Part shown: in pieces, positions 1-64,000 of the stretch
How the letters are laid out: each line of letters opens with the position of its first letter
Numbering within the stretch: the stretch's first letter is position 1
Source of the DNA: Candidatus Bathyarchaeota archaeon
Lineage (GTDB): Archaea; Thermoproteota; Bathyarchaeia; Bathyarchaeales; Bathycorpusculaceae
Direction: 5' to 3'
Length of the DNA: 64,000 bases
Assembly (NCBI GenBank): GCA_963768425.1
Contig: CAVYHV010000030.1
Span: 81,902-145,901, forward strand
Made by a program: the position numbers and the translations under genes
The notes under the pieces: model-generated
Told to the model about the DNA's origin: nothing
What the model saw: only the letters and a program-made list of their open reading frames with translations
Databases searched by the model: none

Positions 1-43
1 CATTAATATTTTACTCTACACTCAAAAATACTCGGTCACCGAG

Positions 44-217
44 ATGAGAAAATACATTCTGACTGACTGCGAAAGACACATAATCAAAAGATATCTGAAA
101 AAAGGTGAAAAACTCGACGGCTACCGTACGCTCCTGGCTCGATGCCGAACCACAAAAACCATTCAAGAAGACCTTCATCTCATCAATCAACTTCTTGAAA
201 AAGCAGAAAATCTTTAA
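44..217 (+). CDS. small hypothetical protein (57 aa, below ORF-track cutoff)
   Basis: Manual translation from ATG at 44: MRKYILTDCERHIIKRYLKKGEKLDGYRTLL...ENL, TAA at 215-217. Confidence 0.55.
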   Translation: MRKYILTDCERHIIKRYLKKGEKLDGYRTLLARCRTTKTIQEDLHLINQLLEKAENL

Positions 218-353
218 CCCGAATTCCATTTAGACAGAAATGTTATTCCGTACGAAGGATAGGATCGCTTGCACGGCTGTCCAAAAAAAACTAACGTCCC
301 AAAGCAGATAACGTGTTTTGGCTGATCTTCTGTGGCGATGTTCTGTGCATTGC

Positions 354-638
354 CTAAAATCTTGGAAATTTTAGTTTTCCGACGTATTGTAAGATCCACT
401 TAACCAGTTTGTCATAGGTTTCCAGCCCTAAATCGGTGAGTTTAATGTTGCCCTCCTCGTCTATTTTCAGCAAGCCTTCTTGGTTCATCCAATCAACATA
501 TTTTGTCAGTCTATCGTAGGCTACTCCTGTGCTTGTTGCAAGCTCGGTTCGTTTCATTCCTCCCTTGTTTTTCAGTACGTTGATTATTCGGGCAACGACG
601 TACAAGTCAGGTTTTGAATTCGGCTGATTTGAACTCAC
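354..638 (-). CDS. winged helix-turn-helix transcriptional regulator
   Basis: TELATSTGVAYDRLTKYVDWM helix pair and IKLTDLG wing. Confidence 0.8.
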   Translation of the reverse strand: MSSNQPNSKPDLYVVARIINVLKNKGGMKRTELATSTGVAYDRLTKYVDWMNQEGLLKIDEEGNIKLTDLGLETYDKLVKWILQYVGKLKFPRF

Positions 639-1311
639 TGTTGAACCACCGAAGCTCCCAGAGCAAAGTATCTAGAGAAGTTATTTGCCGATACTTTTTC
701 TGAAGGTCCTTCTTGCTGAAGATAAACACAAAAGGCAACGAAATAAACGCAAACAAGTAGAAATTAAAGTCTGTATGAATTAGGTTCAAAGCAATCGAAT
801 ACGGAAAACCCAGAATTACCATCACAATTACCCAATAACCGATTATTCTTATGGCGGCGTACAATCCATATGCTAAAGCGGAAGTACGGATGTCGACAAA
901 GACGGTATCCCAATTCAGCTCTTGCAGAAGCTTTACTGCCCCAGCAAAGCCTTCATCGAGAGTGCTTTTCCATTGCTCAAGCTTAATCCTTTTGAGTTTG
1001 CGGTCAACCCAGAAAATGCCTGCAATTATTCCTGCGGTGATGAAAATCAAAGCCACAAAAGAGGTACTGGAGAATCCCCCTACCGACGGAGTTACGATAG
1101 AAAGGATGTTAGGATAAGAGAAGTAGCTTTGGAAATGGCCTGTCAAGTAATAGAAGTTGAAAAACAGCTCTAAAGAGAACAAAGCAACGAAGGAAAGCAA
1201 GACTATACCTAAGAAGTCAACCATTAGTCGAGCTAGCGCCTTGTATTTTTTCACTTGATCAAGCGCTCTCATTAACTCTTCTACTTTAACGACTACGGCA
1301 GTTTCGCTCAT
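607..1311 (-). CDS. hypothetical multi-pass membrane protein
   Basis: About 4 hydrophobic segments; overlaps both neighbours (operon-like). Confidence 0.7.
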   Translation of the reverse strand: MSETAVVVKVEELMRALDQVKKYKALARLMVDFLGIVLLSFVALFSLELFFNFYYLTGHFQSYFSYPNILSIVTPSVGGFSSTSFVALIFITAGIIAGIFWVDRKLKRIKLEQWKSTLDEGFAGAVKLLQELNWDTVFVDIRTSALAYGLYAAIRIIGYWVIVMVILGFPYSIALNLIHTDFNFYLFAFISLPFVFIFSKKDLQKKYRQITSLDTLLWELRWFNSEFKSAEFKT

Positions 1312-1820
1312 AACGCTACCCCGTAACCGCTGATAGAGATTAATGCCCTGCCATAGACGATGTAGGTAGAAACTTGCATATCTTGGACAGAATGAGTTAA
1401 GAAATAACTTTGAGGGTCGTCAACATCGAATTTTAAGAAAATATCAAATGGCTTGTCTTGAGTCACTGAAATGGAATTGTTCCCTCCAGACATGCTCCCG
1501 CCTTCGTTACCAAAGTCGTCGCCTGTTCGAGGAAGACTGAAGGTCTTGGTGTAAACGCTTGGAGTAGCTCCATTGGTCGAAGTTAGATTTAGTGAAGAGC
1601 CGTTTGGGAAAATAATTTCGACATTACTTGTTCCATTGCTGACCATGGGAAAAACTGACAGGGTTATCCTTGCATTAACATAACTCAATTTTGCAACCGT
1701 AATAATGGCATTTGATTCTGAAAATCCTTGCTGTCCATTTACTTCGTGGAATGAGGACAAAACGATCAATTGACCTGCAATCACCAAGATTAAGGCAAGC
1801 ACTAACCAGGTTCTGTTCAT
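1308..1820 (-). CDS. hypothetical secreted/membrane-anchored protein
   Basis: Signal-like MNRTWLVLALILVIAG; ATG at 1820 preferred over the upstream TTG. Confidence 0.65.
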   Translation of the reverse strand: MNRTWLVLALILVIAGQLIVLSSFHEVNGQQGFSESNAIITVAKLSYVNARITLSVFPMVSNGTSNVEIIFPNGSSLNLTSTNGATPSVYTKTFSLPRTGDDFGNEGGSMSGGNNSISVTQDKPFDIFLKFDVDDPQSYFLTHSVQDMQVSTYIVYGRALISISGYGVAL

Positions 1821-1899
1821 AGGTAGTAACAACAAGGGTCAATGAATATAAGGCAAGCTCACTCGGTGTGAGGGGCATTAGGCCTTTCACGAATTGGGC

Positions 1900-2006
1900 G
1901 CCATAGAATAAGTCAACTGAAAATTAATTATGTTCATTTTATATTTTCTGATTATAAAGTAAATTCAGGCAAGCCTTTCCTTCTATACCCCGGATTTCGG
2001 AAGGCC
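1900..2006. repeat. ~105-bp imperfect intergenic direct repeat, copy 1
   Basis: GCCATAGAATAAGTCAAC...TAAATTCAGGCAAGCCTTTC...TTCGGAAGGCC; matches 3603-3707. Confidence 0.8.
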
Positions 2007-2017
2007 AAGGCAACGGT

Positions 2018-2317
2018 TTAGCGAAGGTGAAGGTTCTTAAATGCTTGTTTGTGGGATTTGAGCACGACGGAGATTATGGTGCTTTGGACGCCTTTGATCT
2101 TCAGGATTTTCTTATGCAAGACGTTGCGGAACTCTTCTATGCTTGAAGCCGAAACTATGGAGACAATGTCACATTCGCCTTTTACATCATAAATTTCCTC
2201 GATGTTTTCGACTTTTTCGAGGGCATCAATAACTTGGGCCTTCTGAGTCGGATCGACAAAAATGTTGACTGAGGCCTCAAATCGATCGTGAATATTACAG
2301 GATTCCATATTGGTCAT
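2018..2317 (-). CDS. Lrp/AsnC ligand-binding (RAM) domain protein, no HTH
   Basis: EEIYDVKGECDIV and IKGVQST motifs. Confidence 0.8.
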   Translation of the reverse strand: MTNMESCNIHDRFEASVNIFVDPTQKAQVIDALEKVENIEEIYDVKGECDIVSIVSASSIEEFRNVLHKKILKIKGVQSTIISVVLKSHKQAFKNLHLR

Positions 2318-2546
2318 TAAAAACAGTCAAACGATCAAGGTATCTTTTAGGCATTTTTGAGAACTGAAGTGGGCTATTTTGCAAAGCGGAGCGGGCTAAA
2401 AAGCCGATCACGAAATGGGCTGAATGTAGAAAACCAAATTGAATTTTACCATTTGTTTTTTTAGTTGTGATGATTTAACTTAATCGTGAAAAGGTCTTCT
2501 TCCCTCTATGGGGTAAATTTCTGGAAGCCTTGGTTGGCTCTTCAAG

Positions 2547-2777
2547 CTAATTTACGGTTGGCAGATTTATTTCGCTGGCTACTCTTAAAAGCTGTTCTGT
2601 CAAGAACTGCCTTAACCAATTAAGCGCTAAATTACTTTCTAAGCAACCACTTGCCACCCTGTGTTCGGCTAAATGATTTTCTATGGCACGGTTCATGGCT
2701 TTCACATCGGGCAACACCAAGATTTCAAAACCGCATGCACATCTGATAGTTCGCATGCTTTTTTTATGAGAATCCAA
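2547..2777 (-). CDS. small putative zinc-binding protein
   Basis: IRCACG...ENHLAEH pattern. Confidence 0.6.
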   Translation of the reverse strand: MDSHKKSMRTIRCACGFEILVLPDVKAMNRAIENHLAEHRVASGCLESNLALNWLRQFLTEQLLRVASEINLPTVN

Positions 2778-3300
2778 TTTGCTTTTGTAGTCTTGATCAA
2801 AAGTAAAGTTGATTTCTTGGATGCTCTTTTTTGGCCATGAACTCTCATTCCTAACTTTGCCAGATTATTAGAGTAGTATTTAGCCTGCAATGGATATAAG
2901 AAATTGTGATAGGCTTGGCACAACAACATGCTAACAATTCTGTTTATTTATGTAGTTTTAGATTCATTCTTGGTTACGCACTAGAGTTTTATGAACAAAG
3001 TGATTGGTTTATTGAATTAAACAACCGCTGAGTAGCCTGCTTTCGCTAATTGGGCGGCATATAGAGAAACTGCTGAATTGGCAAGCGCGATACAATCGCA
3101 AGCAGAATCCTTGAAACAGCGCACCTGGCCATTTCTTTCATATGCATATAGCTTGAAACTCATTTTTTTTGATTCAAAATACATAATTTGCCAATTGACT
3201 GGAATCAGCAACGTCAAAATAGCAAAAGTTTATAAAAAAATACTCGGTTATTTGCAGTGGAAAGACCACCTGTGAAATTGGAGAATCGTGAAGCACGAAG

Positions 3301-3570
3301 ATAAGACGGTCAAAACTAGAAAGGTACGTGGACATCCTCGATGTATTGGCGAATAAAGGGCCATTGAAACTAACCCACATTATGTCCAAATCTAACTTCA
3401 ACAGCAACATCCTCAAAGAGTATCTCGACTTTCTAATCAAACAAGGCTTAATAGAAGAACGAACAGTAAAAAAGAGACACACAGTTTTCGCAGTCACTCA
3501 GCGAGGCACAACCATTTTAAGGTGTTTCCGGGAACTCATGCAAGAAATATCTGCCATACAAGAAGCATAA
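3301..3570 (+). CDS. winged helix-turn-helix regulator (start codon uncertain)
   Basis: Frame extends upstream of 3328 as (ATA)RRSKLERYVDIL; LTHIMSKSN...YLDFL...VTQRG wHTH pattern. Confidence 0.75.
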   Translation: MRRSKLERYVDILDVLANKGPLKLTHIMSKSNFNSNILKEYLDFLIKQGLIEERTVKKRHTVFAVTQRGTTILRCFRELMQEISAIQEA

Positions 3571-3602
3571 ACTCCGAACGAGGGCCCGTCATAAAACAGG
3601 AG

Positions 3603-3707
3603 GCCATAGGATAAGTCAACCCATATTTTATCGTATTTTATATGTTCTGATGATAAGGTAAATTCAGGCGAGCCTTTCTCTCTAAACTCCCCAGTTTTCG
3701 GAAGGCC
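3603..3707. repeat. ~105-bp imperfect intergenic direct repeat, copy 2
   Basis: GCCATAGGATAAGTCAAC...TAAATTCAGGCGAGCCTTTC...TTCGGAAGGCC. Confidence 0.8.
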
Positions 3708-3766
3708 TTGGTGGGATGCCTGATGTATAGGCTGAAAAGTTGGATGACATAAAATAAGAGGCTTAC

Positions 3767-4231
3767 TTAGATGATTTTTTCAGGCAAATAAGCCGTTCTT
3801 CTAGCCCACTTTCGAGCGTCAGCTAACTCTTGTGCATTTGGGTGACCACGCCTTGCGAAACCAAAGGTCTTGCCCAAACATTTGTAACGGTCATCAAGTA
3901 ACCTCTGGTTTTTAGCTCCTAAAAGCTGTTTAACTCGGTTAAAGGTTAAGACATCGCTCTTGCCGCCGCCTGCCCAGGTTATAAAGAGAGCAAACTGCCT
4001 GTTGCCATCTTCCAAATTCAGCCGCTTTAAGAAACGAAGCATATCCGGACTTGGTTCCCCACCCCGAACCCATGTCCCAATAAACACCAGGTCAAAATCC
4101 TTAAGTGATATTGTTGAAAATTCTGAGTCTTCCGATATTTTGATTGCTTTGCAGTTTAATTCTTGGGCGATTTCGAGCGCAACTTTTTCAGTGTTCCCAC
4201 TTTTTGTCGAATAGATTACAACTGGATTCAT
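3767..4231 (-). CDS. flavodoxin family protein
   Basis: YSTKSGNTEKVA FMN phosphate-binding loop; DLVFIGT. Confidence 0.9.
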   Translation of the reverse strand: MNPVVIYSTKSGNTEKVALEIAQELNCKAIKISEDSEFSTISLKDFDLVFIGTWVRGGEPSPDMLRFLKRLNLEDGNRQFALFITWAGGGKSDVLTFNRVKQLLGAKNQRLLDDRYKCLGKTFGFARRGHPNAQELADARKWARRTAYLPEKII

Positions 4232-4371
4232 CGGATTAGCCTACCAAACGAAGTGCAGCAAAAACTTTAAAGCCTTTCTAACAAAGCTTGAGCAAATCCC
4301 GCCAACGACTCCACAACCACAGATGTATCGTTTCTGTCAAAACTGAATATGATGTCCCAAATGCATGTTGG

Positions 4372-4950
4372 CTACGTAATGTTTTTTACTTGTTTGTAGC
4401 GGAAGCACCAGACTAAATGGTCGTTCACTAATCCAACTGCCTGCATGAAAGAGTAGCATACACTAGGACCGACGAACTTGAAGCCTCTGCTCTTCATCTC
4501 CTTGCTCATGATTTTGGCCTGCTCGTTTTCAGGCGGCATTTCCGAAAAAGATGTAAATCCGTGGTTAATGGTTTTGCCGTTTACGAATTTCCATATGAAA
4601 GTGTTGAAGGAGCCAAATTCTGTTTGTATTTCAAGAATTTGTTGAGCGTTGTTTATCGCCGAAAGAATTTTGGCTTTGTGTTTTATTACCCCGGGAGTTT
4701 CCATGAGTCTGCTGACGTCGTCTTCGGAGAATTTTGCAACCTTGATTGGGTCAAAGCCTTCGAAAGCTTTTCTAAGAGCGTTTCGTCTCTGAAGAATTAG
4801 CGACCAAGATAAGCCAGCTTGGAAACCCTCGAGGACTAAAAACTCAAAGAGCTTCTTGTCGTCATGCTGTGGAACACCCCACTCTTCATCATGATAAGCC
4901 GTGTAGAGAGGGTTTTCTGTGCCCCAACATCTTTTCAAACTCGAGGACAT
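4372..4950 (-). CDS. tag: DNA-3-methyladenine glycosylase I
   Basis: RCW...YHDEEWG, LEGFQAGLSW, GFKFVG, QAVGLVNDH..C. Confidence 0.95.
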   Translation of the reverse strand: MSSSLKRCWGTENPLYTAYHDEEWGVPQHDDKKLFEFLVLEGFQAGLSWSLILQRRNALRKAFEGFDPIKVAKFSEDDVSRLMETPGVIKHKAKILSAINNAQQILEIQTEFGSFNTFIWKFVNGKTINHGFTSFSEMPPENEQAKIMSKEMKSRGFKFVGPSVCYSFMQAVGLVNDHLVWCFRYKQVKNIT

Positions 4951-5040
4951 GTAAGAGATTTTGAACAGCCTTTTGATTTAAGTGTTCCGTTACAACGAAC
5001 AATCAGAAACACTTCAATTATTTTTTGCGATTTTGACCGG

Positions 5041-5066
5041 GGGTCCAAATCCTGCCGAAGGCTCGA
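5041..5066 (+). repeat. degenerate tRNA 3'-end fragment (att-like)
   Basis: GGGTCCAAATCCTGCCGAAGGCTCGA resembles T-arm plus acceptor 3' strand; related copies at 4293-4313 and 5794-5825. Confidence 0.55.
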
Positions 5067-5080
5067 CATCCATCGCTTTC

Positions 5081-5431
5081 CTAAAATTCTTTATCCATTT
5101 TTTCCAGAAGCGCTTTGATTGAGCGCTTTACAGGCGGTAAGTCCTCTTTTACAGCTTTCCAGAGCACCTGCATGTTTACGCCGAAGTATTCGTGAATGAG
5201 CTTATCTCTGGTTCCAGCCATCATTTTCCAAGGAATTTAAGGATACTTCTCCTTTGTTTCTGTTGGAATGCGTTTTGTTGCTTCACTGATAATCTCAAAG
5301 TTTCTAACTGTCGCGTCAACTGTTTTGTTGTCTTAAGAGAACTCTTCGGAGGTTACTCCTTCAACGTAGCTTTCTATCTTTTCTATGGCATCAAGAATAT
5401 CGTCGAGGTACAAGCGCGAGTCTCTTTTCAA
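5081..5431 (-). pseudogene. HEPN (DUF86/HepT) ribonuclease toxin with two in-frame TAA stops
   Basis: Manual translation MKRDSRLYLDDILDAIEKI...FS*DNK...KYP*IPWKMMAGTRDKLIHEYFGV; RxxxxH motif present. Confidence 0.85.
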
Positions 5432-5718
5432 ACGTAAATTGCCTCGTTCAATATGCTGTTTTTTATTCTTGGTTTAAGGGCGTCTCTCATAACCAAATCT
5501 ACCTTTACACCAAGCTGCTGGCTTAGAAAATCTTCAAGCTCAATAAATTTGAAAAGGCTTATTGTCTCGTAAAAATCAACTAAAATATCAAGATCACTTG
5601 TTTTCTTCTGTTCCCCTCTCACATAGGAACCAAAAAAACCGACAGTTTTCACTTTGAACTTTTCTTTTAGTTCAGGTTTCAGCGATTCTATTTTGTCTTT
5701 AAAATAAGGAAAGCTCAA
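5428..5718 (-). CDS. minimal nucleotidyltransferase (MNT) antitoxin
   Basis: FGSYVRGEQ..SDLDILV and KVDLV motifs; overlaps the HEPN gene. Confidence 0.92.
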   Translation of the reverse strand: MSFPYFKDKIESLKPELKEKFKVKTVGFFGSYVRGEQKKTSDLDILVDFYETISLFKFIELEDFLSQQLGVKVDLVMRDALKPRIKNSILNEAIYV

Positions 5719-5793
5719 AGTATCCTCGAGCAGAAAATATGCAGTTAGTTGTATTTAGTTTTTTTCAACTAATTATTTATTTTGGTAAATAAT

Positions 5794-5825
5794 GGTTGCG
5801 GGTCCGAATTCCGGCGAAGGCTCCA
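5794..5825 (+). repeat. degenerate tRNA 3'-half fragment (tRNA-Thr-like, att-like)
   Basis: GGTTGCGGGTCCGAATTCCGGCGAAGGCTCCA = variable loop, T-arm, acceptor strand, T discriminator, CCA; no 5' half upstream. Confidence 0.6.
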
Positions 5826-5932
5826 ATTCCCAGTCAGTATGATACTTCCCTTATGCTGTCATTTCCAAAACGAGGACAGGTTTTAAGATTAGATTGCATT
5901 TAATTAGAATTAGATGATGGAACGTTGGTGAT

Positions 5933-6298
5933 GTGTTAATGGTGAGGAAGCATTTTCAAACGGTCGATGAATATATTGCTAGTTTTCCTGAGAATGTTCA
6001 AAACGTTTTGCAGCAGGTATGGCGAGCTATTCGGGAAGCTGCGCCAGGCGCTAAAGAGCTGATTAGTTACCAGATTCCCGGTTTCACATTGAGGGGAAGC
6101 TTGGTTTGGTTTGCCGCTTTCAAAGATCACATTGGGTTTTATCCAAAAGCATCAGGCATAGAGGAATTCAAAGAGAAACTGTCGGCTTACGAAATAAGCA
6201 AAGGAACCGTCAGGTTTCCCCTTGACAAGCCGATTCCGCTTGACTTGATCCAGGAAATAGTGCGGTTTAGGGTTAGGGAAAACTGCAAAAGCCATTAA
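5933..6298 (+). CDS. DUF1801 (YdhG-like) protein
   Basis: TVDEYIA...ELISYQIP...FAAFKDHIGFYP...SKGTVRFP. Confidence 0.9.
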   Translation: MLMVRKHFQTVDEYIASFPENVQNVLQQVWRAIREAAPGAKELISYQIPGFTLRGSLVWFAAFKDHIGFYPKASGIEEFKEKLSAYEISKGTVRFPLDKPIPLDLIQEIVRFRVRENCKSH

Positions 6299-6364
6299 AA
6301 CAAGATTCCACAAAGCCACTGCACATCTTAAATATCTAAATCGCCTATTTGTTACTGGGGAGGA

Positions 6365-6571
6365 ATGGTGTTGGAGTTACAACGTTTGTGCTTCAAAGAG
6401 TTCCCCGACCAGTGCATCGGATGCCCCGAATACACTGAGATTCGTCAAGATCAAAGCTCTGAGATTGCTTTCCTCGCAGGCATGAGCACTTTTGTCTTGC
6501 CGCAATTCACAGGCAAAATAGTAAAAGAATGCAAAAGGTACCACAAGCGCAAAGTCGAATACATAACATAA
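6365..6571 (+). CDS. small Cys-containing hypothetical protein
   Basis: GGGAGG RBS before ATG; CIGC motif. Confidence 0.5.
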   Translation: MVLELQRLCFKEFPDQCIGCPEYTEIRQDQSSEIAFLAGMSTFVLPQFTGKIVKECKRYHKRKVEYIT

Positions 6572-6757
6572 AGCTCCATAGCGAACTGAGCCGTATCAAC
6601 GAATTCCGTGCAGACCACGGGCCAACTGATTGCCGGGAAGAAATTGATTATCTACTTTGCACGCCAAACACTTGATTTCACTTAAAACTTAATCCGTAGT
6701 TATGGCGCCGCTATTTAGAACCGATTTTGATATGGGTCAGAGAGCTCCGGTGGGATT

Positions 6758-8140
6758 TTGGTCCTTTCTACCGAACATTTGGGGAATCAAAACCGTTTGC
6801 TCCTGTATGGTTTACCTAAAAACTATTCATGTAATTTTGAAAAACCTTCTTATCCCAAGACAGAGAGTATTTTTCAGAACACGGAGGGGAAAACCATCAA
6901 ATTCGCAGCGAAACAGGAAATTTCCATTTTAGCCGCGGTCCTCGCCGTCTCCTTTCTAATCAGGGTTGCCTTGTTCCCGCTTAAAGGCTACACTATAGAC
7001 ACGAACGACTTCCTCGCCTGGTTCAACATCGCGGCAACACATGGAATAAGACCCTTTTACAGCTCGGCAGGCTTTGCTGACTACCCGCCGTTTAATGTTT
7101 ACATTTTCTGGTTCTTCGGCTCCATCGCCAATGCGGCGTCAAGAGTCGGCATCAACCCTGCCTACATCGTAAAATTGGCGCCTAACATCTTCGATTTGGG
7201 CACGGCGGTTTTAATCTTCGTTTTTGTGCGCAAACAATCAACCTTCAAACTTGCGTTGGTGGCGACGGCGCTGTACACCTTCAACCCAGCCGTAATCTAC
7301 GACGCCGCTGTCTGGGGGCAATTCGACGCCATCTACACATTCTTTCTCGTGCTTTCCCTGATGCTTGCGCTGAGAAGCAGACCGAAGCTTTCCGCGGTAG
7401 CCTTCGCCCTTGGGATCCTGACTAAGCCCCAGGGGATAGCTCTGTTGCCGCTGGTGGCGTTTCTGATTTACAAGAAAAACGGGCTCAAAGAGCTGCTTCT
7501 TTCCGTTGTTACTTTTGCTGCAACGGTTTTCGTGGTTATTCTTCCTTTCAACTGGGGAGGTAGCCCAATCTCTTTCCTAACCAACATCTACTTCGTGGCT
7601 TACAGCGGGTACAAGTACACTTCAATTAATGCGTTCAATTTGTGGGGTTTGATTTCGGGCATGTGGGTGCCAGACGGAAACCTCTACATCGTGGGGTGGG
7701 TGCTTTTTGGGGTCTTCGCCGTTTTTACTCTTTACTTGTTGAACAAACGTTTCAAAACTTCAAATGATTGGATGGCTGTTTATGCCGCGTTCATGCTTCT
7801 CTTCGCGTTTTTCATGCTTCCGACAAGAATTCATGAACGGTACCTGTTCCCGGCTATAAGTGCGATGGCGTTGATGGTTCCTTTCATAAAAAGGGCAAGG
7901 GCAATCTACGCGGTTTTAACAGCGACTTTCCTCGTCAACGAAGCCTACGTTCTGTACTGGCTAAACAAAGCTTATCCTGGCGCTCCGAACTTGACTGGTG
8001 ATCCAGTGGTTTTGTTGGTGAGCGCGATTAATTTATTAATGCTCATTTACGCTTCATTTGTGATGTGGGACGAGGGGACATGGCTTAAAGCTGAACAGCC
8101 GCCGCCCTTGCAATCTGCCGAGCGAGGTGAGCCAACGTGA
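6758..8140 (+). CDS. GT-C fold membrane glycosyltransferase (mannosyltransferase-like); true start probably downstream
   Basis: DYPP, WGQFD, KPQ, RIHERY motifs; many TM helices. Confidence 0.85.
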   Translation: MVLSTEHLGNQNRLLLYGLPKNYSCNFEKPSYPKTESIFQNTEGKTIKFAAKQEISILAAVLAVSFLIRVALFPLKGYTIDTNDFLAWFNIAATHGIRPFYSSAGFADYPPFNVYIFWFFGSIANAASRVGINPAYIVKLAPNIFDLGTAVLIFVFVRKQSTFKLALVATALYTFNPAVIYDAAVWGQFDAIYTFFLVLSLMLALRSRPKLSAVAFALGILTKPQGIALLPLVAFLIYKKNGLKELLLSVVTFAATVFVVILPFNWGGSPISFLTNIYFVAYSGYKYTSINAFNLWGLISGMWVPDGNLYIVGWVLFGVFAVFTLYLLNKRFKTSNDWMAVYAAFMLLFAFFMLPTRIHERYLFPAISAMALMVPFIKRARAIYAVLTATFLVNEAYVLYWLNKAYPGAPNLTGDPVVLLVSAINLLMLIYASFVMWDEGTWLKAEQPPPLQSAERGEPT

Positions 8141-9980
8141 ACTTTGAATTGAACATCAACAAGAAAGACGTAATAACCATCATTTTAGTTTCGGTAGTTT
8201 TCTTCGGCATAGCTTCTTGGAACGTGGGTTCAATTCAGTATCCAGTTACAAATTGGCAATCCACTCAACCAGAAAGCTTCTATGTCAACCTCGGCGGAAT
8301 GCAAAACGTTCAAACCGTGTATTTCTTTGTTGAAAGCGGCAACGCATCCGTCACGATATATTCTGGGTCTCCAGAAAACTGGACTTCTGTCGGAAATTTA
8401 ATTCTTCAACCCTTAGGTACAGATTACTCAGTTTTTGAACAATGCACAATTAATGCGGTTACTCAGTTTTTGAGCTTTGATGTTAAGCCAACAAATTATG
8501 ATTCTCGACCTGATTTCTATTGGAGTGTTCCCAACCCTTCGGATCGGCTGCCGTCACCTTTCATTCAAATCTCTGAAATTGGTCTGCAAGGCCAGAATAA
8601 CAAGCAAATTCGGATCCTGACAATTACAGGCGAAAACACTACAGACCCAACTTTATCTAAGCTGATTGATGAGCAGAGCAAACTGCAGATCCCGCCTGAT
8701 TACATGTCTAAGATGTATTTTGATGAGGTCTATTTTGCCAGGTCTGCTGAACAATACCTGCACGGTCAGATACCTGATGAGAGGACTCATCCTCCGCTTG
8801 GAAAATTGATTCAAGCCTCAGGCATAGCAATTTTCGGCGAAACTCCATTTGGTTGGCGAATAATGGGCGTAATATTCGGGACTTTACTTGTTCCCTTGAT
8901 GTACCTTATAGGAAAGAAGCTTTTTGGAACGTGGATTGCAGGTTTCTCAGCGGCATTTCTGTTTACATTCGATTTTATGCATTTTACAATGGCGAGAATA
9001 GGAACCGTAGATACGTATGTAGTATTCTTCTCTTTGCTTTCACAGCTATTTTTCCTAGTTTACTTTATGAAAGTCATTAAAGACGGTTGGAAAACTTCTG
9101 TCCTGCCGTTATTCTTAGCAGTAATCTTCTTTGCGTTAGGAGTCTCGACAAAGTGGTTCACAATTTTCAGCGCCCTTGGCATGCTCGCACTGCTAGCGGC
9201 TTACAGGATTAAAGGCGTCAAAAAACTAAAAGCAAGCCTTGGCGAAAAATACGTTGCTTTCTTTAACTATCCCTTTTTCCTGCTGCTAGGGTTCATAGGT
9301 TTAGCGGTTGTAATTTACTTTGCAACCTATATTCCTGACATGCTCGCAGGAGACTCTTTTGGTTCGATTCTTAATCTGCAGAACGCAATGGCAGGTTTCA
9401 GTCAGGGACGGTAGACCAAAATTCCTCGACTCCATGGTGGTCGTGGCCTTTGATGATTGGCGGTCCAAATCTGCAGGTTCCGCATTGGTTTGATATAACC
9501 TACCTGCCAAATAACGTTGACTCTACAATCACAACGATGGGTAATCCAGCTGTTTGGTGGATTGGCTTCGTTTGCGTGCTCACGCTTGCCGTAATTGTGG
9601 TGTATGAAACCGGGTTGGTTCAAAAGTTTGTGAAATATTTATCTGGACAAAAAATGGGGGCGCAAAATAAATTTAGATTGGAGTTACCTGCAGTGTACAT
9701 TGTTGTTGTGTTCTTTTTCTCATGGCTTCCTTACATCGTAATTTCCAGGTCAACTTACATTTACCATTTCTATTTGAGCGTGCCACTTCTCTGCTTAGCA
9801 ACAACTTATTTCATTAACAAATACTGGAACACTCGTCTTGGGAAAGCCGCTGCCATAGCCCTATTTGTTTCAGTCGTGATTCTATTCATAGTTTTTTACC
9901 CGGTAATTTCAGGAATGCCCGCCCCCGTAACATACATTCATAAACTCAAGTGGCTTCCAGGTTGGTTCTTTGCTCCATGA
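8137..9980 (+). CDS. dolichyl-phosphate-mannose protein O-mannosyltransferase (PMT/GT39), split by a frameshift near 9410-9450
   Basis: YFDEVYF, HPPLGK, FGWR, KW, then GNPAVWW and YIYHFY in the second ORF. Confidence 0.85.
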
Positions 9981-10714
9981 TCCAAAACAGCCTCGGCAAC
10001 ACGGTGGTGGTTTCTGTCGTTCTTCCAGCTTACAACGAGGCGGATGAGTTGGGCGCGGCTGTGGCAGAAGTAAGTCAAGCCCTAACAGCAGCAGGCTACC
10101 CCTACGAAATCGTCATCGCTGAAGACGGCAGCACCGACGGAACAGCCGAGCTCTCCGAACAATTAACCCAAAAGTATCCATTTGTCAGGCATATACACCG
10201 AGAAAAAAGGCTGGGAAGAGGAACAGCGCTGAACAATGCGTTCCAGAATTGCAGCGGCGAAGTTTTGGTTTACATGGATTTGGACCTTGCCACTGACCTC
10301 AAATCGCTAAAACCTCTCATTGACGCCATCGCCGTTGAAGGGTACGAGGTTTCGACGGGTTCAAGGATGCTTCCTGAAAGCAAGGTTGAACGATCAACCC
10401 GCAGAAGCATAAGCTCCAAAAGCTACAATTTCCTTGTCAGACGCATGTTGGGCTCCAAAGTGCGGGACCACCAATGCGGTTTCAAAGCCTTCAAAAAAGA
10501 AGCCTTCTTGGCTCTGTTGGGCGAGGTGAAGGCTACTCACTGGTTTTGGGACACGGAGATACTTGTGAGGGCACAACGTCATGGCTTCAAGGTTAAAGAG
10601 ATCCAGGTTGAATGGACAAGCGGCAAAGGTACAAAAGTTAATTTTGCTAAGGATTCTTGGAACATGTTTTGGCAAGTAACCGAGCTTTGGTGGACTCTTA
10701 AAAGAAAAGGCTAA
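9977..10714 (+). CDS. GT2 dolichyl-phosphate hexosyltransferase
   Basis: PAYNE, EDGSTD, DLD, GSR, DHQCGFK, WFWDTE; ATGA overlap with the upstream stop. Confidence 0.9.
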   Translation: MIQNSLGNTVVVSVVLPAYNEADELGAAVAEVSQALTAAGYPYEIVIAEDGSTDGTAELSEQLTQKYPFVRHIHREKRLGRGTALNNAFQNCSGEVLVYMDLDLATDLKSLKPLIDAIAVEGYEVSTGSRMLPESKVERSTRRSISSKSYNFLVRRMLGSKVRDHQCGFKAFKKEAFLALLGEVKATHWFWDTEILVRAQRHGFKVKEIQVEWTSGKGTKVNFAKDSWNMFWQVTELWWTLKRKG

Positions 10715-11226
10715 GGCTGCCGACTTGCGATAAGAACAAATGACCTTGCAACTAACGATAAGCCGCCGATCAAAATTACTCCAGCCCAAAACACGAACCA
10801 CTCACTAATTATTGTGACATTCACCAGATAGGTGAGTACTATGTAGCTTGTTCCAAGCCAGAAAACGAGATTTTCAATTGTCTCCGCTTTTCTGGGAAGC
10901 GGTGAGCAAAGCCAGACTCTGAGAACTAAAACCCCGACTTCAATTATGCCTAAGCCCAGGCAAAACTGAAATGCTACCTTGTACAGCGAGATGAAGGCTG
11001 CTGGGTTTTCTGGAGCTGGTAATTGAAGGCCTGTTCCAGGGACTGTGGCTAAAACGAAATTGTTGAGGAAATGGTTAAAGCTGTTCCATAGGTTTGAGCG
11101 GTCGTTGATAAAGTAGAGAACTGCAAGCATAACAAAAATGAGGCCTATATACAGGGCTGAAATCAAGTTTTCTTTTTTCTTATCAGGCATCGCTTGCAAC
11201 ATGTCGAACTTGCTTTTGAAGCCCAT
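10711..11226 (-). CDS. hypothetical membrane protein
   Basis: Four hydrophobic segments. Confidence 0.7.
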   Translation of the reverse strand: MGFKSKFDMLQAMPDKKKENLISALYIGLIFVMLAVLYFINDRSNLWNSFNHFLNNFVLATVPGTGLQLPAPENPAAFISLYKVAFQFCLGLGIIEVGVLVLRVWLCSPLPRKAETIENLVFWLGTSYIVLTYLVNVTIISEWFVFWAGVILIGGLSLVARSFVLIASRQP

Positions 11227-11339
11227 TTGTTATCCACTCGTCTATAGTCTCTTGTAACATATATCTTTCTCTGCAAGGAAAAAACGCATGTTTTTAAATA
11301 GTCTCAGCGGATAGAATACGGTGACGTTGGAGGATCTGC

Positions 11340-11777
11340 ATGCCCTATTGCTTGAAGTGCGGAAGCAAAGTCGAGGACACCAATACTTTCTGCCCAGAAT
11401 GCGGAACCCAACTCAAAGACGCACCACAAAGTGCAGCGCCCACACCTGAGTCTACTCAGAACGAGCAGACTGCTCAGGAGAATCCGCAACAGCAGACGCC
11501 GACAGGCGCACCTGTGATTATGAAGCAGCAGAAACCTGAGGCAGGCTTTATCAGATATCTGGTCAGCGGGTTAATATTAATTACAGTAGGCGTTTCCGCG
11601 ATAATTGAATTAACTAACCCCTCAATAGCGGTAGGTACCCTTTTGGCTGTCATGGTGCTTGCGATAGGTTTGATTGTCATACTCGGCTCCGTCTACTACG
11701 CTTTTTCAGGAAGAAAACGGGCGCACATCCAATCAGTAGCGTCACCTGAGAAAAAGCCGTCTCAGCCCGAGGTCTAA
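11340..11777 (+). CDS. zinc-ribbon membrane protein
   Basis: CLKCG...FCPECG, Q/P-rich linker, two TM helices. Confidence 0.85.
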   Translation: MPYCLKCGSKVEDTNTFCPECGTQLKDAPQSAAPTPESTQNEQTAQENPQQQTPTGAPVIMKQQKPEAGFIRYLVSGLILITVGVSAIIELTNPSIAVGTLLAVMVLAIGLIVILGSVYYAFSGRKRAHIQSVASPEKKPSQPEV

Positions 11778-11919
11778 AACAAAATCATTCTGTCATCCAA
11801 ACACTTGATGATAGTCTCGGTTAGCAGAATAGTGCTTCGCAACATTTCCCAGTTACAAATCTGCTTATATGCTTCTCCTTTAAATAATAAAACAGCAGAA
11901 ACCAACATCACTTGGGGAT

Positions 11920-12855
11920 TTGGAAATCATGAGTGAATTTGTCCAAGCGACGGCAGACAGAATAAGGAAACTAGAAGTTCAAGGGGCACGAAACGTTGCG
12001 ATCGCGGCCCTTAAAGCGGTCCAAGCCCTCGCAGATAACACGAAGGCAAAAGACAAGAATGCTTTCCTATGCGAACTCAGAGAAGCTCAAAACACGCTTT
12101 TTGCGTCAAGAGAAACTGAACCTTTGATGAGAAACGCCATTCGATACGTTATCACGCAAGCCGAAGACAGCAGCACCGAAAACGTCGACGTGTTAGGCGA
12201 GTTAGTTGATTCAAACGTCAGTTTGTTTTTGCAGAACCTTGAGGCTTCACGGGAACGAACCGCGGAAATAGGGGCCAAACGGATCCGCGACGGTATGTTG
12301 GTTTTTACCCATTGTCACTCGTCAACGGTAACACGCATGATTGCCAAAGCCAAAGCCGATGGCAAAAACTTTAGCGTAATTTGCACCGAAACCCGACCTG
12401 CTTACCAGGGAAGGATAACCGCACGGGAAATAGTTGAACTAGGGGTCCAAACAATTTTTATTGTCGATTCAGCTGCTCGTTCCTACATGGGAGACGTTGA
12501 CATTGTTTTTGTCGGCGCCGACGCCATCACCTCCGAGGGCAACGTTGTAAACAAGATTGGCACCAGCAGCATAGCAGTGTTGGCGCATGAAGCCAGAAAA
12601 CCATTCTACGTTGTTTCGGAACTGCTGAAGTTCGATCCGGAAACTCTCAACGGGGGATACGAACGAATTGAGCAGCGAAACCCAGCGGAAGTGTGGAGTG
12701 AAGCGCCAAAGAACCTGTCGGTGCGGAACCCAGCTTTTGACGTTACTCCAAGCCGTTACATTCACGGACTAATTAGCGAAGAAGGCATCATCGCACCTCA
12801 ATCAATAGTTGAAACCGTGAATCGAAGCTACCCATGGGTCCTCAAGCAGATTTAG
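11920..12855 (+). CDS. ribose-1,5-bisphosphate isomerase (eIF2B-like)
   Basis: VQGARNVA, THCHS, ETRP, GADAI, NKIGT, NPAFD; adjacent to RuBisCO. Confidence 0.93.
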   Translation: MEIMSEFVQATADRIRKLEVQGARNVAIAALKAVQALADNTKAKDKNAFLCELREAQNTLFASRETEPLMRNAIRYVITQAEDSSTENVDVLGELVDSNVSLFLQNLEASRERTAEIGAKRIRDGMLVFTHCHSSTVTRMIAKAKADGKNFSVICTETRPAYQGRITAREIVELGVQTIFIVDSAARSYMGDVDIVFVGADAITSEGNVVNKIGTSSIAVLAHEARKPFYVVSELLKFDPETLNGGYERIEQRNPAEVWSEAPKNLSVRNPAFDVTPSRYIHGLISEEGIIAPQSIVETVNRSYPWVLKQI

Positions 12856-14075
12856 GCTTTCCAGTGCTCCAACGCAGCTTTTAGTTCGCTGTGGGTTTTC
12901 GCGTACTCTTCCAACGTCATTCCTTTCAAAATAGCATCAACTGCTTGCCGCATTGCTTTTGAACCGGCTACTGTTCCGTTGGGGTGTCCGTGGATTCCGC
13001 CTCCTGCTTGGATGACCACGTCATTGCCGAAGGTTTCAAGCAGTGCTGGAACTAAGCGCGGGTGTATTCCTCCTGAAGCAACGGGTATAACAGGCTTCAA
13101 CGTGCCCATTGATGATTTGCATGCATCGATGTTTTCGAGGACTTCAGCTTTGGTTTCACTCATTTTACCAACAACCGTGCCAACGTGGAGTTGGTCAACC
13201 CCGATTACCCGTGCAACAGTGGCAATGGGACGCATGGCGATGCCGTGTTGCTGGTTCTTGGTGAATGCGGCGTGCCCTGCCCTGTGTGCGTGGATGACAA
13301 GTTTGAAGTTTTGATCTCTCAATGTTTGCAATGATGACCAGCCCGTCGTCAAGATATCAACCATAACGTATTCGCCGCCCTGAGCCACAACTGCTTCCGC
13401 ACGTTTCAGCATGAGGTTGGTTTCGGCGGTGATGTTGACCATGTAGACTTTGCGTTCCCCTGTTTCCTGCTGCGCCTTGTCACGGCTTTCCAGTGTCTGT
13501 GAGAGTCGTTCTTCGAAGGGGTTGAAGGTTTGGCTGCTTAGGTTTTCATCGTCTTTTACGACGTCGCATCCGCCGCTCCAAGCGTTATAAGCGACTTTAG
13601 CGTGGTCTATTGTTTTCAATCCGAGTTTAGGCTTGATTATTGTGCCGACCAGTGGGCGGCTTGGAATTTTTAGAAGGTTGCGGATTCCCGCTATGCCAAT
13701 GGCGGGTCCTTTGAAGCTGCCCAGTAAGGCTTTTGGGAAATGAATGTCGAGGAGGCGCAGGTTTTTGAGTGCTTTTAGCCCAAAGACGTTACCTGCTACG
13801 CTGCTCAGTATATTGGGCATGTTTGCGGGTTCAAAAAGTTCTATTGGGTATGCGATTTTGATTACATTGCCTTCTATGCCGAAAACGTGGGCTGCCAGAC
13901 GTTTCACGTAGGGCTTCTCGGTTGTGAGTTCAGTCCACGTGCCGACTGAGCTTTCTGCGGCTACCCCGCCTGCGGCTTCTTGGAGGCTTATGCCTTCGGG
14001 TTCAACGTAGAAGGTGCAGGTTAGGTCGGTTTCTTTAGGTTTGTAAGTTGGGTCGATAAAGTCAAGGTATTTCAC
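12852..14075 (-). CDS. rbcL: ribulose-1,5-bisphosphate carboxylase, form III
   Basis: AAESSVGTW, GTIIKPKLG, KDDE, HAHRAGH, GKM, ASGG, QAGGGIHGHP. Confidence 0.97.
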   Translation of the reverse strand: MKYLDFIDPTYKPKETDLTCTFYVEPEGISLQEAAGGVAAESSVGTWTELTTEKPYVKRLAAHVFGIEGNVIKIAYPIELFEPANMPNILSSVAGNVFGLKALKNLRLLDIHFPKALLGSFKGPAIGIAGIRNLLKIPSRPLVGTIIKPKLGLKTIDHAKVAYNAWSGGCDVVKDDENLSSQTFNPFEERLSQTLESRDKAQQETGERKVYMVNITAETNLMLKRAEAVVAQGGEYVMVDILTTGWSSLQTLRDQNFKLVIHAHRAGHAAFTKNQQHGIAMRPIATVARVIGVDQLHVGTVVGKMSETKAEVLENIDACKSSMGTLKPVIPVASGGIHPRLVPALLETFGNDVVIQAGGGIHGHPNGTVAGSKAMRQAVDAILKGMTLEEYAKTHSELKAALEHWKA

Positions 14076-14113
14076 AGTTTTCCACTCTTAGGCTAGGTTC
14101 AACTGGTTTTTCC

Positions 14114-14130
14114 TTAAAATCTTTAACTAT
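14114..14130 (+). repeat. left island boundary (attL-like), 17-bp direct repeat
   Basis: TTAAAATCTTTAACTAT, identical to 37511-37527. Confidence 0.85.
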
Positions 14131-14206
14131 CACTAGCGTTGCCTAGCTAAAAAGTCTGACACCATTGAAGAAAGAGTTCAAGAAGAAATGTTTGGCGTTG
14201 ATCAAG

Positions 14207-14473
14207 TTAAGTCTCTACTATTTTTATGCCTTCATCAGTAAGCATGTAATATACATGGTCGTCTCTAAGTCTCTTGAAAGTGTTATCGCTCTTCTTAACG
14301 TAACCTCTGCGCCAGAGTGTTTGTAGAATTTTATGTACTTCTTTGTGTGGCTTGTTCAAATGAGTTTCAATTGTTGTATACGTGCAGCCTCTATAGGGTG
14401 ATGAGTTAGCATAGACAGCATGCAGCAACATCAATTCAGCTGTAGTTATTTGCACCTCATCTTCTTCTGTCAT
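14207..14473 (-). CDS. winged-helix DNA-binding protein
   Basis: VHKILQTLWRRGYVKK...YMLTDEG. Confidence 0.7.
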   Translation of the reverse strand: MTEEDEVQITTAELMLLHAVYANSSPYRGCTYTTIETHLNKPHKEVHKILQTLWRRGYVKKSDNTFKRLRDDHVYYMLTDEGIKIVET

Positions 14474-14644
14474 GCGTCATCACTGAGTATGTTTCAGCAA
14501 TTGATTCAGATTACTTAAGCTTTATTACCAATTGCAGTACTCCGCAATTTGTCGTACACAAAAACAATTGCAGCAATTGAAGAATGATATTTACCATTGC
14601 AATGCAGAATTAGTATTCCATTAGTCATTTAGGAGTTGATTACA

Positions 14645-14907
14645 ATGAGCAAAGACATGGCGGGTTCTGTCATGGATATGATTAAGACACCCTTAGGGTT
14701 CGCTCTAATGTTGATTATCTTAGTCATACTCGCGGGAATTACAGCTGCAACTGCAATTTCTGGACAATTGACTGCCGCAGCAGTGAGAGTTAGAGTCTTA
14801 CGACTCAACCACAAATGCTGCTGGCTTCATTACAATAATTGTGATTCTCGCTGCAGAGCGTGCAAAAATACTTTGCACGCGCAGATTCAACCTTATTGGA
14901 AAATAAG
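14645..14907 (+). CDS. small two-TM protein with a frameshift near 14790; candidate spindle-virus-type major capsid protein
   Basis: MSKDMAGSVMDMIKTPLGFALMLIILVILAGITAA... continues in another frame as SYDSTTNAAGFITIIVILAA...FNLIGK*. Confidence 0.4.
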
Positions 14908-15568
14908 GACGAGATTACAATTGTTAGTAACTTCCTTCTCCTTTCTTAGTCGCCCTTGACTTTTAGATTCTTGACGTGAGAATGTGTGTCGTTTTCTTGA
15001 GCAATTGTCCAGTGGCTCAAGCTTAAGTTCAGAGAACTTTTTGAGTAAATCTCTCTGCGTTTCAGTGCCCATGACGCATGTAGTACATGGTAGATGCTAG
15101 TACCAGTTGTTCTGTGTTAATTAATTGTACATCAGTGTAGACTCAACAACTGTCAGCGCACGCTTGAATGTTGTAAGGCTTCGAAACATGTGGATTAACA
15201 TGGTTTATGTTTATCAAAATCACATTCTTTAACATTTTCCGTATGTAAAAAACGAAATCTCGCTGTACCTTTCATATGTTAAAATATAATTAGGGTTGTA
15301 GAGCGTCTAAATAGCGGTGTCACTTTGTATACGCATATTTTCGTACACAATTGCTGCGAATCTCAGCTCACTCCTCAATAAGCTCACTCACTCAGTTGCA
15401 GACACAATCACAATTGATGCAGAAGGCACACAGTTGTTCACTCCAATTGAGCAGCATTCCTTTAGTGTTGACAGAAACTCGCTCGAACTCGCAGAACTTC
15501 CCTTCAATTGTAGCCAACCACAGCAATTGTACGTATGCATTAAAGGCTATACTCTATCATCTATCTAA

Positions 15569-15785
15569 CATGACAGCTATACTATGCAAGGTATGTAGAG
15601 CTACACTACATCTAGCATCAGTAGATGGAGTAGAGTTACATTGGCAGTCAATACGTTGTCCATGCGGAGCACTCTTATCTGTGCATGTGACAATTGATAC
15701 AATGTACGTAACAGTAGTAGACTCAAAGCTAAAGCACAAAACAATTGAGTTCGAGCAATTAGAGTCCGAGCTTCAAGCAGTCTGA
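15569..15785 (+). CDS. zinc-ribbon protein
   Basis: MTAILCKVC...IRCPCG; internal ATG of ORF 15351..15785. Confidence 0.55.
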
Positions 15786-15804
15786 CATATTGGTGATTTG
15801 AGCG

Positions 15805-16149
15805 CTAAATGCTTCTTGCTTCATGACATGCTTTATGGAAGAGTTTAAGTTTGTGCACAACGAACGTATCTGATTCTACTAGTTCAATCTTGCACTTATC
15901 GCATGCCATTGGTAAGTTGTTGCGCGCTCTGTAATTTCTAATTGTAACGTAGCGCAAATGCTTAAGGCGTTTGCGCTTAAAGTGTGGATGCAGCTTAGCA
16001 TATTTTCTTCTGCACTCGTGAGAACAAAAATGCCCTTCAGTAATCATCAACAATTTTCCGCACGTCATGCAATTGAAGCGTTCAATTGATTGAGCAATTT
16101 CGAGCTTCTTTGCATCTTCAGCAATTGCATATTCTGGTTCAGCCAACAT
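15805..16149 (-). CDS. double zinc-finger protein
   Basis: CMTCG...FCSHEC and CDKC...HKAC. Confidence 0.65.
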   Translation of the reverse strand: MLAEPEYAIAEDAKKLEIAQSIERFNCMTCGKLLMITEGHFCSHECRRKYAKLHPHFKRKRLKHLRYVTIRNYRARNNLPMACDKCKIELVESDTFVVHKLKLFHKACHEARSI

Positions 16150-16854
16150 AACTCTAAATTGTTTGTTGCGATTTTAAAGGATTCCATGTTTGCAAATACA
16201 TGTAATATAGTGATTACGTTATGCAAAAAGTTGCAAGCATGATAAGTCATTTATTCTTTCAAAGCAATTATTCTCTTGTATGTCAACCAGTGTAGAAGTA
16301 TCTAAAGACTACTCTACTCTCCTAAATGGCTGCATACCTGTGACTGTGCTCAATACGACGCAATTCTAGCTCAATTGTTTTAGTAGAGCACAGTTACAGA
16401 TGTGGATAATTATTTAAACCCTGAAGTCCAATAGTATTGTTGAGCTAGATGAGAATGAGTCGTATAGGACTTCAAAATAAATTTTAACTTCTCAGCAGAA
16501 AGAATCAGCGTCTGAGAGAACTTATAGAGTCAATCTGCGGTTCACACGTTCGCCATTCATTAGCCAATGCAACAGTGTCATTCAACTTTTTGTAGAAGCA
16601 AAAACAGCAGAAGATTTTCTGTCAATTGCTAAGAAAACTGCTCTTACAGTGCGTTATGAACATGATAGCAACGTCCATATGCTTCACATCTATTTTAGCA
16701 AGCACGACATCAAGTTAGCTTACAGAGCTTTCAACGAAGCAAAACAAGAATACTATCGTCAACATACTCATGAATCGTTTGTGTTCAAAGTCAAGCTGCA
16801 TGAGTATGACGTCACGCTAACAAAACCAATTGCAAAGGGAGACTCAGATGCATA

Positions 16855-17433
16855 ATGTCTGAGCGCCTAACTAATTATGAACGTTGCATTTGCTTAGAAG
16901 ATCCGTTAGCAGACGCATACAAAGAATTGCAATTTAGCGTTACTCGCAATCATCAGACAGGTAAAGGTTGTGACTTCTATACTGACAATTCTGAAAATGA
17001 AGCTAAAAATGTCAAAGATTGCATATACGTCAACGACCCAGAGTGGTTTATGTCTCATGTCTGTGACAGATATGCAAAAGCAATGCCATTGATAGGAGTA
17101 CTGGCTAACTCTAGTAGACGTAGAATACTGACTATCTCGTTCAACGATATCACTAACCCAATAGTGCTAGACTACATAGCGTACTTCAACATACACATTC
17201 TAGAGGTAGGAGAACAAGTAGGCAAAGATAAGGCGCAACAACGTAAAGTAAAGAACATATTAAAGCAAAAAATCTTAGCGCTGTATATGCCATTAGAGAA
17301 AAGAGAGAAATGTGGTGTAGCGAATAGTCAAGACGCGTATGAAGAATGGCGTGAGCATCAATTTGGAGACGCATTTGATCATGCTCTATCTATTCAGCGT
17401 GAATATGAACGTGAATTTCTTTATCTATCTTAG
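16855..17433 (+). CDS. hypothetical protein, possible PD-(D/E)xK nuclease
   Basis: GCDF...EAKN spacing fits D...ExK. Confidence 0.5.
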   Translation: MSERLTNYERCICLEDPLADAYKELQFSVTRNHQTGKGCDFYTDNSENEAKNVKDCIYVNDPEWFMSHVCDRYAKAMPLIGVLANSSRRRILTISFNDITNPIVLDYIAYFNIHILEVGEQVGKDKAQQRKVKNILKQKILALYMPLEKREKCGVANSQDAYEEWREHQFGDAFDHALSIQREYEREFLYLS

Positions 17434-17626
17434 TTTTTCTAGTCTATAGTAGGCAGTGTCGCTGTTCGTCTTTCTGGACGCGCGCACTTTTTTGACAATT
17501 TTTATTCAGTCTGATAACTCACAGTTTTGCGCGCTTGAGCATGAGCAATCATTCATTCAATAATGTGCATAAGTCTTAAAACTAAAACTTGCTAATCACT
17601 AAAGAGAAAGTAAGAGTTGACGCCTA

Positions 17627-18112
17627 ATGACTAACTTGGTTAATTTACTTACGCTAGAGAATTTGACTTTACTAATTGCTGTTTGGGGCGCAGTTCTATC
17701 GACCTATAAAGTTCTTTCTGACCATTCAAAGAATACTCGCAAACTAAAAGTTGAAGTTGCTTATGGTTTTCTAAGTCAAGGGAATACTGTCAGTGCAGCC
17801 ACAATTAGTATTACAGCAATAAATACGGGATTTAGAGACATCACCCTAAACTCAATGGGTTTTGTGTTTCCAGACGATAGAAAAAGCATTATGTTAGAGC
17901 CTCAAGGTAACGTAACTTTCCCTCACACGTTGACTGAAGGAAATAACTGCCTTGTTTGGAAGTTTCAAAGACAATTTGCGAGTGAATTAAAGAAGAATGG
18001 ATACAGTGGCAAGGTCAACGTCAGAGGATATTTTCAAGATGCAACAGGAAAGATGTTTACAAGCAAACCGATGACTTTTGACATTGAACAAGCTCTATCT
18101 CAAACTGATTGA
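17627..18112 (+). CDS. hypothetical protein with N-terminal TM anchor
   Basis: 161-aa ORF, LLIAVWGAVLS hydrophobic segment. Confidence 0.7.
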   Translation: MTNLVNLLTLENLTLLIAVWGAVLSTYKVLSDHSKNTRKLKVEVAYGFLSQGNTVSAATISITAINTGFRDITLNSMGFVFPDDRKSIMLEPQGNVTFPHTLTEGNNCLVWKFQRQFASELKKNGYSGKVNVRGYFQDATGKMFTSKPMTFDIEQALSQTD

Positions 18113-18146
18113 TTAAAAATCTGCAAAACTAACGCGCTACTCGCTA

Positions 18147-18518
18147 TCACTTCTTAACAATCTCTATTGCTACGTTTGGTTGTGTGACATTATAGTAAAC
18201 CGTGTAAGTTGCATTTAGCACAACGTGCGCATTCACTGCTAAGGTTTCATTAGCGAGAAACGTTCTGCCATCTGCAAATGTCATTGATACACCATTGCCT
18301 ATGCCATTGGGGTAGCTGCCATTAGCGTAAGAAAATGCTAGATATGAATACGCATTCGCAAGATAACCTGTGTACGTAGCAAAACCATTGTTTTGAGAAT
18401 TTCCATTAGAAAGAAAGTTGTTATTTTGAAGCAACCCAGATGTGTAGACGCTGATTGCAATTGCGATAATGGCTATGGCAACTAATGTGATTACTTTTGT
18501 GGTTCTTTGCACGCGCAT
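18147..18518 (-). CDS. secreted/anchored hypothetical protein
   Basis: Signal-like N-terminus; Asn-rich with N-x-S/T sequons. Confidence 0.7.
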   Translation of the reverse strand: MRVQRTTKVITLVAIAIIAIAISVYTSGLLQNNNFLSNGNSQNNGFATYTGYLANAYSYLAFSYANGSYPNGIGNGVSMTFADGRTFLANETLAVNAHVVLNATYTVYYNVTQPNVAIEIVKK

Positions 18519-18592
18519 AATGAACTATTATATCTCAAGACTTAAGTTCTTTTCGGTGAGCTAAGTTCTTAATTGCGTGCTATGGTGTTTTG

Positions 18593-18896
18593 AATGAGTC
18601 AAGCTCATAGTCAATCAGGGCTTGAACTGTGAAGATCTCGAAGGTGCTAGACATTCCATCAGTAAAGATTTTGCTGTTTATTTGGGAAAAAGAAGAAGTA
18701 AGGTACACTGACTTAACAAAACTCATTTTCTAGCAGAAGAGCATTATCCAGTAATCTGAAAGAATTGGAGAGAGAAGAACTAGTCAAAAGGAGAATCGTG
18801 ACAACCAAGCCAATCCAAGCACATTATTCTCTTACTGAGAAGGGTCAGAAAATTGCAAAAGGCTTTGACAATTTGAGAGTTTTACTTCAGCAATGA
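18593..18896 (+). pseudogene. HxlR-like winged-helix regulator, frameshifted
   Basis: Fragments read NLKELER / LVKRRIVTTKPIQAHYSLTEKGQKIA. Confidence 0.6.
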
Positions 18897-19153
18897 TTTG
18901 AAGACTGAAGATGAGTTAGCATGGCGCAACAAACGCAATGAAAATACGTGATTTTGACATACATAAGTTTACAATAATTAAATACTGAAAAAGCTAAACT
19001 GTTGATGCGTAAGTGCAATTGTTGGAAATGCTGTAGTCTTCTTGACTCTAACTTCTCTACAGTGTTTTTTGAGTTGCAGCAATTGATGGTTGTTTCTTTC
19101 TTGCGCTGTTGAATTCGACAGTCTTTTATGGCAGAAATTCAGAATAGAATCTT

Positions 19154-19558
19154 ATGAACTTCAATGGAATAATAAGCAATCTTGCTCCCGCAGCAATTAT
19201 ACTTGGAATTGTTTTTATTATTCTTGTAGCTTTTGTGAGAAAGCATCAATTCTCTAAAGCAGCAAGAGAAGCAATTGAGTCACAAGTATCTGGATGCTTA
19301 GTGAACGCTATAGTATGGGAAATACTTGCAATTGCAGCAATTTTGTTATCACTTCAAAATGTTAAACTTTCAAATGCGTATTTGCAAGTTGTAGGCGCTA
19401 ATAGTGTAAGTGCTGTGCTTTTTCCTTTGTCATTCGTTATTGTGCCAATGACTTTTTCAGTTCATAAGGCATACCCTCGTTATGATTGCAGAATACTTGC
19501 AATAGTAATTTTTATTGTAGCTGCATTTGTTCTTGGACTTTGTTATTATTACTTTTGA
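19154..19558 (+). CDS. four-TM membrane protein
   Basis: Four hydrophobic segments. Confidence 0.7.
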   Translation: MNFNGIISNLAPAAIILGIVFIILVAFVRKHQFSKAAREAIESQVSGCLVNAIVWEILAIAAILLSLQNVKLSNAYLQVVGANSVSAVLFPLSFVIVPMTFSVHKAYPRYDCRILAIVIFIVAAFVLGLCYYYF

Positions 19559-19702
19559 CAATAGCGTTCTATCTAGTTCATGCTTGTAGCGTCACTCGCG
19601 CAATGCAGCTTTAAAAGATATTTTCAATAGGCAATGAAGCAGATTATTCTATTGTGGAGTTTGCTCTCTTAAACCCCCACGAAAGTAGTGCAGCAAATAC
19701 GG

Positions 19703-19738
19703 CTGTGAGAGTGGAAGTGATTCCAACCACTCTCACAG
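19703..19738. other. 12-bp perfect inverted repeat (hairpin)
   Basis: CTGTGAGAGTGG-N12-CCACTCTCACAG. Confidence 0.75.
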
Positions 19739-20042
19739 TTGAGAGGAATAAACATGGAGCTGACATTTCAACAATACTGCGAATTAATTGAGCATCTGAT
19801 TAATGCGCAAAATCGCAAAGAAGCATCCAGAACTACCGTCACAATTGATGCTGAAATTAACTTAGAAATTGACAAGAGAATGAAAGCAATAGGACGAAGA
19901 GTAAAACGCACAGTAAGACTTTGAAACATACTGTTGAAGTAGCATTTGTAATACTTGCTAAGTTACAGCAAGAAATGTTAGTCGTTTCTAATACATTTGA
20001 TTGAATGTTTACTTCTGTATGCTAGTATTACAGATTGCACGC

Positions 20043-20080
20043 TCTTTGCAGTCAGGGATACGTATATAATTATTACAGTT
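20043..20080 (+). promoter_or_regulatory. duplicated promoter-like motif (second copy 22519-22556)
   Basis: TCTTTGCA-N5-GGATACGTATATAWTYATTACAGTT, 31-35 nt before the starts at 20116 and 22588. Confidence 0.6.
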
Positions 20081-20115
20081 CTCTATGTTTATTTACACTA
20101 AGGACGCAAAAACAT

Positions 20116-20628
20116 ATGAATGTAAAAAAACGAATCATACTTACATTTGTTATAATGGTTGCAATTGTAGGAAACTTGCTTGCAGTAAGCATAGTTGCAA
20201 GTGCAATTGGATTGACTGATATTAAACTAACATCACCAGCTATCAGCATCTCTTACCATAGCAACATTTCATATTCTATTCCTAATCAGCCAATGAGCTT
20301 ATGGGGGTACATATCAACTCCTGACGCGGGAAACGTATTTCTTGAAGTCACAATGACAATCAAGAACAATGGTTATAGCAGTTTTCCGCAGCCATACCCA
20401 AGTATATTCTACGTTATAGCTAACGGCGTTCACTATTTGTATGATGCTACACACACAGCAGCAATTGGCACCATGGTTGCAGAAAATATGTTTGGAATGT
20501 CTAATGGTGACACATACACTGAAACAGTCGTGTTTCAAGTTCCATCAACAATTGCTTCTTTCACTATGCATTGTCATCAAACAAGCTTTACGCCATTCAA
20601 CATTGTTTTCAATCAAATAAGTGCATAA
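20116..20628 (+). CDS. DUF4352-like Ig-fold surface protein
   Basis: Signal/TM, PDAGNVFLEVTMTIKNNG, VVFQVP. Confidence 0.7.
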   Translation: MNVKKRIILTFVIMVAIVGNLLAVSIVASAIGLTDIKLTSPAISISYHSNISYSIPNQPMSLWGYISTPDAGNVFLEVTMTIKNNGYSSFPQPYPSIFYVIANGVHYLYDATHTAAIGTMVAENMFGMSNGDTYTETVVFQVPSTIASFTMHCHQTSFTPFNIVFNQISA

Positions 20629-20957
20629 GTAGATAGCACTAAGTTTGCAGCAATTTTGAATAGTTGCAAACATGCTCTTGTTAGTCATTATTTGTTAAAA
20701 TAGCAAGTTTATGAAGTTGTTTTCTCAATTGGTGGCTGCATAAGCCTTGTAGTTTTAAATACGCTATTGATTATATTAAATTTGAGGCAGACGTGCTTGC
20801 GTAAAAAGAAGAATACGCGCAGAAACATTCGCATAAGAGTTGATGACACACACAGCAATGAATATCATCGTCTGTATATGCAACGCTATAATGCTAAGAT
20901 TCGTGGCAAACGCGTCAAACCTCGTGGCAAATATAAAACAAAGAAGAAGGCGTAAAG

Positions 20958-22001
20958 ATGTCTTACAAGAAAAAGAAAACTCGGTTCTTCAAAGACAACC
21001 AAAAACGAACTCGCATAATACCAGGGTGCGGTGACCAAAGAGCATCATTGTATGTTGATTCAAGCCACAGCGCAGCTTCAACTTTACATGAGCAAAGACT
21101 TGGTCAGCGCATAAGAGCAGAGCACATTCCATTGCAGAAAGTTAATGCTACTAAAGATGGCGTTGCAGTTGTTGTTCCTGAGCGTGAAGTTGACTTGAAG
21201 CTGATTACTGCTAAGACAGATGACGTCGTTATTCCACTTAATGACCATGAGACGCAAGCACAATTAGATGAGCGTGCTCAAGTGTTTGTGGAAGCATATC
21301 ACAGAGGCGAAGTTATCCCTCCAGTTCTTCTTCACAGATTACCAAATGGCAAATTAGAAGTAGTTGATGGACGCAGTCGTGCGCGTGCATACCAATTGTT
21401 GGGTGTCAAAGAGTACGCAGCAAATGAGAATGGAATATTAGATGCATTTAACAATTCTCGCTTTGGCACAAGTCACAGCGCAAATTCAATTGCAAGCAAA
21501 GCAAGCAAAATAAATGCAGCAGGGCAGAAAGCGCTAAATGTTGGTGCATTCCACGTCGGACGACAACTTGGCAAATCTCAAACAATAGTAAAAGCAAACA
21601 CTGCAGTACATCATAAAATTGGTGCAATAAAAAGCAAAGTTAACAACAAAATTGATCCGCACACAATTAAAACCAATATAGAAGAGCGAACGAAAGCAGC
21701 AAAAGAGCGCACTCGAATAGCAAATGAAAGAATTGCAAAAGCTGAGAACGCTGAGCAAGACGCAAAACTATTCAATGACTCACGTACAGCTTCTATGAAT
21801 GCAAGAGCAGCAAGTAAGGAGCGACTTGATAATTTAGCTAAAGCACGCAAAGCTAAACTTGACAAAGCAGCTAACAGCGTACACATCTCAGCAAATCCTG
21901 AGTTCACCAAAGCAAAAACGTACGCAGTGAAAGCAAAGAGTTATGCTGATAGTTCTAACTCGAGAAGAGACTCAGCAAGGCAGTCACATAGAAGACGTTG
22001 A
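20958..22001 (+). CDS. ParB/Srx-domain protein with long Lys/Ala/Arg-rich tail
   Basis: IPPVLLHRLPNGKLEVVDGRSRARA fits the ParB GxxRxxA motif. Confidence 0.7.
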   Translation: MSYKKKKTRFFKDNQKRTRIIPGCGDQRASLYVDSSHSAASTLHEQRLGQRIRAEHIPLQKVNATKDGVAVVVPEREVDLKLITAKTDDVVIPLNDHETQAQLDERAQVFVEAYHRGEVIPPVLLHRLPNGKLEVVDGRSRARAYQLLGVKEYAANENGILDAFNNSRFGTSHSANSIASKASKINAAGQKALNVGAFHVGRQLGKSQTIVKANTAVHHKIGAIKSKVNNKIDPHTIKTNIEERTKAAKERTRIANERIAKAENAEQDAKLFNDSRTASMNARAASKERLDNLAKARKAKLDKAANSVHISANPEFTKAKTYAVKAKSYADSSNSRRDSARQSHRRR

Positions 22002-22033
22002 CCTTTTCAATGCTCAATGGGAGTGCACTTTAA

Positions 22034-22396
22034 TTGGGCAAAGAAATAAGCAGAACAATAAACTTTTTCAGATATCCCAATCGTCAGCAGCAATTTGATT
22101 ACGTCCAACCTCAGCCAATTGCTCAAAGAGAAACAATTGTACGAAGAGACAGCAGCAACTTGGACATTCACAATGAAAGAATTAGACTGCGTCAACTTAA
22201 AGAGAAAAAGACACATCACATGATAGAAATCTACGCATACTTACGACATCAAGGATTCTCAGCAATTGCATCTACACACAAATTGATTCAACTTTTCAAA
22301 GATACTTCTCTTGCAATTGAAATCTCTAACAAATTTGAAGCTGCAATTAGCAAGATGTCAACGTCAATTGCAGTTGCACAATTGGAGAAGAAATGA
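22034..22396 (+). CDS. hypothetical protein
   Basis: 120-aa ORF co-oriented with neighbours. Confidence 0.5.
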   Translation: MGKEISRTINFFRYPNRQQQFDYVQPQPIAQRETIVRRDSSNLDIHNERIRLRQLKEKKTHHMIEIYAYLRHQGFSAIASTHKLIQLFKDTSLAIEISNKFEAAISKMSTSIAVAQLEKK

Positions 22397-22587
22397 CTAA
22401 CATTCCATTCATTTCTACGTTAATGATTTCTACTCTATCTACCCCATTGTAGACTATGCAAATATGTTACTATCACTTGTATGGTCAATTGTTAGATTCG
22501 CATGCTGCAAAGAGCGTGTCTTTGCAACCCTGGATACGTATATATTCATTACAGTTATCTTAAATCTTAAGACAGAAGGACAACAAA

Positions 22588-23019
22588 TTGAAAAAAGATG
22601 ATGGTACAATTGCAGAAGTTGGCAACAATTACATTATGCTAAATGATTCTAGAGATAGCATAATAATTTTCTTTTGCATGACTGGAGTAAGTGCAACTGT
22701 AGATGAAGAAGAATTCAAGAATCTTGCAGACATATTTGCATCTGCGAAGAAGCTTTTAGATGACGACAGAATTTCAGTTGCAAAAATAATTGCGTGCAGA
22801 GAAGAACAAACTGAGCAATGCTTTAGCAATTTGCACTTTGATAAAGGAACATGCAGAGAAACACCGTGTAGTCCAGACATGTTTTGCAAACTCTTTATTG
22901 ATGACTGTTCTATGACGTTTGACATAGCATTTGAAGACTTAGACGACATCATCAAGCTGTTTGCAATTGCAATGAAAGCACTCAACAAGAAAGAAGAGTC
23001 AAACATTGCAGTCTCGTGA
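22588..23019 (+). CDS. acidic hypothetical protein
   Basis: Follows the duplicated promoter motif. Confidence 0.6.
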   Translation: MKKDDGTIAEVGNNYIMLNDSRDSIIIFFCMTGVSATVDEEEFKNLADIFASAKKLLDDDRISVAKIIACREEQTEQCFSNLHFDKGTCRETPCSPDMFCKLFIDDCSMTFDIAFEDLDDIIKLFAIAMKALNKKEESNIAVS

Positions 23020-23024
23020 GGTGA

Positions 23025-23288
23025 ATGCAATTGAAAGTAGAAGCATTTTGTAATTACTTGAGAAATAAAATGGCTGCTGACGCTGCAGTGTATGCATTTA
23101 TGAATGGATTGTCTAAAGCAGAAGTTGATGCTGCAATTGCAAGTAAAAGTGATGATGATGTATTAAATGCTTACAGACATTCTAAGTACGATGGACACGA
23201 ATACATTAGCAAAAGTGAGCTTGAAACTTTAATTAAGAAGTCAGCAAGCTATGAGCAAATTGAAGACGCTACTGGCAAAATGGTGTAA
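23025..23288 (+). CDS. hypothetical protein
   Basis: GAGGTGA RBS directly upstream. Confidence 0.65.
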   Translation: MQLKVEAFCNYLRNKMAADAAVYAFMNGLSKAEVDAAIASKSDDDVLNAYRHSKYDGHEYISKSELETLIKKSASYEQIEDATGKMV

Positions 23289-24039
23289 TTGCATGACTAC
23301 GTATATGCTCTTTGCGACTACGGAAACGAATATATGGAAAAACTTACTCTATAGCTAATTGCTCACTTCGTCTAACTTTCAAAAAAACTGCTTAGGAAAT
23401 GTTTGTCAATTTCTCCAATTGCAATTGGAGAAGGTGACTGAGACTACATGTCTTCGCATCTTCTACAAAGTCTTAGAGCCATGACGACTCTTACGCCATA
23501 GTTCGTTATTCCTTTGTAGATAAGTTTAGTTGGCTTTTCAAGTCCGCAATTGTTGCAATGAGTTCCATTGCAATCGTCATACCAACCTGCTAATGCTCCA
23601 GATGGAAGAATGTTTGAACGATTTGACAATTGTTGTTTAGACATTTTGATTGCCTTCTTTTTGCTTTGGGAATGTTTGACGTTTTTGAGAATCTTTCACC
23701 AGAAATTGTTTCGTTTTCTTCTGGGTTACGCCCTACTTCAGGATGTTACTGTAGAAAGAAAAGCCAGTCCTTGTCCTTAGCTTACTGGGGATGGGTGAGC
23801 CAAGATTGTCCAGAGAAGAGGTCTTGGCTTCTGGGTTTGAGGTTTTGAGTTTTTGATTCTTTAGCTTCACCTGTCGGTGTTTGACAAGCATAGATAGATC
23901 ACACGCCTATTGAACAGATGCCATTGAGCGTGTAATATTGACTACTGTAAGACACACATACAGAAGAATTATTGCAATTGTAACATTCACTTACACAAAA
24001 CTTAGAATCTGATAACTCAAAAACCCAATGGAATGTTTG

Positions 24040-24939
24040 TCATTTTCGCTTGCGAAAAAGTTTCTCACCATTAAAGTCTACGACAAACTCAAAACCTGAC
24101 TCAACCAATTTCTGAGCTTCAACAATTGTATGTGCAATTGCAGAAGAATACTCATCACTTTCAAAGTTAATCATTTGAATGTAAATTAGAGTGTTGTTGA
24201 TTGACTTGTGCCCAAGCAGTCTCATGACGTGAAGAATATCTTTCGTCTTATGATACTCAATTGTAGCTCGCCAATGTCTGAGACTGTGATAATGAATTTG
24301 TGCAAGTCTTGGATTACCTAACGCAATTGCTGCTGCACGCTTTTGATGATTGAAGTTGCATATGACTGATTGACCGCTACCCGTACCAAAAACATATTTG
24401 TTATCTTTCTTCAATTGCATCAGCATAGCACACAACTTCTCAGATATTTTGAATTGACGTGCGTTGCTGTGCTTCTCAGGATTATTGAGCAAAACTATTC
24501 TGCTCTCGAAGTCTATGTCAGTCCATTGGAGAGAAAGAGCTTCTCCGATACGCATAGCTGTCTCTTTCAACAATTGCAGAATCGTAGAAGTTTTCTTTCC
24601 ACAATACGCAATTAGCTGGTCTATTTCTGATTCTAATGGAATGAATGGAAGCTTATGTGTAGCTCGATACTTAGGTGGATTCCATTCTATGTTATTCATT
24701 GTTGCGTATTTTCTGTACGCTGCTACAACTGTTACTTTAGTCGCTGAACTCCATGTTGATTGCAATGCAATTGCAGATTTCACTGACTCTCCATCGCAGA
24801 GTTTTGCGCCTGATTTCACTAACATTTCTAAGAACTTAGAGTAGTTAGTTATCGTTCTGCTGCTATACCCATTCCTTTGCAATTGGAGAGAGAACTGCAA
24901 CAGGCTGCTTGTCTGTAGATTTGAGTACGCCTTTTCCAT
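24040..24939 (-). CDS. tyrosine recombinase/integrase 1
   Basis: MRIGE, PEKHS, HSLRH, LLGH, TLIY catalytic residues; C-terminal FRKRK tail. Confidence 0.95.
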   Translation of the reverse strand: MEKAYSNLQTSSLLQFSLQLQRNGYSSRTITNYSKFLEMLVKSGAKLCDGESVKSAIALQSTWSSATKVTVVAAYRKYATMNNIEWNPPKYRATHKLPFIPLESEIDQLIAYCGKKTSTILQLLKETAMRIGEALSLQWTDIDFESRIVLLNNPEKHSNARQFKISEKLCAMLMQLKKDNKYVFGTGSGQSVICNFNHQKRAAAIALGNPRLAQIHYHSLRHWRATIEYHKTKDILHVMRLLGHKSINNTLIYIQMINFESDEYSSAIAHTIVEAQKLVESGFEFVVDFNGEKLFRKRK

Positions 24940-25041
24940 ACAATTTAATTGAGCATGTATTCCTTTTAAGACGTTCTACTTGTGCATGTGAATCAATTGC
25001 AACAAAATATAAGATAAAATTGGATTGTATGTATTTTAAAT

Positions 25042-25073
25042 CTTTAACTATCCCTATTCGAGCATAGTTAAAG
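25042..25073. other. 32-bp dyad recombination-like site 1
   Basis: CTTTAACTAT-CCCTATTCGAGC-ATAGTTAAAG; perfect 10-bp arms, ~100 bp upstream of integrase 1. Confidence 0.85.
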
Positions 25074-25172
25074 AAACTCCTCCTATAATCACCCAAGGAA
25101 AAATCAATCAAAGAACTACAGGTTGCAATCTAGTGGCAAATCATATTAGGAATTTTTTATAAATAGCAGGTT

Positions 25173-25508
25173 ATGACTCTCCTGAGTAGTCCAACAGCAA
25201 CTCCGTTTGACAATATGCAACAACAAGTTCTTATCTCACAATATTTGACATTTGCCCTAGTCTTAGGCATAGCTGTTCTGCTTGCTGTGTCAAATCTCTA
25301 TTTTTACGCACCAAGATATAGGAAATGGGTCGGGATAGCAGGTATTTCTCTTGGAGCAATGGGAAGCGCTATCTGCATTGGAGTTATACTTCTTACCGTT
25401 TCAAACAATGGTGCGGATCTTGGATTAGGTGTCATTACCCTTTTTGTCATTGAAATTCCAGTTATGTGCGTTGGAGTCTTATCTGTAAAGAACAGGAAAA
25501 AGACATAA
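25173..25508 (+). CDS. three-TM membrane protein (cassette-like)
   Basis: Flanked by the exact direct repeat TATTCGAGCATAGTTAAAG at 25055 and 25521. Confidence 0.75.
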   Translation: MTLLSSPTATPFDNMQQQVLISQYLTFALVLGIAVLLAVSNLYFYAPRYRKWVGIAGISLGAMGSAICIGVILLTVSNNGADLGLGVITLFVIEIPVMCVGVLSVKNRKKT

Positions 25509-25520
25509 TCAGACGGAAGT

Positions 25521-25539
25521 TATTCGAGCATAGTTAAAG
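25521..25539 (+). repeat. half copy of the dyad site (part of spacer plus right arm)
   Basis: TATTCGAGCATAGTTAAAG, 12 bp after the stop of 25173..25508; no left arm. Confidence 0.85.
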
Positions 25540-25584
25540 TAAGCCTTCATATGTAAAGCAGAGAAGCAATTGAAAGAAGAATTC

Positions 25585-25641
25585 GGTCAAGAAACTTTGA
25601 CTAAATTCAGTCAAGGAATTTTTACGAATAGCCTTTTATCG
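25585..25641 (+). repeat. AGTCAA triple-box plus TATA module, copy 1
   Basis: GGTCAA-GAAACT-TTGACT-AAATTC-AGTCAA...GCCTTTTATCG. Confidence 0.85.
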
Positions 25642-25663
25642 ATAACCATTCGTACTGATTATT

Positions 25664-26884
25664 ATGGGCTTTAAGAAAACTTCCGCTTTGGTGCTTATTG
25701 GGTTATTTCTGATCTCTATTGTCAGCTTTCAATCTGCAATTGTGAAAGCTCAAGCCAGAACGCTCATTGTTCCAGACCAGTACCCAACTATTCAAGATGC
25801 TATAGGCAATGCAAGTTCAGGAGATACAGTGTACGTCAAAGATGGAACATACAATACAGGGTTTAATATTGATAAATCATTATCGTTAGTTGGAGAAGAC
25901 CCAGAAAAGACTATCATTCGTGGAATCGAACGATACCCATATTGGCAATATCCAACAATTCAGGTATCTGACGAAAATGTCAGTATTTCAGGCTTTACAA
26001 TAACAAACTCCTGGGAAGCCATCGACATCTACAACGTTAATGACGCTTATTCAATTAGTATTACTGGTAACAACATTGTAAAAAATTTGTCTGGAATCGG
26101 AGCAGGGGGCGTGAATTTAGTTATCTTTGGGAATAACATAACTGATAACTCGAAAGGCGGGATAAGTTTTGACGGTCAAAACAGCATCATTTCTAATAAC
26201 TACATTTACCAAAACTCATTTGGAATATACACGTCTGAGATTAAGAATGTGACCATCCAAGACAATACTATTTCAGATAACGGAGGAAACTCGAATTCGG
26301 AGCAATTTGGTGGACTGGATCTTCAGAGTTTTGCTTCCATCTTTGTTCATGGAAATAATATCGAAAATAACGTTGGGGATGGTATCTTGCTTGAGGGCAA
26401 CATCAAAGCTTCAATCCACAATAACAATATAACGAACAACACTGTGGGCATAAAACTTGATAATTATCTTCTCGGAGGTATCTTCCATAGTGTGGGCACA
26501 GGCAATGAGATTTACAACAACAACCTGATCGACAATATCAAGAACGCTTTAGTAGTGCATACAGACGAAAATGATGCCACATGGAATGGATACATAGGGA
26601 ATGGAACAGATGTTGTTTCATGGGATAGCGGTAAGGTTGGCAATTACTGGAGTGATTACAGCGGTCAAGGAACTTATGTTATTGACCAAAACAATACTGA
26701 CGAGCATCCGCTAAGTCAACAAGTTCACATTTCTACAATAACACCTACAATACCTAATTTGCTTTCCATACTAAACGGTGCAATTATCGTGGTTATTGTA
26801 GTTGCATTAACTGCCATTGTCGCATTATTACTTTACAGAAGGCATCGAAAGACCACTAACTCCAGACAATTGACACCTCACTAA
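25664..26884 (+). CDS. NosD/right-handed beta-helix surface protein with C-terminal TM anchor
   Basis: VPDQYPTIQDAI, repeated I.GNNI, GNYWSDY, TM plus RRHRK. Confidence 0.9.
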   Translation: MGFKKTSALVLIGLFLISIVSFQSAIVKAQARTLIVPDQYPTIQDAIGNASSGDTVYVKDGTYNTGFNIDKSLSLVGEDPEKTIIRGIERYPYWQYPTIQVSDENVSISGFTITNSWEAIDIYNVNDAYSISITGNNIVKNLSGIGAGGVNLVIFGNNITDNSKGGISFDGQNSIISNNYIYQNSFGIYTSEIKNVTIQDNTISDNGGNSNSEQFGGLDLQSFASIFVHGNNIENNVGDGILLEGNIKASIHNNNITNNTVGIKLDNYLLGGIFHSVGTGNEIYNNNLIDNIKNALVVHTDENDATWNGYIGNGTDVVSWDSGKVGNYWSDYSGQGTYVIDQNNTDEHPLSQQVHISTITPTIPNLLSILNGAIIVVIVVALTAIVALLLYRRHRKTTNSRQLTPH

Positions 26885-27289
26885 TTGAAATCGTAGTTGA
26901 ATGTTTGATGATTTTCACTATGATTTAGACCTTTGAGATGATTGAGGTAACTTAGACCCATGTCTTGAGACTAGTCATAAAGTATACCCCAACGATTGAC
27001 TATGAAGAAATAACTTGTTAATTATTTTAACATTCCAATAACAAAAGAGACTTAGAGAATAATAGATATTTAGTCACAACTTGGAATGTTGAAAGGTCTT
27101 GAAATACTGTGTTTAACATGACCCATGTTGATTAAAATGCATTCTTTTCCATTGAAAAAAGAATTTTTGAACGCTTCTCTCAAAGACTTTCATATGATAA
27201 ATTATAATTAGCTGTGTAGTGTGAGCGAAGGACTGTGTCATTTAGAATTATTCTTCCCAAACCAAAGAGAGCCTGATTGACTCAACAAC

Positions 27290-28120
27290 TTGTTGCTAGA
27301 CCCTTATCAGATTACCGTCAACAGTGTAGATAGGACTACTACCCTGACTGATATTTCCAGAAATCTAAATCCTAGCAGACACCATACTAATTTAAAAACC
27401 AAAAGGGCAGATATTGAAACTCCAAAGAGGGGGGTTGACCCTCAAAGGAGTTGGACAATAATAGTTAGACAATACAATGAATATAAAACCTATCAATTCT
27501 GCAGCAATGCAGTTTATGACAATTGGTGCATGGGTTTCATTGACTATAAAGAGCTGAAAGAAGAATTTGTAAAGTTTCCTCTTCCGGATGTCCCACAAAG
27601 ATATAACAAAATGGTGGAGCTAGCTACCCTGTTCTTCCTTCCAGTCATCATAAGAGAGTTGCTAGAACCTTTTTATGAGAAGATTGAAGTCTCTTGTAAC
27701 TACTTTCCATCCACAGGTCCGGACATAATTGTTTTTTCAAAGGATAGTCTCTTGTTAAAGATGGAGGTATTGAATTGGTGGATACAGTCATATCTTTCAG
27801 AGGGAAGGGCCTCAGGCATAAAAGACAATCTCAAGGGAGCACGCTACAAGGTCTTGTATGTAACATCCGACAAAAACTTAACAACATGGACTATGAATAG
27901 TAAACTCCTTTCAGGTCTCAAGAAAGCGCTCAAAGGAGTTAATATTTACTACTCACGTTACCAAATACTTCCAATTACTTATTTTGACTATCTTTTCAAG
28001 ATTGATTACAGATTTGCTAAGGATAGAGCAATCTTCAATGAGAAAACCATCAAACACCAAAAGATTCGATTAAAGAGGTTCTTTGAGCAAATAGGGATTA
28101 TTCCTCTTGTAAAGAGATAA
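27290..28120 (+). CDS. hypothetical protein, possible PD-(D/E)xK-fold nuclease
   Basis: GPDIIV...MEVLNW (Lys position replaced); start uncertain. Confidence 0.5.
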   Translation: MLLDPYQITVNSVDRTTTLTDISRNLNPSRHHTNLKTKRADIETPKRGVDPQRSWTIIVRQYNEYKTYQFCSNAVYDNWCMGFIDYKELKEEFVKFPLPDVPQRYNKMVELATLFFLPVIIRELLEPFYEKIEVSCNYFPSTGPDIIVFSKDSLLLKMEVLNWWIQSYLSEGRASGIKDNLKGARYKVLYVTSDKNLTTWTMNSKLLSGLKKALKGVNIYYSRYQILPITYFDYLFKIDYRFAKDRAIFNEKTIKHQKIRLKRFFEQIGIIPLVKR

Positions 28121-28397
28121 TAATAGAATAATGGCTAGACAGAGATTATCCTTGTTCTGCCTATTTCAATATTTGATTAACCCTTTCTAAAAGGAATTGT
28201 TCTCATTTGAAAATAAGAGGTTTCAATTCCGCCCTTTCCAAAAACAAGACACAATCCTCTTGTAAATATGGTATTATGTTTGATTATTTCTTTCTGTTCC
28301 CAATCTGGTTAATGGTTTCTGACTTTGTGATAGTGGGTGGTTTTATGTTGTTTGACCTATCTAAGAAACCTAAATTATTCAACTGTTTGATAGGTTA

Positions 28398-29300
28398 TCA
28401 TTTTCTCTTTCTAAAAATCTTGACTCCATCAAATTCTGTAACGTACTCGAATCCAATTTCAATCAACTTCTGAGCTTCCTCAACTGTTTTGGCAACTGAA
28501 GAGGTGTATTCATCACTCTGTTCGAACGCAACCAGATGTGTGTAGATGAGGGTGTTGTTGATGGATTTGTGTCCTAGGAGGTTCATGACATGAAGAATGT
28601 CTTTGGTTTTGTGGTATTCAGTGGTCGCCTTCCAATGTCTTAATGTGTGGAAGTGGATTTGAAGGAGATGAGGATTCGCTAACGCAACTGCTGCTTTCTT
28701 TCTCTGAAACCTGAAGTTACAAATTGTAGATTGTTTACTTCCTATTCCAAAAATAAACTTCTCATCTTTTTTTATTCTAAGTATCATGGAAGATAGTTTT
28801 TCAGATATCTTAAAACAACGAGCATTACTATGTTTCTCTGGTCTGTTGAGTAGGATTACTCCTCTTTCCAAGTTGATGTCTGTCCACTGTAAGTCTAACG
28901 CTTCTCCGATCCGCATTCCTGTTTCCTTTAGGAGTTGAAGAATTGTAGAAGTTTTCTTTCCACAGTAGGCAATCAGAGAATCAATTTCAGATTCAGTGGG
29001 AATGAAGGGTAACTTTGTTGTTCTCTGGTACTTGGGTCTAACCCATGATATGTTGTTCATTTCCGCATACTTAGCATAGGTGGCAACCACAGTCACCTTT
29101 GTGGATGGACTCCAATCCGATTTAAGAGAGATGACTCCTTTGACAGACTCAGGGTCACTCAAGTCAGCCCCATATCTTACTAACAATTCAAGGAACTTGG
29201 AGTAATTCAATATAGTTCTCTCAGAATAACCATCCTTCTTGAGTTTCCAAGAAAACTGAATTATTCCATCGTTCTCATGATTAGAGTATGTAAGTTCCAT
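28398..29300 (-). CDS. tyrosine recombinase/integrase 2, paralog of integrase 1
   Basis: MRIGE, PEKHS, HTLRH, LLGH, TLIY; colinear with 24040..24939. Confidence 0.95.
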   Translation of the reverse strand: MELTYSNHENDGIIQFSWKLKKDGYSERTILNYSKFLELLVRYGADLSDPESVKGVISLKSDWSPSTKVTVVATYAKYAEMNNISWVRPKYQRTTKLPFIPTESEIDSLIAYCGKKTSTILQLLKETGMRIGEALDLQWTDINLERGVILLNRPEKHSNARCFKISEKLSSMILRIKKDEKFIFGIGSKQSTICNFRFQRKKAAVALANPHLLQIHFHTLRHWKATTEYHKTKDILHVMNLLGHKSINNTLIYTHLVAFEQSDEYTSSVAKTVEEAQKLIEIGFEYVTEFDGVKIFRKRK

Positions 29301-29400
29301 AGTATTTTTAAGTAAGTTATTCCTTTTAAAATATTCTATATCTGCATGTCTTTCAAGTGATAAAAATATTAGTTAAAATTGGATTTTATTAGTTTTAAAT

Positions 29401-29432
29401 CTTTAACTATACCTATTCGAGCATAGTTAAAG
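29401..29432. other. 32-bp dyad recombination-like site 2
   Basis: CTTTAACTAT-ACCTATTCGAGC-ATAGTTAAAG; 31/32 identical to site 1. Confidence 0.85.
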
Positions 29433-29488
29433 AAACCCCTTCCGCAATCAACCAATGGAAAACAAAGAGACAATTGGAAAAAGAGTTC

Positions 29489-29546
29489 AGTTAAGAAAGT
29501 TTGACTTAGCTTAGTCAAGAAACCTGTACAAGAACGCTTTTATCGG
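29489..29546 (+). repeat. AGTCAA triple-box plus TATA module, copy 2
   Basis: AGTTAA-GAAAGT-TTGACT-TAGCTT-AGTCAA...GCTTTTATCG. Confidence 0.85.
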
Positions 29547-29568
29547 CAGACTAATTCCAAACGTTGTT

Positions 29569-30180
29569 ATGGGTAAGAAAAGATTAGTCATAACATCCTT
29601 GTTAGTGGCTCTACTCTTTGTAAGCGCAATTGCAGGAACGGTAGCTTATTATAATGACAAAATGGCGAACCTAAACAGCCAAGTATCTGAGTTAAAAGCA
29701 GTAATAGCGAATTTATCAACTCGCAACATGACGGCTTCATTGGGAATTGCTGAACTGTTAGGCAATGAAAGCACCTATATGGGTGGCTATGTTGCTACAC
29801 CAATTCCATATAATTACCTTTACATAACTGGTTCAATAAGAAACGTTGGAAACGCCACAGCATACAATGTTGGACTACACGTCATAGCTTTTGATGCGAC
29901 AGGCGCATTAGAAATAAACATGACAGTTCCATTGGATGGAATATTTGGAATCGATAACGCAACCAGAACTTTTGTTTTAGAACACTACGGCTATGGTAAT
30001 TATGACCCAGCGAATCATACCTACAGCAACCATTACAGCTCAAGATTGTGGGAGATTGTGGATGGAAACCAGACAGTTGATATTGGTGGTGCGCCTGACT
30101 ATTATGGTTCTCTAAGCATCATCAATGAAGGCATAGTTACCAATTGGACTGTAACACCTGTATGGACAGATGCGCCATGA
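29569..30180 (+). CDS. secreted/anchored hypothetical protein (short coiled coil plus beta-rich domain)
   Basis: Signal peptide; YITGSIRNVGNATAYNV. Confidence 0.8.
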   Translation: MGKKRLVITSLLVALLFVSAIAGTVAYYNDKMANLNSQVSELKAVIANLSTRNMTASLGIAELLGNESTYMGGYVATPIPYNYLYITGSIRNVGNATAYNVGLHVIAFDATGALEINMTVPLDGIFGIDNATRTFVLEHYGYGNYDPANHTYSNHYSSRLWEIVDGNQTVDIGGAPDYYGSLSIINEGIVTNWTVTPVWTDAP

Positions 30181-30217
30181 GTCAAGGAGCTTGCTTCTAT
30201 AGCTATGAATCGAAACA

Positions 30218-30275
30218 AGTCAAGAAACCTTGACTAAGCCCGGTCAAGAAATCAGTACAAGAGAGCTTAAATATA
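30218..30275 (+). repeat. AGTCAA triple-box plus TATA module, copy 3
   Basis: AGTCAA-GAAACC-TTGACT-AAGCCC-GGTCAA...GCTTAAATA. Confidence 0.85.
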
Positions 30276-30312
30276 AATGAAAAGTGCTGCAACAGCAAGA
30301 ACGATCAAAGCC

Positions 30313-31002
30313 ATGACTAGGAAGAGGAATTTACTATTTGGTTCAATAATTGTTGCTGTGGTAGCGGGTTCTTTTATTATTGCATTGATCCTGCTAAATA
30401 GCCAATCTTCGCCGGTTGAGAAGACGGTACCGGAAAAACTGAGTTTGGGTCTTTTTTCAAACCAAACGAGCGTGTTGCAAGGGGGCGAAATTCAGGATGA
30501 AGTTAATGTAACCTCAAATCGCCCTGCCGAAAACATAACATTGAATGCTCAAACGGGAACAAGCGGCATAATTTCCATTTTCGAGCCCTCCGTCAGCCAC
30601 AACAATTTTACAAGTTTTCTTAACATAAAAATCACTGATTCTGCCCCTACAGGAAACTACTCCATAAGTATAACAGCCTCAGGCGATGGCCAAACAGCAA
30701 CCAGTTCTTTTGATCTTTCCGTTCTTAGTGCCAATGTCACAGTTTCCGGGAGAATTGAGATGTCCACAGGATATGAGAATGGATACCTAACCTCACTCGT
30801 GTTCTATAGCGAACAAACAAACACCAATCAAACGATACATATTCCACATGCTTCGATGCAAGGTCTATTAAACGGTCTTTTAAGCGATTATTCCGTTACT
30901 CTTCAAAATAACCAGACGTACATCGTGTGGGTGAATTATTTTCAGGGAGACGCAAGCCTTCATGAATTTTATCCCGTGCAGTATTATTTCGGCCCGTATT
31001 GA
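30313..31002 (+). CDS. membrane-anchored Ig-like surface protein
   Basis: TM N-terminus, APTGNYSISITA; ATG 30313 preferred because 30277 abuts the TATA box. Confidence 0.75.
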   Translation: MTRKRNLLFGSIIVAVVAGSFIIALILLNSQSSPVEKTVPEKLSLGLFSNQTSVLQGGEIQDEVNVTSNRPAENITLNAQTGTSGIISIFEPSVSHNNFTSFLNIKITDSAPTGNYSISITASGDGQTATSSFDLSVLSANVTVSGRIEMSTGYENGYLTSLVFYSEQTNTNQTIHIPHASMQGLLNGLLSDYSVTLQNNQTYIVWVNYFQGDASLHEFYPVQYYFGPY

Positions 31003-31128
31003 TCTTTGCACCCGCAGGAAAAAACACAATATCTGGATTAAACTTCACTGGATAACCCATGCAAGACTTTCACCAAAGACATAGAGTAGATTGGTCGCAC
31101 AGCAACTATAACCCACCCAATAACGTCT

Positions 31129-31185
31129 AGTCAAGAAACTTTGACTTGCCACAGTCAATAATCCTTAACGAACAGGCTTTTATCG
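31129..31185 (+). repeat. AGTCAA triple-box plus TATA module, copy 4
   Basis: AGTCAA-GAAACT-TTGACT-TGCCAC-AGTCAA...GCTTTTATCG. Confidence 0.85.
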
Positions 31186-31208
31186 CCTGCACTTGCTTAA
31201 CACTAAAC

Positions 31209-32090
31209 ATGAGTAAAATCGGCAAAACCTTCGCTTTGATTCTCATTCTCATTATGACTATCTCAAGTATTGAACTATTAGTAGCTAAACATGCAAGTGC
31301 TCAATCAATCGGAAATCTGACTGCTCCAACTTTCACAGTCACACTAACAAACACCTCTTACTCTACACCACCTAGCCATTACGTTGACCCTCAAACAGGC
31401 GCAAACATCACAGTGCCAGGCTCTTTTGTCAATCAAGAAAACCTTACGTTTACCATTCAAAATCAACCAGACGTTACCTACTACATAATCCGATGGACAA
31501 CACCGTACATGAAAAGCTGGAGTAACATCGAGGGATACATTGGTGGAGACCCTATGAATGCTACTGTTAAAGGAACTTCAGGTTCAACAACAATCTGGGT
31601 TCTAACCGGCAATAGCAATACGTTCCCAATATACGAAAATGGCAGTCTCGTTGACACGGTCGCCGGTTTCTCCTTTCCGTTTGGTTTTCAAGAACTCAAT
31701 TTTGAAAACGGAGCCAAAATAGAATTTCAAGTCCAAGCCTCAAATGGTTCGCCTACTTACGTGTCAACCATCCTAGACGAGCACTTTTCTATTATAGGTG
31801 AAATAAGCGATTGGAGCAGCACGCAAACAATAACCATACCATCAAGTTCTGCTGCAACAAGTCCATCACCTATTACTATAACAACTCCTGCCGTTCCAGA
31901 GTTGTCTTGGTTGATGATTATGCTTTTGCTTCTTTCCGTGTTCTCTGTTGCTGTGATAGTTAGGCGTCTAAAAAACCTCGGACTGGACCAGCAAAAATTT
32001 CCTGGTGAAAGTGGTAATGGAATGTTTGACGATTTTCTGGCAGTCTATAATCTTTTGCCAGTAGTATTGAAACCTATTTCTAAGACTTAA
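31209..32090 (+). CDS. secreted surface protein with VPEL-TM-basic (PEF-CTERM-like) anchor
   Basis: MSKIGKTFALILIL signal; AVPELSWLMIMLLLL...RR; ATG ~24 nt after the TATA. Confidence 0.8.
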   Translation: MSKIGKTFALILILIMTISSIELLVAKHASAQSIGNLTAPTFTVTLTNTSYSTPPSHYVDPQTGANITVPGSFVNQENLTFTIQNQPDVTYYIIRWTTPYMKSWSNIEGYIGGDPMNATVKGTSGSTTIWVLTGNSNTFPIYENGSLVDTVAGFSFPFGFQELNFENGAKIEFQVQASNGSPTYVSTILDEHFSIIGEISDWSSTQTITIPSSSAATSPSPITITTPAVPELSWLMIMLLLLSVFSVAVIVRRLKNLGLDQQKFPGESGNGMFDDFLAVYNLLPVVLKPISKT

Positions 32091-32127
32091 TAAAACAATT
32101 ATGCAGGTAGAAATGTTTGACGTTTTC

Positions 32128-35031
32128 TCAATAATTTCTAATTAAAATTGATGTGAGACAAGCGGGCATTTTTGGTTTTCTCTCTCTGACAAATATAATC
32201 GATAACAGTATTACTGTTGCAAGAAGTGGCAGAATTATCAAAGTTGGAAACTCTGGAACGATTGATGTCTGTGACCCAAACGTTATGACTACGGTGTGGC
32301 TACTGTGATGATAAGTAAAACTTATTAGCCAAACATTTCCCTCCGAAATGGAATTATAATTAATTGTTCCGCCGTCTAAGGTGACGTTGAGTTTTGAAAT
32401 ATCTGGGATGAGGGATTGCGGAACGCAAACTTCAGTAAACCCGGTTGTTCCCGAAGGTCCAGAAACGCCAAAGCTTAATTCGTTTGTTGTTGAGTCAAAC
32501 GTTAGGCTTGTAAGCGTTGAGTTTGAAGTAACGGAGAATACGTTTTGATTTTGGCTGTTGAAAGGTTCTATTGCAAAGTTGTATACTGCACTTGCACTTG
32601 AATAGTCGCTGTCACCTGACCACGTAGCTTCGATGCCATAAAAACCTGAGACAGAGGGATTCCACACGCAAGAAAAGTTTCCGTCATTGCCAGTTTTTAA
32701 GTAAGCTAAGTCTTGCCAAGTTGCTCCTCCCGTGACGCTGTCAGAAAGCTGAATTCCAGCATCAGGCAAGCCTGCTCCGTCACCTGTTAATGAACCTTGA
32801 ATTTGAACGTTAAATCCAGAGGTTGTCGTGGAACTTATGCAGACGAATGATAAGTTCGGAGATGGCAGATTTGATGCTGGTGTTGGCGTTGGAGTCGGAG
32901 TTGGAACTACGGTTGGTACAACTGTTGGGGTTGGCGTGGGAGAAGGCACATTGTTTGCCCAATACGTATCACTAACATCGACTAATCCAATGCATCCTGG
33001 ATTGCTGCTTGCCGCATCAAATAATGTATATACGTTATCTCCAACTACTATGATTCCGGGAGACCCTACTCCGTTAGTGTCCCAAATGTATTGTCCGCCG
33101 CTTAAGTATGGCTCTGATGGATATGCATCCCAATGGATAAGGTCAGAACTGTAATACCAATAAATCACTGGTAGTGGACCTGCAAAAAGGGTAGCTTGCA
33201 TGAAATACAAGTTAGATGTAGGAACTGTAAAGACGTCTGAAGTTTCTATTGAATATGATGCCGTTAAAATCGGTGCCGAACCATAAATTGTCCATCCATA
33301 AGGAAATGACGAAGCAGATGTTGTAGCTAACAGAACTTGGCCGTTTCCATCTACGAAATACATGTAGTATGTGCTTCCGACAAGAATTACAGATGGGTTA
33401 AAAATGCTGCTGCTTCCAGCCCAATTCGGCGGAGAAAGAATTGGATTTTCTGAGTATTTAGTCCATGCCGAAGTTGAGTTCAAACTACTTACTGGACAAG
33501 TGGCTAAACCAATGCTACTGTATCCTCCACCAACTTCAGAACCATAAAACATGTACACGGTACTTCCATTCACGATTAAACATGGAGCTGAAACTCCGTT
33601 AGGATTTTCCCAAGATTGTGTTTGTGTGAGAACTTGTCCAATTACAGTCCATGTTTGTAAATTGGTGCTTTGCGCTAAACCTATAGTCCAATTTCCAGAA
33701 GATTCTTCTCCCGTAGGTGTGGCGCTGAAAGACATGTAATAAGATCCGTTAGCGTAAATGACAGAGGGGTCTTTCACTCCACTGAGATCAAAACTGTCTG
33801 TTCCCGTAAACACAGGACTTGTTGAAACAAAAGTTAGAGATGATGGAGGTGTTGGGGTCACTGGTGAGGGAGTGGGTGTTGGAGAGGGACCAGGCGAAGG
33901 ACTAGGCACGCTAGGAATGTAGACAGGAGCTAGCGGATTACTTGAATTTAAGAATGGAACATAATTAACCGTTCCCAAATTCAAATTGTCTTTGAAGTCA
34001 TAAATTTTTTGGCTAATTGCCTGTGAATCATTTGTTCCCCACCAATTGTAAGTAGCATCAATATTTGAGTTAACACTTCCAGCCAGTAAGAAATTATAAT
34101 TTGAGTTGTTATAGATGTTGTTACCAGAAATCAAATAGCTGACCGACCCACTATACGAGCCTATGAAAACTCCATCAGTATTATTGCTGATTGTATTGTT
34201 TTGAGTGATTATCGTAAATGGATTATAGTTGCCGTACAAATCCAGTTCAATTCCGCGAGTATTATCAAAAACCAAATTCTCCTGTATCAAAGATTGAGTG
34301 GTATACTCCGAATTAGCAGTAGCATAAATCCCCATGTAAGAACCAAACACCAAGTTGCCGTAAACGGTTGCATTTCCTAGGAGATAAATTCCAGTGTAGC
34401 GAGCAGCGAAAACTGTGTTATTGCAAATAGTTCCTCCACTGGCCGTAATTTGACCCTCTACGGTGTTGTTGGAGATTATTGGGGCCGCTATTCCTTCGAC
34501 ATTAATTGCATCATTGTTACTTACTTGGTTAGTGCAATAAATTGTATTATTGTCTAATTTTGGTGAAACCGAATCTATCAGTATAGTCGGATACAGCTCC
34601 CATGTGGAAGTGATAAATGCGTTCTCAATTATGCTTCCAGATTTTGTTGCATCATTCCAACTTAGACTACTGCCCTCAAACTCAATTGCTCCATCTCCAC
34701 TACCAGCCCCATTGGGTATGTTAAACACTATGTTATCACTCGACGTGCCTGTAGCATTTAACGTACCGTTTACTCTCAGGTAATATCCATTAAAATTGAC
34801 TGTGACTCCCGGCTGAATCGTAAGCATAACGCTATTATTGACAAGTACATTTCCAACAAGCAAATATGGGCTACTTGCTTGCGTCCACATAGTGTCTGAG
34901 CTTATTATGCCACTTACGTTCGTACCGCTTTGAGCCTTGCTAAAATGGACATAAGTAACTCCAACCATCGTGGAAACTAATAATGCCACGATTAATGCCA
35001 GTGCTAATGCGCTTCTTTTCATAAGCACCAA
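32128..35031 (-). CDS. large surface protein: beta-helix, five-bladed-propeller glycoside-hydrolase-like domain, P/T linkers, PEF-CTERM-like anchor
   Basis: NN-rich repeats, NWWG, KDPSVI..YYM and FNPSVI..YYM blades, VPEFPT-TM-RERK. Confidence 0.8.
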   Translation of the reverse strand: MVLMKRSALALALIVALLVSTMVGVTYVHFSKAQSGTNVSGIISSDTMWTQASSPYLLVGNVLVNNSVMLTIQPGVTVNFNGYYLRVNGTLNATGTSSDNIVFNIPNGAGSGDGAIEFEGSSLSWNDATKSGSIIENAFITSTWELYPTILIDSVSPKLDNNTIYCTNQVSNNDAINVEGIAAPIISNNTVEGQITASGGTICNNTVFAARYTGIYLLGNATVYGNLVFGSYMGIYATANSEYTTQSLIQENLVFDNTRGIELDLYGNYNPFTIITQNNTISNNTDGVFIGSYSGSVSYLISGNNIYNNSNYNFLLAGSVNSNIDATYNWWGTNDSQAISQKIYDFKDNLNLGTVNYVPFLNSSNPLAPVYIPSVPSPSPGPSPTPTPSPVTPTPPSSLTFVSTSPVFTGTDSFDLSGVKDPSVIYANGSYYMSFSATPTGEESSGNWTIGLAQSTNLQTWTVIGQVLTQTQSWENPNGVSAPCLIVNGSTVYMFYGSEVGGGYSSIGLATCPVSSLNSTSAWTKYSENPILSPPNWAGSSSIFNPSVILVGSTYYMYFVDGNGQVLLATTSASSFPYGWTIYGSAPILTASYSIETSDVFTVPTSNLYFMQATLFAGPLPVIYWYYSSDLIHWDAYPSEPYLSGGQYIWDTNGVGSPGIIVVGDNVYTLFDAASSNPGCIGLVDVSDTYWANNVPSPTPTPTVVPTVVPTPTPTPTPASNLPSPNLSFVCISSTTTSGFNVQIQGSLTGDGAGLPDAGIQLSDSVTGGATWQDLAYLKTGNDGNFSCVWNPSVSGFYGIEATWSGDSDYSSASAVYNFAIEPFNSQNQNVFSVTSNSTLTSLTFDSTTNELSFGVSGPSGTTGFTEVCVPQSLIPDISKLNVTLDGGTINYNSISEGNVWLISFTYHHSSHTVVITFGSQTSIVPEFPTLIILPLLATVILLSIIFVRERKPKMPACLTSILIRNY

Positions 35032-35091
35032 TCGCTAATACGTTTAACTTTCTCTAATGTTTTGTGCTGTAGGCTATTTCTAGAGCATTGG

Positions 35092-35142
35092 GATAAAAGG
35101 CTATTCGTAAAAGTTTCTTGACTGGGTTTAGTCAAAGTTTCT
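35092..35142 (-). repeat. AGTCAA box plus TATA module, copy 5 (inverted, two boxes)
   Basis: Reverse strand: AGAAACT-TTGACT-AAACCC-AGTCAA-GAAACTTTTACGAATAGCCTTTTATC. Confidence 0.85.
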
Positions 35143-35309
35143 CTTATGTAAGGAAACGATCGAAGGCCAAACCAAACAGACTTCCGACTACCTTTCTACT
35201 TCACCCATCCACACTTAAATTTCTTTCACCAATGTATTTCAGACAACATTCTCTTATCAGCGAACAAAGTCGCACTACGGCTTCAGCTAACAGCCAAGGA
35301 AAACTCCAT

Positions 35310-36433
35310 TCTTGACCAAGCAGATAAACTGCAGCAAACTTTAGAAGACATCCCAAGCTGCCCGTCCTACTTTACCGTGAAATCCCGCTCATAAGTCCAA
35401 ACAGCCCAAACCACATTCACCAACTTACGAGCAACAATCTTAATCGCATCCTTGCTATTGCCTTTCCTAACACAAGCATCTCTAAACACAGCCGCCAAAT
35501 GACCCTCTGGACAAAACCTAACATGAGACCAAGCAGACTCAATAAAAATACACTTAAGCCAACAATCACCCCTCGCTTCTTTTCCAGCAAACGAATGCTC
35601 ACCAGACTGACTCACCCTCGGCACCAACCCAGCATAATGCGCCAACTTCTCAGCACTGCTAAATCGTTTAATATCGCAAATCTCCGCATACAACGTCAAA
35701 GCCGACAAAAAACCAATTCCTGGTATGGTCATAAGCAGCTCAACAGGCTTAATCTTTCCATATTTCCTTCTCAGCATGGCTTCAATTTTCTTAGTCTGCT
35801 CAGCCATAACATCCAACAGTTCAAGGTTCTGCTCAACCTCAAAAACGCCAAGATCAGAAGCTTCCCTTCTTCCCTTCAAAGTCCCCAAATTAACATCAAG
35901 ACTAATATCTCGCTTCCTAAACTCGGAGCGGGTCCTATTCTTAACACTTGTAGACAACTTTGTTCTATACGACCGATGTCTTAGCAGGTTCCTAAGCCAC
36001 CGCAACTCGCTGGGAGGAACATAACAGGTTGGCAACCAATTCATCCTCACTAAATCAGCCAACAACTTACTATCCACACGATCAGTTTTAACATCTTCTG
36101 CACGATATTTCACTTTCACCGGATTCGCCAGCAAAGGCTCAAACTCTAATTCATCCAAAAAATCAATCCAAGGCCAACAAAAACCAACCGATTCCAACGC
36201 CACCTTACTGCCTTTAGGAACATTCTCTAAAGACGTTCGCAATTCAGCTCTACTTGTCTTAATTCTCTCTGTTTTTACTATCTCACCATTCACTTTCATT
36301 ATTGTTACCTGAGTATTCTTCAGGTGAACATCCAAACCAACCACCACATCGCTCAACTTCTCCTACCTCCGATATCACTACTGGCTTATCGGAGGTCTAC
36401 TTAGAAAATCCTTTACATCCCGTCTTGACCAAG
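35310..36433 (-). mobile_element. IS110-family insertion sequence (boundaries tentative)
   Basis: Transposase flanked by 11-bp direct repeat TCTTGACCAAG at 35310-35320 and 36423-36433. Confidence 0.65.
35367..36356 (-). CDS. IS110-family DEDD transposase/recombinase
   Basis: GLDVH, ALES, KTDRVD, TIPGIG, YAGLVP..SQSG, ARKL. Confidence 0.95.
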   Translation of the reverse strand: MSDVVVGLDVHLKNTQVTIMKVNGEIVKTERIKTSRAELRTSLENVPKGSKVALESVGFCWPWIDFLDELEFEPLLANPVKVKYRAEDVKTDRVDSKLLADLVRMNWLPTCYVPPSELRWLRNLLRHRSYRTKLSTSVKNRTRSEFRKRDISLDVNLGTLKGRREASDLGVFEVEQNLELLDVMAEQTKKIEAMLRRKYGKIKPVELLMTIPGIGFLSALTLYAEICDIKRFSSAEKLAHYAGLVPRVSQSGEHSFAGKEARGDCWLKCIFIESAWSHVRFCPEGHLAAVFRDACVRKGNSKDAIKIVARKLVNVVWAVWTYERDFTVK

Positions 36434-36738
36434 ATTAGTTTATTTCTACTATCAGATTCAAGACTTTCGAATAAATTATGTTTCAACAAATGGATAGATT
36501 TCTTTTTGCGAAATGCAAAAAACGTTAGTTGAAATTGGAATGCGTGAGTTTGAAATCCTTAACTATCACTGTCTACGTCTATCTCAAGGTGGATAACGTT
36601 TCTCGATTGACTGTTTGGTGTGGTTTTATCCTCTGCTTTTGATGTGGTTTGTCTAAGATGAAAGACTGTTCTGCTTGCGGAACACTTTGTTCTTCTGGGA
36701 GAGCTAAAAGGCGCTCCTTCGTATTTTCTTAATGTGGG

Positions 36739-37437
36739 GTGTTTCGCCTGAAAAGAAAAATTGTGGCATTAACGCTTCTTACATTAATTGCTTTAGCATT
36801 TAGCGGAGTTAATTTATCTAATCAGCAAAAAGGGCTTTTTTCCACAACCTTAGGTTTGCAGCCTACCGCTTTTCCTTCACCTTCCCCTGAACTTACACCT
36901 GTTGTAACTCTTGCACCGCCAGAACCAACTGTTTCTTTTACTCTTTGGCATACAAATTCACCTGTTATCCAGCCACCGGCAAAACAACTTGCACATATAC
37001 CTCCAATCTGCGAAATAGCATCTCCCCAAAATCAAACGGTATTGCAAACAAACAACTTTACGCTAAACGTAAACGTAGCTTCGTACTTTTGGATAATTAA
37101 CAGTGTTTATTACGAAGCAGATTGGATTGAGGGAATTCACCAAATATTCGGCATCCAGCCAAATGGTATTGACGCACTTAATGCTTCAATAACTGTAAAC
37201 TTTAGTGAAATCCCTGATGGAAACCACACATTAACGGTCTACGCTAACACTCATGACGGTTCCCATAGTTTTGCCACTGTAACCTTCTTAACTGAGAGTT
37301 ATCCACCAAGCTTAACTAAGTCAGAGCCTTTTCCAACCCTAACTGTTGCCGCTTCTTCAGCAGCATCAGTAATGGTTGTGATTGCTGGTTTGTTAGTTTA
37401 TCGCGAACGACACAAAAGTTCAAAAAAGTCAAGTTGA
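36739..37437 (+). CDS. secreted Ig-like protein with C-terminal TM anchor (only gene of unit D)
   Basis: Signal, P-rich linker, IASPQNQT, PDGNHTLTVYA, EPFPT-TM-basic. Confidence 0.8.
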   Translation: MFRLKRKIVALTLLTLIALAFSGVNLSNQQKGLFSTTLGLQPTAFPSPSPELTPVVTLAPPEPTVSFTLWHTNSPVIQPPAKQLAHIPPICEIASPQNQTVLQTNNFTLNVNVASYFWIINSVYYEADWIEGIHQIFGIQPNGIDALNASITVNFSEIPDGNHTLTVYANTHDGSHSFATVTFLTESYPPSLTKSEPFPTLTVAASSAASVMVVIAGLLVYRERHKSSKKSS

Positions 37438-37510
37438 CAGCTTCAGCGCCAAAGGCATCCTAAGCGCGATCGGCACTTTCTAAGCAACACTGGGGCAACC
37501 AAGGCATTGG

Positions 37511-37527
37511 TTAAAATCTTTAACTAT
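37511..37527 (+). repeat. right island boundary (attR-like), 17-bp direct repeat
   Basis: TTAAAATCTTTAACTAT, identical to 14114-14130. Confidence 0.85.
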
Positions 37528-37561
37528 TCCTAAATCTAATCAGTTTAGAGAGTGATTACTC

Positions 37562-39106
37562 ATGGAGTTAAAGGTTGAACTCTTACCCATACTTACAGGC
37601 GGAAGCAGAATCGCCATCCTCAGCGAAGGAAGCGCCGACTCTTTGGGCGTGCACAGCTCCGACAGAATACGAATAAAATATGGCAACCAAGAAATAATTG
37701 CCATCGCGAACATCGCTGAATATTTTTCGAATAAGCGCATAGGGCTCTACGATGAAACCGCCAAAGTCCTCGGTGTGAAAGAGGACGAAACTGTTTCGGT
37801 GCAGTTGGCTCCTCTTCCTGAGTCGCTTTTCATGGTGAGGGCTAAACTTCATGGGGAACGTTTACGCGAAAAAGACGTCGTTACCATCGTCAAGGACGTT
37901 GTTGAACGGCATTTGAGTAACGCGGAAATATCAGCGTTTTTAACTGCCCTTAGCATCCATGGGCTGAGTGCAAGCGAGAACGAGGCGCTGTCGAGGGCGA
38001 TGGTTGCAACGGGTAAAACTTTAAACTTCGGCGAAGGGCCCATCCTTGACAAGCACAGCGTCGGCGGGATACCGGGGGACAAAACGTCCATGCTGGTCGT
38101 GCCCATCATAGCCGCTGCAGGGTACACGATTCCTAAAACTTCTTCAAGGGCAATAACTTCTCCCGCTGGAACTGCGGACAGAGTCGAAACCCTCTGCCCA
38201 GTTAACCTTTGCATAGAGGAGATTAAGAAGACGGTGGCAAAGACAGGCGGCTGCTTGGTTTGGGGCGGCGCCTTGGAGCTTGCGCCAGCCGACGACCTCT
38301 TCATCCAAGTCGAGTACCCCCTTGGAATTGACCCTATGCTACTGCCTTCGATTCTCAGCAAGAAAAAAGCAATGGGAGCAACCCACGTGGCCATCGACAT
38401 CCCCACAGGCATGGGCGCCAAAATCAAAACCCGAACAGAAGCTTACACCTTAGCTTCAGACTTTGTGGATTTAGGCAAACGTTTGGGCTTGAACATTCAA
38501 TGCGCTTTGACTTTCGGCGACCAACCATTGGGCTGCGGCATTGGACCCGCATTGGAAGCAAGAGAAGCATTAGCGACTCTTATGGGCGGCGGACCAGCCG
38601 ATCTGCGCGATAAAGCCGTAAGCCTCGCAGGAATGCTTTTCGAGATGGTTGGAGCAGAGAACGGCCGAGCCAAAGCTGAAGAAATGATTGACTCAGGCAA
38701 GGCGGAGGCAAAGATGCGGGAAATCATCGCTGTCCAAGGCGGAAACCCTAAGGTGCAGCCCGACGACCTTCCAGTAGGCTGCGAACACTTTGAGGTGAAG
38801 TCTGACCGGGCGGGAAAAGTCATTTGGCTCAGCACCGACAACATCGTGCGCATCGCAAGGGAAGCTGGCGCACCCAAGGAGAAAGGCGCAGGCATGATTC
38901 TACATGCCAAACTCGGCGACACGGTGCATAAAGACAGCGTGTTATTTGAAATCTATGCAGACCGAAGCAGCAAGTTGACGTCGGCGCTGGAGCTTGCAAA
39001 GCAGCTACCCCCCATCGTGTTAACCAACAAGCCCGCGGAAAAAATGATTCTGGACCAGGTGCCTGAGAAGCTTGCACACGAAAAGACATTCAGCTTAGAC
39101 AGGTAA
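37562..39106 (+). CDS. AMP (NMP) phosphorylase
   Basis: Archaeal N-terminal extension, DKHSVGGIPGDKT, PKTSSRAITSPAGTAD, GIGPALEA. Confidence 0.95.
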   Translation: MELKVELLPILTGGSRIAILSEGSADSLGVHSSDRIRIKYGNQEIIAIANIAEYFSNKRIGLYDETAKVLGVKEDETVSVQLAPLPESLFMVRAKLHGERLREKDVVTIVKDVVERHLSNAEISAFLTALSIHGLSASENEALSRAMVATGKTLNFGEGPILDKHSVGGIPGDKTSMLVVPIIAAAGYTIPKTSSRAITSPAGTADRVETLCPVNLCIEEIKKTVAKTGGCLVWGGALELAPADDLFIQVEYPLGIDPMLLPSILSKKKAMGATHVAIDIPTGMGAKIKTRTEAYTLASDFVDLGKRLGLNIQCALTFGDQPLGCGIGPALEAREALATLMGGGPADLRDKAVSLAGMLFEMVGAENGRAKAEEMIDSGKAEAKMREIIAVQGGNPKVQPDDLPVGCEHFEVKSDRAGKVIWLSTDNIVRIAREAGAPKEKGAGMILHAKLGDTVHKDSVLFEIYADRSSKLTSALELAKQLPPIVLTNKPAEKMILDQVPEKLAHEKTFSLDR

Positions 39107-39113
39107 AGCAACC

Positions 39114-39793
39114 TTGACACATAAGCCTATGATGTCGGAAGATGAAGCCCGAAAAAGACTTGATTGGCAAAACGGAGTTTACGAGATGCATCTGAAATGC
39201 AAAGAACCTGTTTCAATGAATTTCCTTGGTAAAACAATTGAAATCCCACCAAATGTTTTTTCCCCTGTACCGTGGGAACACAATCTATTGGCTAAAGCCG
39301 TTCTAAAAGAAGTAAGAGAAACAGATAGAGTTTTAGACCTGGGGACGGGAAGCGGCGTTCAGTCAATCCTCGCAGCCTCAAAATCATCTAATGTAACTGC
39401 GGTAGACGTAAATCCATTCGCGGTAGAATGCGCCAAAGCGAATGTCAACCTCAACAAATTGTCCTCGCGGATAACAGTTAAAGAAAGTGACTTATTTGAA
39501 AACGTTAAAGGAAAGTTTGACCTAATAATTTTTGACCCGCCGTTCAGATGGTTTGAACCGAGAGACATTGGGAAGGAAGCAGCGCAGACAAAGAATACCG
39601 CACTCTGAGGCTTTTCTTTGAAAAAGCAGAAAAATATTTGAACGATAAAGGAAGAATACTGATGGCTTTTGGGACGTCAGGGGACATCGTATACTTCAAA
39701 CATCTCATCAGAAAATATGGGTTTAGAAGACGGCAAATACTCAAAGAAAACAGAGTAGGCTGGACTTATTTTACCTATAGATTAACCCTTTAG
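39114..39793 (+). CDS. class I SAM methyltransferase (HemK-like), frameshift near 39575
   Basis: VLDLGTGSG, DVNP, SDLF, FDPPF; continues in another frame as ...YRTLRLFFEKA. Confidence 0.8.
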
Positions 39794-40045
39794 CCACATC
39801 ATGTCAACTAAGATTTGACTAAGCTGTCGCCAGATGCTGGGCAACTTAACAATATCGCCAAGAGCTTGGAGACCCGCTTCATCTGATCAAATTTGGGGAT
39901 AAGCAAGCGCAAGGATGTTTATTTGGAATCCATAAGGTATTTTTTGCAGGTTGATATGCGTTAATTTTAATAAAGGGATGGTGCAAGTATCCATAAAAGT
40001 AGGACAGAGCGCAGGAAAAAACAAATAGAGGGTAGTTTCTGAGAT

Positions 40046-40510
40046 TTGACTAAGCGCCAAGCTGTTTGGGTAATGACTAAAAAAGTATTCAGTCTAACCC
40101 TGATTCTAAACGCACTCATAACGATAACCACGTTGGCGGGTATCCTATACGGTTTCTATTTTGCTTGGCCCGGATGGAGACCCTATTTCCCAAATCTAAT
40201 CAGCGGCAACATCTTCATCATGGCAGTCATAGCTTCGTTCATCAATATTTTCCCAAGTGCAAGCATCGGAAGGAACTTCATACTGGTCGATTCCTATTCC
40301 ACCATTACGTCTACGGTTTCTTCGTACTATTCACTTCCAGCCATCTACGTTATAGCTTTCACTTCAGTATCTTTAGTGATGCTGTTCCTTGTGAACTCAT
40401 CAAACATGGCGGTTAACACAGGAAGATTTTTCCTCTTAACTGGGTTAACTTTGGTTCTCGACGATCTGCCCGATGTTTCAAAAGAGTCGAATCGACCCTT
40501 AACAAAATAA
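40046..40510 (+). CDS. membrane protein, multiply frameshifted
   Basis: Hydrophobic ORF; overlapping frame LHTGRFLFHHYVYGF looks like the true continuation. Confidence 0.5.
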   Translation: MTKRQAVWVMTKKVFSLTLILNALITITTLAGILYGFYFAWPGWRPYFPNLISGNIFIMAVIASFINIFPSASIGRNFILVDSYSTITSTVSSYYSLPAIYVIAFTSVSLVMLFLVNSSNMAVNTGRFFLLTGLTLVLDDLPDVSKESNRPLTK

Positions 40511-40746
40511 AATCGCAGGCTTGCCGAATACGTAGTGTTTTCATTGGCCTGCAGTTCCTAACAGGTGCCGTCACTTTCTACTAGCTCATCGCCATCCTAT
40601 CTTCAAGTTCATGCATCCATCCACAAACATAGCCAACTACTTGACAATGGGCACACTGCTGGTGACAAGCCTCACATCGTTTGCCTGCGCTAAAAGAAAA
40701 TCATTGGCTTAAAATCACTCCGCCCGACCCTAACGCGAGCCCATCA

Positions 40747-41458
40747 TTAGTTTTTCTGCTTTAGGATTTCTTTTCCAATCGTTTTCGAGCTGCTGCCGAC
40801 TGTAATGTAAGTGCTTTTTTTGGGTAATGTGGTTGGCAACTGGGGAAGCTTGAGAACCGGAACGGTGGGGTTGTTCAGACGCAGGTCGCGTGCCGGTTTG
40901 TGAAGACAACTATTCCTTCAACCCAGAATCCGTTCAGCTTCAAAGACGGGGAAGAGTCAATTATGTGTCTTATTTTGGCAGCGTTCCGTTTTACTTGCAA
41001 GCTTGGGCTGCTCTTGAAGTTGGGTTTACCTGCCCTTTGCCACACGTCGCCATGGCACGTTATCTCGCCGTTCCAGTTCTTAGTCTCTAAAACGAAAACG
41101 CCGTTTGGGCCTAAAACGATGTGGTCAATGTCTCCGCTGCTGTTGCGCAGATGTATGTCGTTTAAGAGGAGATATTCGTCGCTCAGGCTGCGGCTTAGCA
41201 GTTTGCTTACTTGTTGTTCGCCTGCCCAGCCGCCGTTGTAAATTCGGTACTTGCGCAGATAATAATAAAATGCGACTAACGGTGCAAGGGAAACAAGCAG
41301 TCCGACAAGGTCAAGAATAACCGAGGTCCAGGCGAAAACTACGCTTAAAGCCACAGCGAGATGATTAGGCGGAACAAGAAAAAGCAAAAAGTCGCTTTAG
41401 CCAGGTTCTTTCTAACTTGATTCTTCAGGTAGCTTCCTGAACCCTTCATCTTTCTCAT
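40747..41458 (-). CDS. NERD nuclease-domain membrane protein, frameshifted at both ends
   Basis: GWAGE, LLNDI, DIDHIVLGPNGVFVLETKNW. Confidence 0.85.
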
Positions 41459-41503
41459 GAATCAATCACTGAGACCTTTTCGTCTTGATGCTATATTACC
41501 TTA

Positions 41504-42799
41504 ATGCATCTTGTGATTGTCACTCACTTAAAAGAAGACAAATCTTCATGGCATTTGAGTACAATTAGCAATCTTTATAATGCGCTTATATTCAATGAAG
41601 CAAGCATGACTGTTGAAAAGGAAAAAACTGCCCATGGAAAGCTTCTTCTTCCCGCTTTAGGACTTGCAGTCTTTTCTGCTTGGCTTGTCACAGTCACTTT
41701 TGAGCTTCTCCTGATCAATATCGCCAACTCATTTCACGTTCAAGTGGGAACCGCGGGTCTTGTCGCCGCAGTTGGTTCCATGTCCGGTATCGCCGCTGGG
41801 CTGCTGTTATCTGTCATAAGCATGCGTTTCAACCACAAAATACTTTTAATGATTGGATTAGCTTGCACCGGTTTGGCAGCGGTAAACTTTTTCTTAGCAT
41901 CCACATTCGCTTGGTTATTAGCCACTAACATTGCGGTGGGAGCCGGAATAGCGTTTGCTACTTCAATGGCTTACTCGTTGATCGGGGATTTCTATCCGCT
42001 GGAAAAAAGAGGCAGAGCAATCGGCTGGATTGTCGCGTCCACAGCAATGGCGTACATCGTCGGGACTCCGATAATAGGTGTGATTGCCGGCATCAGCGGT
42101 TGGCGGGCGGTCATGATTCTTTTTGCGTTGCCAGTTCCTTTGGCAGGTCTGGTATTATCTTTTGTTGCGATTCCAAGCAAGTCAAATCAAGAAGTAGCTG
42201 CAACTAAAAGGGAACCCTTTTTGGAAGGTTGCAAACAGGCGGTCACGAACAGATCAGCGGTCGCCGCTTTATTCGTTACTATGTTCAGTATGGCTGAAGG
42301 ATCCATTAGCTTCTACGCTATCTCATATTTCAGGTCTCAATTTGCGATTACTATCGCAGTGGGTTCCATCGTGATGTTGGTCGGCAACATTTTGTCGGCT
42401 GGAGGCGGGGTCGTCGCTGGTCTATTTGTCAATCGGGTAGGTCGCAAGACTCTTGGAACATTTACTTGCTTGTTCGCGGCTTTGCTTACTTTGTCTTTCA
42501 CTTTCATGCCTACATTCAACTTGTCGTGGGGGTTGACTGCTCTTCGTTTTTGGTTCTCTGGAATGTCACTTACTGCAGGAAGCTGTTTAGTTATTGAACA
42601 GCTTCCCAGATTCCGAGGAACCATGATGTCCCTAAACACAACCTTCATGAACCTAGGCATGCTCTTGGCATCTTTCGCCGCAGCCTTTGCCCTCGACCTC
42701 TATAATTATCAAACGTTGGCTTTGATTCTCGGAGGCTTAGGCATAGTAGGCACAGTCATCTGGGTTGCACTGGTCAGGGACCCATGTAAAGCTCAGTAA
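41504..42799 (+). CDS. MFS transporter (start probably at MTVEK)
   Basis: About 12 TM; EKRGRAIG, NRVGRK, RFRGT. Confidence 0.9.
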   Translation: MHLVIVTHLKEDKSSWHLSTISNLYNALIFNEASMTVEKEKTAHGKLLLPALGLAVFSAWLVTVTFELLLINIANSFHVQVGTAGLVAAVGSMSGIAAGLLLSVISMRFNHKILLMIGLACTGLAAVNFFLASTFAWLLATNIAVGAGIAFATSMAYSLIGDFYPLEKRGRAIGWIVASTAMAYIVGTPIIGVIAGISGWRAVMILFALPVPLAGLVLSFVAIPSKSNQEVAATKREPFLEGCKQAVTNRSAVAALFVTMFSMAEGSISFYAISYFRSQFAITIAVGSIVMLVGNILSAGGGVVAGLFVNRVGRKTLGTFTCLFAALLTLSFTFMPTFNLSWGLTALRFWFSGMSLTAGSCLVIEQLPRFRGTMMSLNTTFMNLGMLLASFAAAFALDLYNYQTLALILGGLGIVGTVIWVALVRDPCKAQ

Positions 42800-42871
42800 A
42801 AACCTCAAACAAAAAAGTCTGAGTTAAAATAAAAAATATTGTTGCCTCAAAAGAGGCGGTGGTTTGTTGAG

Positions 42872-44296
42872 TTATTTCTTGTTCATCAGGTACTCATGCA
42901 TTGCTTTTGCTGCGCGTTTGCCTGCGCCCATTGCGCTGATGACTGTTGCTGCGCCTGTTGCAACGTCTCCGCCTGCGTAGACTCCGTCTAAGCTGGTTTT
43001 GCCTACTTCGTTAACGCAGATTGTTCCGTGTCTCGGGTCGCTTTGCAGTCCATCTGTGGTTCGCTGGATAATTGGGTTAGGTGTCTGACCGATGGCGATG
43101 ATTACTGTGTCAACGTCCATTGTGAACTCTGAGCCTGGGACTTCTTTTACTCCGCGTCTGCCTTTTGCGTCAGGTTCGGTTAGCTCCATCGCTATGCATT
43201 TCATGCTTTTGACCCAGCCGCTTTCGTCTCCGTAGAATTCGACTGGCGCACCGAGAAACTTGCAGACCAATCCTTCTTCTTCGGCATTTTCGACTTCTTC
43301 GTGTCTTGCGGGCAACTCAGCACGTGAACGTCTATAGAGTAAGCAAACTTCTGCGCCAAGGCGCATGCTGCTTCTTGCGCAGTCCATAGCTACGTTTCCG
43401 CCGCCGATGACAACCACGTGTTTGCCTATGCGTATTGGTGTATCGTAGTCTGGGAATTGAAATGCTTTCATTAGGTTAACGCGAATGAGGAACTCGTTAG
43501 CCGAGTATATTCCGCCTAGGTTCTCTCCGCCGCAGCCTGTGAACTGGGGTAAGCCTGCACCGCTACCGATGAATACTGCGTCGTAACCGTTTTTCATGAG
43601 TTCTGGGATGGTGTGGATTCTGCCGACGAGGTTGCCGAGGCGCAAGTCAACTCCGAGTTTCTGGATGTAGGATACTTCGTTTTGCACTATTGCTTTAGGT
43701 AAACGGAACTCTGGGATGCCATAAGATAATACTCCGCCGCCAACATGCAACGCTTCAAACATTGTGATTTCGTGACCAAGCTTTACAAGGTCAGCTGCTG
43801 CCGTTAAGCCGGCTGGACCCGCGCCTACAATCGCGACTTTTTTGCCTGTTGGTGCTTCTTTTGGGGGAAGTGCATAGCCATTATCTCTTTCCCAGTCTGC
43901 CAAGAACCGTTCTAAGCGTCCGATGCTGAGTGGTTCGCCCATTTTCCCGACGACACATTTACTTTGGCATTGTACTTCTTGGGGGCAAACACGTCCGCAG
44001 ACAGCTGGCAATGCGTTCTTTGTCTTTATCAATAGAATTGCTTGATCGTACTTCTTTTCTCTGAGAAGTTTTATGAATCCTGGGATGGGGACTTCTACTG
44101 GACATCCAGTTGTACATTGGGGCTTAGGACACTGTAGACATCGGCTTGCTTCTTCTTGTGCTTCTGCTTCGTTGTAACCTAAAGCAACTTCGCTGAAGTT
44201 TTTAGCTCGAACTTTAGGTTCTTGCTTTGCCATTTCAACGGCTTTCTTGTTTAATTTTGGTTTAGGCTTAACTTCTGCCACACTTACAACCTCCAC
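42872..44296 (-). CDS. NfnB/SudA large subunit (GltD-like NADPH oxidoreductase)
   Basis: EASRCLQC...CP, GRVCPQE, GAGPAG, GGGNVAMD, GGD; paired with an NfnA-like gene. Confidence 0.93.
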   Translation of the reverse strand: MEVVSVAEVKPKPKLNKKAVEMAKQEPKVRAKNFSEVALGYNEAEAQEEASRCLQCPKPQCTTGCPVEVPIPGFIKLLREKKYDQAILLIKTKNALPAVCGRVCPQEVQCQSKCVVGKMGEPLSIGRLERFLADWERDNGYALPPKEAPTGKKVAIVGAGPAGLTAAADLVKLGHEITMFEALHVGGGVLSYGIPEFRLPKAIVQNEVSYIQKLGVDLRLGNLVGRIHTIPELMKNGYDAVFIGSGAGLPQFTGCGGENLGGIYSANEFLIRVNLMKAFQFPDYDTPIRIGKHVVVIGGGNVAMDCARSSMRLGAEVCLLYRRSRAELPARHEEVENAEEEGLVCKFLGAPVEFYGDESGWVKSMKCIAMELTEPDAKGRRGVKEVPGSEFTMDVDTVIIAIGQTPNPIIQRTTDGLQSDPRHGTICVNEVGKTSLDGVYAGGDVATGAATVISAMGAGKRAAKAMHEYLMNKK

Positions 44297-45094
44297 GCAT
44301 TTCCCACAATATTGAACTTAACCTTTCCTCAGGCAACATAGTGCGTTGCCTCAGAATCAACTGGTCAAAATCGGTTTGGTGACCGTCAAATTCTGGTCCG
44401 TCAACGCAGCCGAACAGCATTTTGCCGCCGACTGTGACTCGGCATACCCCACACATGCCCATGCCGTCAATCATTATTGGTGTTAAGGTTACGATTGTCG
44501 GTATGCCATAGGGTTTGGTGATTTCGCTGACATCCTTCATGAGGATTACCGGACCCATTACTACGCAGCGGTCAAACTTTTCTTTTTTAAGTAAGTCTTT
44601 GAGGAAATCTAACCCTTTGTAACCGACTGATCCGTCGTCCGTTGCAAGATAAACTTTGTCACTGTAACGCTTCGCTTCGTCCTCCATCATTATGAACTCT
44701 TTTGTTCGTGCACCAAGAATCGTCGTTACGTTGTTACCTGCAGCCTTCATCGCTTTAGCTTGCAGCAGCAAAGGTGCAATCATTACGCTTCCGCCTACGC
44801 AGAGAACTTTCCGAAGTTTTTCACTTCAGATGGGTTGCCAAGTGGGCCTGTGATGTTGTCGATGCTTTCGCCTTGGTTTAGTAATCCAAGCGCTTTTGTG
44901 GTTTTGCCGACTTCATGGAACGCAAATGATACGGTTCCTTTCGCGGTGTCGTATCCAGAGATTGTCAGAGGTATTCTTTCGCCTTCTTTGCCGTTTATGA
45001 CTATTAAGAATTGTCCAGCTTGCGATTTAGCTGCTACGTCTGGAGCTTCAACTTCAAACATTTTTATTTTCGGCGCAAGTTCTTTTTTAGTCAC
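44268..45094 (-). CDS. NfnA/SudB small subunit, frameshift near 44790
   Basis: AGQF, GERIPLTI, GPLG, then TDDGS, DGMGMCGVCRV, CVDGPEF. Confidence 0.9.
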
Positions 45095-46317
45095 TATTTT
45101 GTACGTTTTGCTGTCGCCTCCACGGTTATTTCACATTTTGGCAATGCACAGATCTTTTTGTAGAAATCATCCAGTTTCTGACTGAACTCGTCAGCACACC
45201 TGGGTGACTCCTCATAAATCGTGAATCGCTCAAGCAGATTGTTCTTCTTCAACACGGTAAACAGTGCGGCCAAGTTGCGCTCTGCAGTGGCTCTTCCTTC
45301 TTGAAGCTTACAGTCTTGTGCTGAGCACACGACCGCCATTACGCCGTCGAAACCGCAGTTTAATGCATTGACCACGTGTACTGGGTCTAAAGACTTGAAG
45401 CAGGGAACTTCGAGAGTTAACACGTTTTTTCCTGCAAACACAGTGTTAGGGTTGTCTAACGCTGAGAAGTTTGACCATTGACAGACGAATGCAAGAATTG
45501 CTGGACCTTGGTTTTGAGATTTCAACTTTGCAAGTGAATCAGCGTAGCGGTCAACAACGTTTTCAAACTCGAAGCCTTTAACTTCGATAGCGTGATGTGG
45601 ACAAACCAGTTGGCATGCGCCGCAGCCGACACATTTTTCCTCGTTTATTTTCGGAGTGGCAAATGGTTCGAACTCTATTGCTTTGTATGGGCAGATGAAA
45701 ATGCATTTGTCGCAGCCGACGCATTTCTGCACATCGTAAACTGCTTTGCGAGAGAACTTTACAACCTTAACTGCATTGTCGTCGAAGCCTAACTGTTTCA
45801 GAACGTCTTTTGCTAAGACAAGCCGGCGATTATTAATTTTTGCGCCTTCTTTATTTCGGCAGAACAGATCTTCACATTGAACCGAAACAATATTTTTTAC
45901 GCCTAAATTCAGGGCTTCAAAAACAAAATCAGTAGGGACTCTTCCTGCACACGGCAAACGCAGTGCAATATAGTTGCCAACTTTTAATCCCTGCTCCTTA
46001 AAGATGTCTTGAACTTCGCCTGTTGACGGTGAGTTTCCTCGACACATCAGGACAAGGGTGTCGACGTTTTTGGTTTTTTCAAGTGCCTGTTCAACAAAGT
46101 TTGACAGGTTATCGTAGGTGTAATATTGTGATTTGATAGCTGAACTTGGACAAGCGCTGTAGCAAATACCGCAAACTTGGCAGTCTTGGCTGCTGACTTC
46201 CACTTTCCCGGCTGCATCGCGTTTTATCGCATCAAAAGGGCAAATTGACTGGCAAACGTAACATTGGCAGCACAAGTCCTGGTCGATTTCAACTACAGCG
46301 AGACATTTTTCACTCAT
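45094..46317 (-). CDS. tandem [2x4Fe-4S ferredoxin plus MvhD-like] x2 fusion protein
   Basis: Four CxxCxxCxxxCP motifs; RLPCAGRV and FVC...VPC...DP...GFDGV...C..DC segments. Confidence 0.8.
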   Translation of the reverse strand: MSEKCLAVVEIDQDLCCQCYVCQSICPFDAIKRDAAGKVEVSSQDCQVCGICYSACPSSAIKSQYYTYDNLSNFVEQALEKTKNVDTLVLMCRGNSPSTGEVQDIFKEQGLKVGNYIALRLPCAGRVPTDFVFEALNLGVKNIVSVQCEDLFCRNKEGAKINNRRLVLAKDVLKQLGFDDNAVKVVKFSRKAVYDVQKCVGCDKCIFICPYKAIEFEPFATPKINEEKCVGCGACQLVCPHHAIEVKGFEFENVVDRYADSLAKLKSQNQGPAILAFVCQWSNFSALDNPNTVFAGKNVLTLEVPCFKSLDPVHVVNALNCGFDGVMAVVCSAQDCKLQEGRATAERNLAALFTVLKKNNLLERFTIYEESPRCADEFSQKLDDFYKKICALPKCEITVEATAKRTK

Positions 46318-46649
46318 TCTGAAACCTCTTTTTATACACGCTGCTACTCTAAGCTGTTAGTTTAACGCTTATTAAAGGCTGAAAAGGGTTTCAGAATGAT
46401 ATAATCCTTTCCCCAAAAAATTATGAAATATTCAATATATTTTCCCCGCCATTATTTTCGGGTTCGACGGTTATTTTTAAGACGTGGTGTCCAAACAAAA
46501 ACTACTAGGGCATAGCAGGGACTTTTGGGACATATGTTTATGGACGTCTACTAACTTATTGCAGCCGGAGTTACTTCGATGATGCAGGATTTCTTAATAC
46601 CGAGAGGCAACAAAGGGTTATTCGAGTTGAGTTATGTTTTCTTTTCTTT

Positions 46650-47588
46650 CTATTTCCTGTAATATGGTTGTCGGATGAAGCTGTAGGCTTCGAGGGCTGC
46701 AGTGATGCCTTGACCCACTGCTGTTCCCACCTGCTTGATCGGCTGATTCGTAACATCTCCTGCGGCGAAAACACCTGAAAGATTCGTTTGCTGCTTCACG
46801 TCAACTTTAATGTAGCCATGCTCATCTGTTTCTACTCCGGCAGCTTTTGCGAGCTGACTGTTCGGGGCTTCGCCGATTTGCACGAAAACCGCATCCACAG
46901 CCAATTCACTGGTTTTACCTGTCGAATTATTCAGTAAACTTACGGTTCTGACTTGTGTGTCGCCTTTGATTTCTTGAATTTCAGTGTTCCATAGCACAGC
47001 CACGTTGTTCTTTGAGGATAGGTCTGAAACCAAACTTTCTTCAGCTCTGAAAGCTTGGCGCCTATGGATCACGTTGACTTGGGCGGCTAAACCTGAAAGA
47101 TAAAGCGTTGTTATGCAGGCTGTGTTTCCGCCGCCTACCACTAGCACTCGCTTGTTTTTAAAGAAGGGTCCGTCGCATACACCGCAGTAACTGACGCCTT
47201 TGCCTCTAAATTCTTTTTCGCCTTTAACCCCAATTTCTCGATAATGAGAGCCCGTGGAGTATATTACTGACTTAGTTTTGTAGGTTGACGCTGAGGTTTT
47301 GACGGTTTTTTCTTCGTTTTTAAGGTCCATATCCGTGACGGATTCAAGTTCGTGGATGGTGGCGCCGACTTTTCTGCAGTGAGAAGTCATTTTCTCCGCA
47401 AGTTCCCCGCCGCTGATTTCCGCAAACCCGGGGTAGTTAACAACTGTGGATGCGTCGGCTATTGTTCCTCCTGACAATTTTTCGTCTAAAATCAGGGTTT
47501 TCAGCCCGCTTCGAACAGCGTAGATTCCAGCGGACAACCCTGCGGAACCCGCGCCGATTATTATGATGTCCCAGTTCTCCATAATCAA
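46650..47588 (-). CDS. trxB: thioredoxin-disulfide reductase
   Basis: GAGSAG, GVSYCGVCDG, GGGNTA, IHRR, FAAGD. Confidence 0.93.
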   Translation of the reverse strand: MIMENWDIIIIGAGSAGLSAGIYAVRSGLKTLILDEKLSGGTIADASTVVNYPGFAEISGGELAEKMTSHCRKVGATIHELESVTDMDLKNEEKTVKTSASTYKTKSVIYSTGSHYREIGVKGEKEFRGKGVSYCGVCDGPFFKNKRVLVVGGGNTACITTLYLSGLAAQVNVIHRRQAFRAEESLVSDLSSKNNVAVLWNTEIQEIKGDTQVRTVSLLNNSTGKTSELAVDAVFVQIGEAPNSQLAKAAGVETDEHGYIKVDVKQQTNLSGVFAAGDVTNQPIKQVGTAVGQGITAALEAYSFIRQPYYRK

Positions 47589-47704
47589 GCATCTCTTTAA
47601 TTGAATAAAGTTTAGGGCGGTTTATGAATTGTTCGATTGTTTTTTGCGCCTTGCCAATAAGCTGATAAGGATGAGGTCAATTTATTTGTTGTAGACAACG
47701 TGTT

Positions 47705-49493
47705 TTGAGGTGCAGTTTTTTGGCGAGGTACAGGTGCACGGTTTGCAACTACATTTACGATGATGTTAAAGAAGGCTTGAAATTCAGCGATTTACCTAAG
47801 GAATGGGTTTGTCCAGTTTGCGGCGCGCCCAAATCATCTTTTGTTTTGTTGGCGGAGCAGGTTGAAGAGAAAAAAGCAGCGAAGAAAGAAGCTGAACACA
47901 CCGTATCTGAAGTTCTGATTAACCAGATCGCTGAATGGGGCGTTCAATATGTTTTCGGCATCCCCGGTACTTCCACCCTGGGCGTTGTTGACGCGATACG
48001 TAAAACCAACGGAAAAGTGAAGTACATCCAGGTTCGGCATGAACAGACAGCGGCGTTTATGGCTTCAGCCTACGGAAAACTAACTGGACACGTTGCTGCT
48101 TGCCTTGGTATATCCGGTCCAGGCGCAACGAACTTGGCAACGGGTTTGTATGACGCGAAGCTGGATCATGCGCCAGTTTTGGCTTTGACTGGTTTAGTGG
48201 CTAGGCAAATGATCGGCCAGGCTCAATTCAGGAGATCGATCAATACGCCTTTTTTGAGCCAATATGCGTTTTCAACAAGATTCTAATGTCTGAAGACCAA
48301 ACCACCATCGCTAGCTACTCTGGCGATTAAACATGCCCTTCTTAGACCAAGGTGTTGCACACATCGGGATTCCTAACGACGTACAGAAGCTGCCTTACGA
48401 AGCAGAGATTTTGCCGTTTGAAGGCAGAATGCCAAACCTCGCTTACGGGCAGGAAGAATGGCTAATTGAAAAGGCAGCCAAACTTGTCGACCAAGCCACG
48501 CGACCTGTGATTCTCGCTGGATTCGGCGCAAGAGGCCAAGGCACCAAACTGTTAAAGCTGGCGTCGAAGATTTCAGCGCCCATCATGGCAACCTTCAGAG
48601 CAAAAGGCGTCGTCGATGAGCATGAACAGTTGTATGTTAGCTGCCACGGCGACCTCGGTTCAACTGCTGCTGCCGAACTTATGGCTAAAGCAGATTTGCT
48701 AATAGCAATCGGCTCTTCGTTTTCAGATTTGACTCATGTTCCCCGTAAACGCACTGTGCAAATCGACATCAACCCGCTCATGATTGGACGCAGGTACCCT
48801 GTTGAGGTAGGGTTGCTTGGGAACAGCGCTGTGCTCATTCCGAAGTTGACTGCGTTGGTGCAGCAGAAACAGAATGAGGGTTACTTAGCTGAGGTTGCTC
48901 GTTTGAAGCAGGATTGGTTTAGCCAAGTGGAGAAAGAAGTTCAGGCAGATAAGAAGCCGATTAGGCCTCCGTACATAATTAAAGTTTTAAACGATAAGCT
49001 TGCTGATGACGCGGTGATTTCCTTGGATGTTGGGGAGAATTGCTGGTGGTTCGGCAGGAACTTTAGGATGCGTAAGTCACAGAAGATGGTGATGTCGGGA
49101 ACGTTGGCGACGATGGGTTTCGGGTTGCCCGGCGCATTGGCCGCTGCGTTGGCTTACCCTGGCAGGCAAATCGTGTGTTTAACTGGAGACGGTGGGTTAA
49201 CGATGGTTTTAGGCGATTTCTTAACTGCATTGAAATATCAGTTGCCCATCAAAGTTTTCGTGATCAACAATAAACGCTTGGGCATGATCATGCAAGAGCA
49301 AAAGGTTGAAGGCTACGAAAGCTGGCAAACCGACCTGTTCGACTTCAGCTTCGCCGACTTCGCCCAGCATTCAGGAGGCTTAGGCATCAAAGTCACTGAG
49401 CCAACAGAGTTGCCTGCTGCCGTTGACACCGCACTCGCCGCATCTAAACCCACAATAGTCGACATCGACACTGATCCGCGAAGATTCCCCTAA
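47705..49493 (+). CDS. rubredoxin-fused TPP enzyme (pyruvate oxidase-like), frameshifted near 48220-48330
   Basis: CTVC...WVCPVCG rubredoxin; FGIPG, VRHE, GPGATN; [11 protein letters not shown]...NN. Confidence 0.85.
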
Positions 49494-49698
49494 GGGAGAG
49501 GGATTTTTGAAGCTAAATTGAACCTGCAGGTTCAAAAAACTAGGCATTTTCCTTCATAAATGGGCTTGAATTGGGGTTGAATTTGCAAAACCAAGGCAAA
49601 AAGTGCCTGAACCTCGGTGAAAAATTGAACCAATTCAACATTGTTTCGGCGGTGAATTGAACTAAAGAGATGTTAACTTTCAGTAAAAACACGTAAAC

Positions 49699-49866
49699 CT
49701 ACAAAATAGGGTTTACGAAAAGGTTTGAATAGGAAAGAGTGTTGGAAAGAGTTTTGAATTCCATAGCGACGTCAACAACCCTTATTCTGGTTCCAGCTAT
49801 CACCGGGGAACCGCGGCAGATCTCAGAGTTTATTTGAATATGAGGATGCTCAGTCTTCGTTAACAA
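49699..49866 (-). pseudogene. truncated DUF433 antitoxin-like gene
   Basis: Manual translation (M)LTKTEHPHIQINSEICRGSPVIAGTRIRVVDV, then similarity is lost. Confidence 0.7.
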
Positions 49867-49950
49867 TTCTCGGTACCACTACAAGCTAAATCATACCCAA
49901 AGAATCTCTTAACTTTTGTCATAGCCCATACAAAGAATAGAAACAATGTT

Positions 49951-50029
49951 TGGTAGCGGGGAGTAGATTTGAACTACTGATCTCTGGGTTATGAGCCCAG
50001 CGGGTTAATCCTGGCTACCCCACCCCGCT
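49951..50029 (-). tRNA. tRNA-Met initiator (CAT)
   Basis: AGCGGGGTGGGGTAGCCAGG...CTGGG-CTCATAA-CCCAG...GTTCAAATC...CCCCGCTACCA; A1-U72, three G-C pairs in the anticodon stem, encoded CCA. Confidence 0.95.
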
Positions 50030-50135
50030 GTATGTTGTGGCGATTTGTTTTTTGTATCCTATTACGTGATTCGTCAAATATTAATAGTTTCGTTTCGTTG
50101 TTCAGCAAAAACATTTTAGTGGCGACTATACTTCT

Positions 50136-50828
50136 ATGGTGGATTGGTGTTTGCTGATGGATAATGCGTATTTGCGTAAGCTGTCTGAGCCTACGTTGGA
50201 GAACCCGATTTTCGTTCAGGGGCTGCCTGGCTTCGGGAACGTCGGGAGGATTGCGGCTCATCTGCTTATAAAGTTCTGCAGCGCCAAACCTTTCGCTGAG
50301 CTGTATTCGCCGAGTTTTCCCGATTACGTCTCCATTTCCTCCAAGGGCATAGCGCATCTGCCCCGCTACGAGTTTTATTATGCGCCTCTTGAAAAGAACA
50401 ACTTGGTTATCATGACTGGTGAAATTCAGCCTTCATTTGATGATGTGGTTGCTCACTACGAGGTCTGCGAACAAGTGATTGATTTCGTGGCTTCTTTAGG
50501 CTGCCGTTTCATCATAACCATGGGTGGCATCCCGATTACTGAAGAGAAAGCCCAGGTTTACATCGCCGCAACTTCGCCAAGGTTGGCAAGGGAGTTTATG
50601 GAAAAAGGCGCGGTTATCTACAGTAAAGGCAGAATCGTCGGAGGCACAGGGCTTACTTTGGCGATGGCTAAAGAGCGGCAGCTTGAAGGGGTCAGTTTAC
50701 TTGGGACAACGACGGGGTTTAGGGCGGATCGCGAGGCTGGATTCCTTGTTTTCAAGTTTTTGATGAAGGCATTAGGAAAAGAGATAAAAGAAGGTTTAGT
50801 AGAAAACAATGCACCAGAAGAACAGTAA
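50136..50828 (+). CDS. PAC2 / proteasome assembly chaperone family protein
   Basis: GLPGFGNVGRIAA, ITMGG, GRIVGGTGL. Confidence 0.88.
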   Translation: MVDWCLLMDNAYLRKLSEPTLENPIFVQGLPGFGNVGRIAAHLLIKFCSAKPFAELYSPSFPDYVSISSKGIAHLPRYEFYYAPLEKNNLVIMTGEIQPSFDDVVAHYEVCEQVIDFVASLGCRFIITMGGIPITEEKAQVYIAATSPRLAREFMEKGAVIYSKGRIVGGTGLTLAMAKERQLEGVSLLGTTTGFRADREAGFLVFKFLMKALGKEIKEGLVENNAPEEQ

Positions 50829-50840
50829 GTTGGGTGTCGA

Positions 50841-51073
50841 ATGATGGAAAATGAAAACTTGAAGGTTACAGGTATATACAGTAAGTTCTGGAGAGTAACT
50901 TTAGTTATTTTTTCAATGCTTCTAATCTTTGTTGGTCCAACTTACATACCGCTCCTGTTGACTAAGGCTAAAAGTAGGTTACATCACTTCAATCAGGCAT
51001 CGGCTTTGTCCTCTTCATAGCGGGTTTAGGGTTAATGATGTTTCTCATCCGAAAGAAGCTGATAACAGTCTAA
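50841..51073 (+). CDS. small membrane protein, apparently frameshifted
   Basis: Hydrophobic fragments KFWRVTLVIFSMLLIFVGPTYI / IGFVLFIAGLGLMMFLIRKK. Confidence 0.45.
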
Positions 51074-51304
51074 GTTTGCCTCAGATACCCTAGGGTGCAT
51101 CATCAAATCAGCGGTTTAGATTCTTCATCGGCAAGCTTCTATAGACCGCACCTGTTTTATTTAGCTATTCATTGAGCTTTCAGAAGGAACAAGACTGATT
51201 TTCAATACTTTTCTTCAATACATAAGACATATTAAATATGCACATTGAAGTAGCCTGTATGCAGGAAAACCGTCGATCACCTTATCCTATGCCTAAACAG
51301 AAAA

Positions 51305-51847
51305 ATGAAGCAGCAAAGAGAACAACAATTATTCTTGAAAAGCAACGAACGGGAATTCATTGAATCATTAATTGCAGAAGGGAAAGAGTCAGGAATTAAA
51401 CCGCTCATCTCCAAAATGCTCGACATATACAAAAGCATGATGATTTACGACTGGCATTTCCCAGGTGAATACTACTGTGGAATAAGCCGCATGGCATTTG
51501 TAAACGTTGAATTATTCAACCTTTTAACCCAACAGATACCCAAGGACCAATGGCGTAACATGGGTCGACAAATGGGTGATGCGCTAAATGTTTCAATCGG
51601 GTCCACGCTAGGAGTTGACTCAAGTGAACAGGCAAATTGGGAAAAAGTCTTCGAAAGACTAAAAGCCCAAGGCTTCGGAGACTTCTACTTGAAAGACAAG
51701 TTCCTTCTTCTCAAAACTCCATTCATTAACGAATGCGAAATTTGGAAAGGCATATTGGAGGGCTTGCTATGCGTCGAGTTGGAAACAAGAAACTCGGTGC
51801 CGCCGCTAGTTTTTGTAATAAAGAAACATAAGCAGACTCAAGTTTAG
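51305..51847 (+). CDS. hypothetical protein
   Basis: 180-aa ORF with a plausible globular composition. Confidence 0.65.
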   Translation: MKQQREQQLFLKSNEREFIESLIAEGKESGIKPLISKMLDIYKSMMIYDWHFPGEYYCGISRMAFVNVELFNLLTQQIPKDQWRNMGRQMGDALNVSIGSTLGVDSSEQANWEKVFERLKAQGFGDFYLKDKFLLLKTPFINECEIWKGILEGLLCVELETRNSVPPLVFVIKKHKQTQV

Positions 51848-52098
51848 CCTACCTTGTCTTTTTGACAGGTTAAATATTAGGAAACGATTTATTAAGAAGA
51901 CACAGTATTCAGGTGTCTTTCAGTGGTATATGATGAGGGATTGCGTTCATACAAGGCGATTGCGTTCATTAGTAGCAATCCAAACTGCGTAACTTCCAAA
52001 ACCAAAAACTACTTGTTACTATGTGCCCTCGTTCAAAGTGCCATTTTGTCAAAACAAAAAACCCTTAGTGGTTTCTCTAAAAAATTAGGTGAAAAATT

Positions 52099-53097
52099 AT
52101 GGATAAAATAAAATTTGCCATTCCGAAAGGCTCCTTAGAAAAAGCTACAGCAGAATTCTTCTCTAAATCAGGCTTTAAAATCGGCGGAACAGAACGAACA
52201 TACCGCCCAAGCATAAACGACCCGCAAATAGAACTTAAGGTTCTCAGACCCCAAGAAATCCCCGTCTTTGTCAGCGAAGGCTTACAGGACCTAGGCATAA
52301 CAGGAGAAGATTGGGTAAAAGAAAACCGTGCAGATGTTGAAGTCCTGCTGAATTTGGAATACGGAAAAATCAGGCTTGTAATCGCTGTCCCAAAAACCTG
52401 TGAAAACGCCACAATGGGTGAATTCATGGAGTCCATATGGAGCCAAGGCAAAAACTTCCGAATTAGCACAGAATACCTTAACATAGCTTCGGAATATCTG
52501 AAAAGCACATCTCAATACAAGAAGCGTTTCGGCGACGCAGATCCTATGCTTGTAACGCCTTGGTGGAAAAAAGGCGACAACCCGAAAGCCAAAATCTTCC
52601 TGTCCTTTGGCGCTACCGAGGCGAAACCGCCGGAAAACTCCGATGCCATTATGGATGTAACGGAAACAGGCACAACTATTGAAGCGAACGGCTTAAAAAT
52701 CATAGACACTGTCCTGAGGTCTTCGGCAGTCCTTATTGCAAACAAGAAAGCGATGGAAGACCCGGAGAAACGAGAGAAAATCCACGACATATTAGCGTTG
52801 CTCAAGGGCGTCGTGGATGGTTCAAAGAGAATCCACATATTCGTTAACGTCAAAAAAGCAAACCTGCAAAAGCTGCTGACGGAGCTGCCGGCATTAAAGA
52901 ACCCAACTATCTCCCCATTGGCAGACGAGAATTGGGTCAGCGTAAACACCGTTATAGAGAAGGACTGCTTGATCGAGCTTTTGCCAAAAATCCGCAAACT
53001 AGCCCAAGGTTTAGTAGTTTATGAGCCGCGGCAGGTTCTGGCGTTAGACGAAATCGGCAAAAGAGAGGAGAACCCGTGCAAAAGCAAAGTCAAGTGA
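52099..53097 (+). CDS. hisG: ATP phosphoribosyltransferase (long form)
   Basis: AIPKGSL, RPQEIP, DLGITG, GATE, DVTETGTT, C-terminal regulatory domain. Confidence 0.95.
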   Translation: MDKIKFAIPKGSLEKATAEFFSKSGFKIGGTERTYRPSINDPQIELKVLRPQEIPVFVSEGLQDLGITGEDWVKENRADVEVLLNLEYGKIRLVIAVPKTCENATMGEFMESIWSQGKNFRISTEYLNIASEYLKSTSQYKKRFGDADPMLVTPWWKKGDNPKAKIFLSFGATEAKPPENSDAIMDVTETGTTIEANGLKIIDTVLRSSAVLIANKKAMEDPEKREKIHDILALLKGVVDGSKRIHIFVNVKKANLQKLLTELPALKNPTISPLADENWVSVNTVIEKDCLIELLPKIRKLAQGLVVYEPRQVLALDEIGKREENPCKSKVK

Positions 53098-54378
53098 AAA
53101 TCTGGAAATCAGAAGAGCTGCCGCAAGACTGGTTTAAACGGCAGAAAGCAGATGAAGAAGCAGTTCGAGAAGTTGAAAACAGCGTAAAAGAAATAATAAA
53201 ACAAGTTAAAGAAAACGGTAACGTTGCATTGGTAGAGTTTGCCCAAAAATTTGACAAAGCCGAATTGAGCCTGCGAACCCTTAAAGTCAAAACTGAAGAA
53301 ATCAAGGAAGCCTACAGTAGAACTAGCCTAGAACAACTCTCTTCTCTGAAATTCATGAAAGAAAGAGTGTATGCCTTCCAAAAGCAACTGCTCACTCAAA
53401 CCGAAATCAATACTTCGGGCGATGGTCATATGGGTTCAGACTGTTCTGCGTCCAATTGAAAGTGTAGGCTGCTATGTCCCAGGCGGGCAAGCCGCTTACC
53501 CGAGCACACTTATCATGACTGTGGTTCCAGCCAAAGTCGCGGGTGTCCCAAGAATTGTCGTTTGTTCACCATCAGATACAAAAGGCAGAGTTAACCCGCT
53601 TGTTCTTGTCGCCGCCGATATCTGCGGAGTCGATGAGGTTTACAAGGTTGGCGGAGCCCAAGCCATCGCCGCCTTAGCTTACGGAACAAAAACCATAAAG
53701 CCAGTGCGGAAAATTGTTGGTCCGGGCAGCAAATACGTGACAGCAGCGAAGGTTCTGGTTTCACCTGACGTCGCAATTGATATGCCTGCAGGCCCAAGTG
53801 AAGTGCTTATTTTGGCTGATGAGACGGCTGATGCACGGTTCATTGCTTTTGACATGGTTTCGCAGGCTGAACATGGAGGAGACAGCGTTGCAGGACTCAT
53901 AACTACCTCTGAAAAGGTTGCTTTGCGTGTTCAAGAAAACTTGGGGATTGTTGCCGCATCAGCAGAAAGACGCGAAAAAATCCAAGAGGCACTGGCCAAA
54001 TACGGCTTCATCATTGTCTGCAAAAACATGGAAGAGGGTATCAGCTTGGTTAATCAGTTTGCTCCTGAACACTTGGAAGTCATGACTGTAAAGCCCAAGG
54101 ACATTGCAGAGAAACTTACCGCTGGACTCATACTCTTGGGTCCCTACAGCCCCGTTGCCCTCAGCGATTACGGGAGCGGAACCAATCATGTTCTGCCAAC
54201 AGACGGCTTCGCCAAGTCTTTTTCAGGCTTATCCGTTTTTGATTTTATGCGGAGAGTTAGCATAGTTGAAAGTTCAAGGACAGGTCTGGAAAGAGTAAAA
54301 GACAGCGTCAAGGTTATGGCTGAAGCCGAAAACCTTCCGAATCACTACAAAGCGATAGAAGCAAGGTTCGAAAAATGA
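53076..54378 (+). CDS. hisD: histidinol dehydrogenase, frameshift near 53420
   Basis: GCYVPGG, GGAQA, GPG, DMPAGPSE, SQAEH, APEHL, GTNHVLPT. Confidence 0.93.
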
Positions 54379-55493
54379 GCGCCTCATACAGAAAATGGTT
54401 AAGAGACAAAATAGCAAAGCTCCAAACGATAGACTGCTATTCAGCGGGAGCCACGCCTGAAATGGTAGCGAAGCAAATAGGCGTCAAACCCGAGGCGATA
54501 GTGAAGCTGAACTTTAACGAAAACCTCTTCATGGACAAATCAAAGCAGGCGAAACTCCTCAAGGAGCTGGCTGACGAGTTTGATTTGCGATTATACCCTG
54601 AGGATGAAGTTCCCAAATTCCTTTCAAAACTTTCTGGTTACATAGGCGTCCCAGAAGATTGCCTTTTAGTGGGGAATGGAAGCGATGAACTAATTGATCG
54701 CTTAATGCGGCTTTTCTTGGGAAAAGGGGAAGTTGCACTTTCTTTCTCGCCTACCTTCAGCATCCCACGGTTATGCGTAAAGAGGCAAGAAGCTGACTAC
54801 GTTGCAATCCCGCTTCAAAACGACCTGCAGCTCGATGTAAAAGGCATGCTCGCCAGCTTTTCAGACAAAACAAGGATGCTGTACCTTTGCTCGCCAAATA
54901 ATCCAACGTCAACCCAATTTAAAATGGAAGACGTTGAAACCTTAATCCAAGCCTTCCCCGGACTCGTCATTTTAGACGAGGCTTACGGGGAATTCGCTCC
55001 CTACTCGTTCGTACCTAGAATCAAAGATTTCGGGAACCTGATTGTTCTGCGGACATTCTCCAAAGCCTTTGGACTCGCTGCCCTACGGCTCGGCTACGCA
55101 GTTGCAAACCCTGAGTTAGCGAAGGTTCTTACAGAAAAGTCTCCGTTGCCTTACCCAGTCAGCGGTTTCACGTTGCGGATGGGTGGCAAAATGCTTGACA
55201 ACGTGGATTTAATGAAAACCTCTGTAAAAGCGCTGATTAGAGAACGGGGAAAACTGATAAAGTCGCTAAACGAAATAGTAGGAGTGAAGGCGTTCGATTC
55301 GCAAGCAGACTTTCTTCTGGTCAATACCCAGATGGATGCTGAGGAAATTAATCAGAAGCTGCTGAAGCGGGGCATTATGCTCAAGAAATGGGGCAAAATC
55401 CTCCAGTACGAGAACTGTTTCCGGGTCACGGTGGGGTTGCCGGAAATGAATGCTAAGTTGGTTGCAGCTCTAAAGGAGATTCAAGGTGATTAG
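54375..55493 (+). CDS. hisC: histidinol-phosphate aminotransferase
   Basis: KLNFNEN, GNGSDE, PNNPT, DEAY, RTFSKAFGLAALRLGY. Confidence 0.95.
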   Translation: MSASYRKWLRDKIAKLQTIDCYSAGATPEMVAKQIGVKPEAIVKLNFNENLFMDKSKQAKLLKELADEFDLRLYPEDEVPKFLSKLSGYIGVPEDCLLVGNGSDELIDRLMRLFLGKGEVALSFSPTFSIPRLCVKRQEADYVAIPLQNDLQLDVKGMLASFSDKTRMLYLCSPNNPTSTQFKMEDVETLIQAFPGLVILDEAYGEFAPYSFVPRIKDFGNLIVLRTFSKAFGLAALRLGYAVANPELAKVLTEKSPLPYPVSGFTLRMGGKMLDNVDLMKTSVKALIRERGKLIKSLNEIVGVKAFDSQADFLLVNTQMDAEEINQKLLKRGIMLKKWGKILQYENCFRVTVGLPEMNAKLVAALKEIQGD

Positions 55494-55495
55494 AG

Positions 55496-56071
55496 ATGAG
55501 GACTGAAGAAGTATATCGTAAAACCAAAGAGACCGAAGTTCAAGTGAAAGTAAACCTTGACGGGGAAGGCAAAGCAAACATAGGCACAGGCGTGCCTTTT
55601 CTTGACCACATGTTGACTTCTCTTGCCACCCACAGCCTAATCGACATAACCGCCTCTGTCAAAGGCGATTTGGTACACCACTGCGTCGAAGACTTAGCCA
55701 TAAGTCTCGGCGAAGCCCTAAACAAAGCGCTGGGCACAAGGGAGGGCATCGCAAGGTTCGGGAACTCGGCGGCGCCGATGGATTGCTCCCTAGCGTTTGC
55801 AGCCGTGGATCTCGTTAAGCGACCTTACTTCAAGATTGACCTAAAACTAAGAGGCAAGAAAGTTGAGGACATGCCAACCGAAGACATAGTTCACTTCTTC
55901 GAATCCTTCGCGACCTCGCTCGTGTCAAACGTCCACGTCTTCGTCGAATACGGCAGCAACGACCACCACAAAGCCGAAGCTGCAGTTAAAGCCCTCGCCC
56001 TGTCACTTCGACAGGCAGCAACGTTAGACCCCAGACGCAAAGGCATTCCAAGCTCAAAAGGAGTCATCTAA
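55496..56071 (+). CDS. hisB: imidazoleglycerol-phosphate dehydratase
   Basis: FLDHML, HHCVED, NDHHKAE, PSSKG. Confidence 0.96.
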   Translation: MRTEEVYRKTKETEVQVKVNLDGEGKANIGTGVPFLDHMLTSLATHSLIDITASVKGDLVHHCVEDLAISLGEALNKALGTREGIARFGNSAAPMDCSLAFAAVDLVKRPYFKIDLKLRGKKVEDMPTEDIVHFFESFATSLVSNVHVFVEYGSNDHHKAEAAVKALALSLRQAATLDPRRKGIPSSKGVI

Positions 56072-56073
56072 AC

Positions 56074-56679
56074 GTGCCCAAAGCAGTAATCTTCGACTAC
56101 GGAGTCGGCAACCTGCTTAGCCTAAAGACCGCGCTGGAAAAAGCAGGATTAGAAACGGCAATCGGCACTTCAGCTAAAGATTTAGCAGACTCAGATGCCA
56201 TCGCTTTGCCAGGCGTAGGAGCATTCACGCCAGCAGCGAAAAAACTATGTGCAGTCAAAGAGACGTTAAAGTCTAAGGTGGATGGCGGGACGCCTCTGAT
56301 TGGCATCTGCCTTGGTCTGCAGCTTTTCTTTGAAGAAAGCGAGGAAGGACCAGGAAAAGGCTTAGCGCTCTTCAAGGGCAAAACGGTCCAGTTGCCCAAG
56401 ACAGTTAAAGTACCGCACATGGGCTGGAACACGCTCAACATCGTCAGTCAAAACGAACTTTTCGACGGCGTCGCTGAGGGCTCATACGTTTACTTCGTGC
56501 ACTCCCTCTACCCAGTGCCTGCAGACAAAAGCATAGTTGTGACACAAACTGAGTACGGCACCACATTCACTTCAGCGGTAGCGTGCAAAAACATCTATGG
56601 CACTCAGTTCCACCCGGAGAAGTCAGGTGACCTGGGATTGAAAATCCTCAAAAACTTCGCTAAAGCAGTGGTAAGGTGA
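56074..56679 (+). CDS. hisH: IGP synthase glutaminase subunit
   Basis: PGVG, GICLG, PHMGWN, YFVHS, QFHPEKS. Confidence 0.96.
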   Translation: MPKAVIFDYGVGNLLSLKTALEKAGLETAIGTSAKDLADSDAIALPGVGAFTPAAKKLCAVKETLKSKVDGGTPLIGICLGLQLFFEESEEGPGKGLALFKGKTVQLPKTVKVPHMGWNTLNIVSQNELFDGVAEGSYVYFVHSLYPVPADKSIVVTQTEYGTTFTSAVACKNIYGTQFHPEKSGDLGLKILKNFAKAVVR

Positions 56680-56685
56680 GCAATT

Positions 56686-57411
56686 TTGCAGTTGATTCCA
56701 GCAATAGATTTAATGAATGGTAAAATAGTTCGGCTTACTCGTGGAGAAGCAAAAACAGCCAAGTTCTATGATACACAATTCGGCACGCCAGTTGAAGCGG
56801 CGACGCGTTGGACCGATGAAGGCGCTGGGAAATTGCATATTATCGATTTGGATGCCGCTTTCGGACTCGGCAATAACCGCGAAGTCATAGCTGAGATTGC
56901 CAAGAACGTCAAGTTGCCCATTCAGGTAGGCGGCGGAATACGCAGCTGCGAAACAGCGGAAACACTTTTTCAAACGGGCATAACTCAAGTCATCCTCGGC
57001 GCCTTAGCCTTCAGTGACCCTTCAGCAATCAGCAAGATTCGAAAACGATTCGGCGTCGACTCAGTCATCGTTGCCCTGGATAACAAAGATGGGCAAATCA
57101 TGGTTGAGGGTTGGAAAACGGCGACCGCCATGACTGTAGACGAAGCACTTGAAAAATACACCACTATGAGTGTACGGAATTTTCTTATAACTTCCATCGC
57201 GCAAGATGGCATGCTTAATGGTCCTGACTTGCTAACGCTCAGCCAAGCCGCTCAGTACCCTAACGCCAAAATCACTGCGGCAGGCGGAATCGGCAGCATA
57301 GGCGATTTAGCTGCTCTCAAAGACATCGGAGTGGAGGGCGCAGTCATCGGAAAAGCCCTTTATGAAGGCAGATTCACTCTAAAGGAAGCCATAAGCAAAA
57401 TAGGAGCCTAA
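56686..57411 (+). CDS. hisA: ProFAR isomerase
   Basis: IPAIDL, HIIDLD, QVGGGIR, GKALY. Confidence 0.95.
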
Positions 57412-57413
57412 AA

Positions 57414-58223
57414 ATGCCGTTAGCAAAACGAATCATCCCCTGCCTCGATGTTGACCACGGAAAAGTAGTGAAATGCATAAACTTCCTCAACCCGAAATGC
57501 GCAGGCGATCCCGTTGAAATGGCTAAACGCTACTCAGACGACGGCGCTGACGAACTCGTCTTCCTCGACATCACTGCATCATCCGAAGAACGCGATATTT
57601 TGCGTGGAGTCGTTGAGGGCGTCGCGAAGGCCATCAGCATCCCGTTCACCGTAGGCGGAGGGATACGCAACATCTTTGACGCAAGGCTGGTTTTGTGCAG
57701 CGGCGCCGACAAAGTCTCAATTAACACCGCAGCCGTTGAAAACCCAACGCTAATTTCCGATTTGGCTGACGTATTCGGTAGGCAATGCGTAGTCACTGCC
57801 ATCGACGCAAGAAGGAACTGCACACGCGCACCCGGTGACAACAAAATCTTGGTTGACACAGCTGAAGGGAAAGTATGGTTCGAGGTGGTTACTTACGGCG
57901 GCAGAAAGCCCACAGGAATCGATGCTATAGAGTGGGCCCTGAAGGCGGAGCGGCTTGGAGCAGGCGAGTTCCTTGTGACTTCAATGGATAAAGACGGCAC
58001 AAAAGACGGCTACGACATCGAGTTAACCCGCGCAATCTCGGAGCGCGTGAACGTTCCAATCATTGCAAGCGGCGGCGCCGGAACGCCTCAACACCTTTTT
58101 GAAGTTCTCACGCAGGGCAAAGCTGACGCCGCGTTGGCCGCCTCAATTTTCCACTACAACCAATACCCAGTCCCAGTTGTGAAAGATTACCTTCGTAAGA
58201 TGGGGGTGACCATTAGAACATGA
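57414..58223 (+). CDS. hisF: IGP synthase cyclase subunit
   Basis: [37 protein letters not shown]. Confidence 0.96.
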
Positions 58224-58555
58224 CAACAAATTCCGAGATGATTGACAAGTTGGATTTCAAGAAAGGCAACGGACTCATCCCAGTGGTTGTACAAGACGCA
58301 AAAACTAAAGAAACATTAATGCTAGCTTACGCAAACAAAGAAGCCGTAGAATTAACTTTGAAGACAAAAAAAGCCACCTATTGGAGCAGGTCTCGAAGTG
58401 AACTTTGGGTTAAAGGCGAAACCTCAGGAAACACCCAAAAAATCATTTCAGTAACAACCGACTGCGACTACGACGCCTTACTGTACGTTGTAGAGCAGAA
58501 AGGGGTTGTATGCCACACTGGAGCACCGACCTGCTTCTTCAACAAAATGCTATAA
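58220..58555 (+). CDS. hisI: phosphoribosyl-AMP cyclohydrolase
   Basis: SRSR..LW.KGETSG, DCDYD, CHTG..TCF. Confidence 0.95.
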
Positions 58556-58579
58556 AACTGGAAATATGCATTTTTCATG

Positions 58580-58924
58580 CTATTTCAGTTTTAACCCAAG
58601 AATCTTAAGCCTTTGAAAATGGGCATCATTGGTCTCAAGAATTAAGTCGTGTCCTATGGCTGTCGCGGCAATCAAAAGGTCTGCGTCAGGTAGCATTTTA
58701 TCTTCTTCCTTTAATCGGCGATAAATTTTGCAATAAGCTTCAATTGTGCTGTTATCAAAGTTTAGAACTGAAAAACTTTGTTCCAGCAGATGCTTAACCT
58801 GAAGCCTTTTTTTATCTTCAACTCCTCTCAATACTTCTAGAAGAGTTATTGGAGAAATAATTGCTGGAAAATAATTGTTAGTTTCCACAATGTCGATAAC
58901 TACGCCGGTATCCAATAGGTTCAT
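58580..58924 (-). CDS. vapC: VapC/PIN-domain toxin
   Basis: LLDT, E, DLLIAATA, TND.HF. Confidence 0.9.
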   Translation of the reverse strand: MNLLDTGVVIDIVETNNYFPAIISPITLLEVLRGVEDKKRLQVKHLLEQSFSVLNFDNSTIEAYCKIYRRLKEEDKMLPDADLLIAATAIGHDLILETNDAHFQRLKILGLKLK

Positions 58925-59148
58925 CTGAGTTTAAAATTCTCCCTAAATTCCTTGCTAGATTCACGCATAGCTTTTAGGTCCTCTTTCGACAAGAGTTGTC
59001 TAAGTTCTTCGAAAGCCTTCTTTCCTTTCAGCCGCTGTCCTTCAGTGCACATTTCGAGCAAAAATTCACCCCACTCCAGGTCACCCTTTGCTTTTTCTAA
59101 ACGCGATTTTATCTCGACCGGAACTGAAATTGTCGTGTATTTGCTCAA
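58921..59148 (-). CDS. VapB-like antitoxin
   Basis: YTTISV N-terminal strand; overlaps the vapC start (ATGA). Confidence 0.8.
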   Translation of the reverse strand: MSKYTTISVPVEIKSRLEKAKGDLEWGEFLLEMCTEGQRLKGKKAFEELRQLLSKEDLKAMRESSKEFRENFKLR

Positions 59149-59339
59149 TTATCTCACTACGTAACTATATAACTACATAACTATCAACATGAATGGATAT
59201 CGCTAATCGATATGCGATGCTACCAGCCCTTTAGTTAATGCTTTTAAACAAAAGAGCACTTCTAGTATTTCGGAGTCAGTAGAAATATGTCACTCCATGA
59301 AGCCATGCTTTATGAGAAGGAAGATGAAAACAAAGTAAT

Positions 59340-59825
59340 GGCATCGATGGGCAGACCACGCCCGAGATGTTGCTGCGTTTCCGCCAGGATGTGATTGATC
59401 TGCACCCCAAAGTGGTCGTCATGCTGGCGGGGACCAACGACATCGCCGGCGTCACCGGGCGCACGTCTAACGAGGACATCGAGGCCAACTACGCTTCGAT
59501 GGCCGAACTGGCGCGCGGCTACCGCATCCGGATGGTGTTTGCGTCCGTCCTCCCCGTGCACAACTACACGCACGATGCTGAGGAGTCTTTTGCGCTGCGT
59601 CCGCGCGATAGAATCTTGGCGCTGAACCAGTGGCTTAAAGACTACTGCGCCAAAAACCGCCTCGTGTATCTCGACTACTTCAGCGCCCTAGTAGATGAGC
59701 GAGGCATGCTGAAGCGCGCTCTGGCTGACGACGGGCTGCACCCGACTGATGCCGGGTATAAGATCATGGCGCCCCTGGCGGAGAAGGCGATTCAGAAGGC
59801 GCTAGTGGAAAACAGAGCCCGGTAA
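59340..59825 (+). CDS. SGNH/GDSL hydrolase, 5'-truncated (bacterial)
   Basis: GIDGQTT (block II), AGTND (III), DGLHP (V); block I GDS is missing because the sequence changes at ~59340. Confidence 0.85.
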   Translation, partial: GIDGQTTPEMLLRFRQDVIDLHPKVVVMLAGTNDIAGVTGRTSNEDIEANYASMAELARGYRIRMVFASVLPVHNYTHDAEESFALRPRDRILALNQWLKDYCAKNRLVYLDYFSALVDERGMLKRALADDGLHPTDAGYKIMAPLAEKAIQKALVENRAR

Positions 59826-59968
59826 GCGACATGCTGCTATCTCGGGTGGTCCCAAGAGAAGAGTCGAGCGGCAATCGCCAAAGGCTAAGGCACGTCACCA
59901 AACACAGACCACCCTGCACTCTCTTGCTGCTCTTGCATTCCGCTGATCAATCCTGCATAAGTCCTAGT

Positions 59969-60039
59969 GCTGTATCTGGAGCGCCCCCGAGCGAAGAGCT
60001 GGGAGTTGGATCGCTGTGTAGGGGCGCTTCAGATACAGC
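59969..60039. other. 19-bp inverted repeat downstream of the IS91-type transposase
   Basis: GCTGTATCTGGAGCGCCCC ... GGGGCGCTTCAGATACAGC (18/19 complementary). Confidence 0.7.
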
Positions 60040-60288
60040 GACTTGAAGGAAGCCGCCCCGGGGGACTATGGGATTTGTATCTGGATGAGCCGGTCGTTGA
60101 TTGTTTGCGAGATGGCGCGTTGCTGTCGGTGCGCTTCGGTTTCAGTTGCTGGTGGCAGAGAGAATGGTCGTGGGGCGGCACATCGGAGAGTCTGGAGCGC
60201 ACCACCATACAGCATTCTGAGGAGTGGGAGACACAGAACCAGTGTGCGCGCCGAAGCACGAGCGAGATTCGAGGCTGGAGATGTGGAT

Positions 60289-61479
60289 TCATGCGGCGCA
60301 CCGGCTGAGATGAGGCGGAGATCGGAGGAGAAGTTGCGCGGCGGAGAGGCGCTCGACAACCTGCATGGTTCCGCCGCAGAGCGGACAGTTCCATAGTGAG
60401 TGAGCGGGGAGCGTGGTCAGCGAAGCGGCGCATGCTGCCGGCTGATCGGATGGCTGGAGCAACCGCAAACAAAGCGGAAGGAGTTCTGCTCGCCTCCGGT
60501 TGGCGAGGAAGCCGAAGTTGCGGATGCGCATAAAACCGCGCGGCAGCAGGTGCAGCAGGAAGCGGCGCAGGAACTCATCGACAGGCAGAGTCATGAGCCG
60601 CTTCTTGTTGCCGTGAGCGGAGTCGCGCCAGCGGAAGGTGACGTTGCCCTCGGAGAGAGCAACCAGCCTGCTGTTGGAAATGGCGACGCGATGGGTGTAG
60701 GCGCCGAGATAGCGCAGCACATGTTCCGGCCCGCCGAAAGGCCGCTTGGAGTAGACGACCCAGTCGTGACGGAACAGTACCCGCAGCCACGAGGCGAAGG
60801 CGCGCGGTTCCGCAAGCGGTAAGAGATGTCCGTGGAACTGGAGTGCGCCGGCATGAAAGGCGGTCTTGAGTCCGGCGACAAACTTGCCGCGGAAGACACG
60901 GCTGAGCACTTTGACGGGAAGGAAGAAGGAGCGGCGCGAGGAGATCCAGCGGGAGTGGTCCGGAGCGAGACCGCCGGCGGCCAGCACGCAGTGGACATGG
61001 GGATGATGCTGCAGTCGCTGGTCCCAGGTATGGAGCACGCTGAAGAAACCGATCTCGGCTCCGAGGTGGCGTGGATCGCGAGCGATCTCCAGCAGAGTTG
61101 CAGCGCTGGCGTGAAACAGCAGGTTGTAGATCAGCCGTTTATTCTGCAATGCCAGCGGAGCCAGTTCCCGCGGCAGGGTGAAGACGACGTGCACGTAGCG
61201 GGTGGGCAGCAACTCCCGTTCCCGCGCCTGGAGCCAGCGCAGGCGCGCGTTGCCCTGACACTTGGGGCAGTGCCGGTTTCTGCACGAGTTGTACGAGATG
61301 GCAGAATGTCCGCAGTCCGAGCACTGATCGCGATGTCCACCCAGCGCGGCGGTGCGGCAGCGCGTGATGGCCAGCAACACCTTTTGGTGTTGCCAGTTGA
61401 TCCACTTGCGACTGCGCTCAACGAAGGACTGTCCTGCACAGCGAACGATGTCGGCCACCTCCAGAGGAGGCCGGTTCAT
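60289..61479 (-). CDS. IS91-family (HUH/Y2) transposase
   Basis: CRT..LGG, SCRNRHCPKCQ zinc domain, HPHVH HUH motif, YLGAY. Confidence 0.95.
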   Translation of the reverse strand: MNRPPLEVADIVRCAGQSFVERSRKWINWQHQKVLLAITRCRTAALGGHRDQCSDCGHSAISYNSCRNRHCPKCQGNARLRWLQARERELLPTRYVHVVFTLPRELAPLALQNKRLIYNLLFHASAATLLEIARDPRHLGAEIGFFSVLHTWDQRLQHHPHVHCVLAAGGLAPDHSRWISSRRSFFLPVKVLSRVFRGKFVAGLKTAFHAGALQFHGHLLPLAEPRAFASWLRVLFRHDWVVYSKRPFGGPEHVLRYLGAYTHRVAISNSRLVALSEGNVTFRWRDSAHGNKKRLMTLPVDEFLRRFLLHLLPRGFMRIRNFGFLANRRRAELLPLCLRLLQPSDQPAACAASLTTLPAHSLWNCPLCGGTMQVVERLSAAQLLLRSPPHLSRCAA

Positions 61480-62103
61480 GCGCTCTGTGTCGGCTCTCCT
61501 TCTCCTCGGATGGTGAGTGCATCCAGCGGACTGCCGGTGGCGCTGAGATGCCGCCGGGAGAGATGCAGATAGATCGTCGTTTCCTCCAGGTCGCGATGCC
61601 CCAGCAGCATCTGGATGGTGCGCAGGTCGGCACCGGCTTCGAGCAGATGCGTGGCAAAGCAGTGGCGCAGAGTGTGGGGATGGATGTGCTTGTGTTCAAG
61701 GCCGGCGCGTTCGGCGGCCTGCTGGCAGGCAGTCCAGAGAACCTTGGTGGAGACAGGATGACTCGCTGTATGCCATCGGTTGCCGGGGAACAGCCAGTCG
61801 GTGGGCTTGCGCCTCAGCCCGCGCCAGTAGACGCGCAGTGCATCGAGCAGCTTCGGGCTGAGCATGACATCGCGGTCCTTGCGTCCCTTGCCTCCCCGGA
61901 TATGAATGACCATCCGTTGGCTGTCGATATCGCTGATCTTCAGGTGCGCCACTTCTGCGCGACGTGCGCCCGTGGCATAGAGCGTCATCAGCAGGATGCG
62001 ATGAAAGGGAAACTCTGCCGCGTCGATCAGACGCGCGACTTCTTCCTGGCTGAGCACCTGCGGCAAGTGCAGAACCTTCTTCGGATACGGCGTCTCGGCA
62101 ATC
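61476..62103 (-). pseudogene. tyrosine recombinase coupled to the IS91 transposase, N-terminus missing
   Basis: YATGAR, GKG.KDR, HTLRHCFATHL, LLGH, Y; coding similarity (IAETPYPKK) stops at ~62103. Confidence 0.85.
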
Positions 62104-62215
62104 GCGTTACGGAAAGTGACGCTGATCGGCTGAGCGTGATGATGTCTGGGCTAGATTCGTCGGATGAAGGATCCATCCCGGAGGCAATTGGACAAGACCC
62201 CATCGGAGACGCGAG

Positions 62216-62257
62216 GGCGAAAATGCAACAATCTTCGGAGATTGTTGCATTTTCGCC
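62216..62257. other. 19-bp perfect hairpin
   Basis: GGCGAAAATGCAACAATCT-TCGG-AGATTGTTGCATTTTCGCC. Confidence 0.85.
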
Positions 62258-62552
62258 AGTAGCGACGCCCGAGCATACCGTGGCTGACGAAAGGCAAGCA
62301 AACCGAGATTTCCGTAAAAAGAATTCGTCGGCATTGGGGCTGTGAAAGACGCAATGGTTTCCAGCAGAATCCCAGAAACAAAAGACCGGAGGAGTCAAAT
62401 CACGTTATGTATTTGAGTCAGCACACAGGAGGCACCAAGGAGATTTCGCAACGTAGTACGCGTTGAACTTCGACCCACCGAGAATCTAGCTGAAGGTCCT
62501 ATCCCAGAGCACGTACTCAGAAGAAATCTGGCCCACAACCGGCACAGCGGAG

Positions 62553-63992
62553 TGGGGTGAACCCCTCCGTTGAGACAGATTAGGTTGGCACAGCAGCTGT
62601 TGTTTCGCTCTTCTTAGCGGGGATGAGGTCTGGAGCAGGGGACGGCGTTTGAGTCCCCTGCTCCAGCACCCCCGTAGAATCTTCCTCCTCTATGCTTCGG
62701 AAAAAGCTCACCGTGGGACTACGAAACTGTGTCATGGAATCGGAATGCTCGGCTTGCTGTTCAAATTCCTCTGGAGAACAGTAGCCCAACGCAGAGTGCA
62801 ATCGCTGCCGATTGTAGTATTTTTCGATGAATTCTTCGATATTGGTGCGCAATTGTTCTAAGTCACTGTACTGGTTTGCGTAAATTTCCTCCCGTTTCAA
62901 TGTTTTCAAGAAGCTTTCGCAGCTTGCATTGTCGTACGGATTTGCCGGGCGGCTCATGCTCGGAATCATCCCATGTTTTTCTAGAACCGCCACATATTCT
63001 GCGCTGGCGTATTGCACGCCTCGATCGGAGTGATGGACCAGGCCCACGCTAGGGTGTCGTACTACGATGGCTTGCTCCAACGCGACTATGGCTAAGCGGC
63101 TGGCTAGGCTCCGCTCCAGGGCCCAGCCCACCACCTTACGAGAAAACCCGTCGAGTATCACCGCTAAGTAGACAAACTCCGTTTTCAGCCGAATGTAGGT
63201 GATGTCGGCCACCCAGAGTTGATCAATCCCCGTTAGCTTCATGCGCCGGGCCAGATTCGAGATATACCTCCAGTTCGTGATCGGAATCCGTGGTGACCAC
63301 GAACTGCCGGGGCTGCACCGCGAGCAGATTATCCTCCCGCATGATCCGTGCTACTCGCTTGTGGTTGACCAGCATACCTCTACGCCGGAGCTCCGCTGAA
63401 ATCCGCCGATAGCCATAGCGCCGCCGATGTTCCAGCGCGATTTGCTGAATCGCGGATCGTACTTCCATGTCTTCCTCGTCCGGCTGTGCTCCTGCAGGCA
63501 GCGATAGAAGCCCGCCCGGCTCACTGCGGCCAGCTGACACATTCGCTCGATACTCAAGCTGCCTTGCATCGGCATCACTTCCCGGATTTCGTCGTAGATG
63601 CCGTCTCGCCAGAGCTTGCTGCTCTGCTGGCGTCGAGCCTCGACTTTTTGCAAGGCACCTTTGAAAAAATCTACTTCCACGCGTCTTCTCCGCCAAAACT
63701 CGCTTCAAATGATTGACCTCTTTGCGCAGGGTGGATGCGCGAGACGTTTGCGGCGGCGGTTTCTCCGCCACGGTCTCCTCGGATCCAGTTCATCGCGCCA
63801 CCTGTAAAGCAGTCGCCGGATGCACGCCCAGCTCTTTGCTAGTGCCACGATGTTATCGCAGCTTTTCAGTCGTTCGACTGCCACCTGCCGGAAGTCCTCC
63901 GGGTACCGCCCCACTCGTTTCTTTGCCACTCGCAGTTCCTTTCCCTGCAAAGTGTGCCTTCTCCTAGTGTCTCATTTTTGGGGTTCACTCCA
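62553..63992 (-). mobile_element. IS3-family insertion sequence with fragmented orfA/orfB
   Basis: Terminal IRs TGGGGTGAACCCC...TGAGACA / TGTCTCA...GGGGTTCACTCCA (TG..CA); WVADITY, HHSDRG.QY, DNA..ESF; YGYRR, NHKRV.RIMRE. Confidence 0.92.
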
Positions 63993-64000
63993 GGTTTGTC

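Follow-up and report, generated by a model that had tools for sequence, protein, structure and literature searches.

CAATTG enrichment in an integrated element of Bathyarchaeia, a candidate mobile-element counterpart of the cyanobacterial HIP1 palindrome

E1, a 10,921-bp integrated element of a Candidatus Bathyarchaeota archaeon, carries 59 copies of the palindrome CAATTG, about nine-fold (8.7-fold) more than its dinucleotides predict. The signature is best read as a trait that evolved at the DNA level in a small family of integrative elements with tyrosine recombinases from one Bathyarchaeia genus, and by analogy CAATTG is best explained as a mobile-element counterpart of the HIP1 palindrome of cyanobacteria. 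That it is a HIP1-like hyperabundant 6-bp palindrome of one mobile-element lineage, kept as a dispersed recognition site, is a proposal to which we give an even chance.

Element E1 and its CAATTG sites

The window is the whole stretch of DNA that was analysed (64,000 nucleotides, 64 kb). The features of E1 and of its tandem neighbour E2 that are needed here are the following:

14114..14151, plus strand: left att-like repeat of family D6, with the core AAATCTTTAACTAT in common
14131..25051, no strand: integrated element E1 of 10,921 bp, recognised by direct repeats 10,921 bp apart, a sharp composition change at 14-25 kb and 59 CAATTG
14207..14473, minus strand: putative 88-aa winged-helix regulator (MarR/TrmB-like; Pfam E 2e-5 to 1e-3, all under the curated cut-offs; PHROG transcriptional regulators)
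14368..24999, no strand: the 59 CAATTG sites of E1, with a mean spacing of 183 bp
16833..19015, no strand: site-poor segment, with one CAATTG in 2.2 kb
~18541-18890, within the site-poor segment: frameshifted HxlR-like wHTH remnant, read by eye from sequence alone
24040..24939, minus strand: integrase 1, a tyrosine recombinase (PF00589, E 8.9e-21), with 8 CAATTG and a CC/GG ratio of 0.48
25035..25072, plus strand: middle att-like repeat of family D6, at the E1/E2 junction
25052..29410, no strand: tandem element E2 of 4,359 bp, an internal control without the signature (4 CAATTG, CC/GG 1.09)
28398-29300, minus strand: integrase 2, in E2, with 0 CAATTG

The direct-repeat search found three copies of D6, starting at 14114, 25035 and 29394, and a contig of public run X2 covers the E1/E2 junction (24976-25263) with zero differences from the window. 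E1 combines the traits of a tyrosine-recombinase integrative element: a Phage_integrase-family integrase at one end, att repeats and a foreign composition (GC 0.38 vs 0.44, and a distinct dinucleotide signature sharply unlike that of the host). Capsid, terminase and Rep families had no match among its ORFs in Pfam and PHROG profile searches, and E1 may be either a provirus or an integrated plasmid. In the site-poor segment, the DNA at 18541-18879 is 70-74% identical to other genera of the same family.

The window contains 77 CAATTG, compared to a mean of 29.75 (sd 5.41, max 45) in 100 dinucleotide shuffles. For E1, Markov models of order 0, 1, 2 and 3 predict 3.63, 6.76, 13.0 and 23.25 sites, respectively; the order-4 expectation (50.4) is uninformative, because its pentamers are dominated by CAATTG itself. 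CAATTG has the highest score of the 4096 hexamers of E1 at orders 1 and 2 (z 20.1 and 12.8) and the second highest at order 3 (z 7.4), while the window outside E1 has 18 sites vs 24 expected at order 1. A first-pass annotation of the sequence had counted 58 sites between 14498 and ~24998, which is exact (to 24999) apart from one further site at 14368. Its estimate of about 36% GC was slightly low (GC is 0.380). Lower-order bias, which it had named as a possible refutation, does not account for the excess, which persists after Markov correction (59 vs 13.0 at order 2).

Other palindromes with an AATT core or of the CANNTG type are not enriched in E1 (GAATTC 2 vs 3.6 expected, CAGCTG 2 vs 4.7, TAATTA 8 vs 5.2). 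The sites had been described as often TGCAATTG/CAATTGCA, and this is true of 27 of the 59; the core is nonetheless strictly 6 bp, since the extension to an 8-bp palindrome (14 sites of 59) occurs at the chance rate. The spacing is random except for one large gap (1631 bp, p 0.004 vs random placement) in the site-poor segment, with no helical or other periodicity, and therefore nothing indicates an ordered nucleoprotein array.

The scarcity of GG/CC noticed by eye in the first-pass annotation is real: the CC/GG odds ratio is 0.52 in E1 vs 0.97 genome-wide, with sharp borders at 14-25 kb. GATC (6 vs 32 expected), GGCC (0 vs 6.1), CCGG (0 vs 2.9) and TCGA (11 vs 27.5) behave as avoided sites in E1, unlike the enriched CAATTG.

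Equal enrichment of the host would have explained the excess away, but the host genome has 1042 CAATTG in 2,958,400 bp, that is 0.35 per kb, 15 times rarer than in element DNA and slightly depleted (observed/expected 0.76). Among its ~2810 windows of 5 kb, the 15 with at least 9 sites all overlap E1 (max 32), and the maximum elsewhere is 8. The excess is thus restricted to 92-111 kb of C30, unlike HIP-type motifs, which are present genome-wide. E2 uses the same att as E1 and its integrase is 68% identical to integrase 1, yet it lacks the excess. A scan of 401 Bathyarchaeia genomes gave a maximum of four triple-site matches in any genome, therefore none of them is CAATTG-rich throughout. A search of the host genome for the MunI family gave no match, which is uninformative, since control genomes gave none either. 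The host genome has no match to D12-class methyltransferases and six to N6_N4_Mtase, at the family level, which does not imply a target site.

Sites in coding DNA and their gain in integrase 1

CAATTG is about as dense in the non-coding DNA of E1 (5.1 per kb) as in its coding DNA (5.5 per kb), with 17 of the 59 sites intergenic and 42 inside ORFs. The latter are read as xCA-ATT-Gxx (29 sites), which encodes [A/T/S/P]-Ile-[V/A/D/E/G], as CAA-TTG (10 sites), which encodes Gln-Leu, or as xxC-AAT-TGx (3 sites). In the CDS of E1, the site spelling is used for 10 of the 17 Gln-Leu pairs and 29 of the 37 [APST]-I-[VADEG] triplets. The 42 sites in CDS exceed both the 16.1 +/- 3.1 from simulations that fix proteins and codon usage and the 5.2 +/- 2.2 from codon-order shuffling. 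It is thus confirmed that the excess acts at the DNA level and not via protein or codon usage. The host scan, the integrase pair and the fixed-protein simulation bear out the earlier view of a bias that is specific to the element and shapes its coding sequence.

The first-pass counts of 8 sites in integrase 1 and none in integrase 2 are right. All eight are derived relative to integrase 2; eleven outgroup integrases have 0-1 CAATTG each, and one of the eleven has one of the eight positions. Amino-acid replacements (K/E to Q, V/T to I) were needed to make these sites. The gains mix transitions with several transversion types, up to 3-4 substitutions per site. A simple mutational bias, which had also been suggested, is therefore unlikely. 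The relatives of integrase 1 have a normal composition, and integrase 1 has been acquiring the signature instead of losing it.

Relatives of E1 and candidate readers

A search for other DNA with the signature found one element and one fragment. E3 (L209, 4700-12400), whose host belongs to the genus of the E1 host but to another species, has 31 CAATTG vs 4.1 expected; CAATTG is its top hexamer (z 13.3), CC/GG is 0.68, GATC is found 9 times vs 22 expected, and the flanking DNA is normal. The metagenome fragment L035 has 5 sites in 1485 bp vs 0.97 expected and a CC/GG of 0.72, and it encodes an N-terminus 51% identical to the ParB-like protein of E1. The carriers are therefore two full elements and one fragment, a sample which is small and related because both full elements come from one genus. 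Since E3 and the fragment have it too, the signature is a heritable trait of an element lineage. In E1 and E3 alike, the palindrome stands many-fold above its lower-order expectation, as HIP-type motifs do.

BLASTP detects three proteins only in common between E1 and E3, with 25-33% identity. Site density is kept between the two elements and positions are not: none of the nine alignable site positions is common to the homologues, at this low level of identity. The sites of L035 sit in DNA that is not alignable to E1, and the public-run contigs that match the E1 region are identical to it, with no differing close relative among them.

The genes that may encode a reader of CAATTG are the following:

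15351-15785, plus strand: first gene of a three-gene module (15351..17433), product 33% identical to an L209 ORF
15805-16149, minus strand: second gene of the module, Zn-ribbon protein with Zn-finger leads, 25% to an L209 ORF
16855-17433, plus strand: third gene of the module, 192-aa protein, 25% to an L209 ORF
20958..22001, plus strand: 347-aa ParB_N/Srx-like protein, with the domain at about residues 40-168, then a linker without order and, toward the C-terminus, long basic helices

The module 15351-17433 holds all the proteins common to E1 and E3, in a conserved gene order (BLASTP), and these sole genes common to both signature elements may encode the reader. The 192-aa protein gives a weak PD-(D/E)XK lead (score 0.84, under the 0.9 reliability line of the tool), had no match in profile searches, and its structure model failed (pLDDT 37); its gene in E1 has 0 CAATTG. 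A modification or decoy site was also among the options of the first-pass annotation; profile searches for methyltransferase, restriction enzyme, defence and Vsr families had no match in any ORF of E1 or E3.

The first-pass annotation had suggested the ParB-like protein as a possible reader. Its profile evidence (phrog_1033, E 0.0012; Noc 7ng0, E 1.3e-4) and its structure model (pLDDT 76.7), which Foldseek aligns to ParB/Noc/Srx over ~80 residues, indicate a ParB N-terminal (CTPase/Srx-like) domain; PF02195 matches 28 of 40 family members, and the E1 protein itself only via the family profile and fold. It seems improbable that CAATTG serves this protein as a scattered parS-like binding site in partition, condensation or packaging. 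The ParB_N/Srx domain is followed by a long, very basic helical tail, close homologues occur on contigs of about the size of E1 (11,513 and 10,151 bp), and L035 has the homologue and the signature together. However, the model, which consists of the N-domain, the disordered linker and long helices, has no HTH or other sequence-reading domain after ParB_N, and the Foldseek matches cover only the N-domain. No ParA family was found among the ORFs of E1 (Pfam and PHROG), the ParB-like gene is itself site-poor (2 CAATTG in 1044 nt), and E3, which has the full signature, has no homologue detected by BLASTP at E 1e-4, a search that could miss a very divergent one. The locus of a weak homologue in G328 is not enriched in CAATTG. 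The link to this protein is therefore unsupported.

Origin of the signature and comparison with known systems

The idea of selection for a dispersed binding site stands without its proposed ParB-like reader: an element-specific, DNA-level and heritable bias is better explained if dispersed recognition sites are selected for than by chance or by simple composition. An origin of E1 in another host, CAATTG-rich and CC/GG-poor, to whose successor it has yet to ameliorate, is very improbable. The GC and the dinucleotide signature of E1, sharply unlike those of the host, would fit such a legacy, but the integrase 1 family is mostly from Bathyarchaeia (of the 34 related loci, 19 bear Bathyarchaeia, Bathyarchaeum or Bathyarchaeota in their titles), integrase 1 moved toward the signature from normal relatives, two elements from two species of one genus have it, and none of the 401 genomes is CAATTG-rich genome-wide. 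That the sites stem from a repeated peptide motif, from biased codon usage or from a family of dispersed repeats is hardly credible. Coding repeats can give dense CAATTG, as in the IMG/VR loci L079 and L120 (in some viral contigs, runs of CAATTG arise from collagen-like GPIGP repeats), and ORF 22034-22396 of E1 has three sites exactly 51 bp apart. This artefact was tested and rejected: many sites are intergenic, the flanks are diverse with no longer consensus, no direct-repeat family covers the sites, and the excess survives fixed proteins and codon usage.

A more serious alternative, although still an unlikely one, follows Elhai's model of HIP1: a conversion or repair drive directed by sequence would turn near-cognate hexamers into CAATTG, and purifying selection on proteins would be the only filter on an excess that is itself a by-product; a methyltransferase and a short-patch Vsr-like repair nuclease acting on element DNA would be an example. 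Positions that turn over while density persists, the use of the cheapest reading frames and the weak PD-(D/E)XK nuclease-fold lead in a conserved element protein are consistent with it, and in cyanobacteria the occurrence of HIP-type palindromes goes together with that of cognate methyltransferases (PMC4390886). On the other hand, the one-mismatch neighbours are not clearly depleted (CAGTTG 7 vs 4.8, CAACTG 4 vs 4.3, TAATTG 11 vs 5.8), a single site gained in integrase 1 took as many as 3-4 substitutions, of more than one type, and neither methyltransferase nor Vsr families were detected in E1 or E3. The host chromosome around integrated E1 is untouched, so that conversion would have to act on non-integrated copies only. 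Non-coding DNA is no denser in sites than coding DNA, which agrees better with a target density under selection than with an unconstrained process of site generation. Selection is more likely than such conversion to maintain CAATTG, and a protein may read it.

CAATTG is the target of the type II restriction-modification enzymes MunI/MfeI, and type IIP enzymes and their methyltransferases typically recognise contiguous 6-bp palindromes of this kind. Mobile elements normally avoid restriction-type palindromes; unlike such avoided targets, CAATTG is not depleted in E1 but 8.7-fold enriched. DNA uptake sequences and Chi sites are short dense motifs by which a protein machine identifies "own" DNA. 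CAATTG resembles them as a short, high-density motif, but they are non-palindromic and enriched across the host chromosome, whereas CAATTG is palindromic and the chromosome that carries E1 is not enriched (0.76). Canonical parS sites are few and ~16 bp long. Like the ParB-parS, Noc-NBS and archaeal pNOB8 partition systems, E1 has a protein with a ParB_N fold, here with a basic tail (the pNOB8-like ParB-N 5k5d is among the Foldseek matches), but it differs from them by the lack of HTH and ParA, by 59 dispersed 6-mers instead of a few 16-bp sites, and by a gene that is undetected in E3.

Subcluster B3 mycobacteriophages have genomes of roughly 70 kb. GATC/GGATCC is reported as over-represented ~4-fold in them, atypical for phages and unexplained (PMC4841201). 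They are likewise a mobile-genome lineage enriched throughout in a 6-bp restriction-type palindrome; E1 differs by its ~9-fold excess over dinucleotide expectation, its small size and archaeal host, its halved CC/GG and its amino-acid-changing gains.

The closest parallel is with HIP1 (GCGATCGC) and the alternate highly iterated palindromes of cyanobacteria. HIP1 is 8 bp long, GC-rich, genome-wide in the cell, tied to orphan methyltransferases and positionally conserved between genomes (PMC4390886, PMC5861425), and a methylation-dependent mismatch-repair model is proposed for HIP-type palindromes (PMC4390886). CAATTG is likewise a short palindrome that exceeds its lower-order expectation many-fold, occurs inside and outside genes and shapes coding sequence, with the same debate between selection and repair-driven creation. 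It differs in being 6 bp long, AT-cored and limited to a mobile element of ~8-11 kb, in a host where it is slightly depleted; the search for a methyltransferase in the element gave no match, and no shared positions were seen between the very distant relatives compared.

In the mechanism that we propose, the lineage would maintain a density of ~4-5.5 sites per kb (one per ~185-250 bp) and not set positions. Sites would be placed where proteins pay least, mostly as xCA-ATT-Gxx and CAA-TTG, and where required synonymous codons and even amino acids would be altered to make CAATTG. The reader may be a dimeric sequence-specific protein such as those that recognise contiguous 6-bp palindromes, either one whose fold resembles that of type-II methyltransferases or nucleases or a small architectural one. 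Its action would fall on extrachromosomal element DNA during entry, replication, condensation or packaging, and CAATTG would thereby mark element DNA apart from host DNA. In E1 and in a distant relative from a sister species, the site is kept even at an amino-acid cost, which suggests that a protein reads CAATTG on the DNA of these elements.

CAATTG excess in one of two tandem elements

An att-like repeat (core AAATCTTTAACTAT) is present three times, at 14114, 25035 and 29394, with spacings of 10,921 and 4,359 bp. The copies bound two intervals which each end in a tyrosine recombinase gene, so that E1 (14131-25051) and its neighbour E2 (25052-29410) are tandem integrations. The tandem adjoins a type III RuBisCO gene: from translations annotated by eye, apparent ribose-1,5-bisphosphate isomerase and type III RuBisCO genes occupy 11920-14075, directly beside the left att site. 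Nearly all E1 genes are orphans in family and profile searches. The assigned features of the two elements are:

14207-14473, E1, small winged-helix protein
15805-16149, E1, zinc-ribbon protein
20035-20628, E1, DUF4352-like membrane protein
20958-22001, E1, 347-aa ParB-like protein
24040-24939, end of E1, integrase 1, tyrosine recombinase (PF00589)
28398-29300, end of E2, integrase 2, tyrosine recombinase (PF00589)

Capsid, terminase, Rep, methyltransferase and restriction enzyme families were sought among the E1 genes and gave no match, the ORFs 22588-23019 and 16855-17433 have no word-sharing homologues, and Rfam returns nothing over 13500-31500 at an E value of 0.1 or better. E1 occurs in four public DNA sequencing runs from two studies, as short, low-depth contigs identical to it, in which no excision or circular joint is seen; no RNA run with E1 is listed.

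The host assembly G000 (2.96 Mb, 33 contigs) includes the window as C30:81902-145901. The whole window contains 77 CAATTG, compared to 29.75 ± 5.4 (maximum 45) in dinucleotide-preserving shuffles, and 59 of these sites are inside E1 (10,921 bp, 38.0% GC). The first-pass annotation had counted 58 between 14498 and about 24998, and the recount gives the same number between 14498 and 24999. The expected numbers in E1 under Markov models of orders 0 to 3 are 3.6, 6.8, 13.0 and 23.3; CAATTG ranks first of the 4096 hexamers at order 1 (z 20.1) and order 2 (z 12.8), and second at order 3 (z 7.4). The order-4 expectation (50.4) carries no information, because its pentamers are dominated by CAATTG itself. 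In the host genome CAATTG occurs 1042 times, at 0.35 per kb and an observed/expected ratio of 0.76. Its 15 five-kb windows with at least 9 CAATTG (maximum 32) all overlap the E1 locus, and the highest count elsewhere is 8. The excess neither disappears after correction for lower-order bias nor recurs in the host genome, the two outcomes which the first-pass annotation had said would speak against it.

Since short palindromes are cut by restriction enzymes, avoidance of them is the expectation for a mobile element. Among the 64 hexamer palindromes, CAATTG is the lone exception in E1. The spacing between sites is random-like, with one exception, a gap of 1,631 bp (p 0.004), and a test for periodicity brought out no period. 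The segment 16.8-19.0 kb is poor in sites; it contains the conserved gene of a 192-aa protein (16855-17433), which has no CAATTG, and an apparent frameshifted remnant of an HxlR-type winged-helix gene (18541-18890, family assigned by eye). DNA with 70-74% identity to the remnant occurs in several other genera of the host family, which suggests newer cargo, although the 192-aa gene, equally free of sites, is a conserved one. The ORF 22034-22396 is the densest in CAATTG (16.5 per kb) and has sites at 22263, 22314 and 22365, exactly 51 bp apart; from this spacing, the orphan protein which it encodes may have a helix motif, [S/T]-x-A-I-[A/E], with a period of 17 residues.

E1 has a second signature. 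The odds ratio of CC/GG is 0.52 in E1, compared to 0.97 in the host genome and 1.09 in E2, while GC (1.58) and CA/TG (1.34) are raised; the edges of this dinucleotide signature are sharp, at 14 and 25 kb. GATC occurs 6 times (32 expected), TCGA 11 times (27.5 expected), and GGCC and CCGG are both absent. The Gly and Pro content of the predicted E1 proteins is about half that of the neighbouring genes' products. The host itself avoids GGCC (0.38), and therefore part of the E1 pattern looks like ordinary restriction avoidance. Avoidance of restriction or of a CRISPR PAM (CCN-type) could account for the CC/GG depletion of E1 and of E3, a related element described below. A simple repeat script found no CRISPR array in the MAG; the candidate G000:C9:228735-229080 was rejected, as it is an 84-bp tandem repeat of 4.3 copies which is apparently coding.

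Other features of the window were observed along the way. A 56-nt element, which opens with an inverted repeat GTCAAGAAACTTTGAC, is present in copies 66-77% identical at 25586-25641, 29490-29545, 30219-30274 and 31130-31185, shortly ahead of the genes of four secreted or membrane-anchored proteins (25664, 29569, 30277 and 31146); it looks like a common promoter or operator of a set of surface-protein genes which crosses the E2 boundary. The GC content reaches 0.57-0.63 in 59000-63000, compared to 0.44 genome-wide, and Rfam detects no rRNA or other RNA family in this stretch.

Direction and level of the change

Integrases 1 and 2 are 68% identical in protein sequence. Integrase 1 has 8 CAATTG and a CC/GG ratio of 0.48, compared to none and 1.00 for integrase 2, as the first-pass annotation had noted for the sites. 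Eleven outgroup integrases have 0-1 CAATTG each and CC/GG ratios of 0.81-1.15, and only one of the 11 has a site, a single one, in common with integrase 1 at its eight positions. Codon comparison, proposed earlier as a way to see whether the sites arise by synonymous change, shows that some do (CTC to TTG in a conserved Gln-Leu), but that synonymous change alone is not sufficient: replacements of Lys or Glu by Gln and of Val or Thr by Ile were also needed. The base changes include G>A, C>T, A>C, C>G, T>G and others, and a mutational bias of a single type, such as deamination, therefore cannot yield the sites. None of 34 integrase-related loci checked for CAATTG is enriched.

The sequences flanking the 59 sites of E1 are diverse, and 14 can be extended to an 8-bp palindrome, as many as chance predicts. 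TGCAATTG or CAATTGCA is present at 27 of the 59, a partial preference explained by the general richness of E1 in GCA/TGC. Of the sites, 17 fall between genes and 42 inside ORFs, which corresponds to 5.1 and 5.5 per kb, respectively. In the ORFs, the frame xCA-ATT-Gxx is used 29 times, CAA-TTG 10 times and xxC-AAT-TGx 3 times, a ranking that matches the rising cost to the protein. The number of ORF sites expected is 16.1 ± 3.1 when each protein and the codon usage of each gene are held fixed, and 5.2 ± 2.2 when the codon order is shuffled. Both values are far below 42, so that synonymous spelling and amino-acid order are both bent toward CAATTG; the hexamer spells 10 of the 17 Gln-Leu pairs and 29 of the 37 [APST]-I-[VADEG] triplets. 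A coding or repeat artefact is essentially excluded. The E1 lineage is under a strong, specific, lineage-specific pressure for CAATTG density, which acts on DNA, is independent of site position and operates in the element only. It appears to be strong enough to have reshaped integrase 1, a presumably acquired gene, even in its amino acids.

Related elements

Searched at the DNA level, 332 genomes of the host's family gave mostly integrase matches plus a few short stretches. Of the 12 matched places examined for CAATTG density, L209, in the genome G444 of another species of the same genus, is the sole enriched one and holds an element of about 7.7 kb (E3, 4700-12400 of L209); the other 11 (L200-L208, L210 and L211), which have short DNA stretches in common with E1, are not enriched. 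E3 adjoins housekeeping genes and has a tyrosine recombinase different from that of E1. It contains 31 CAATTG for 4.1 expected (top hexamer, z 13.3), its CC/GG ratio is 0.68 (0.62 in the core), GATC occurs 9 times for 22 expected, and its flanks have a normal composition. E1 and E3 have only three proteins in common, 33%, 25% and 25% identical, encoded by adjacent genes in both elements, and none of the 9 alignable site positions of these homologues is shared. The region 15269-15404 of E1 is 74% identical to 7925-8060 of L209; within it, a 62-nt stretch (15269-15330) is 71% identical to 27187-27248 of E2 and is possibly a conserved regulatory region that may have passed among these elements.

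Profiles of two of the shared proteins matched 4 and 36 of the 332 genomes, and the only CAATTG-dense loci were E1 and E3; weak matches of the 192-aa profile (G308 and G415) and 18 weak Zn-finger matches are not enriched. Among the metagenome-scan matches listed, one relative, L035, is a 1.5-kb contig which encodes a 51%-identical N-terminus of the ParB-like protein, with 5 CAATTG for 0.97 expected, in DNA unalignable to E1, and a CC/GG ratio of 0.72. Four closer relatives of this protein are P0002 to P0005, of which P0002 (ENA) and P0003 (JGI) are encoded on contigs of 11,513 bp and 10,151 bp. Viral contigs scanned with the ParB-like protein, its alignment and the 192-aa alignment yielded no relative. 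A triple-site pattern, which would miss E3, matched 27 of 401 Bathyarchaeia genomes; the density is high at one of these 27 loci, that of the window itself. The trait is thus known from two full elements (E1 and E3, in one genus) plus one fragment (L035), and the sequence comparisons indicate that it is a family trait of the element lineage.

The same pattern matched at least 120 loci in IMG/VR. The top matches were rejected as relatives, being collagen-like GPIGP coding repeats and tandem repeats, as were two short leads (L150 and L151), whose source records are ordinary (41 sites in 82.7 kb and 7 in 6.95 kb). In L079 and L120, collagen-like Gly-Pro-Ile-Gly-Pro coding repeats produce 26-34 CAATTG in 4 kb, with spacings that are multiples of 9, a pitfall for any motif-density screen.

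Candidate readers and significance

The three-gene module 15351-17433 (encoding 144-aa, Zn-ribbon and 192-aa proteins) is the best candidate for a reader of CAATTG, since it is the only gene content common to E1 and E3. For the 192-aa protein, a language model gives a sub-threshold lead to PD-(D/E)XK nucleases, PDB and Pfam profile searches return only noise, and the structure model has a pLDDT of 37. RestrictionMunI (PF11407) is silent in the host genome and equally in control genomes. N6_N4 methyltransferases are encoded at four host loci, on C24, C17, C31 and C23.

Selection for a dispersed recognition site would explain the pressure: CAATTG would be kept for a sequence-specific dimeric protein acting on the non-integrated element. 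We give this reading about an even chance. Three observations favour it: constrained and unconstrained DNA have the same CAATTG density, there is no depletion of near-cognate hexamers, and gains by several substitutions occurred. Conversion drive, as proposed for HIP1 (the highly iterated palindrome of cyanobacteria), is a live rival, although an unlikely one. The ParB-like protein, which the first-pass annotation had put forward, is a weak candidate for the reader: its family (74 representatives) matches ParB_N in 28 of 40 scanned, the family profile matches the nucleoid occlusion protein Noc, and in the model (pLDDT 76.7) a disordered linker joins a confident ParB/Srx-like domain to long basic helices, with no HTH seen. 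A composition inherited from a foreign host is very improbable, because integrase 1, a Bathyarchaeia-type gene, moved toward the signature and not away from it.

Tentatively, and with less confidence than for selection as such, the elements may belong to a lineage with its own barcode, one 6-bp palindrome per ~185-250 bp. It would be read by an element-encoded protein, possibly from the three-gene module, which would tell the DNA of the element apart from that of the host; this would serve selective condensation or packaging, protective marking, or exchange mediated by a nuclease. The barcode would then be the counterpart, in mobile elements, of HIP1 or of uptake sequences. The pressure for CAATTG may be coupled to a second one which halves CC/GG and fits PAM or restriction avoidance.

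The nearest known phenomena are HIP1 and its alternates, and the B3 mycobacteriophages. The parts of the sources consulted describe the former as genome-wide and methyltransferase-linked, with selection and repair both debated (PMC4390886, PMC5861425), and the latter as having an unexplained 4-fold excess of GATC/GGATCC (PMC4841201). Unlike these, the present case is archaeal and restricted to small integrative elements in an unenriched host, the excess is stronger relative to the dinucleotide expectation and is coupled to CC/GG depletion, and a paralogous control gene shows the direction of change. No prior report of CAATTG enrichment or of a hyperabundant palindrome in an archaeal mobile element was found in full-text literature searches; the portion consulted of a paper on Bathyarchaeia viruses (PMC10848311) makes no mention of such a palindrome.

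CAATTG is thus at about 9 times its expectation in two distantly related archaeal elements whose host chromosome is unaffected. With 8-11 kb, ~20 genes, no more than three conserved candidate genes and, in the homologous integrase of E2, an internal control, E1 and E3 offer a compact, tractable case of the HIP1 problem, namely why some genomes saturate with one palindrome. Because nearly all proteins of this family are orphans, CAATTG density together with CC/GG depletion could help to detect its members. A reader protein, should there be one, would mean that viruses or plasmids can label their DNA in a way that is new, and would provide a handle on the mobile elements of the uncultivated Bathyarchaeia.

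Follow-up and report, generated by a model that had tools for sequence, protein, structure and literature searches.

The window, the whole stretch of 64,000 nucleotides analysed here, belongs to a MAG of a Bathyarchaeia archaeon (G000; 2.96 Mb, 33 contigs, 4.75% contamination). A composite genomic island of 23.4 kb (14117-37527) lies between a form III RuBisCO gene and an AMP phosphorylase gene (deoA), both on one contig. The spacer between the two genes is normally a divergent promoter region of 79-92 bp; here it measures 23.5 kb. The G+C content is 0.36-0.42 in the island and 0.45-0.50 in the flanks. At the far end of the contig (60-64 kb of the window) it rises to 0.55-0.63, and IS91 and IS3 transposases are found there. 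From left to right the locus reads as follows.

12852-14075, minus: form III RuBisCO large subunit, left chromosomal flank (Pfam RuBisCO_large, E 1.8e-88); adjoins deoA in relatives
14117-14130, plus: core copy 1 (AAATCTTTAACTAT), RuBisCO-side boundary and attL-most; its left flank matches the empty sites of relatives
14131-23700, no strand: unit 1, cryptic element of about 13 ORFs, low G+C
24040-24939, minus: int1, intact short tyrosine recombinase, 299 aa
24990-25073, plus: junction 2, P arm (about 45 bp, AAAATTGGATT..TTTTAAATC), core (25038-25051) and P' arm
25173-25539, plus: 111-aa membrane ORF, then a second dyad spacer and right arm (25521-25539; family D8)
25586-26884, plus: promoter module (25586-25641) and 406-aa secreted beta-helix (NosD-like) protein (Pfam, module profile)
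28398-29300, minus: int2, intact short tyrosine recombinase, 300 aa
29350-29432, plus: junction 3, P arm, core (29397-29410) and P' arm; dyad at 29401-29432
29490-32090, plus: three module-driven genes for signal-peptide or anchored proteins (modules 29490, 30219, 31130; starts 29569, 30313, 31209)
32128-35142, minus: 967-aa secreted glycoside-hydrolase-like protein (Pfam GH32N, GH43, Big_3_5) with the remainder of its module (35092-35142); inverted repeat I1
35143-36422, minus: IS110-family insertion sequence, transposase at 35367-36356 (Pfam; NCBIfam transpos_IS110, 194.5 bits, cut-off 140)
36508-36566, plus: junction 4, P-arm-like sequence and degenerate core (AAATCCTTAACTAT, 36553-36566); repeats D6, D7
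36567-37513, plus: unit A, a single 232-aa anchored protein (36739-37437), also in G108 and G047
37514-37527, plus: core copy 5, deoA-side boundary, followed by native promoter sequence
37562-39106, plus: AMP phosphorylase (DeoA-type), right chromosomal flank (Pfam Glycos_transf_3, 3N, PYNP_C); orthologues in relatives

The island is built of head-to-tail units. Copies of a 14-bp core, perfect or nearly so, demonstrably mark the limits of four of them; the count probably reaches about eight once decayed junctions are included. Four perfect cores and one degenerate core separate the units. The perfect 14-mer occurs four times in the 2.96-Mb genome, always on the plus strand and always within the window, against a chance expectation of about 0.23 copies for its 13-nt suffix AATCTTTAACTAT; the fifth copy, at 36553-36566, has one mismatch. 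A decayed core is visible near 32045-32060, after the three module-driven genes. Unit 1 probably ends at another, near 23688, after a AATGTTTGACG.. motif. Most of its ORFs had no match in Pfam or PHROGs; they include a wHTH protein (14207-14473, minus) and a Zn-finger ORF (15805-16149, minus), and a 42-nt promoter-like repeat is present in three copies (repeat family D5). Judged from its sequence, the dyad spacer and right arm at 25521-25539 are probably a fused or decayed junction.

An earlier note on this DNA had described the same layout twice, each time with a leftward tyrosine integrase and a near-identical dyad about 100 bp upstream of it. Both observations hold: int1 and int2 match PF00589 (E 8.9e-21 and 6.2e-22), and the whole integrase-to-dyad arrangement is duplicated at a distance of about 4360 bp (repeat families D1, D3, D4, D11). 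The dyad, CTTTAACTAT-N12-ATAGTTAAAG, is found at 25042-25073, within the core and P' arm of junction 2, and at 29401-29432; junction 2 as a whole is 85% identical to its second copy (D4). Its arms are perfect, its spacers are one base apart, and it lies 103 and 101 bp from the integrase start codons; the pattern was matched in 0 of 100 shuffled sequences. The left arm falls within the core AAATCTTTAACTAT, and as that 14-mer it recurs at 14117-14130 and 37514-37527 and, degenerate, at 36553-36566, copies that were absent from the earlier note. We could show that the dyad is formed where the native core meets P', the left-end arm of one unit family. The conserved P arm of about 45 bp lies between integrase gene and core.

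Each integrase gene occupies the right end of its unit, separated by the P arm from a core about 100 bp away. The two proteins are 68% identical and both end in the FRKRK tail reported before. Both have the catalytic residues; R..HxxR..H..Y of int1 aligns with the XerA structures 4a8e and 5hxy. Assignment to IntI or XerA was rejected, as both models score below cut-off (TIGR02249, 57-64 bits against 265; archaeal XerA, 97-99 bits against 220). The earlier statement that no IntI-type integrase and no attC hairpins are present was borne out; a search for attC-like hairpins found none, and the hairpin of the dyad is perfect and symmetric, unlike attC. The family is abundant in Bathyarchaeia, with a match in 67 of 81 genus genomes and 2615 proteins at E<=1e-30. 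Nine cluster representatives have 262-300 aa and 63-74% identity, on contigs of 1.1-9.2 kb. Int1 and int2 constitute a new integrase subclade of about 300 aa and lack the N-terminal zinc ribbon of their relatives of about 430 aa in Bathyarchaeia. In the 4.4-kb unit that carries int2 (25052-29397) no replication or virion gene was recognisable; Pfam was blank for the 111-aa and 276-aa ORFs, and the third cargo gene encodes the secreted beta-helix protein.

The five copies of a module of about 55 bp, previously noted before five genes, are all present: four are direct (25586, 29490, 30219, 31130), and the fifth is inverted (35092-35142), with 92% complementarity to the copy at 25586. The IS110 element entered this last module, at GTCAAGA, as read from its junctions. 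For the fifth gene the proposed start at 35031 is a TTG that comes first in the ORF list, and an ATG lies 9 nt further in. For the third gene the ORF list begins at ATG 30277; the proposed 30313 is more plausible because 30277 is only 3 nt from the TATA-like box. Each module holds two tandem AGTCAAGAAAnnTTGAC-type repeats and a TTTTATC box some 24 nt upstream of the start codon, positions that suggest an operator and a TATA box, respectively. A profile search of the genome returned 34 hits on 11 of the 33 contigs, only five of them at this locus, and the N-terminus was signal-peptide-like in 21 of the 24 cases with a downstream ATG ORF. Paralogues of the beta-helix protein bear the same module on contigs C13 and C28. 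The module is a promoter, shared by a regulon of signal-peptide proteins across the genome, and not a recombination site; therefore it is no marker of "cassettes", as had been proposed, and every gene has its own promoter. What survives of the proposed array of secreted-protein cassettes is that recombination sites delimit rightward units encoding such proteins.

The site itself was surveyed in 120 genomes of the genus, with spacer lengths calculated from the coordinates of RuBisCO and deoA matches (the split deoA match of G002 was handled separately). Among the 95 assessable genomes 82 were empty (79-92 bp), with the core as the conserved centre of the spacer, and 13 were occupied (0.9-23.5 kb). 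Ten of the 11 relatives first examined have RuBisCO and deoA as divergent neighbours 84-90 bp apart with an invariant core between them. The core is thus native and conserved genus-wide, and therefore serves as attB. The integrase-attI platform suggested earlier gives way to this chromosomal attB in a promoter spacer.

Insertions of 0.9-11.8 kb occupy the same site in 12 further species, and their cargo differs, in agreement with the expectation that content varies between relatives. Core-like repeats flank 11 of these 12. Direct core copies bound units in G108, G047, G117, G106, G119, G049 and G016, and copies with one or two mismatches or a 1-nt deletion do so in G126, G087, G113 and G124. 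Among these 11 other core-flanked arrays, a complete P' arm was found at a left junction in six (G108, G047, G117, G106, G087, counted with the two of G000 itself) and a truncated one in G119 and G126. The P arm occurs at right junctions in G000 (three times), G117, G049 and G124. Right ends of units are of at least four unrelated types, a diversity that a need for a defined P arm would not lead one to expect. Neither tblastn (E<=10) at the 12 other occupied sites nor Pfam in eight ORFs of G049 detected any trace of an integrase, so only one of the 13 has one.

We think that the island probably arose by tandem site-specific accretion of small integrative elements, together with integrase-less, att-flanked remnants. 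A circular element with P-core-P' (the full dyad) would be recombined by its own integrase with the chromosomal core or with the dyad of a resident unit, and repeated rounds would give tandem accretion. Later deletions would strip integrases and inner cores and leave CIME-like remnants; the two outer cores would be kept for their role in the promoters of RuBisCO and deoA. The module has no role in recombination. Decay is visible in G000, in its decayed cores, and in G108, where a geneless remnant of 274 bp lies between cores. Besides the single integrase among 13 sites and the varied right ends, accretion has against it the dyad heads at other loci, the divergence of unit A and the circular forms and excision junctions that were looked for and not seen (all below), as well as two features of the dyad: the 14-mer, the identity block common to all junctions, is off the dyad centre, and the 12-nt spacer is conserved between elements and differs from attB.

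It is possible, if rather doubtful, that the system is integron-like after all. Small promoter-bearing units of one to three genes, whose only site is the 32-bp dyad (core and P' arm), would be inserted, excised and re-sorted in trans by a short Xer-like integrase. They would enter the RuBisCO|deoA core and, now and then, secondary sites, and the secreted proteome would thereby be diversified. Several single-gene units of about 1 kb without an integrase are indeed present (G117, 1072 bp with both arms; G087, 1031 bp; G126, 1196 bp; G016, 820 bp; unit A, about 950 bp). One P' left end precedes at least four unrelated first genes, and the heterogeneous right ends are as expected if only core and P' matter. 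In all seven of the relatives closest in DeoA (89-93% identity) the site is occupied, each time with different content, and unit 2 of G047 is 94% identical to unit 1 of G119 over 1227 nt, whereas the flanking RuBisCO/deoA genes are 87% identical. Unit A, however, is 88% identical to both other copies, about as diverged as the backbone (84-90%), and its presence in three genomes is therefore accounted for equally well by vertical descent and by mobility; insertions on either side account for its position in the array. Dyad-leader-module heads at seven non-RuBisCO loci in G119, G126 and G117 would fit secondary insertion, but no integrase was found within 3 kb at the six loci fetched, and the sole locus with an empty-site comparison has no second core. 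In contigs of sequencing runs, all of low depth, no circle, reordered array, excision junction or empty site of the same strain was seen; one such contig, of run X1, weakly favours the integron-like reading by joining the int2-side arm and core to deoA. The 12 arrays without an integrase, the lack of an int1 homologue in G047 (E<=1e-20, in a genome 82% complete), the signs of decay, the promoter before each gene, the failed IntI model and the symmetric hairpin likewise speak against this reading.

It is quite improbable that the dyad and core are mainly a transcription-factor operator or bidirectional promoter element, common to the RuBisCO/deoA spacer and some secreted-protein genes, with arrays made by duplication and by homologous recombination between repeated promoter heads and modules, and with incidental integrases. 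The core, some 34 bp upstream of deoA and some 45 bp upstream of RuBisCO, is invariant while the rest of the spacer varies; the unoccupied spacer of G099 itself holds a near-perfect dyad, and lone heads precede secreted-protein genes at integrase-free loci. Modules are plentiful as substrates for exchange, and in paralogues the similarity is confined to the module and the gene's 5' end. Such a reading leaves aside that both integrase genes are equidistant from a core behind a conserved arm, twice, that direct repeats flank units in 12 genomes and clean empty sites exist in 82, and that the island has low G+C; an identity of 14 bp is short for homologous recombination, and the P arm recurs beside deoA, where a promoter role is not apparent. 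A chimeric joining of mobile-element contigs into the MAG is very hard to credit despite its contamination, the deviating far contig end and the breaks of the G065 and G034 contigs (two relatives) at the core, since one contig bears both chromosomal flanks with the expected half-sites, 11 other independently assembled genomes, some in a single or few contigs, have analogous arrays, and identical short contigs from four runs of four studies tile parts of the island.

IMEX at dif lack an integrase of their own and are inserted in tandem by the Xer recombinases of the host. They share with the island the stacking of integrase-less dyad-site units at one chromosomal dyad-like site; the island differs in carrying two element-borne integrases (97-99 bits on the XerA model, cut-off 220), and its site may be other than dif. 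Integrons, reported in Archaea too (PMC9668308), resemble the island in having a tyrosine recombinase whose gene points away from an array of short, site-separated gene units, and array content that varies between relatives. The island integrases lack the IntI-specific domain, asymmetric attC-type hairpins are absent, units carry their own promoters, the platform is a chromosomal promoter site, and the integrase lies within the array and is missing from 12 of 13 arrays.

The earlier note knew of no description of such a system, but the layout agrees with tandem accretion of integrative elements, already known in bacteria and, as tandem integration, in archaea (PMC5704250, PMC8371274, PMC6563490). 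In archaeal pNOB8-type elements the integrase stays uncut on integration and lies beside att, and PMC6563490 and PMC8371274 describe cryptic integrated elements, intergenic targets, tandem arrays with re-use of an att site and later loss of the integrase gene. The integrase subclade and attB of the island are new by comparison, and its 4.4-kb int2-bearing unit is without a recognisable replication or virion gene. CIME and accretion are defined in PMC5704250; in ICESt1/ICESt3 of Streptococcus thermophilus, one att site is re-used, direct att repeats lie between units, and decayed units retain attL/attR without an integrase beside functional ones, all as in the island. Here the host is archaeal, conjugation genes are absent, the target is a divergent promoter core and not a gene 3' end or tRNA gene, the units are tiny, some of them with one gene in only about 0.8-1 kb, and the cargo is secreted-protein genes under a host regulon promoter. 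Overall, the island resembles a tandem "accretion" island of the known kind more than an integron.

The island between RuBisCO and deoA (14117-37527) is best explained as a tandem accretion island of Bathyarchaeia, a kind already described elsewhere. A 14-bp core, AAATCTTTAACTAT, occurs in four copies in the host genome (G000), all within the window and all on the forward strand, and a fifth copy with one mismatch lies at 36553. This 14-mer is the block of identity common to all junctions. It contains the left arm of the dyad, a 32-bp inverted-arm site found near each of the two tyrosine integrase genes (int1 and int2). The features concerned are:

12852-14075, minus strand, form III RuBisCO gene, abutting an outer core copy
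14117, 25038, 29397 and 37514, plus strand, exact copies of the core
24040-24939, minus strand, int1, tyrosine recombinase (PF00589, E 8.9e-21)
25042-25073, plus strand, dyad
28398-29300, minus strand, int2, tyrosine recombinase (PF00589, E 6.2e-22)
29401-29432, plus strand, dyad
37562-39106, plus strand, AMP phosphorylase gene deoA, abutting an outer core copy

The left arm of the dyad is, as read from these sequences, the putative chromosomal attB. In 10 of the 11 relatives first examined, RuBisCO and deoA are divergent and 84-90 bp apart with the invariant 14-mer at the center; the spacer of the eleventh (G016) measures 908 bp, and two cores in it enclose an insertion of 820 bp. Spacers were then worked out by hand from gene coordinates for the 95 assessable genomes among the 120 sampled from the genus. 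Genomes in which RuBisCO and deoA are on separate contigs (G089, G065, G034), which have a displaced RuBisCO pseudogene (G064), or in which one gene is missing (G033, G053, G037, G061 and others) were left out. The site was empty (spacer 79-92 bp) in 82 of the 95, the spacer sequence itself being inspected for 10 of these, and occupied in 13. Ranked by DeoA identity, the seven closest relatives (89-93%) all have an occupied site. The G+C content of the island is 0.36-0.42, against 0.45-0.50 in both flanks.

Occupied RuBisCO-deoA spacers in the genus (genome, spacer length)
G000 (host), 23486 bp
G049, 11760 bp
G106, 4778 bp
G047, 3067 bp
G108, 2397 bp
G119, 2240 bp
G101, 2087 bp, no cores
G113, 1565 bp
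G126, 1283 bp
G117, 1161 bp
G087, 1116 bp
G124, about 1027 bp
G016, 908 bp

A tRNA gene was considered as the target and rejected; the single tRNA of the window lies at 49951-50029 and was the only match in the window to Rfam at gathering thresholds. The genes for a ribose-1,5-bisphosphate isomerase family protein (IF-2B), form III RuBisCO and AMP phosphorylase constitute an archaeal AMP pathway cluster (11920-14075 and 37562-39106), which the island splits at its divergent promoter. Two contigs of related genomes (G065:C62 and G034:C31) start at a break within a few bases of the core, directly upstream of deoA, as expected if repeated or variable units stand there.

The core is directly repeated at both ends of the units, which is the arrangement of att repeats. 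The left-end (P') arm, NCCTATTCGAGCATAGTTAAAGAAAC, is common to G000, G108, G047, G117, G106 and G087, and core plus arm make up the dyad; G119 and G126 have a truncated arm. Right ends are of several types. An arm of about 45 bp (P), AAAATTGGATT..TTTTAAATC, separates int1 and int2 each from the core, and is also present without an integrase in G000 (36508-36552), G117, G049 and G124. The right ends in G108, G016 and G087 consist of AATGTTTGAYGATTTTC plus 10-16 nt, and other units end in two further sequences. The G117 unit (1072 bp) carries one secreted-protein gene and both arms with no integrase; in formal terms it is thus an element with attL and attR preserved and the integrase lost. Integrase-less units retaining both attL and attR were found in G117, G087, G126, G016, G108, G047 and others. 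No integrase or trace of one was detected at the 12 other occupied sites (tblastn at E<=10; Pfam on eight ORFs of G049).

Decay is visible at several points. Two cores in G108 enclose a 274-bp segment without genes. In the window itself, the AATGTTTGA.. motif is followed by decayed cores near 23688 and 32045; further traces are a fused junction at 26917 and, at 25521, a repeat of the spacer and right arm of the dyad. With these junctions taken into account, the four clear units of the island probably represent about eight. The AATGTTTGAYGATTTTC motif is found at 23671, 26900, 32021 and 32112, and at unit ends in G108, G016, G087 and G119:C5. It is nearly confined to the island in G000 (three of four genome matches at <=2 mismatches) and lies 10-16 nt upstream of the core in three other genomes. 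A role as second recombination site or terminator was considered and is at most tentative, as the motif is within coding sequence (..NGMFDDF..) in some copies and outside it in others. The approximately 13 ORFs of the first unit gave almost no family matches; a 42-nt direct repeat (..GGATACGTATATAAT..) at 20043, 22519 and 23309, before ORFs of this unit, looks like an element-specific promoter.

The two integrases are 68% identical and share an FRKRK C-terminus. Their catalytic R, HxxR, H and Y residues align with those of the XerA structures 4a8e and 5hxy, and their start codons lie 101-103 bp from the dyads, so that an intact tyrosine recombinase adjoins the att site. The view that they are not of IntI type is upheld by profile scores far below the cut-offs: 56.9 and 64.3 bits against 265 for TIGR02249, in two stretches, and 39 and 52 bits against 435 for NF011946. 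They also fell short of the archaeal XerA equivalog NF040815 (96.7 and 99.3 bits, cut-off 220). A split integrase of SSV type was rejected, because int1 and int2 are whole and the N-terminal CxxC..CxxC zinc ribbon of their closest genome-borne relatives (about 430 aa, about 52% identical) is not encoded on the contig (tblastn).

The integrase family is abundant in the genus (matches at E<=1e-20 in 67 of 81 genomes, up to 12 copies per genome). The int1 search of the genome collection gave 33 loci; apart from a 50-residue fragment at 72% identity, none exceeded 59%. In a large protein collection 2615 proteins matched at E<=1e-30, including nine cluster representatives (P0002-P0010; 262-300 aa) at 63-74% identity on contigs of 1.1-9.2 kb. 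Among viral contigs the integrase query gave two distant matches alone (30-32% identity). A PF00589 search of G000 yielded six tyrosine-recombinase matches, none on contigs C13 and C19. A leftward integrase beside module-driven genes at G000:C28 was dismissed as an instance of the same system; it is a different, 453-aa integrase without a dyad.

The region from integrase to dyad has been duplicated as a whole, at a spacing of about 4360 bp (repeat families D1, D3, D4 and D11), and the dyad was matched in none of 100 shuffles. Together with the PF00589 matches, this confirms the layout first noticed in the window, namely two leftward integrases, two dyads, a repeated arrangement and five modules; the arrangement is more regular than the earlier note described. 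On either strand the dyad folds into a perfect stem of 11 bp (-7.2 and -8.2 kcal/mol), whereas attC sites are imperfect and strand-asymmetric, in agreement with the earlier statement that no attC hairpins were seen. It is present at two of the five junctions of the window, 5' of the cargo. The junctions at 14109-14164 and 37506-37561 carry the core but do not form the dyad hairpin, and the former folds no better than shuffles (z +0.51). The dyad center lies to the right of the 14-mer. From element to element the 12-nt spacer of the dyad is conserved, but it differs from the attB sequence.

The full dyad with conserved spacer is confined to the genus among the sampled genomes, being found in 7 of 89 genomes plus G000; the 311 other sampled genomes of the order gave only three unrelated one-mismatch matches. 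One of the seven in-genus matches (G099) is an unoccupied spacer and not an element junction. At this locus (G099:C139:4924-4955) the native RuBisCO-deoA spacer holds a near-perfect dyad, with 9 of 10 right-arm positions matching. It may be that the chromosomal site is a dyad operator in its own right and that the elements mimic it. The dyad pattern had no match in viral contigs, and its three matching stretches in metagenome contigs all correspond to the G106 and G108 arrays, with no free element. The left arm was also considered as a genome-wide promoter motif and rejected; it has only four copies in G000, all at the island.

The locus has a conserved chromosomal site, direct repeats between units and empty alleles in relatives; both of its integrases are intact and lie behind a conserved arm, some units have the two arms and no integrase, and some junctions are decayed. 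In the mechanism we propose, elements would circularize to P-core-P', and the integrase of the element would recombine this form with the chromosomal core or a resident dyad. Repeated rounds would stack units, after which integrases and inner cores would be lost by deletion. The outer cores would be kept because they presumably serve as promoter elements of RuBisCO and deoA.

A different reading is that of an integron-like, non-IntI gene-capture platform. Single-gene secreted-protein units, each with its own promoter and the 32-bp dyad as sole site, would be moved in trans by the Xer-like integrase of about 300 aa, with insertion at the RuBisCO-deoA promoter core and at secondary sites, and with turnover of the surface and exo-enzyme repertoire among close species. 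Units of about 1 kb with both att arms, and dyad heads scattered over other loci, speak in its favor; we nevertheless consider it rather unlikely.

Cargo gene sets differ among the 13 occupied sites. Unit A, a single-gene unit of G000 (36567-37513), recurs in G108 and in G047, with 88% identity. For the genes on either side the identity is 84-90%, and since the unit is about as diverged as its flanks, inheritance accounts for the sharing as well as transfer does. Unit 2 of G047 and unit 1 of G119 are 94% identical over 1227 nt with flanks at 87%, which hints at a more recent exchange. A head consisting of dyad, leader and module is present at seven loci other than RuBisCO (four in G119, two in G126, one in G117); no int1-like gene was found within 3 kb of the six examined. 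The head locus at G119:C6 is an insertion of about 2 kb relative to G000:C13:63330-63562, its ends are not alignable, and no second core was found there. An AspRS locus with a dyad head has no synteny in G000.

Ten public sequencing runs were found, each containing <=0.14 of the sampled words. In the four examined, the island is represented by short contigs at a depth of 2-5, and uncovered parts carry no information. A contig of run X1 joins 29410 to 37574, with 44 nt on one side, placing the int2-side arm and core beside deoA; this is a weak hint of an alternative array. Two further candidates were discarded: the 26916-37514 joint of run X3 is due to the AATGTTTGA.. motif, which is repeated in a G016-like organism, and a loose end of X1 at 37511 is the empty site of another species.

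The module, a repeat of about 55 bp before five secreted-protein genes (four direct copies and one inverted), had been taken as a shared cassette mark, and this could not be maintained. Its profile (nhmmer, whole 2.96-Mb G000) gave 34 matches at E<=0.01, spread over 11 of the 33 contigs and including one palindromic echo; five are in the island, and clusters occur on C13 (six) and C19 (five). In the module, two tandem repeats of AGTCAAGAAAnnTTGAC type precede a TTTTATC box, which ends 23-24 nt upstream of the ATG in three of the five local genes. An ATG ORF begins within 110 nt downstream of 24 matches, and 21 of the 24 products have a signal-peptide-like hydrophobic N-terminus. Judged by sequence, the module is a predicted genome-wide regulon promoter rather than a cassette site, and its position suggests an operator plus TATA box. 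Each of the five island genes has its own copy, which argues against promoterless cassettes under a platform promoter (Pc). The module provides a candidate regulon and operator for secreted proteins.

The candidate regulon comprises about 33 promoters, mostly before signal-peptide proteins (e.g., C13:38.7-46.4 kb and C19:24.5-31.8 kb), with two tandem palindromic repeats as predicted operators upstream of the TATA-like box. An IS110-family element (35143-36422, minus strand) lies within the module of the 967-aa gene, with the junction ..GGTCAAGA / CGGGATGTAAAGG..; a second copy at G000:C6 (~173348) is joined in the same way to another module, after its AGTCAAGA. The element appears to have the repeat of the module as preferred target, possibly guided by a bridge RNA.

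Outside the island, domains of protein O-mannosyltransferase (PMT and PMT_4TMC) are encoded in consecutive ORFs (8137-9414 and 9450-9980), which may reflect a frameshift or split gene. At the end of the contig (60000-64000) G+C reaches 0.55-0.63, and pieces of IS3 transposase are present together with:

60289-61479, IS91 transposase
61476-62066, 196-aa ORF for a C-terminal tyrosine-recombinase part

This stretch looks bacterial; either a foreign insertion or a mis-joined contig end might account for it.

The locus shows secreted-enzyme and surface-protein genes exchanged at a hotspot within the AMP-salvage/RuBisCO promoter, and cargo bearing the host's own regulon promoter. Its attB is precisely delimited, with natural alleles of which 82 are empty and 13 occupied, both integrases are intact and the arms are defined, so that the locus is a ready substrate to test an archaeal integrase of an uncultured lineage. 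If it is true that the mini-units move in trans, cassette capture would have been invented a second time, independently. The papers listed on integrated elements and integrases of Bathyarchaeia deal with viruses, proviruses and genome surveys only, a scope too narrow to exclude a description of the hotspot; in the excerpted text of PMC11697101 a provirus integrase is the only one mentioned. Non-viral mobile elements of Bathyarchaeia appear from these papers to be little described.

Among known systems, XerA/dif chromosome resolution is set apart by the equivalog scores of int1 and int2. In SSV-type (class I) archaeal integrases attP lies within int and the gene is split on integration, whereas int1 and int2 are unsplit. 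Integrons share with the island a cassette content that varies between related genomes. They differ in the IntI-specific domain, absent from int1 and int2; in attC sites, which are imperfect hairpins with extrahelical bases at the cassette end, whereas the dyad is a perfect stem on the 5' side of the cargo; and in promoterless cassettes served by Pc, in place of one promoter module per gene. Published archaeal integrons (PMC9668308) are defined by an IntI that has its specific domain and by the folding of attC, and the island has neither. Archaeal elements have been described (PMC8371274 and PMC6563490) that use a single att site repeatedly in tandem, that have intergenic targets, and that lose the integrase after integration, and streptococcal elements (PMC5704250) with decay to att-flanked integrase-less CIMEs followed by accretion. 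Several features of tandem integrative elements and CIMEs, namely an integrase at att, direct att repeats, an empty attB and integrase-less att-flanked units, are found at the island or at the corresponding site of relatives.

Follow-up and report, generated by a model that had tools for sequence, protein, structure and literature searches.

The window analysed here is a stretch of DNA of 64,000 nt (64 kb) from a Candidatus Bathyarchaeota archaeon. It contains five copies of a 58-nt module, all between 25.5 and 35.2 kb and each accompanied by a target gene, together with two tyrosine integrase genes, copies of an att-like repeat, and an insertion sequence.

14117..14130, + strand: first copy of the att-like repeat AAATCTTTAACTAT (context, outside the module)
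24040..24939, - strand: tyrosine integrase 1 (Pfam Phage_integrase 8.9e-21; PHROG integrase 1.3e-29)
25583..25640, + strand: module 1, two tandem palindromes, BRE-like ACGAA and CTTTTATC; 80.8 bits
25664..26884, + strand: target gene 1, 406-aa secreted right-handed beta-helix protein (NosD-like) with C-terminal membrane anchor; ATG 24 nt after TATC
28398..29300, - strand: tyrosine integrase 2 (Pfam 6.2e-22), paralogue of integrase 1
29487..29544, + strand: module 2; 74.6 bits
29569..30180, + strand: target gene 2, 203-aa protein with N-terminal signal/anchor; ATG 24 nt after TATC
30216..30273, + strand: module 3, weakest copy, TATA-like CTTAAATA; 49.5 bits
30313..31002, + strand: target gene 3, membrane-anchored protein
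31127..31184, + strand: module 4; 67.8 bits
31209..32090, + strand: target gene 4, secreted protein of 293 aa from a family of paralogues with 28 members in 20 loci
32128..35022, - strand: target gene 5, 964-aa secreted protein
35092..35149, - strand: module 5, intact from TATA box to first spacer; 60.1 bits
35143..36424, - strand: insertion sequence of the IS110/IS1111 family, ~1.28 kb (boundaries ± 2 nt), CT at both junctions
36425..36432, - strand: detached outer arm of module 5, TTGACCAA on the + strand

Modules, target genes and mobile elements in the window

All five copies lie where an initial annotation, made from the sequence alone, had placed them. The strict pattern RAGAAASNTTGACTNNNNNNRGTCAA matched the window five times, against 0.00 matches expected (100 shuffles). 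A weight matrix built from related genomes scored the five sites at 49.5–80.8 bits, with the next-best independent site below 0 and a top score of 3.1 bits over 30 Markov-shuffled windows; no sixth module was found with this matrix across the 64 kb. The partial boxes described at stop codons (30180 and 37427) proved to be single hexamers, with no matrix site at either position. As AGTCAA is found at 73 places when both strands of the window are counted (46.2 ± 6.3 expected) and about 60 of these hexamers fall outside modules, the boxes at gene 3′ ends are chance hexamers.

The five target genes had been called unrelated, which holds only in part: all open with a hydrophobic signal/anchor, and in several a membrane anchor lies at the C-terminus. 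Target gene 1 (Pfam NosD 1.3e-17, Beta_helix 5.3e-17) encodes a protein whose first 63 aa are ~90% identical to those of the protein at locus L074, the remainder being ~35–40% identical; its module sits in a segment flanked by the att-like cores of 25038 and 29397. Target gene 2, for which a Pfam search gave no family, has relatives behind the module in L047 and L050, and an inverted repeat, CTTTAACTAT-N12-ATAGTTAAAG, lies upstream of its module (29394-29432). The open reading frame of target gene 3 opens at ATG 30277, only 3 nt past the TATA-like box, so that ATG 30313 is the likelier start; no family was found for its product. In target gene 4, the stretch coding for the C-terminal anchor is common to unrelated genes (nt 31884-31977 match the 3′ ends of further module-driven genes at 78–85% identity). 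The product of target gene 5 combines a beta-helix-like N-terminal part, a GH32/43/130-like propeller, and an Ig-like domain (Pfam) with a C-terminal hydrophobic anchor containing ...PEFP...; its leader is ~45 nt long, with GGTG before the ATG (35022-35024).

For the inverted copy (35092-35142) only two boxes had been reported. Both are present, but a third arm exists as well: module 5 was split by the insertion sequence, which separates the outer arm of the distal palindrome from the spacer, and alignments of other modules to module 5 all stop at 35142. The transposase gene (35367-36356; Pfam DEDD_Tnp_IS110 1.9e-18, Transposase_20 9.8e-21) has downstream of it a 224-nt non-coding region that matches both strands of the module target. 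One module has thereby received an insertion sequence of the RNA-guided type.

The repeat AAATCTTTAACTAT is a likely integrase att core. It occurs in five copies in one orientation (0.08 expected in the window), the others lying on the same strand at 25038, 29397, 36553 (one mismatch), and 37514. Integrases 1 and 2 share ~71% nucleotide identity, and 100 nt upstream of both are 85% identical; their starts face the copies at 25038 and 29397, respectively, and both genes abut a copy of AAATCTTTAACTAT, not an AGTCAA box. Compared with relatives without the insertions, junctions were found at 14130/14131, where homology to L032, L039, and L119 ends and from which it resumes at 29394, and at 32055/37515. 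The region is a hot spot of recombination.

Module architecture, conservation and target genes

The module consists of two tandem 24-bp units, each palindromic, fused to a TATA-like box. Each palindrome, TTAGTCAA-N6-TTGACTAA, spans 22 bp with arms of 8 bp, the step between the two is 24 bp, and the spacer consensus reads TTAGTCAA-GAAACN-TTGACTAA. The boxes of the triple hexamer described initially, their 12-bp alternation in orientation, and the conserved first spacer (GAAAC) were recovered in the sequence and in the alignment of sites. The extent of the motif was not, since its arms comprise 8 bp (TTAGTCAA / TTGACTAA) and a degenerate fourth arm, TTTACGAA, follows at the same 12-bp step, making the unit a 24-bp repeat that occurs twice. 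The second spacer, taken to be variable, has A at +15 in 73% and T at +18 in 78% of cases, because both positions are part of the arms. The fourth arm overlaps a BRE-like ACGAA, and ACGAAAC is also found upstream of the TATA-like box of a tRNA-Met gene in the window, suggesting that ACGAA is a true BRE. As annotated, a TATA-like box (CTTTTATC / CTTAAATA) follows 18 nt past the third box, CTTTTATC lies 4 nt past the fourth arm, and in copies 1, 2, and 4 the ATG lies 24 nt beyond ...TATC, in line with the three leaderless cases proposed.

Searching species-representative genomes with the module pattern yielded at least 122 matching loci, of which we judged at least 112 to be of the module type; at least 114 distinct sites were found in at least 52 assemblies. 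The titles of the 52 assemblies listed comprise 48 Bathyarchaeota or Bathyarchaeia, one 'uncultured archaeon', and three bins with bacterial labels. The remaining 10 listed loci, with bacterial or other titles, were counted as chance matches, no TATA-like word being present at +43..+52 in any of the nine scorable sites. Among the 114 sites listed, 99 carry such a word at these positions (15 do not), and 89 are followed by an ORF of 50 aa or more whose ATG lies at +55..+220. In 49 of these 89 ORFs the ATG falls at +73..+78, which implies leaderless mRNAs, a start predicted from position and from the general features of archaeal promoters. At three loci (L084, L096, and L118), the palindromes read on their reverse strand are followed by the same 4-nt gap, CTTTTAT, and an ATG ~24 nt further on; from these sequences the operator is predicted to work in both directions.

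For 113 sites among the matches listed, positions left free in the search pattern are conserved at 69–98%: the unfixed positions of box 1 (G 96%, T 98%, C 81%), the fourth arm TTTACG (93/88/70/94/88/69%), and CTTTTAT (82–90%). In this set the module has sharp edges at -6 and +51, with an information content of ~0 upstream of -6. These 113 sites show no hairpin logic, as the consensus fourth arm breaks two of six pairs with the third box, and variants of box 1 (19% non-C at -1) came without compensating changes; both are what a reading of the sequence by a protein predicts. The GAAAC spacer is conserved yet asymmetric, an asymmetry that a simple symmetric homodimer leaves unexplained.

In five orthologous pairs, the module is identical at 52–56 of 58 positions (90–97%), compared with 45–74 of the 100 nt upstream of it and 133–169 of 200 nt at the coding start. 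Alignments run unbroken through the module (L036-L067 from -1306 to +1985; L017-L018 from -177 to +1061), and at one collinear locus a small zinc-ribbon gene is followed by genes for the proteasome beta subunit and an aCPSF1-like protein. Since coding DNA is 75–85% identical between these species, the conservation of the module indicates purifying selection and not youth.

By our own hydropathy heuristic, which is not a trained signal-peptide predictor, 75 of the 89 downstream ORFs at the sites listed have an N-terminal hydrophobic segment (the other 14 are not signal-peptide-like), including all 49 that start at +73..+78. Among the controls, such a segment was present in 61 of 211 other ORFs from these flanks and in 2 of the 38 ORFs that the window carries outside the island. 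Of the secreted ORFs that are complete and 150 aa or longer (49 among the sites listed), 38 have a C-terminal hydrophobic anchor. Pfam searches with 54 downstream proteins returned five PQQ propellers, four NosD beta-helices, and NHL, lectin, and arylsulfotransferase-like domains, whereas 38 of the 54 matched no family; this variety shows that the module precedes non-homologous genes. Many targets are nevertheless paralogues whose signal peptides resemble each other (one cluster has 28 members), so part of the promoter similarity reflects descent by duplication and not independent recruitment.

Two further genes recur behind the module, a 56-aa zinc-ribbon gene (L033, L036, L067, L088, L113, and L117) and a 320-aa multi-winged-helix (multi-wHTH) gene (L017, L018, L082, and L110). 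The wHTH family comprises 1399 clusters at E ≤ 1e-5, with organism names that are nearly all Bathyarchaeota or Bathyarchaeia; one listed match (P0019) is labelled Chloroflexi. No candidate regulator gene was found encoded in the 64-kb window.

A putative operator-promoter and its alternatives

Of the two functions initially proposed, a cassette recombination site with a built-in promoter and an operator defining a surface-protein regulon, the phasing of the module, its secreted targets, and its breakpoint-free inheritance favour the second. The initial annotation had preferred the first, which would make the boxes the core site of a tyrosine recombinase (integron attC- or shufflon-like), at which promoter-bearing cassettes are inserted, excised, or inverted. 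AGTCAA-N6-TTGACT does have the shape of a recombinase core, with inverted arms around a conserved 6-bp spacer, and the two integrase genes lie within 5 kb. Moreover, among the 48 locus pairs that share 150 nt or more of homology downstream, 46 become alignable only at the module's left edge or beyond it and show no upstream homology, and L033 departs from L036 and L067 from -8/-11 upstream. However, most of these left-edge breakpoints separate sequences of 65–75% identity, at which neutral DNA is no longer alignable. Breaks in homology, expected inside the motif, were found at AAATCTTTAACTAT instead, and so were the insertion boundaries and both integrases. By the matrix, the 3′ ends of the window's target genes carry neither a module nor a half-module, the constant distance to TATA box and ATG is needless for recombination, and pairing between the consensus fourth arm and the third box is lacking. 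The initial annotation had regarded a motif standing before conserved genes, free of rearrangement breakpoints, as speaking against recombination; orthologous module loci are collinear through it, among them the one where a zinc-ribbon gene is followed by the proteasome beta subunit gene. We consider a recombinase site highly improbable.

Hardly more credible is a selfish or portable repeat, i.e. a mobile promoter spread by transposition or homologous recombination and conserved through youth. The sharp edges, the presence before unrelated genes, the resemblance at nucleotide level that different genes show over module and signal-peptide region, and the mosaic nature of the surface genes would fit it. 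Against it stand the retained orthologous positions with a module more conserved than coding DNA, the same orientation and start-codon distance at 49 sites among the matches listed, and the finding at module sites of neither terminal repeats beyond the palindromes nor target duplications. Conservation that continues unbroken from the palindromes into BRE and TATA box might instead point to an extended sequence read by a TFB or TBP paralogue acting as a specialised basal factor, and haloarchaea are described as selecting promoters by basal-factor paralogues (PMC2396416). Two 22-bp dyads reaching 50 nt upstream of the TATA box far exceed any known BRE contact, though, the dyad-symmetric units look like dimer sites, and they serve promoters of both strands; we regard this reading, too, as improbable. 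More weight is given to a repressor acting on the same module, a reading less likely than activation. It would occupy the proximal palindrome, cover ACGAA, and exclude TFB, with the distal palindrome adding cooperativity, and surface genes would stay silent until a signal releases the factor. The overlap of the fourth arm with the BRE-like element, itself suggested to be genuine by the tRNA-Met promoter, is a layout also typical of TFB-excluding repressors; the module also precedes a regulator gene, and negative autoregulation, generally the commonest arrangement, counts for repression. Archaeal repressors that act at the promoter by interfering with TFB/TBP are reported as common (PMC5512572). 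On the other side, both palindromes are placed upstream of the TATA box, leaving it and the start site uncovered, the strict phasing of the distal site and bidirectional use suit recruitment at least equally, and TrmBL1 sites upstream of BRE/TATA activated two of three templates, with no effect in the third (PMC4706686).

The module is thus probably a transcription-factor operator fused to a core promoter, which would define a surface-protein regulon. The two 22-bp palindromes would serve as operators of a winged-helix regulator that is sequence-specific and probably dimeric; they stand in fixed register to the core promoter, with the fourth arm over ACGAA and CTTTTATC 4 nt further on. Transcription is predicted to start ~24 nt past the TATA-like box, usually at the ATG itself, giving a leaderless mRNA. 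Conserved across soil and peat Bathyarchaeia, the proposed regulon would mainly comprise secreted, often C-terminally anchored, fast-evolving surface proteins and, in several species, also the 56-aa zinc-ribbon protein and the 320-aa multi-winged-helix regulator, both of which are candidate regulators. Because the sites keep an invariant distance upstream of the TATA box, and do so in either orientation, we lean towards activation via TFB/TBP recruitment over repression; archaeal activators are described as typically binding upstream of the BRE (PMC5512572). As the probable docking site of one regulator, the module would then put surface-protein genes under joint control, in a soil archaeon and in dozens of related Bathyarchaeia.

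Comparison with known systems

The proposed operator resembles EarA sites of the fla (archaellum) promoter of Methanococcus maripaludis in its placement upstream of BRE/TATA and in its cell-surface target. As described, EarA binds four 6-bp boxes directly upstream of the BRE; transcription depends on these boxes, and a cell-surface structure is under their control (PMC5512572). The module differs in sequence, has 8-bp arms in two palindromes, and overlaps the BRE; whereas EarA controls one operon, more than 100 module sites precede many unlinked genes in at least 52 assemblies. A similar analogy may be drawn with the Ptr2 upstream activating sites of the rb2 and fdxA promoters of Methanocaldococcus jannaschii, where multiple sites for a dimeric regulator upstream of the BRE act by TBP recruitment (PMC5512572, citing Ouhammouch et al. 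2003, 2005). Ptr2, however, belongs to the Lrp family and reads a different site, while the candidate regulators of the module are ArsR/TrmB-like winged-helix proteins, a likeness by which we claim no membership. With the TGM of TrmB/TrmBL1 in Thermococcales, the module shares a palindromic operator common to a regulon; TrmBL1 is described as activating when the palindrome lies upstream of BRE/TATA and repressing when it lies downstream (PMC4706686). In that account the TGM is single, variable in position, and linked to sugar metabolism, whereas the module is double, invariant in position, and linked to surface proteins.

Integron attC and tyrosine-recombinase att sites likewise have inverted arms, a short spacer, and integrases nearby, but their defining features, junctions and integrases, were found here at AAATCTTTAACTAT. 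REP and attC sequences, reported as landing sites of IS1111/IS110 elements (PMC11187229), are also repeated palindromic host sequences, and the match of the element's non-coding region to both strands of its target follows the logic described there. In contrast to these, the module carries a single insertion, any guide RNA is putative, and serving as a landing site is distinct from the module's own function.

The promoter module and its phasing

All five motif copies reported in the initial annotation, here described as a 58-nt module (two tandem palindromes, a BRE-like ACGAA and a TATA-like box), were found when the sequence was read at 25400-31400 and 34800-37700. Boxes begin on the plus strand at 25585, 29489, 30218 and 31129, and the minus-strand copy occupies 35092-35149. 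The strict pattern RAGAAASNTTGACTNNNNNNRGTCAA matched the window five times (0.00 matches expected). In a repeat search, the plus-strand copies aligned with each other over 56 nt (66-77 % identity), and copy 1 aligned with the inverted copy over 51 nt (92 % identity). Since these alignments span it, the whole stretch from the boxes to the TATA-like box is similar in all copies.

Across 113 aligned sites the consensus was TTAGTCAAGAAACtTTGACTaAncTtAGTCAAGAAAccTTTACGAaaAncCTTTTATc, i.e. two 22-bp palindromes with 8-bp arms, a step of 24 bp and an arm conservation of 69-100 %. In the same alignment, positions left free by the search pattern were strongly conserved both in the first box (G 96 %, T 98 %, C 81 %) and in a fourth hexamer, TTTACG (93/88/70/94/88/69 %). 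Because of this conservation, the AGTCAA-N6-TTGACT-N6-AGTCAA triple box described initially is better read as two tandem 24-bp palindromic units with 8-bp arms and an asymmetric spacer, GAAAC-N; the boxes are genuine and their count was incomplete. The last arm is a hybrid with the BRE-like ACGAA, and at the window's tRNA-Met gene, too, the TATA-like box is preceded by ACGAAAC. Further conserved positions of the 113 sites, in module coordinates, were A at +38 (92 %), A at +41 (93 %) and CTTTTAT (82-90 %). Information content was about zero upstream of -6, and no conservation was seen beyond -6..+51.

The fixed distance to a TATA box held well outside the window: a TATA-like word lay at +43..+52 in 99 of the 114 sites among the matches listed. 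At 89 of these 114 sites an ATG-ORF of at least 50 aa began at +55..+220, and 49 of the 89 started at +73..+78, about 24 nt past the TATA box. By archaeal promoter rules, these 49 sites presumably give leaderless mRNAs. The same spacing had been noted for three window copies, and indeed the ATG lies 24 nt past ...TATC in copies 1, 2 and 4. The 205 regions upstream of other ORFs contained a weak G-rich Shine-Dalgarno-like signal only, and no fixed TATA.

Three other kinds of element were considered for the module and rejected: (i) a known RNA family, as Rfam gave no match at gathering score in 13500-38000; (ii) a hairpin, as the arms did not co-vary among aligned sites; and (iii) a MITE-like mobile repeat, as no flanking duplications were visible by eye (five window flanks and 124 listed sites) and the copies are tied to start codons.

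Modules of five orthologous pairs were identical at 52-56 of 58 positions, the 100 nt upstream at 45-74 of 100, and the first 200 coding nt at 133-169 of 200; alignments were collinear across the module in the pairs L036-L067 and L017-L018 (L-numbers denote matching loci of other genomes). At the sequence level, we regard this as evidence for selection on the module at orthologous promoters. In L084, L096 and L118, the reverse strand of the palindromes is followed by CTTTTAT at the identical 4-nt gap and then by an ATG, so that one operator pair appears to serve two divergent promoters.

Distribution and target genes

A search of 185,579 species-representative genomes for the strict pattern yielded at least 122 loci, 80 of them with 2-kb flanks; about 35 chance matches were expected over the whole collection (calculated for uniform base composition). 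Ten loci were set aside as chance (L011, L027, L041, L052, L083, L090, L095, L101, L103 and L104). These carry bacterial, Methanosarcina or Thermoproteota titles, neither first box nor TATA was visible by eye, and a TATA-like word stood at the fixed place in 0 of 9 scorable sites. Among the matches listed, 112 module-type loci comprised at least 114 distinct sites in at least 52 assemblies. Of those 52, 48 were titled Bathyarchaeota/Bathyarchaeia and one 'uncultured archaeon', while three carried bacterial labels; the latter have complete modules and were taken for mis-binned contigs. The scan of relatives with a weight matrix, proposed as a check, added 14 variant sites of at least 40 bits in the listed loci; arrays resembling that of the window thus occur in related loci.

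Genes at modules in the window and in related loci (strand where recorded)
Window 25664-26884: NosD-like beta-helix protein (Pfam)
Window 32128-35022: beta-helix/GH32-43-130-like/Ig protein (Pfam)
L033 1768-1935, L067 2092-2262, and L036, L088, L113, L117: 56-aa zinc-ribbon gene after the module
L017 2136-3095, L018 2132-3094, and L082, L110: 320-aa protein with N-terminal Cys cluster and several ArsR/TrmB-like winged helices
L005: PAC2 gene after the module

All five ORFs downstream of window modules encode a hydrophobic signal/anchor segment at the N-terminus, and several of the proteins have a membrane anchor at the C-terminus. We assume that these C-terminal anchors resemble archaeosortase signals; an NCBIfam search detected no sorting-signal models in the window targets. 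Two of the five had Pfam matches and the remaining three had none. Among the matches listed, an N-terminal hydrophobic segment was present in 75 of 89 downstream ORFs, including all 49 that start at +73..+78; among control ORFs, the figures were 61 of 211 for the others in these flanks and 2 of 38 for those of the window that lie outside the island. A C-terminal hydrophobic stretch was found in 38 of the 49 complete signal-bearing ORFs of at least 150 aa. Pfam searches of 54 downstream proteins returned five PQQ-type propellers, four NosD beta-helices, and NHL, lectin/LamG and arylsulfotransferase-like domains, and left 38 without any match. The downstream genes, initially called unrelated, belong to several unrelated Pfam families and share a secreted or surface theme (75/89 signal-like). 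Non-surface targets also carry the module. In the three zinc-ribbon loci with 2-kb flanks (L033, L036 and L067), the zinc-ribbon gene is followed by genes for a proteasome beta subunit and an aCPSF1-like protein.

Insertions around the module

Features between isomerase and phosphorylase genes (window coordinates; strand where recorded)
11920-12852: e2B2-type isomerase (Pfam)
12855-14075, minus: form-III RuBisCO (Pfam)
14117-14130, 25038-25051, 29397-29410, 36553-36566, 37514-37527, all on the same strand: AAATCTTTAACTAT, five copies (0.08 expected)
24040-24939 and 28398-29300: two paralogous tyrosine-integrase genes, each facing a AAATCTTTAACTAT copy (25038 and 29397, respectively)
35143-36424: 1.28-kb IS110/IS1111-family element, with DEDD/IS110-family transposase gene at 35367-36356, minus (Pfam)
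36425-36432: detached outer arm of module 5, TTGACCAA
37562-39103: AMP-phosphorylase-like protein (Pfam)

RuBisCO, isomerase and phosphorylase genes together form what we take to be the archaeal AMP-salvage trio. The three genes are neighbours in relatives, separated by about 1 kb in L032 and L039 and by 23.5 kb here. The 23.5 kb of inserted DNA between RuBisCO and phosphorylase has a G+C content of 0.36-0.42 versus 0.45-0.50. The nearest public DNA is that of Bathyarchaeota MAGs, with 80-87 % nucleotide identity in RuBisCO and phosphorylase. At 60001-64000, where G+C rises to 0.55-0.63, the genes encode a Y2 transposase of IS91 type and an HTH_21-containing integrase of rve type; the stretch represents a foreign insertion or else an assembly join at the window end.

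For the AGTCAA boxes, the initial annotation had preferred a recombination site to an activator operator, in view of partial boxes at stop codons. The latter are isolated hexamers at chance frequency, and the weight matrix gave no site at any gene 3′ end. The left end of homology does lie at -3 to -12 in many locus pairs; of 48 pairs with downstream homology of at least 150 nt, only three also had upstream homology of at least 100 nt, one of them being a locus and its own tandem copy. Such left-edge breaks are uninformative in most pairs, because at 65-75 % identity neutral upstream DNA is unalignable. In the homology-breakpoint check, the junctions against L032, L039 and L119 fell in AAATCTTTAACTAT and not in the AGTCAA boxes. 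The RuBisCO-side match of all three loci ends at 14130/14131; past this point, L032 continues as window 29394-29544, and on the other side its match ends at 32055 and restarts at 37515. The nearest AGTCAA modules lie 95 and 550 nt beyond the integrase-facing AAATCTTTAACTAT copies, and two AAATCTTTAACTAT copies enclose one module-driven gene of about 1 kb in both L032 and L039. As insertion junctions, both integrases and these single-gene units all border AAATCTTTAACTAT, we infer that it is the att core of the integrases. A tyrosine-recombinase or cassette site was rejected for the module, which was found neither at junctions nor beside integrase genes nor at cassette 3′ ends; judged from these alignments, it appears to be cargo or a neighbour of insertions without a junction role. 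The inserted DNA is read as two tandem integrative elements (about 14131-25034 and 25052-29393) at one att core between RuBisCO and AMP phosphorylase. They cannot be called proviruses, because among the 19 proteins of the inserted segments PHROGs matched only the two integrases and one regulator.

The inverted repeat CTTTAACTAT-N12-ATAGTTAAAG (window 25040-25073 and 29399-29432; L032 1911-1942; also L074, L078 and L093) has the att core as its left arm. In related genomes this repeat recurs 44-94 nt upstream of modules in constant orientation, and in L078 it adjoins an aspartyl-tRNA synthetase gene without an integrase. This repeat may act as a divergent promoter pair, as a terminator or as a protein site. 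Direct repeats of its right half, TATTCGAGCATAGTTAAAG, at 25055-25073 and 25521-25539 bracket 466 bp whose only gene encodes a 111-aa membrane protein (25173-25508); this stretch resembles a mini-insertion. The first integrated element carries at its left end (14158-14200) a degenerate copy of the host sequence preceding module 2; the copy includes a decayed first half-module and is 73 % similar to 29467-29503.

Mosaicism was also seen in the surface genes. The window's beta-helix protein and its relative in L074 share about 90 % identity in their first 63 aa, falling to about 35-40 % in the remainder (window 25583-25852). When window 31884-32055 was compared with L032, L039, L070, L078 and others, the anchor-coding 3′ end and about 30 nt past the stop had 79-85 % nucleotide identity among genes with unrelated ectodomains. 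Different genes stand between the same flanks in L032 and L039. In L074 (2030-2090, minus strand), a geneless relic of anchor-coding sequence is joined straight to the next module, a trace of deletion between adjacent surface-gene units.

The fifth copy had been described as two-boxed. This is how it appears at 35092-35142, where alignments of the other modules to it all stop; the missing box is the outer arm of its distal palindrome, split off by the IS110/IS1111-family element. The dinucleotide CT stands at both element junctions. In the 224 nt of non-coding sequence that follow the transposase gene, the 12-nt TTCTTGACCAAG (35309-35320) reproduces the target across the junction: 2 nt from the end of the left flank, then CT, then the 8 nt with which the right flank begins. 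AAACTTT (35336-35342), also in this region, is complementary to the 7 nt that precede CT on the left. According to Siddiquee et al. (PMC11187229), the non-coding region of IS1111-type elements is usually downstream, their seekRNA has short matches to both target strands, and some members target attC or REP sequences. In line with the seekRNA/bridge-RNA model, both target matches found here adjoin the junction, and they suggest that the element may be RNA-guided and programmed for the operator sequence. Against such targeting stand the single copy of the element, the lack of any Rfam match in it, and an RNAfold stability of the non-coding region no greater than that of shuffles (z = +1.1).

Predicted regulator and significance

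A sequence-specific regulator would be expected to bind both palindromes. We favour a mode in which it recruits TFB/TBP, since the palindromes lie upstream of the TATA box in an invariant register and are used in either orientation. Repression by TFB exclusion stays a live alternative because the proximal arm overlaps the BRE. The best candidate for the predicted binding factor is the multi-wHTH family of the 320-aa protein, whose own gene is preceded by the module in four species. This family comprises 1399 clusters at E ≤ 1e-5, with source organism names nearly all Bathyarchaeota/Bathyarchaeia; among the listed matches, P0019 is labelled Chloroflexi. The multi-wHTH and 56-aa zinc-ribbon genes are candidate self-regulated regulators, and in six loci candidate ArsR-wHTH proteins with a membrane segment are encoded at most 2 kb from the module. 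A tblastn search of the window returned no match to the multi-wHTH, zinc-ribbon or ArsR-membrane candidates. The 88-aa wHTH gene at 14207-14473 was rejected as cognate regulator: it is part of the integrated element and shows no conservation alongside the module.

In soils, peat and sediments, Bathyarchaeia rank among the most abundant uncultured archaea; to our knowledge almost nothing is known of their gene regulation. With more than 100 sites, the module marks a sequence-defined regulon that flags a surface proteome mostly without recognisable family, and it offers a concrete bait for finding the regulator. It predicts leaderless starts 23-26 nt past CTTTTATC in existing peat and soil metatranscriptomes, and it is a candidate portable promoter for future Bathyarchaeia genetics. 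A broader reading, which we consider rather unlikely, is that the module forms part of a "cassette economy" of the Bathyarchaeia cell surface. Here a standard 5′ end (operator-promoter and signal peptide) and a standard 3′ end (anchor stretch and about 30 conserved nt after the stop) would both act as portable homology arms for ectodomain swaps. The inverted repeat 44-94 nt upstream of some modules would be the landing site of integrase-borne elements, and the operator itself the programmed target of an RNA-guided IS110/IS1111 element. If so, new surface genes, including mobile-borne ones, would arrive pre-wired to one host regulator.

No description of this motif, regulon and lineage was found in searches of freely available literature. 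Operator arrays joined to an archaeal core promoter are, as a class of element, well known. The recruitment favoured here would resemble that by EarA and Ptr2, as described in PMC5512572, and that by upstream-bound TrmBL1, as described in PMC4706686.
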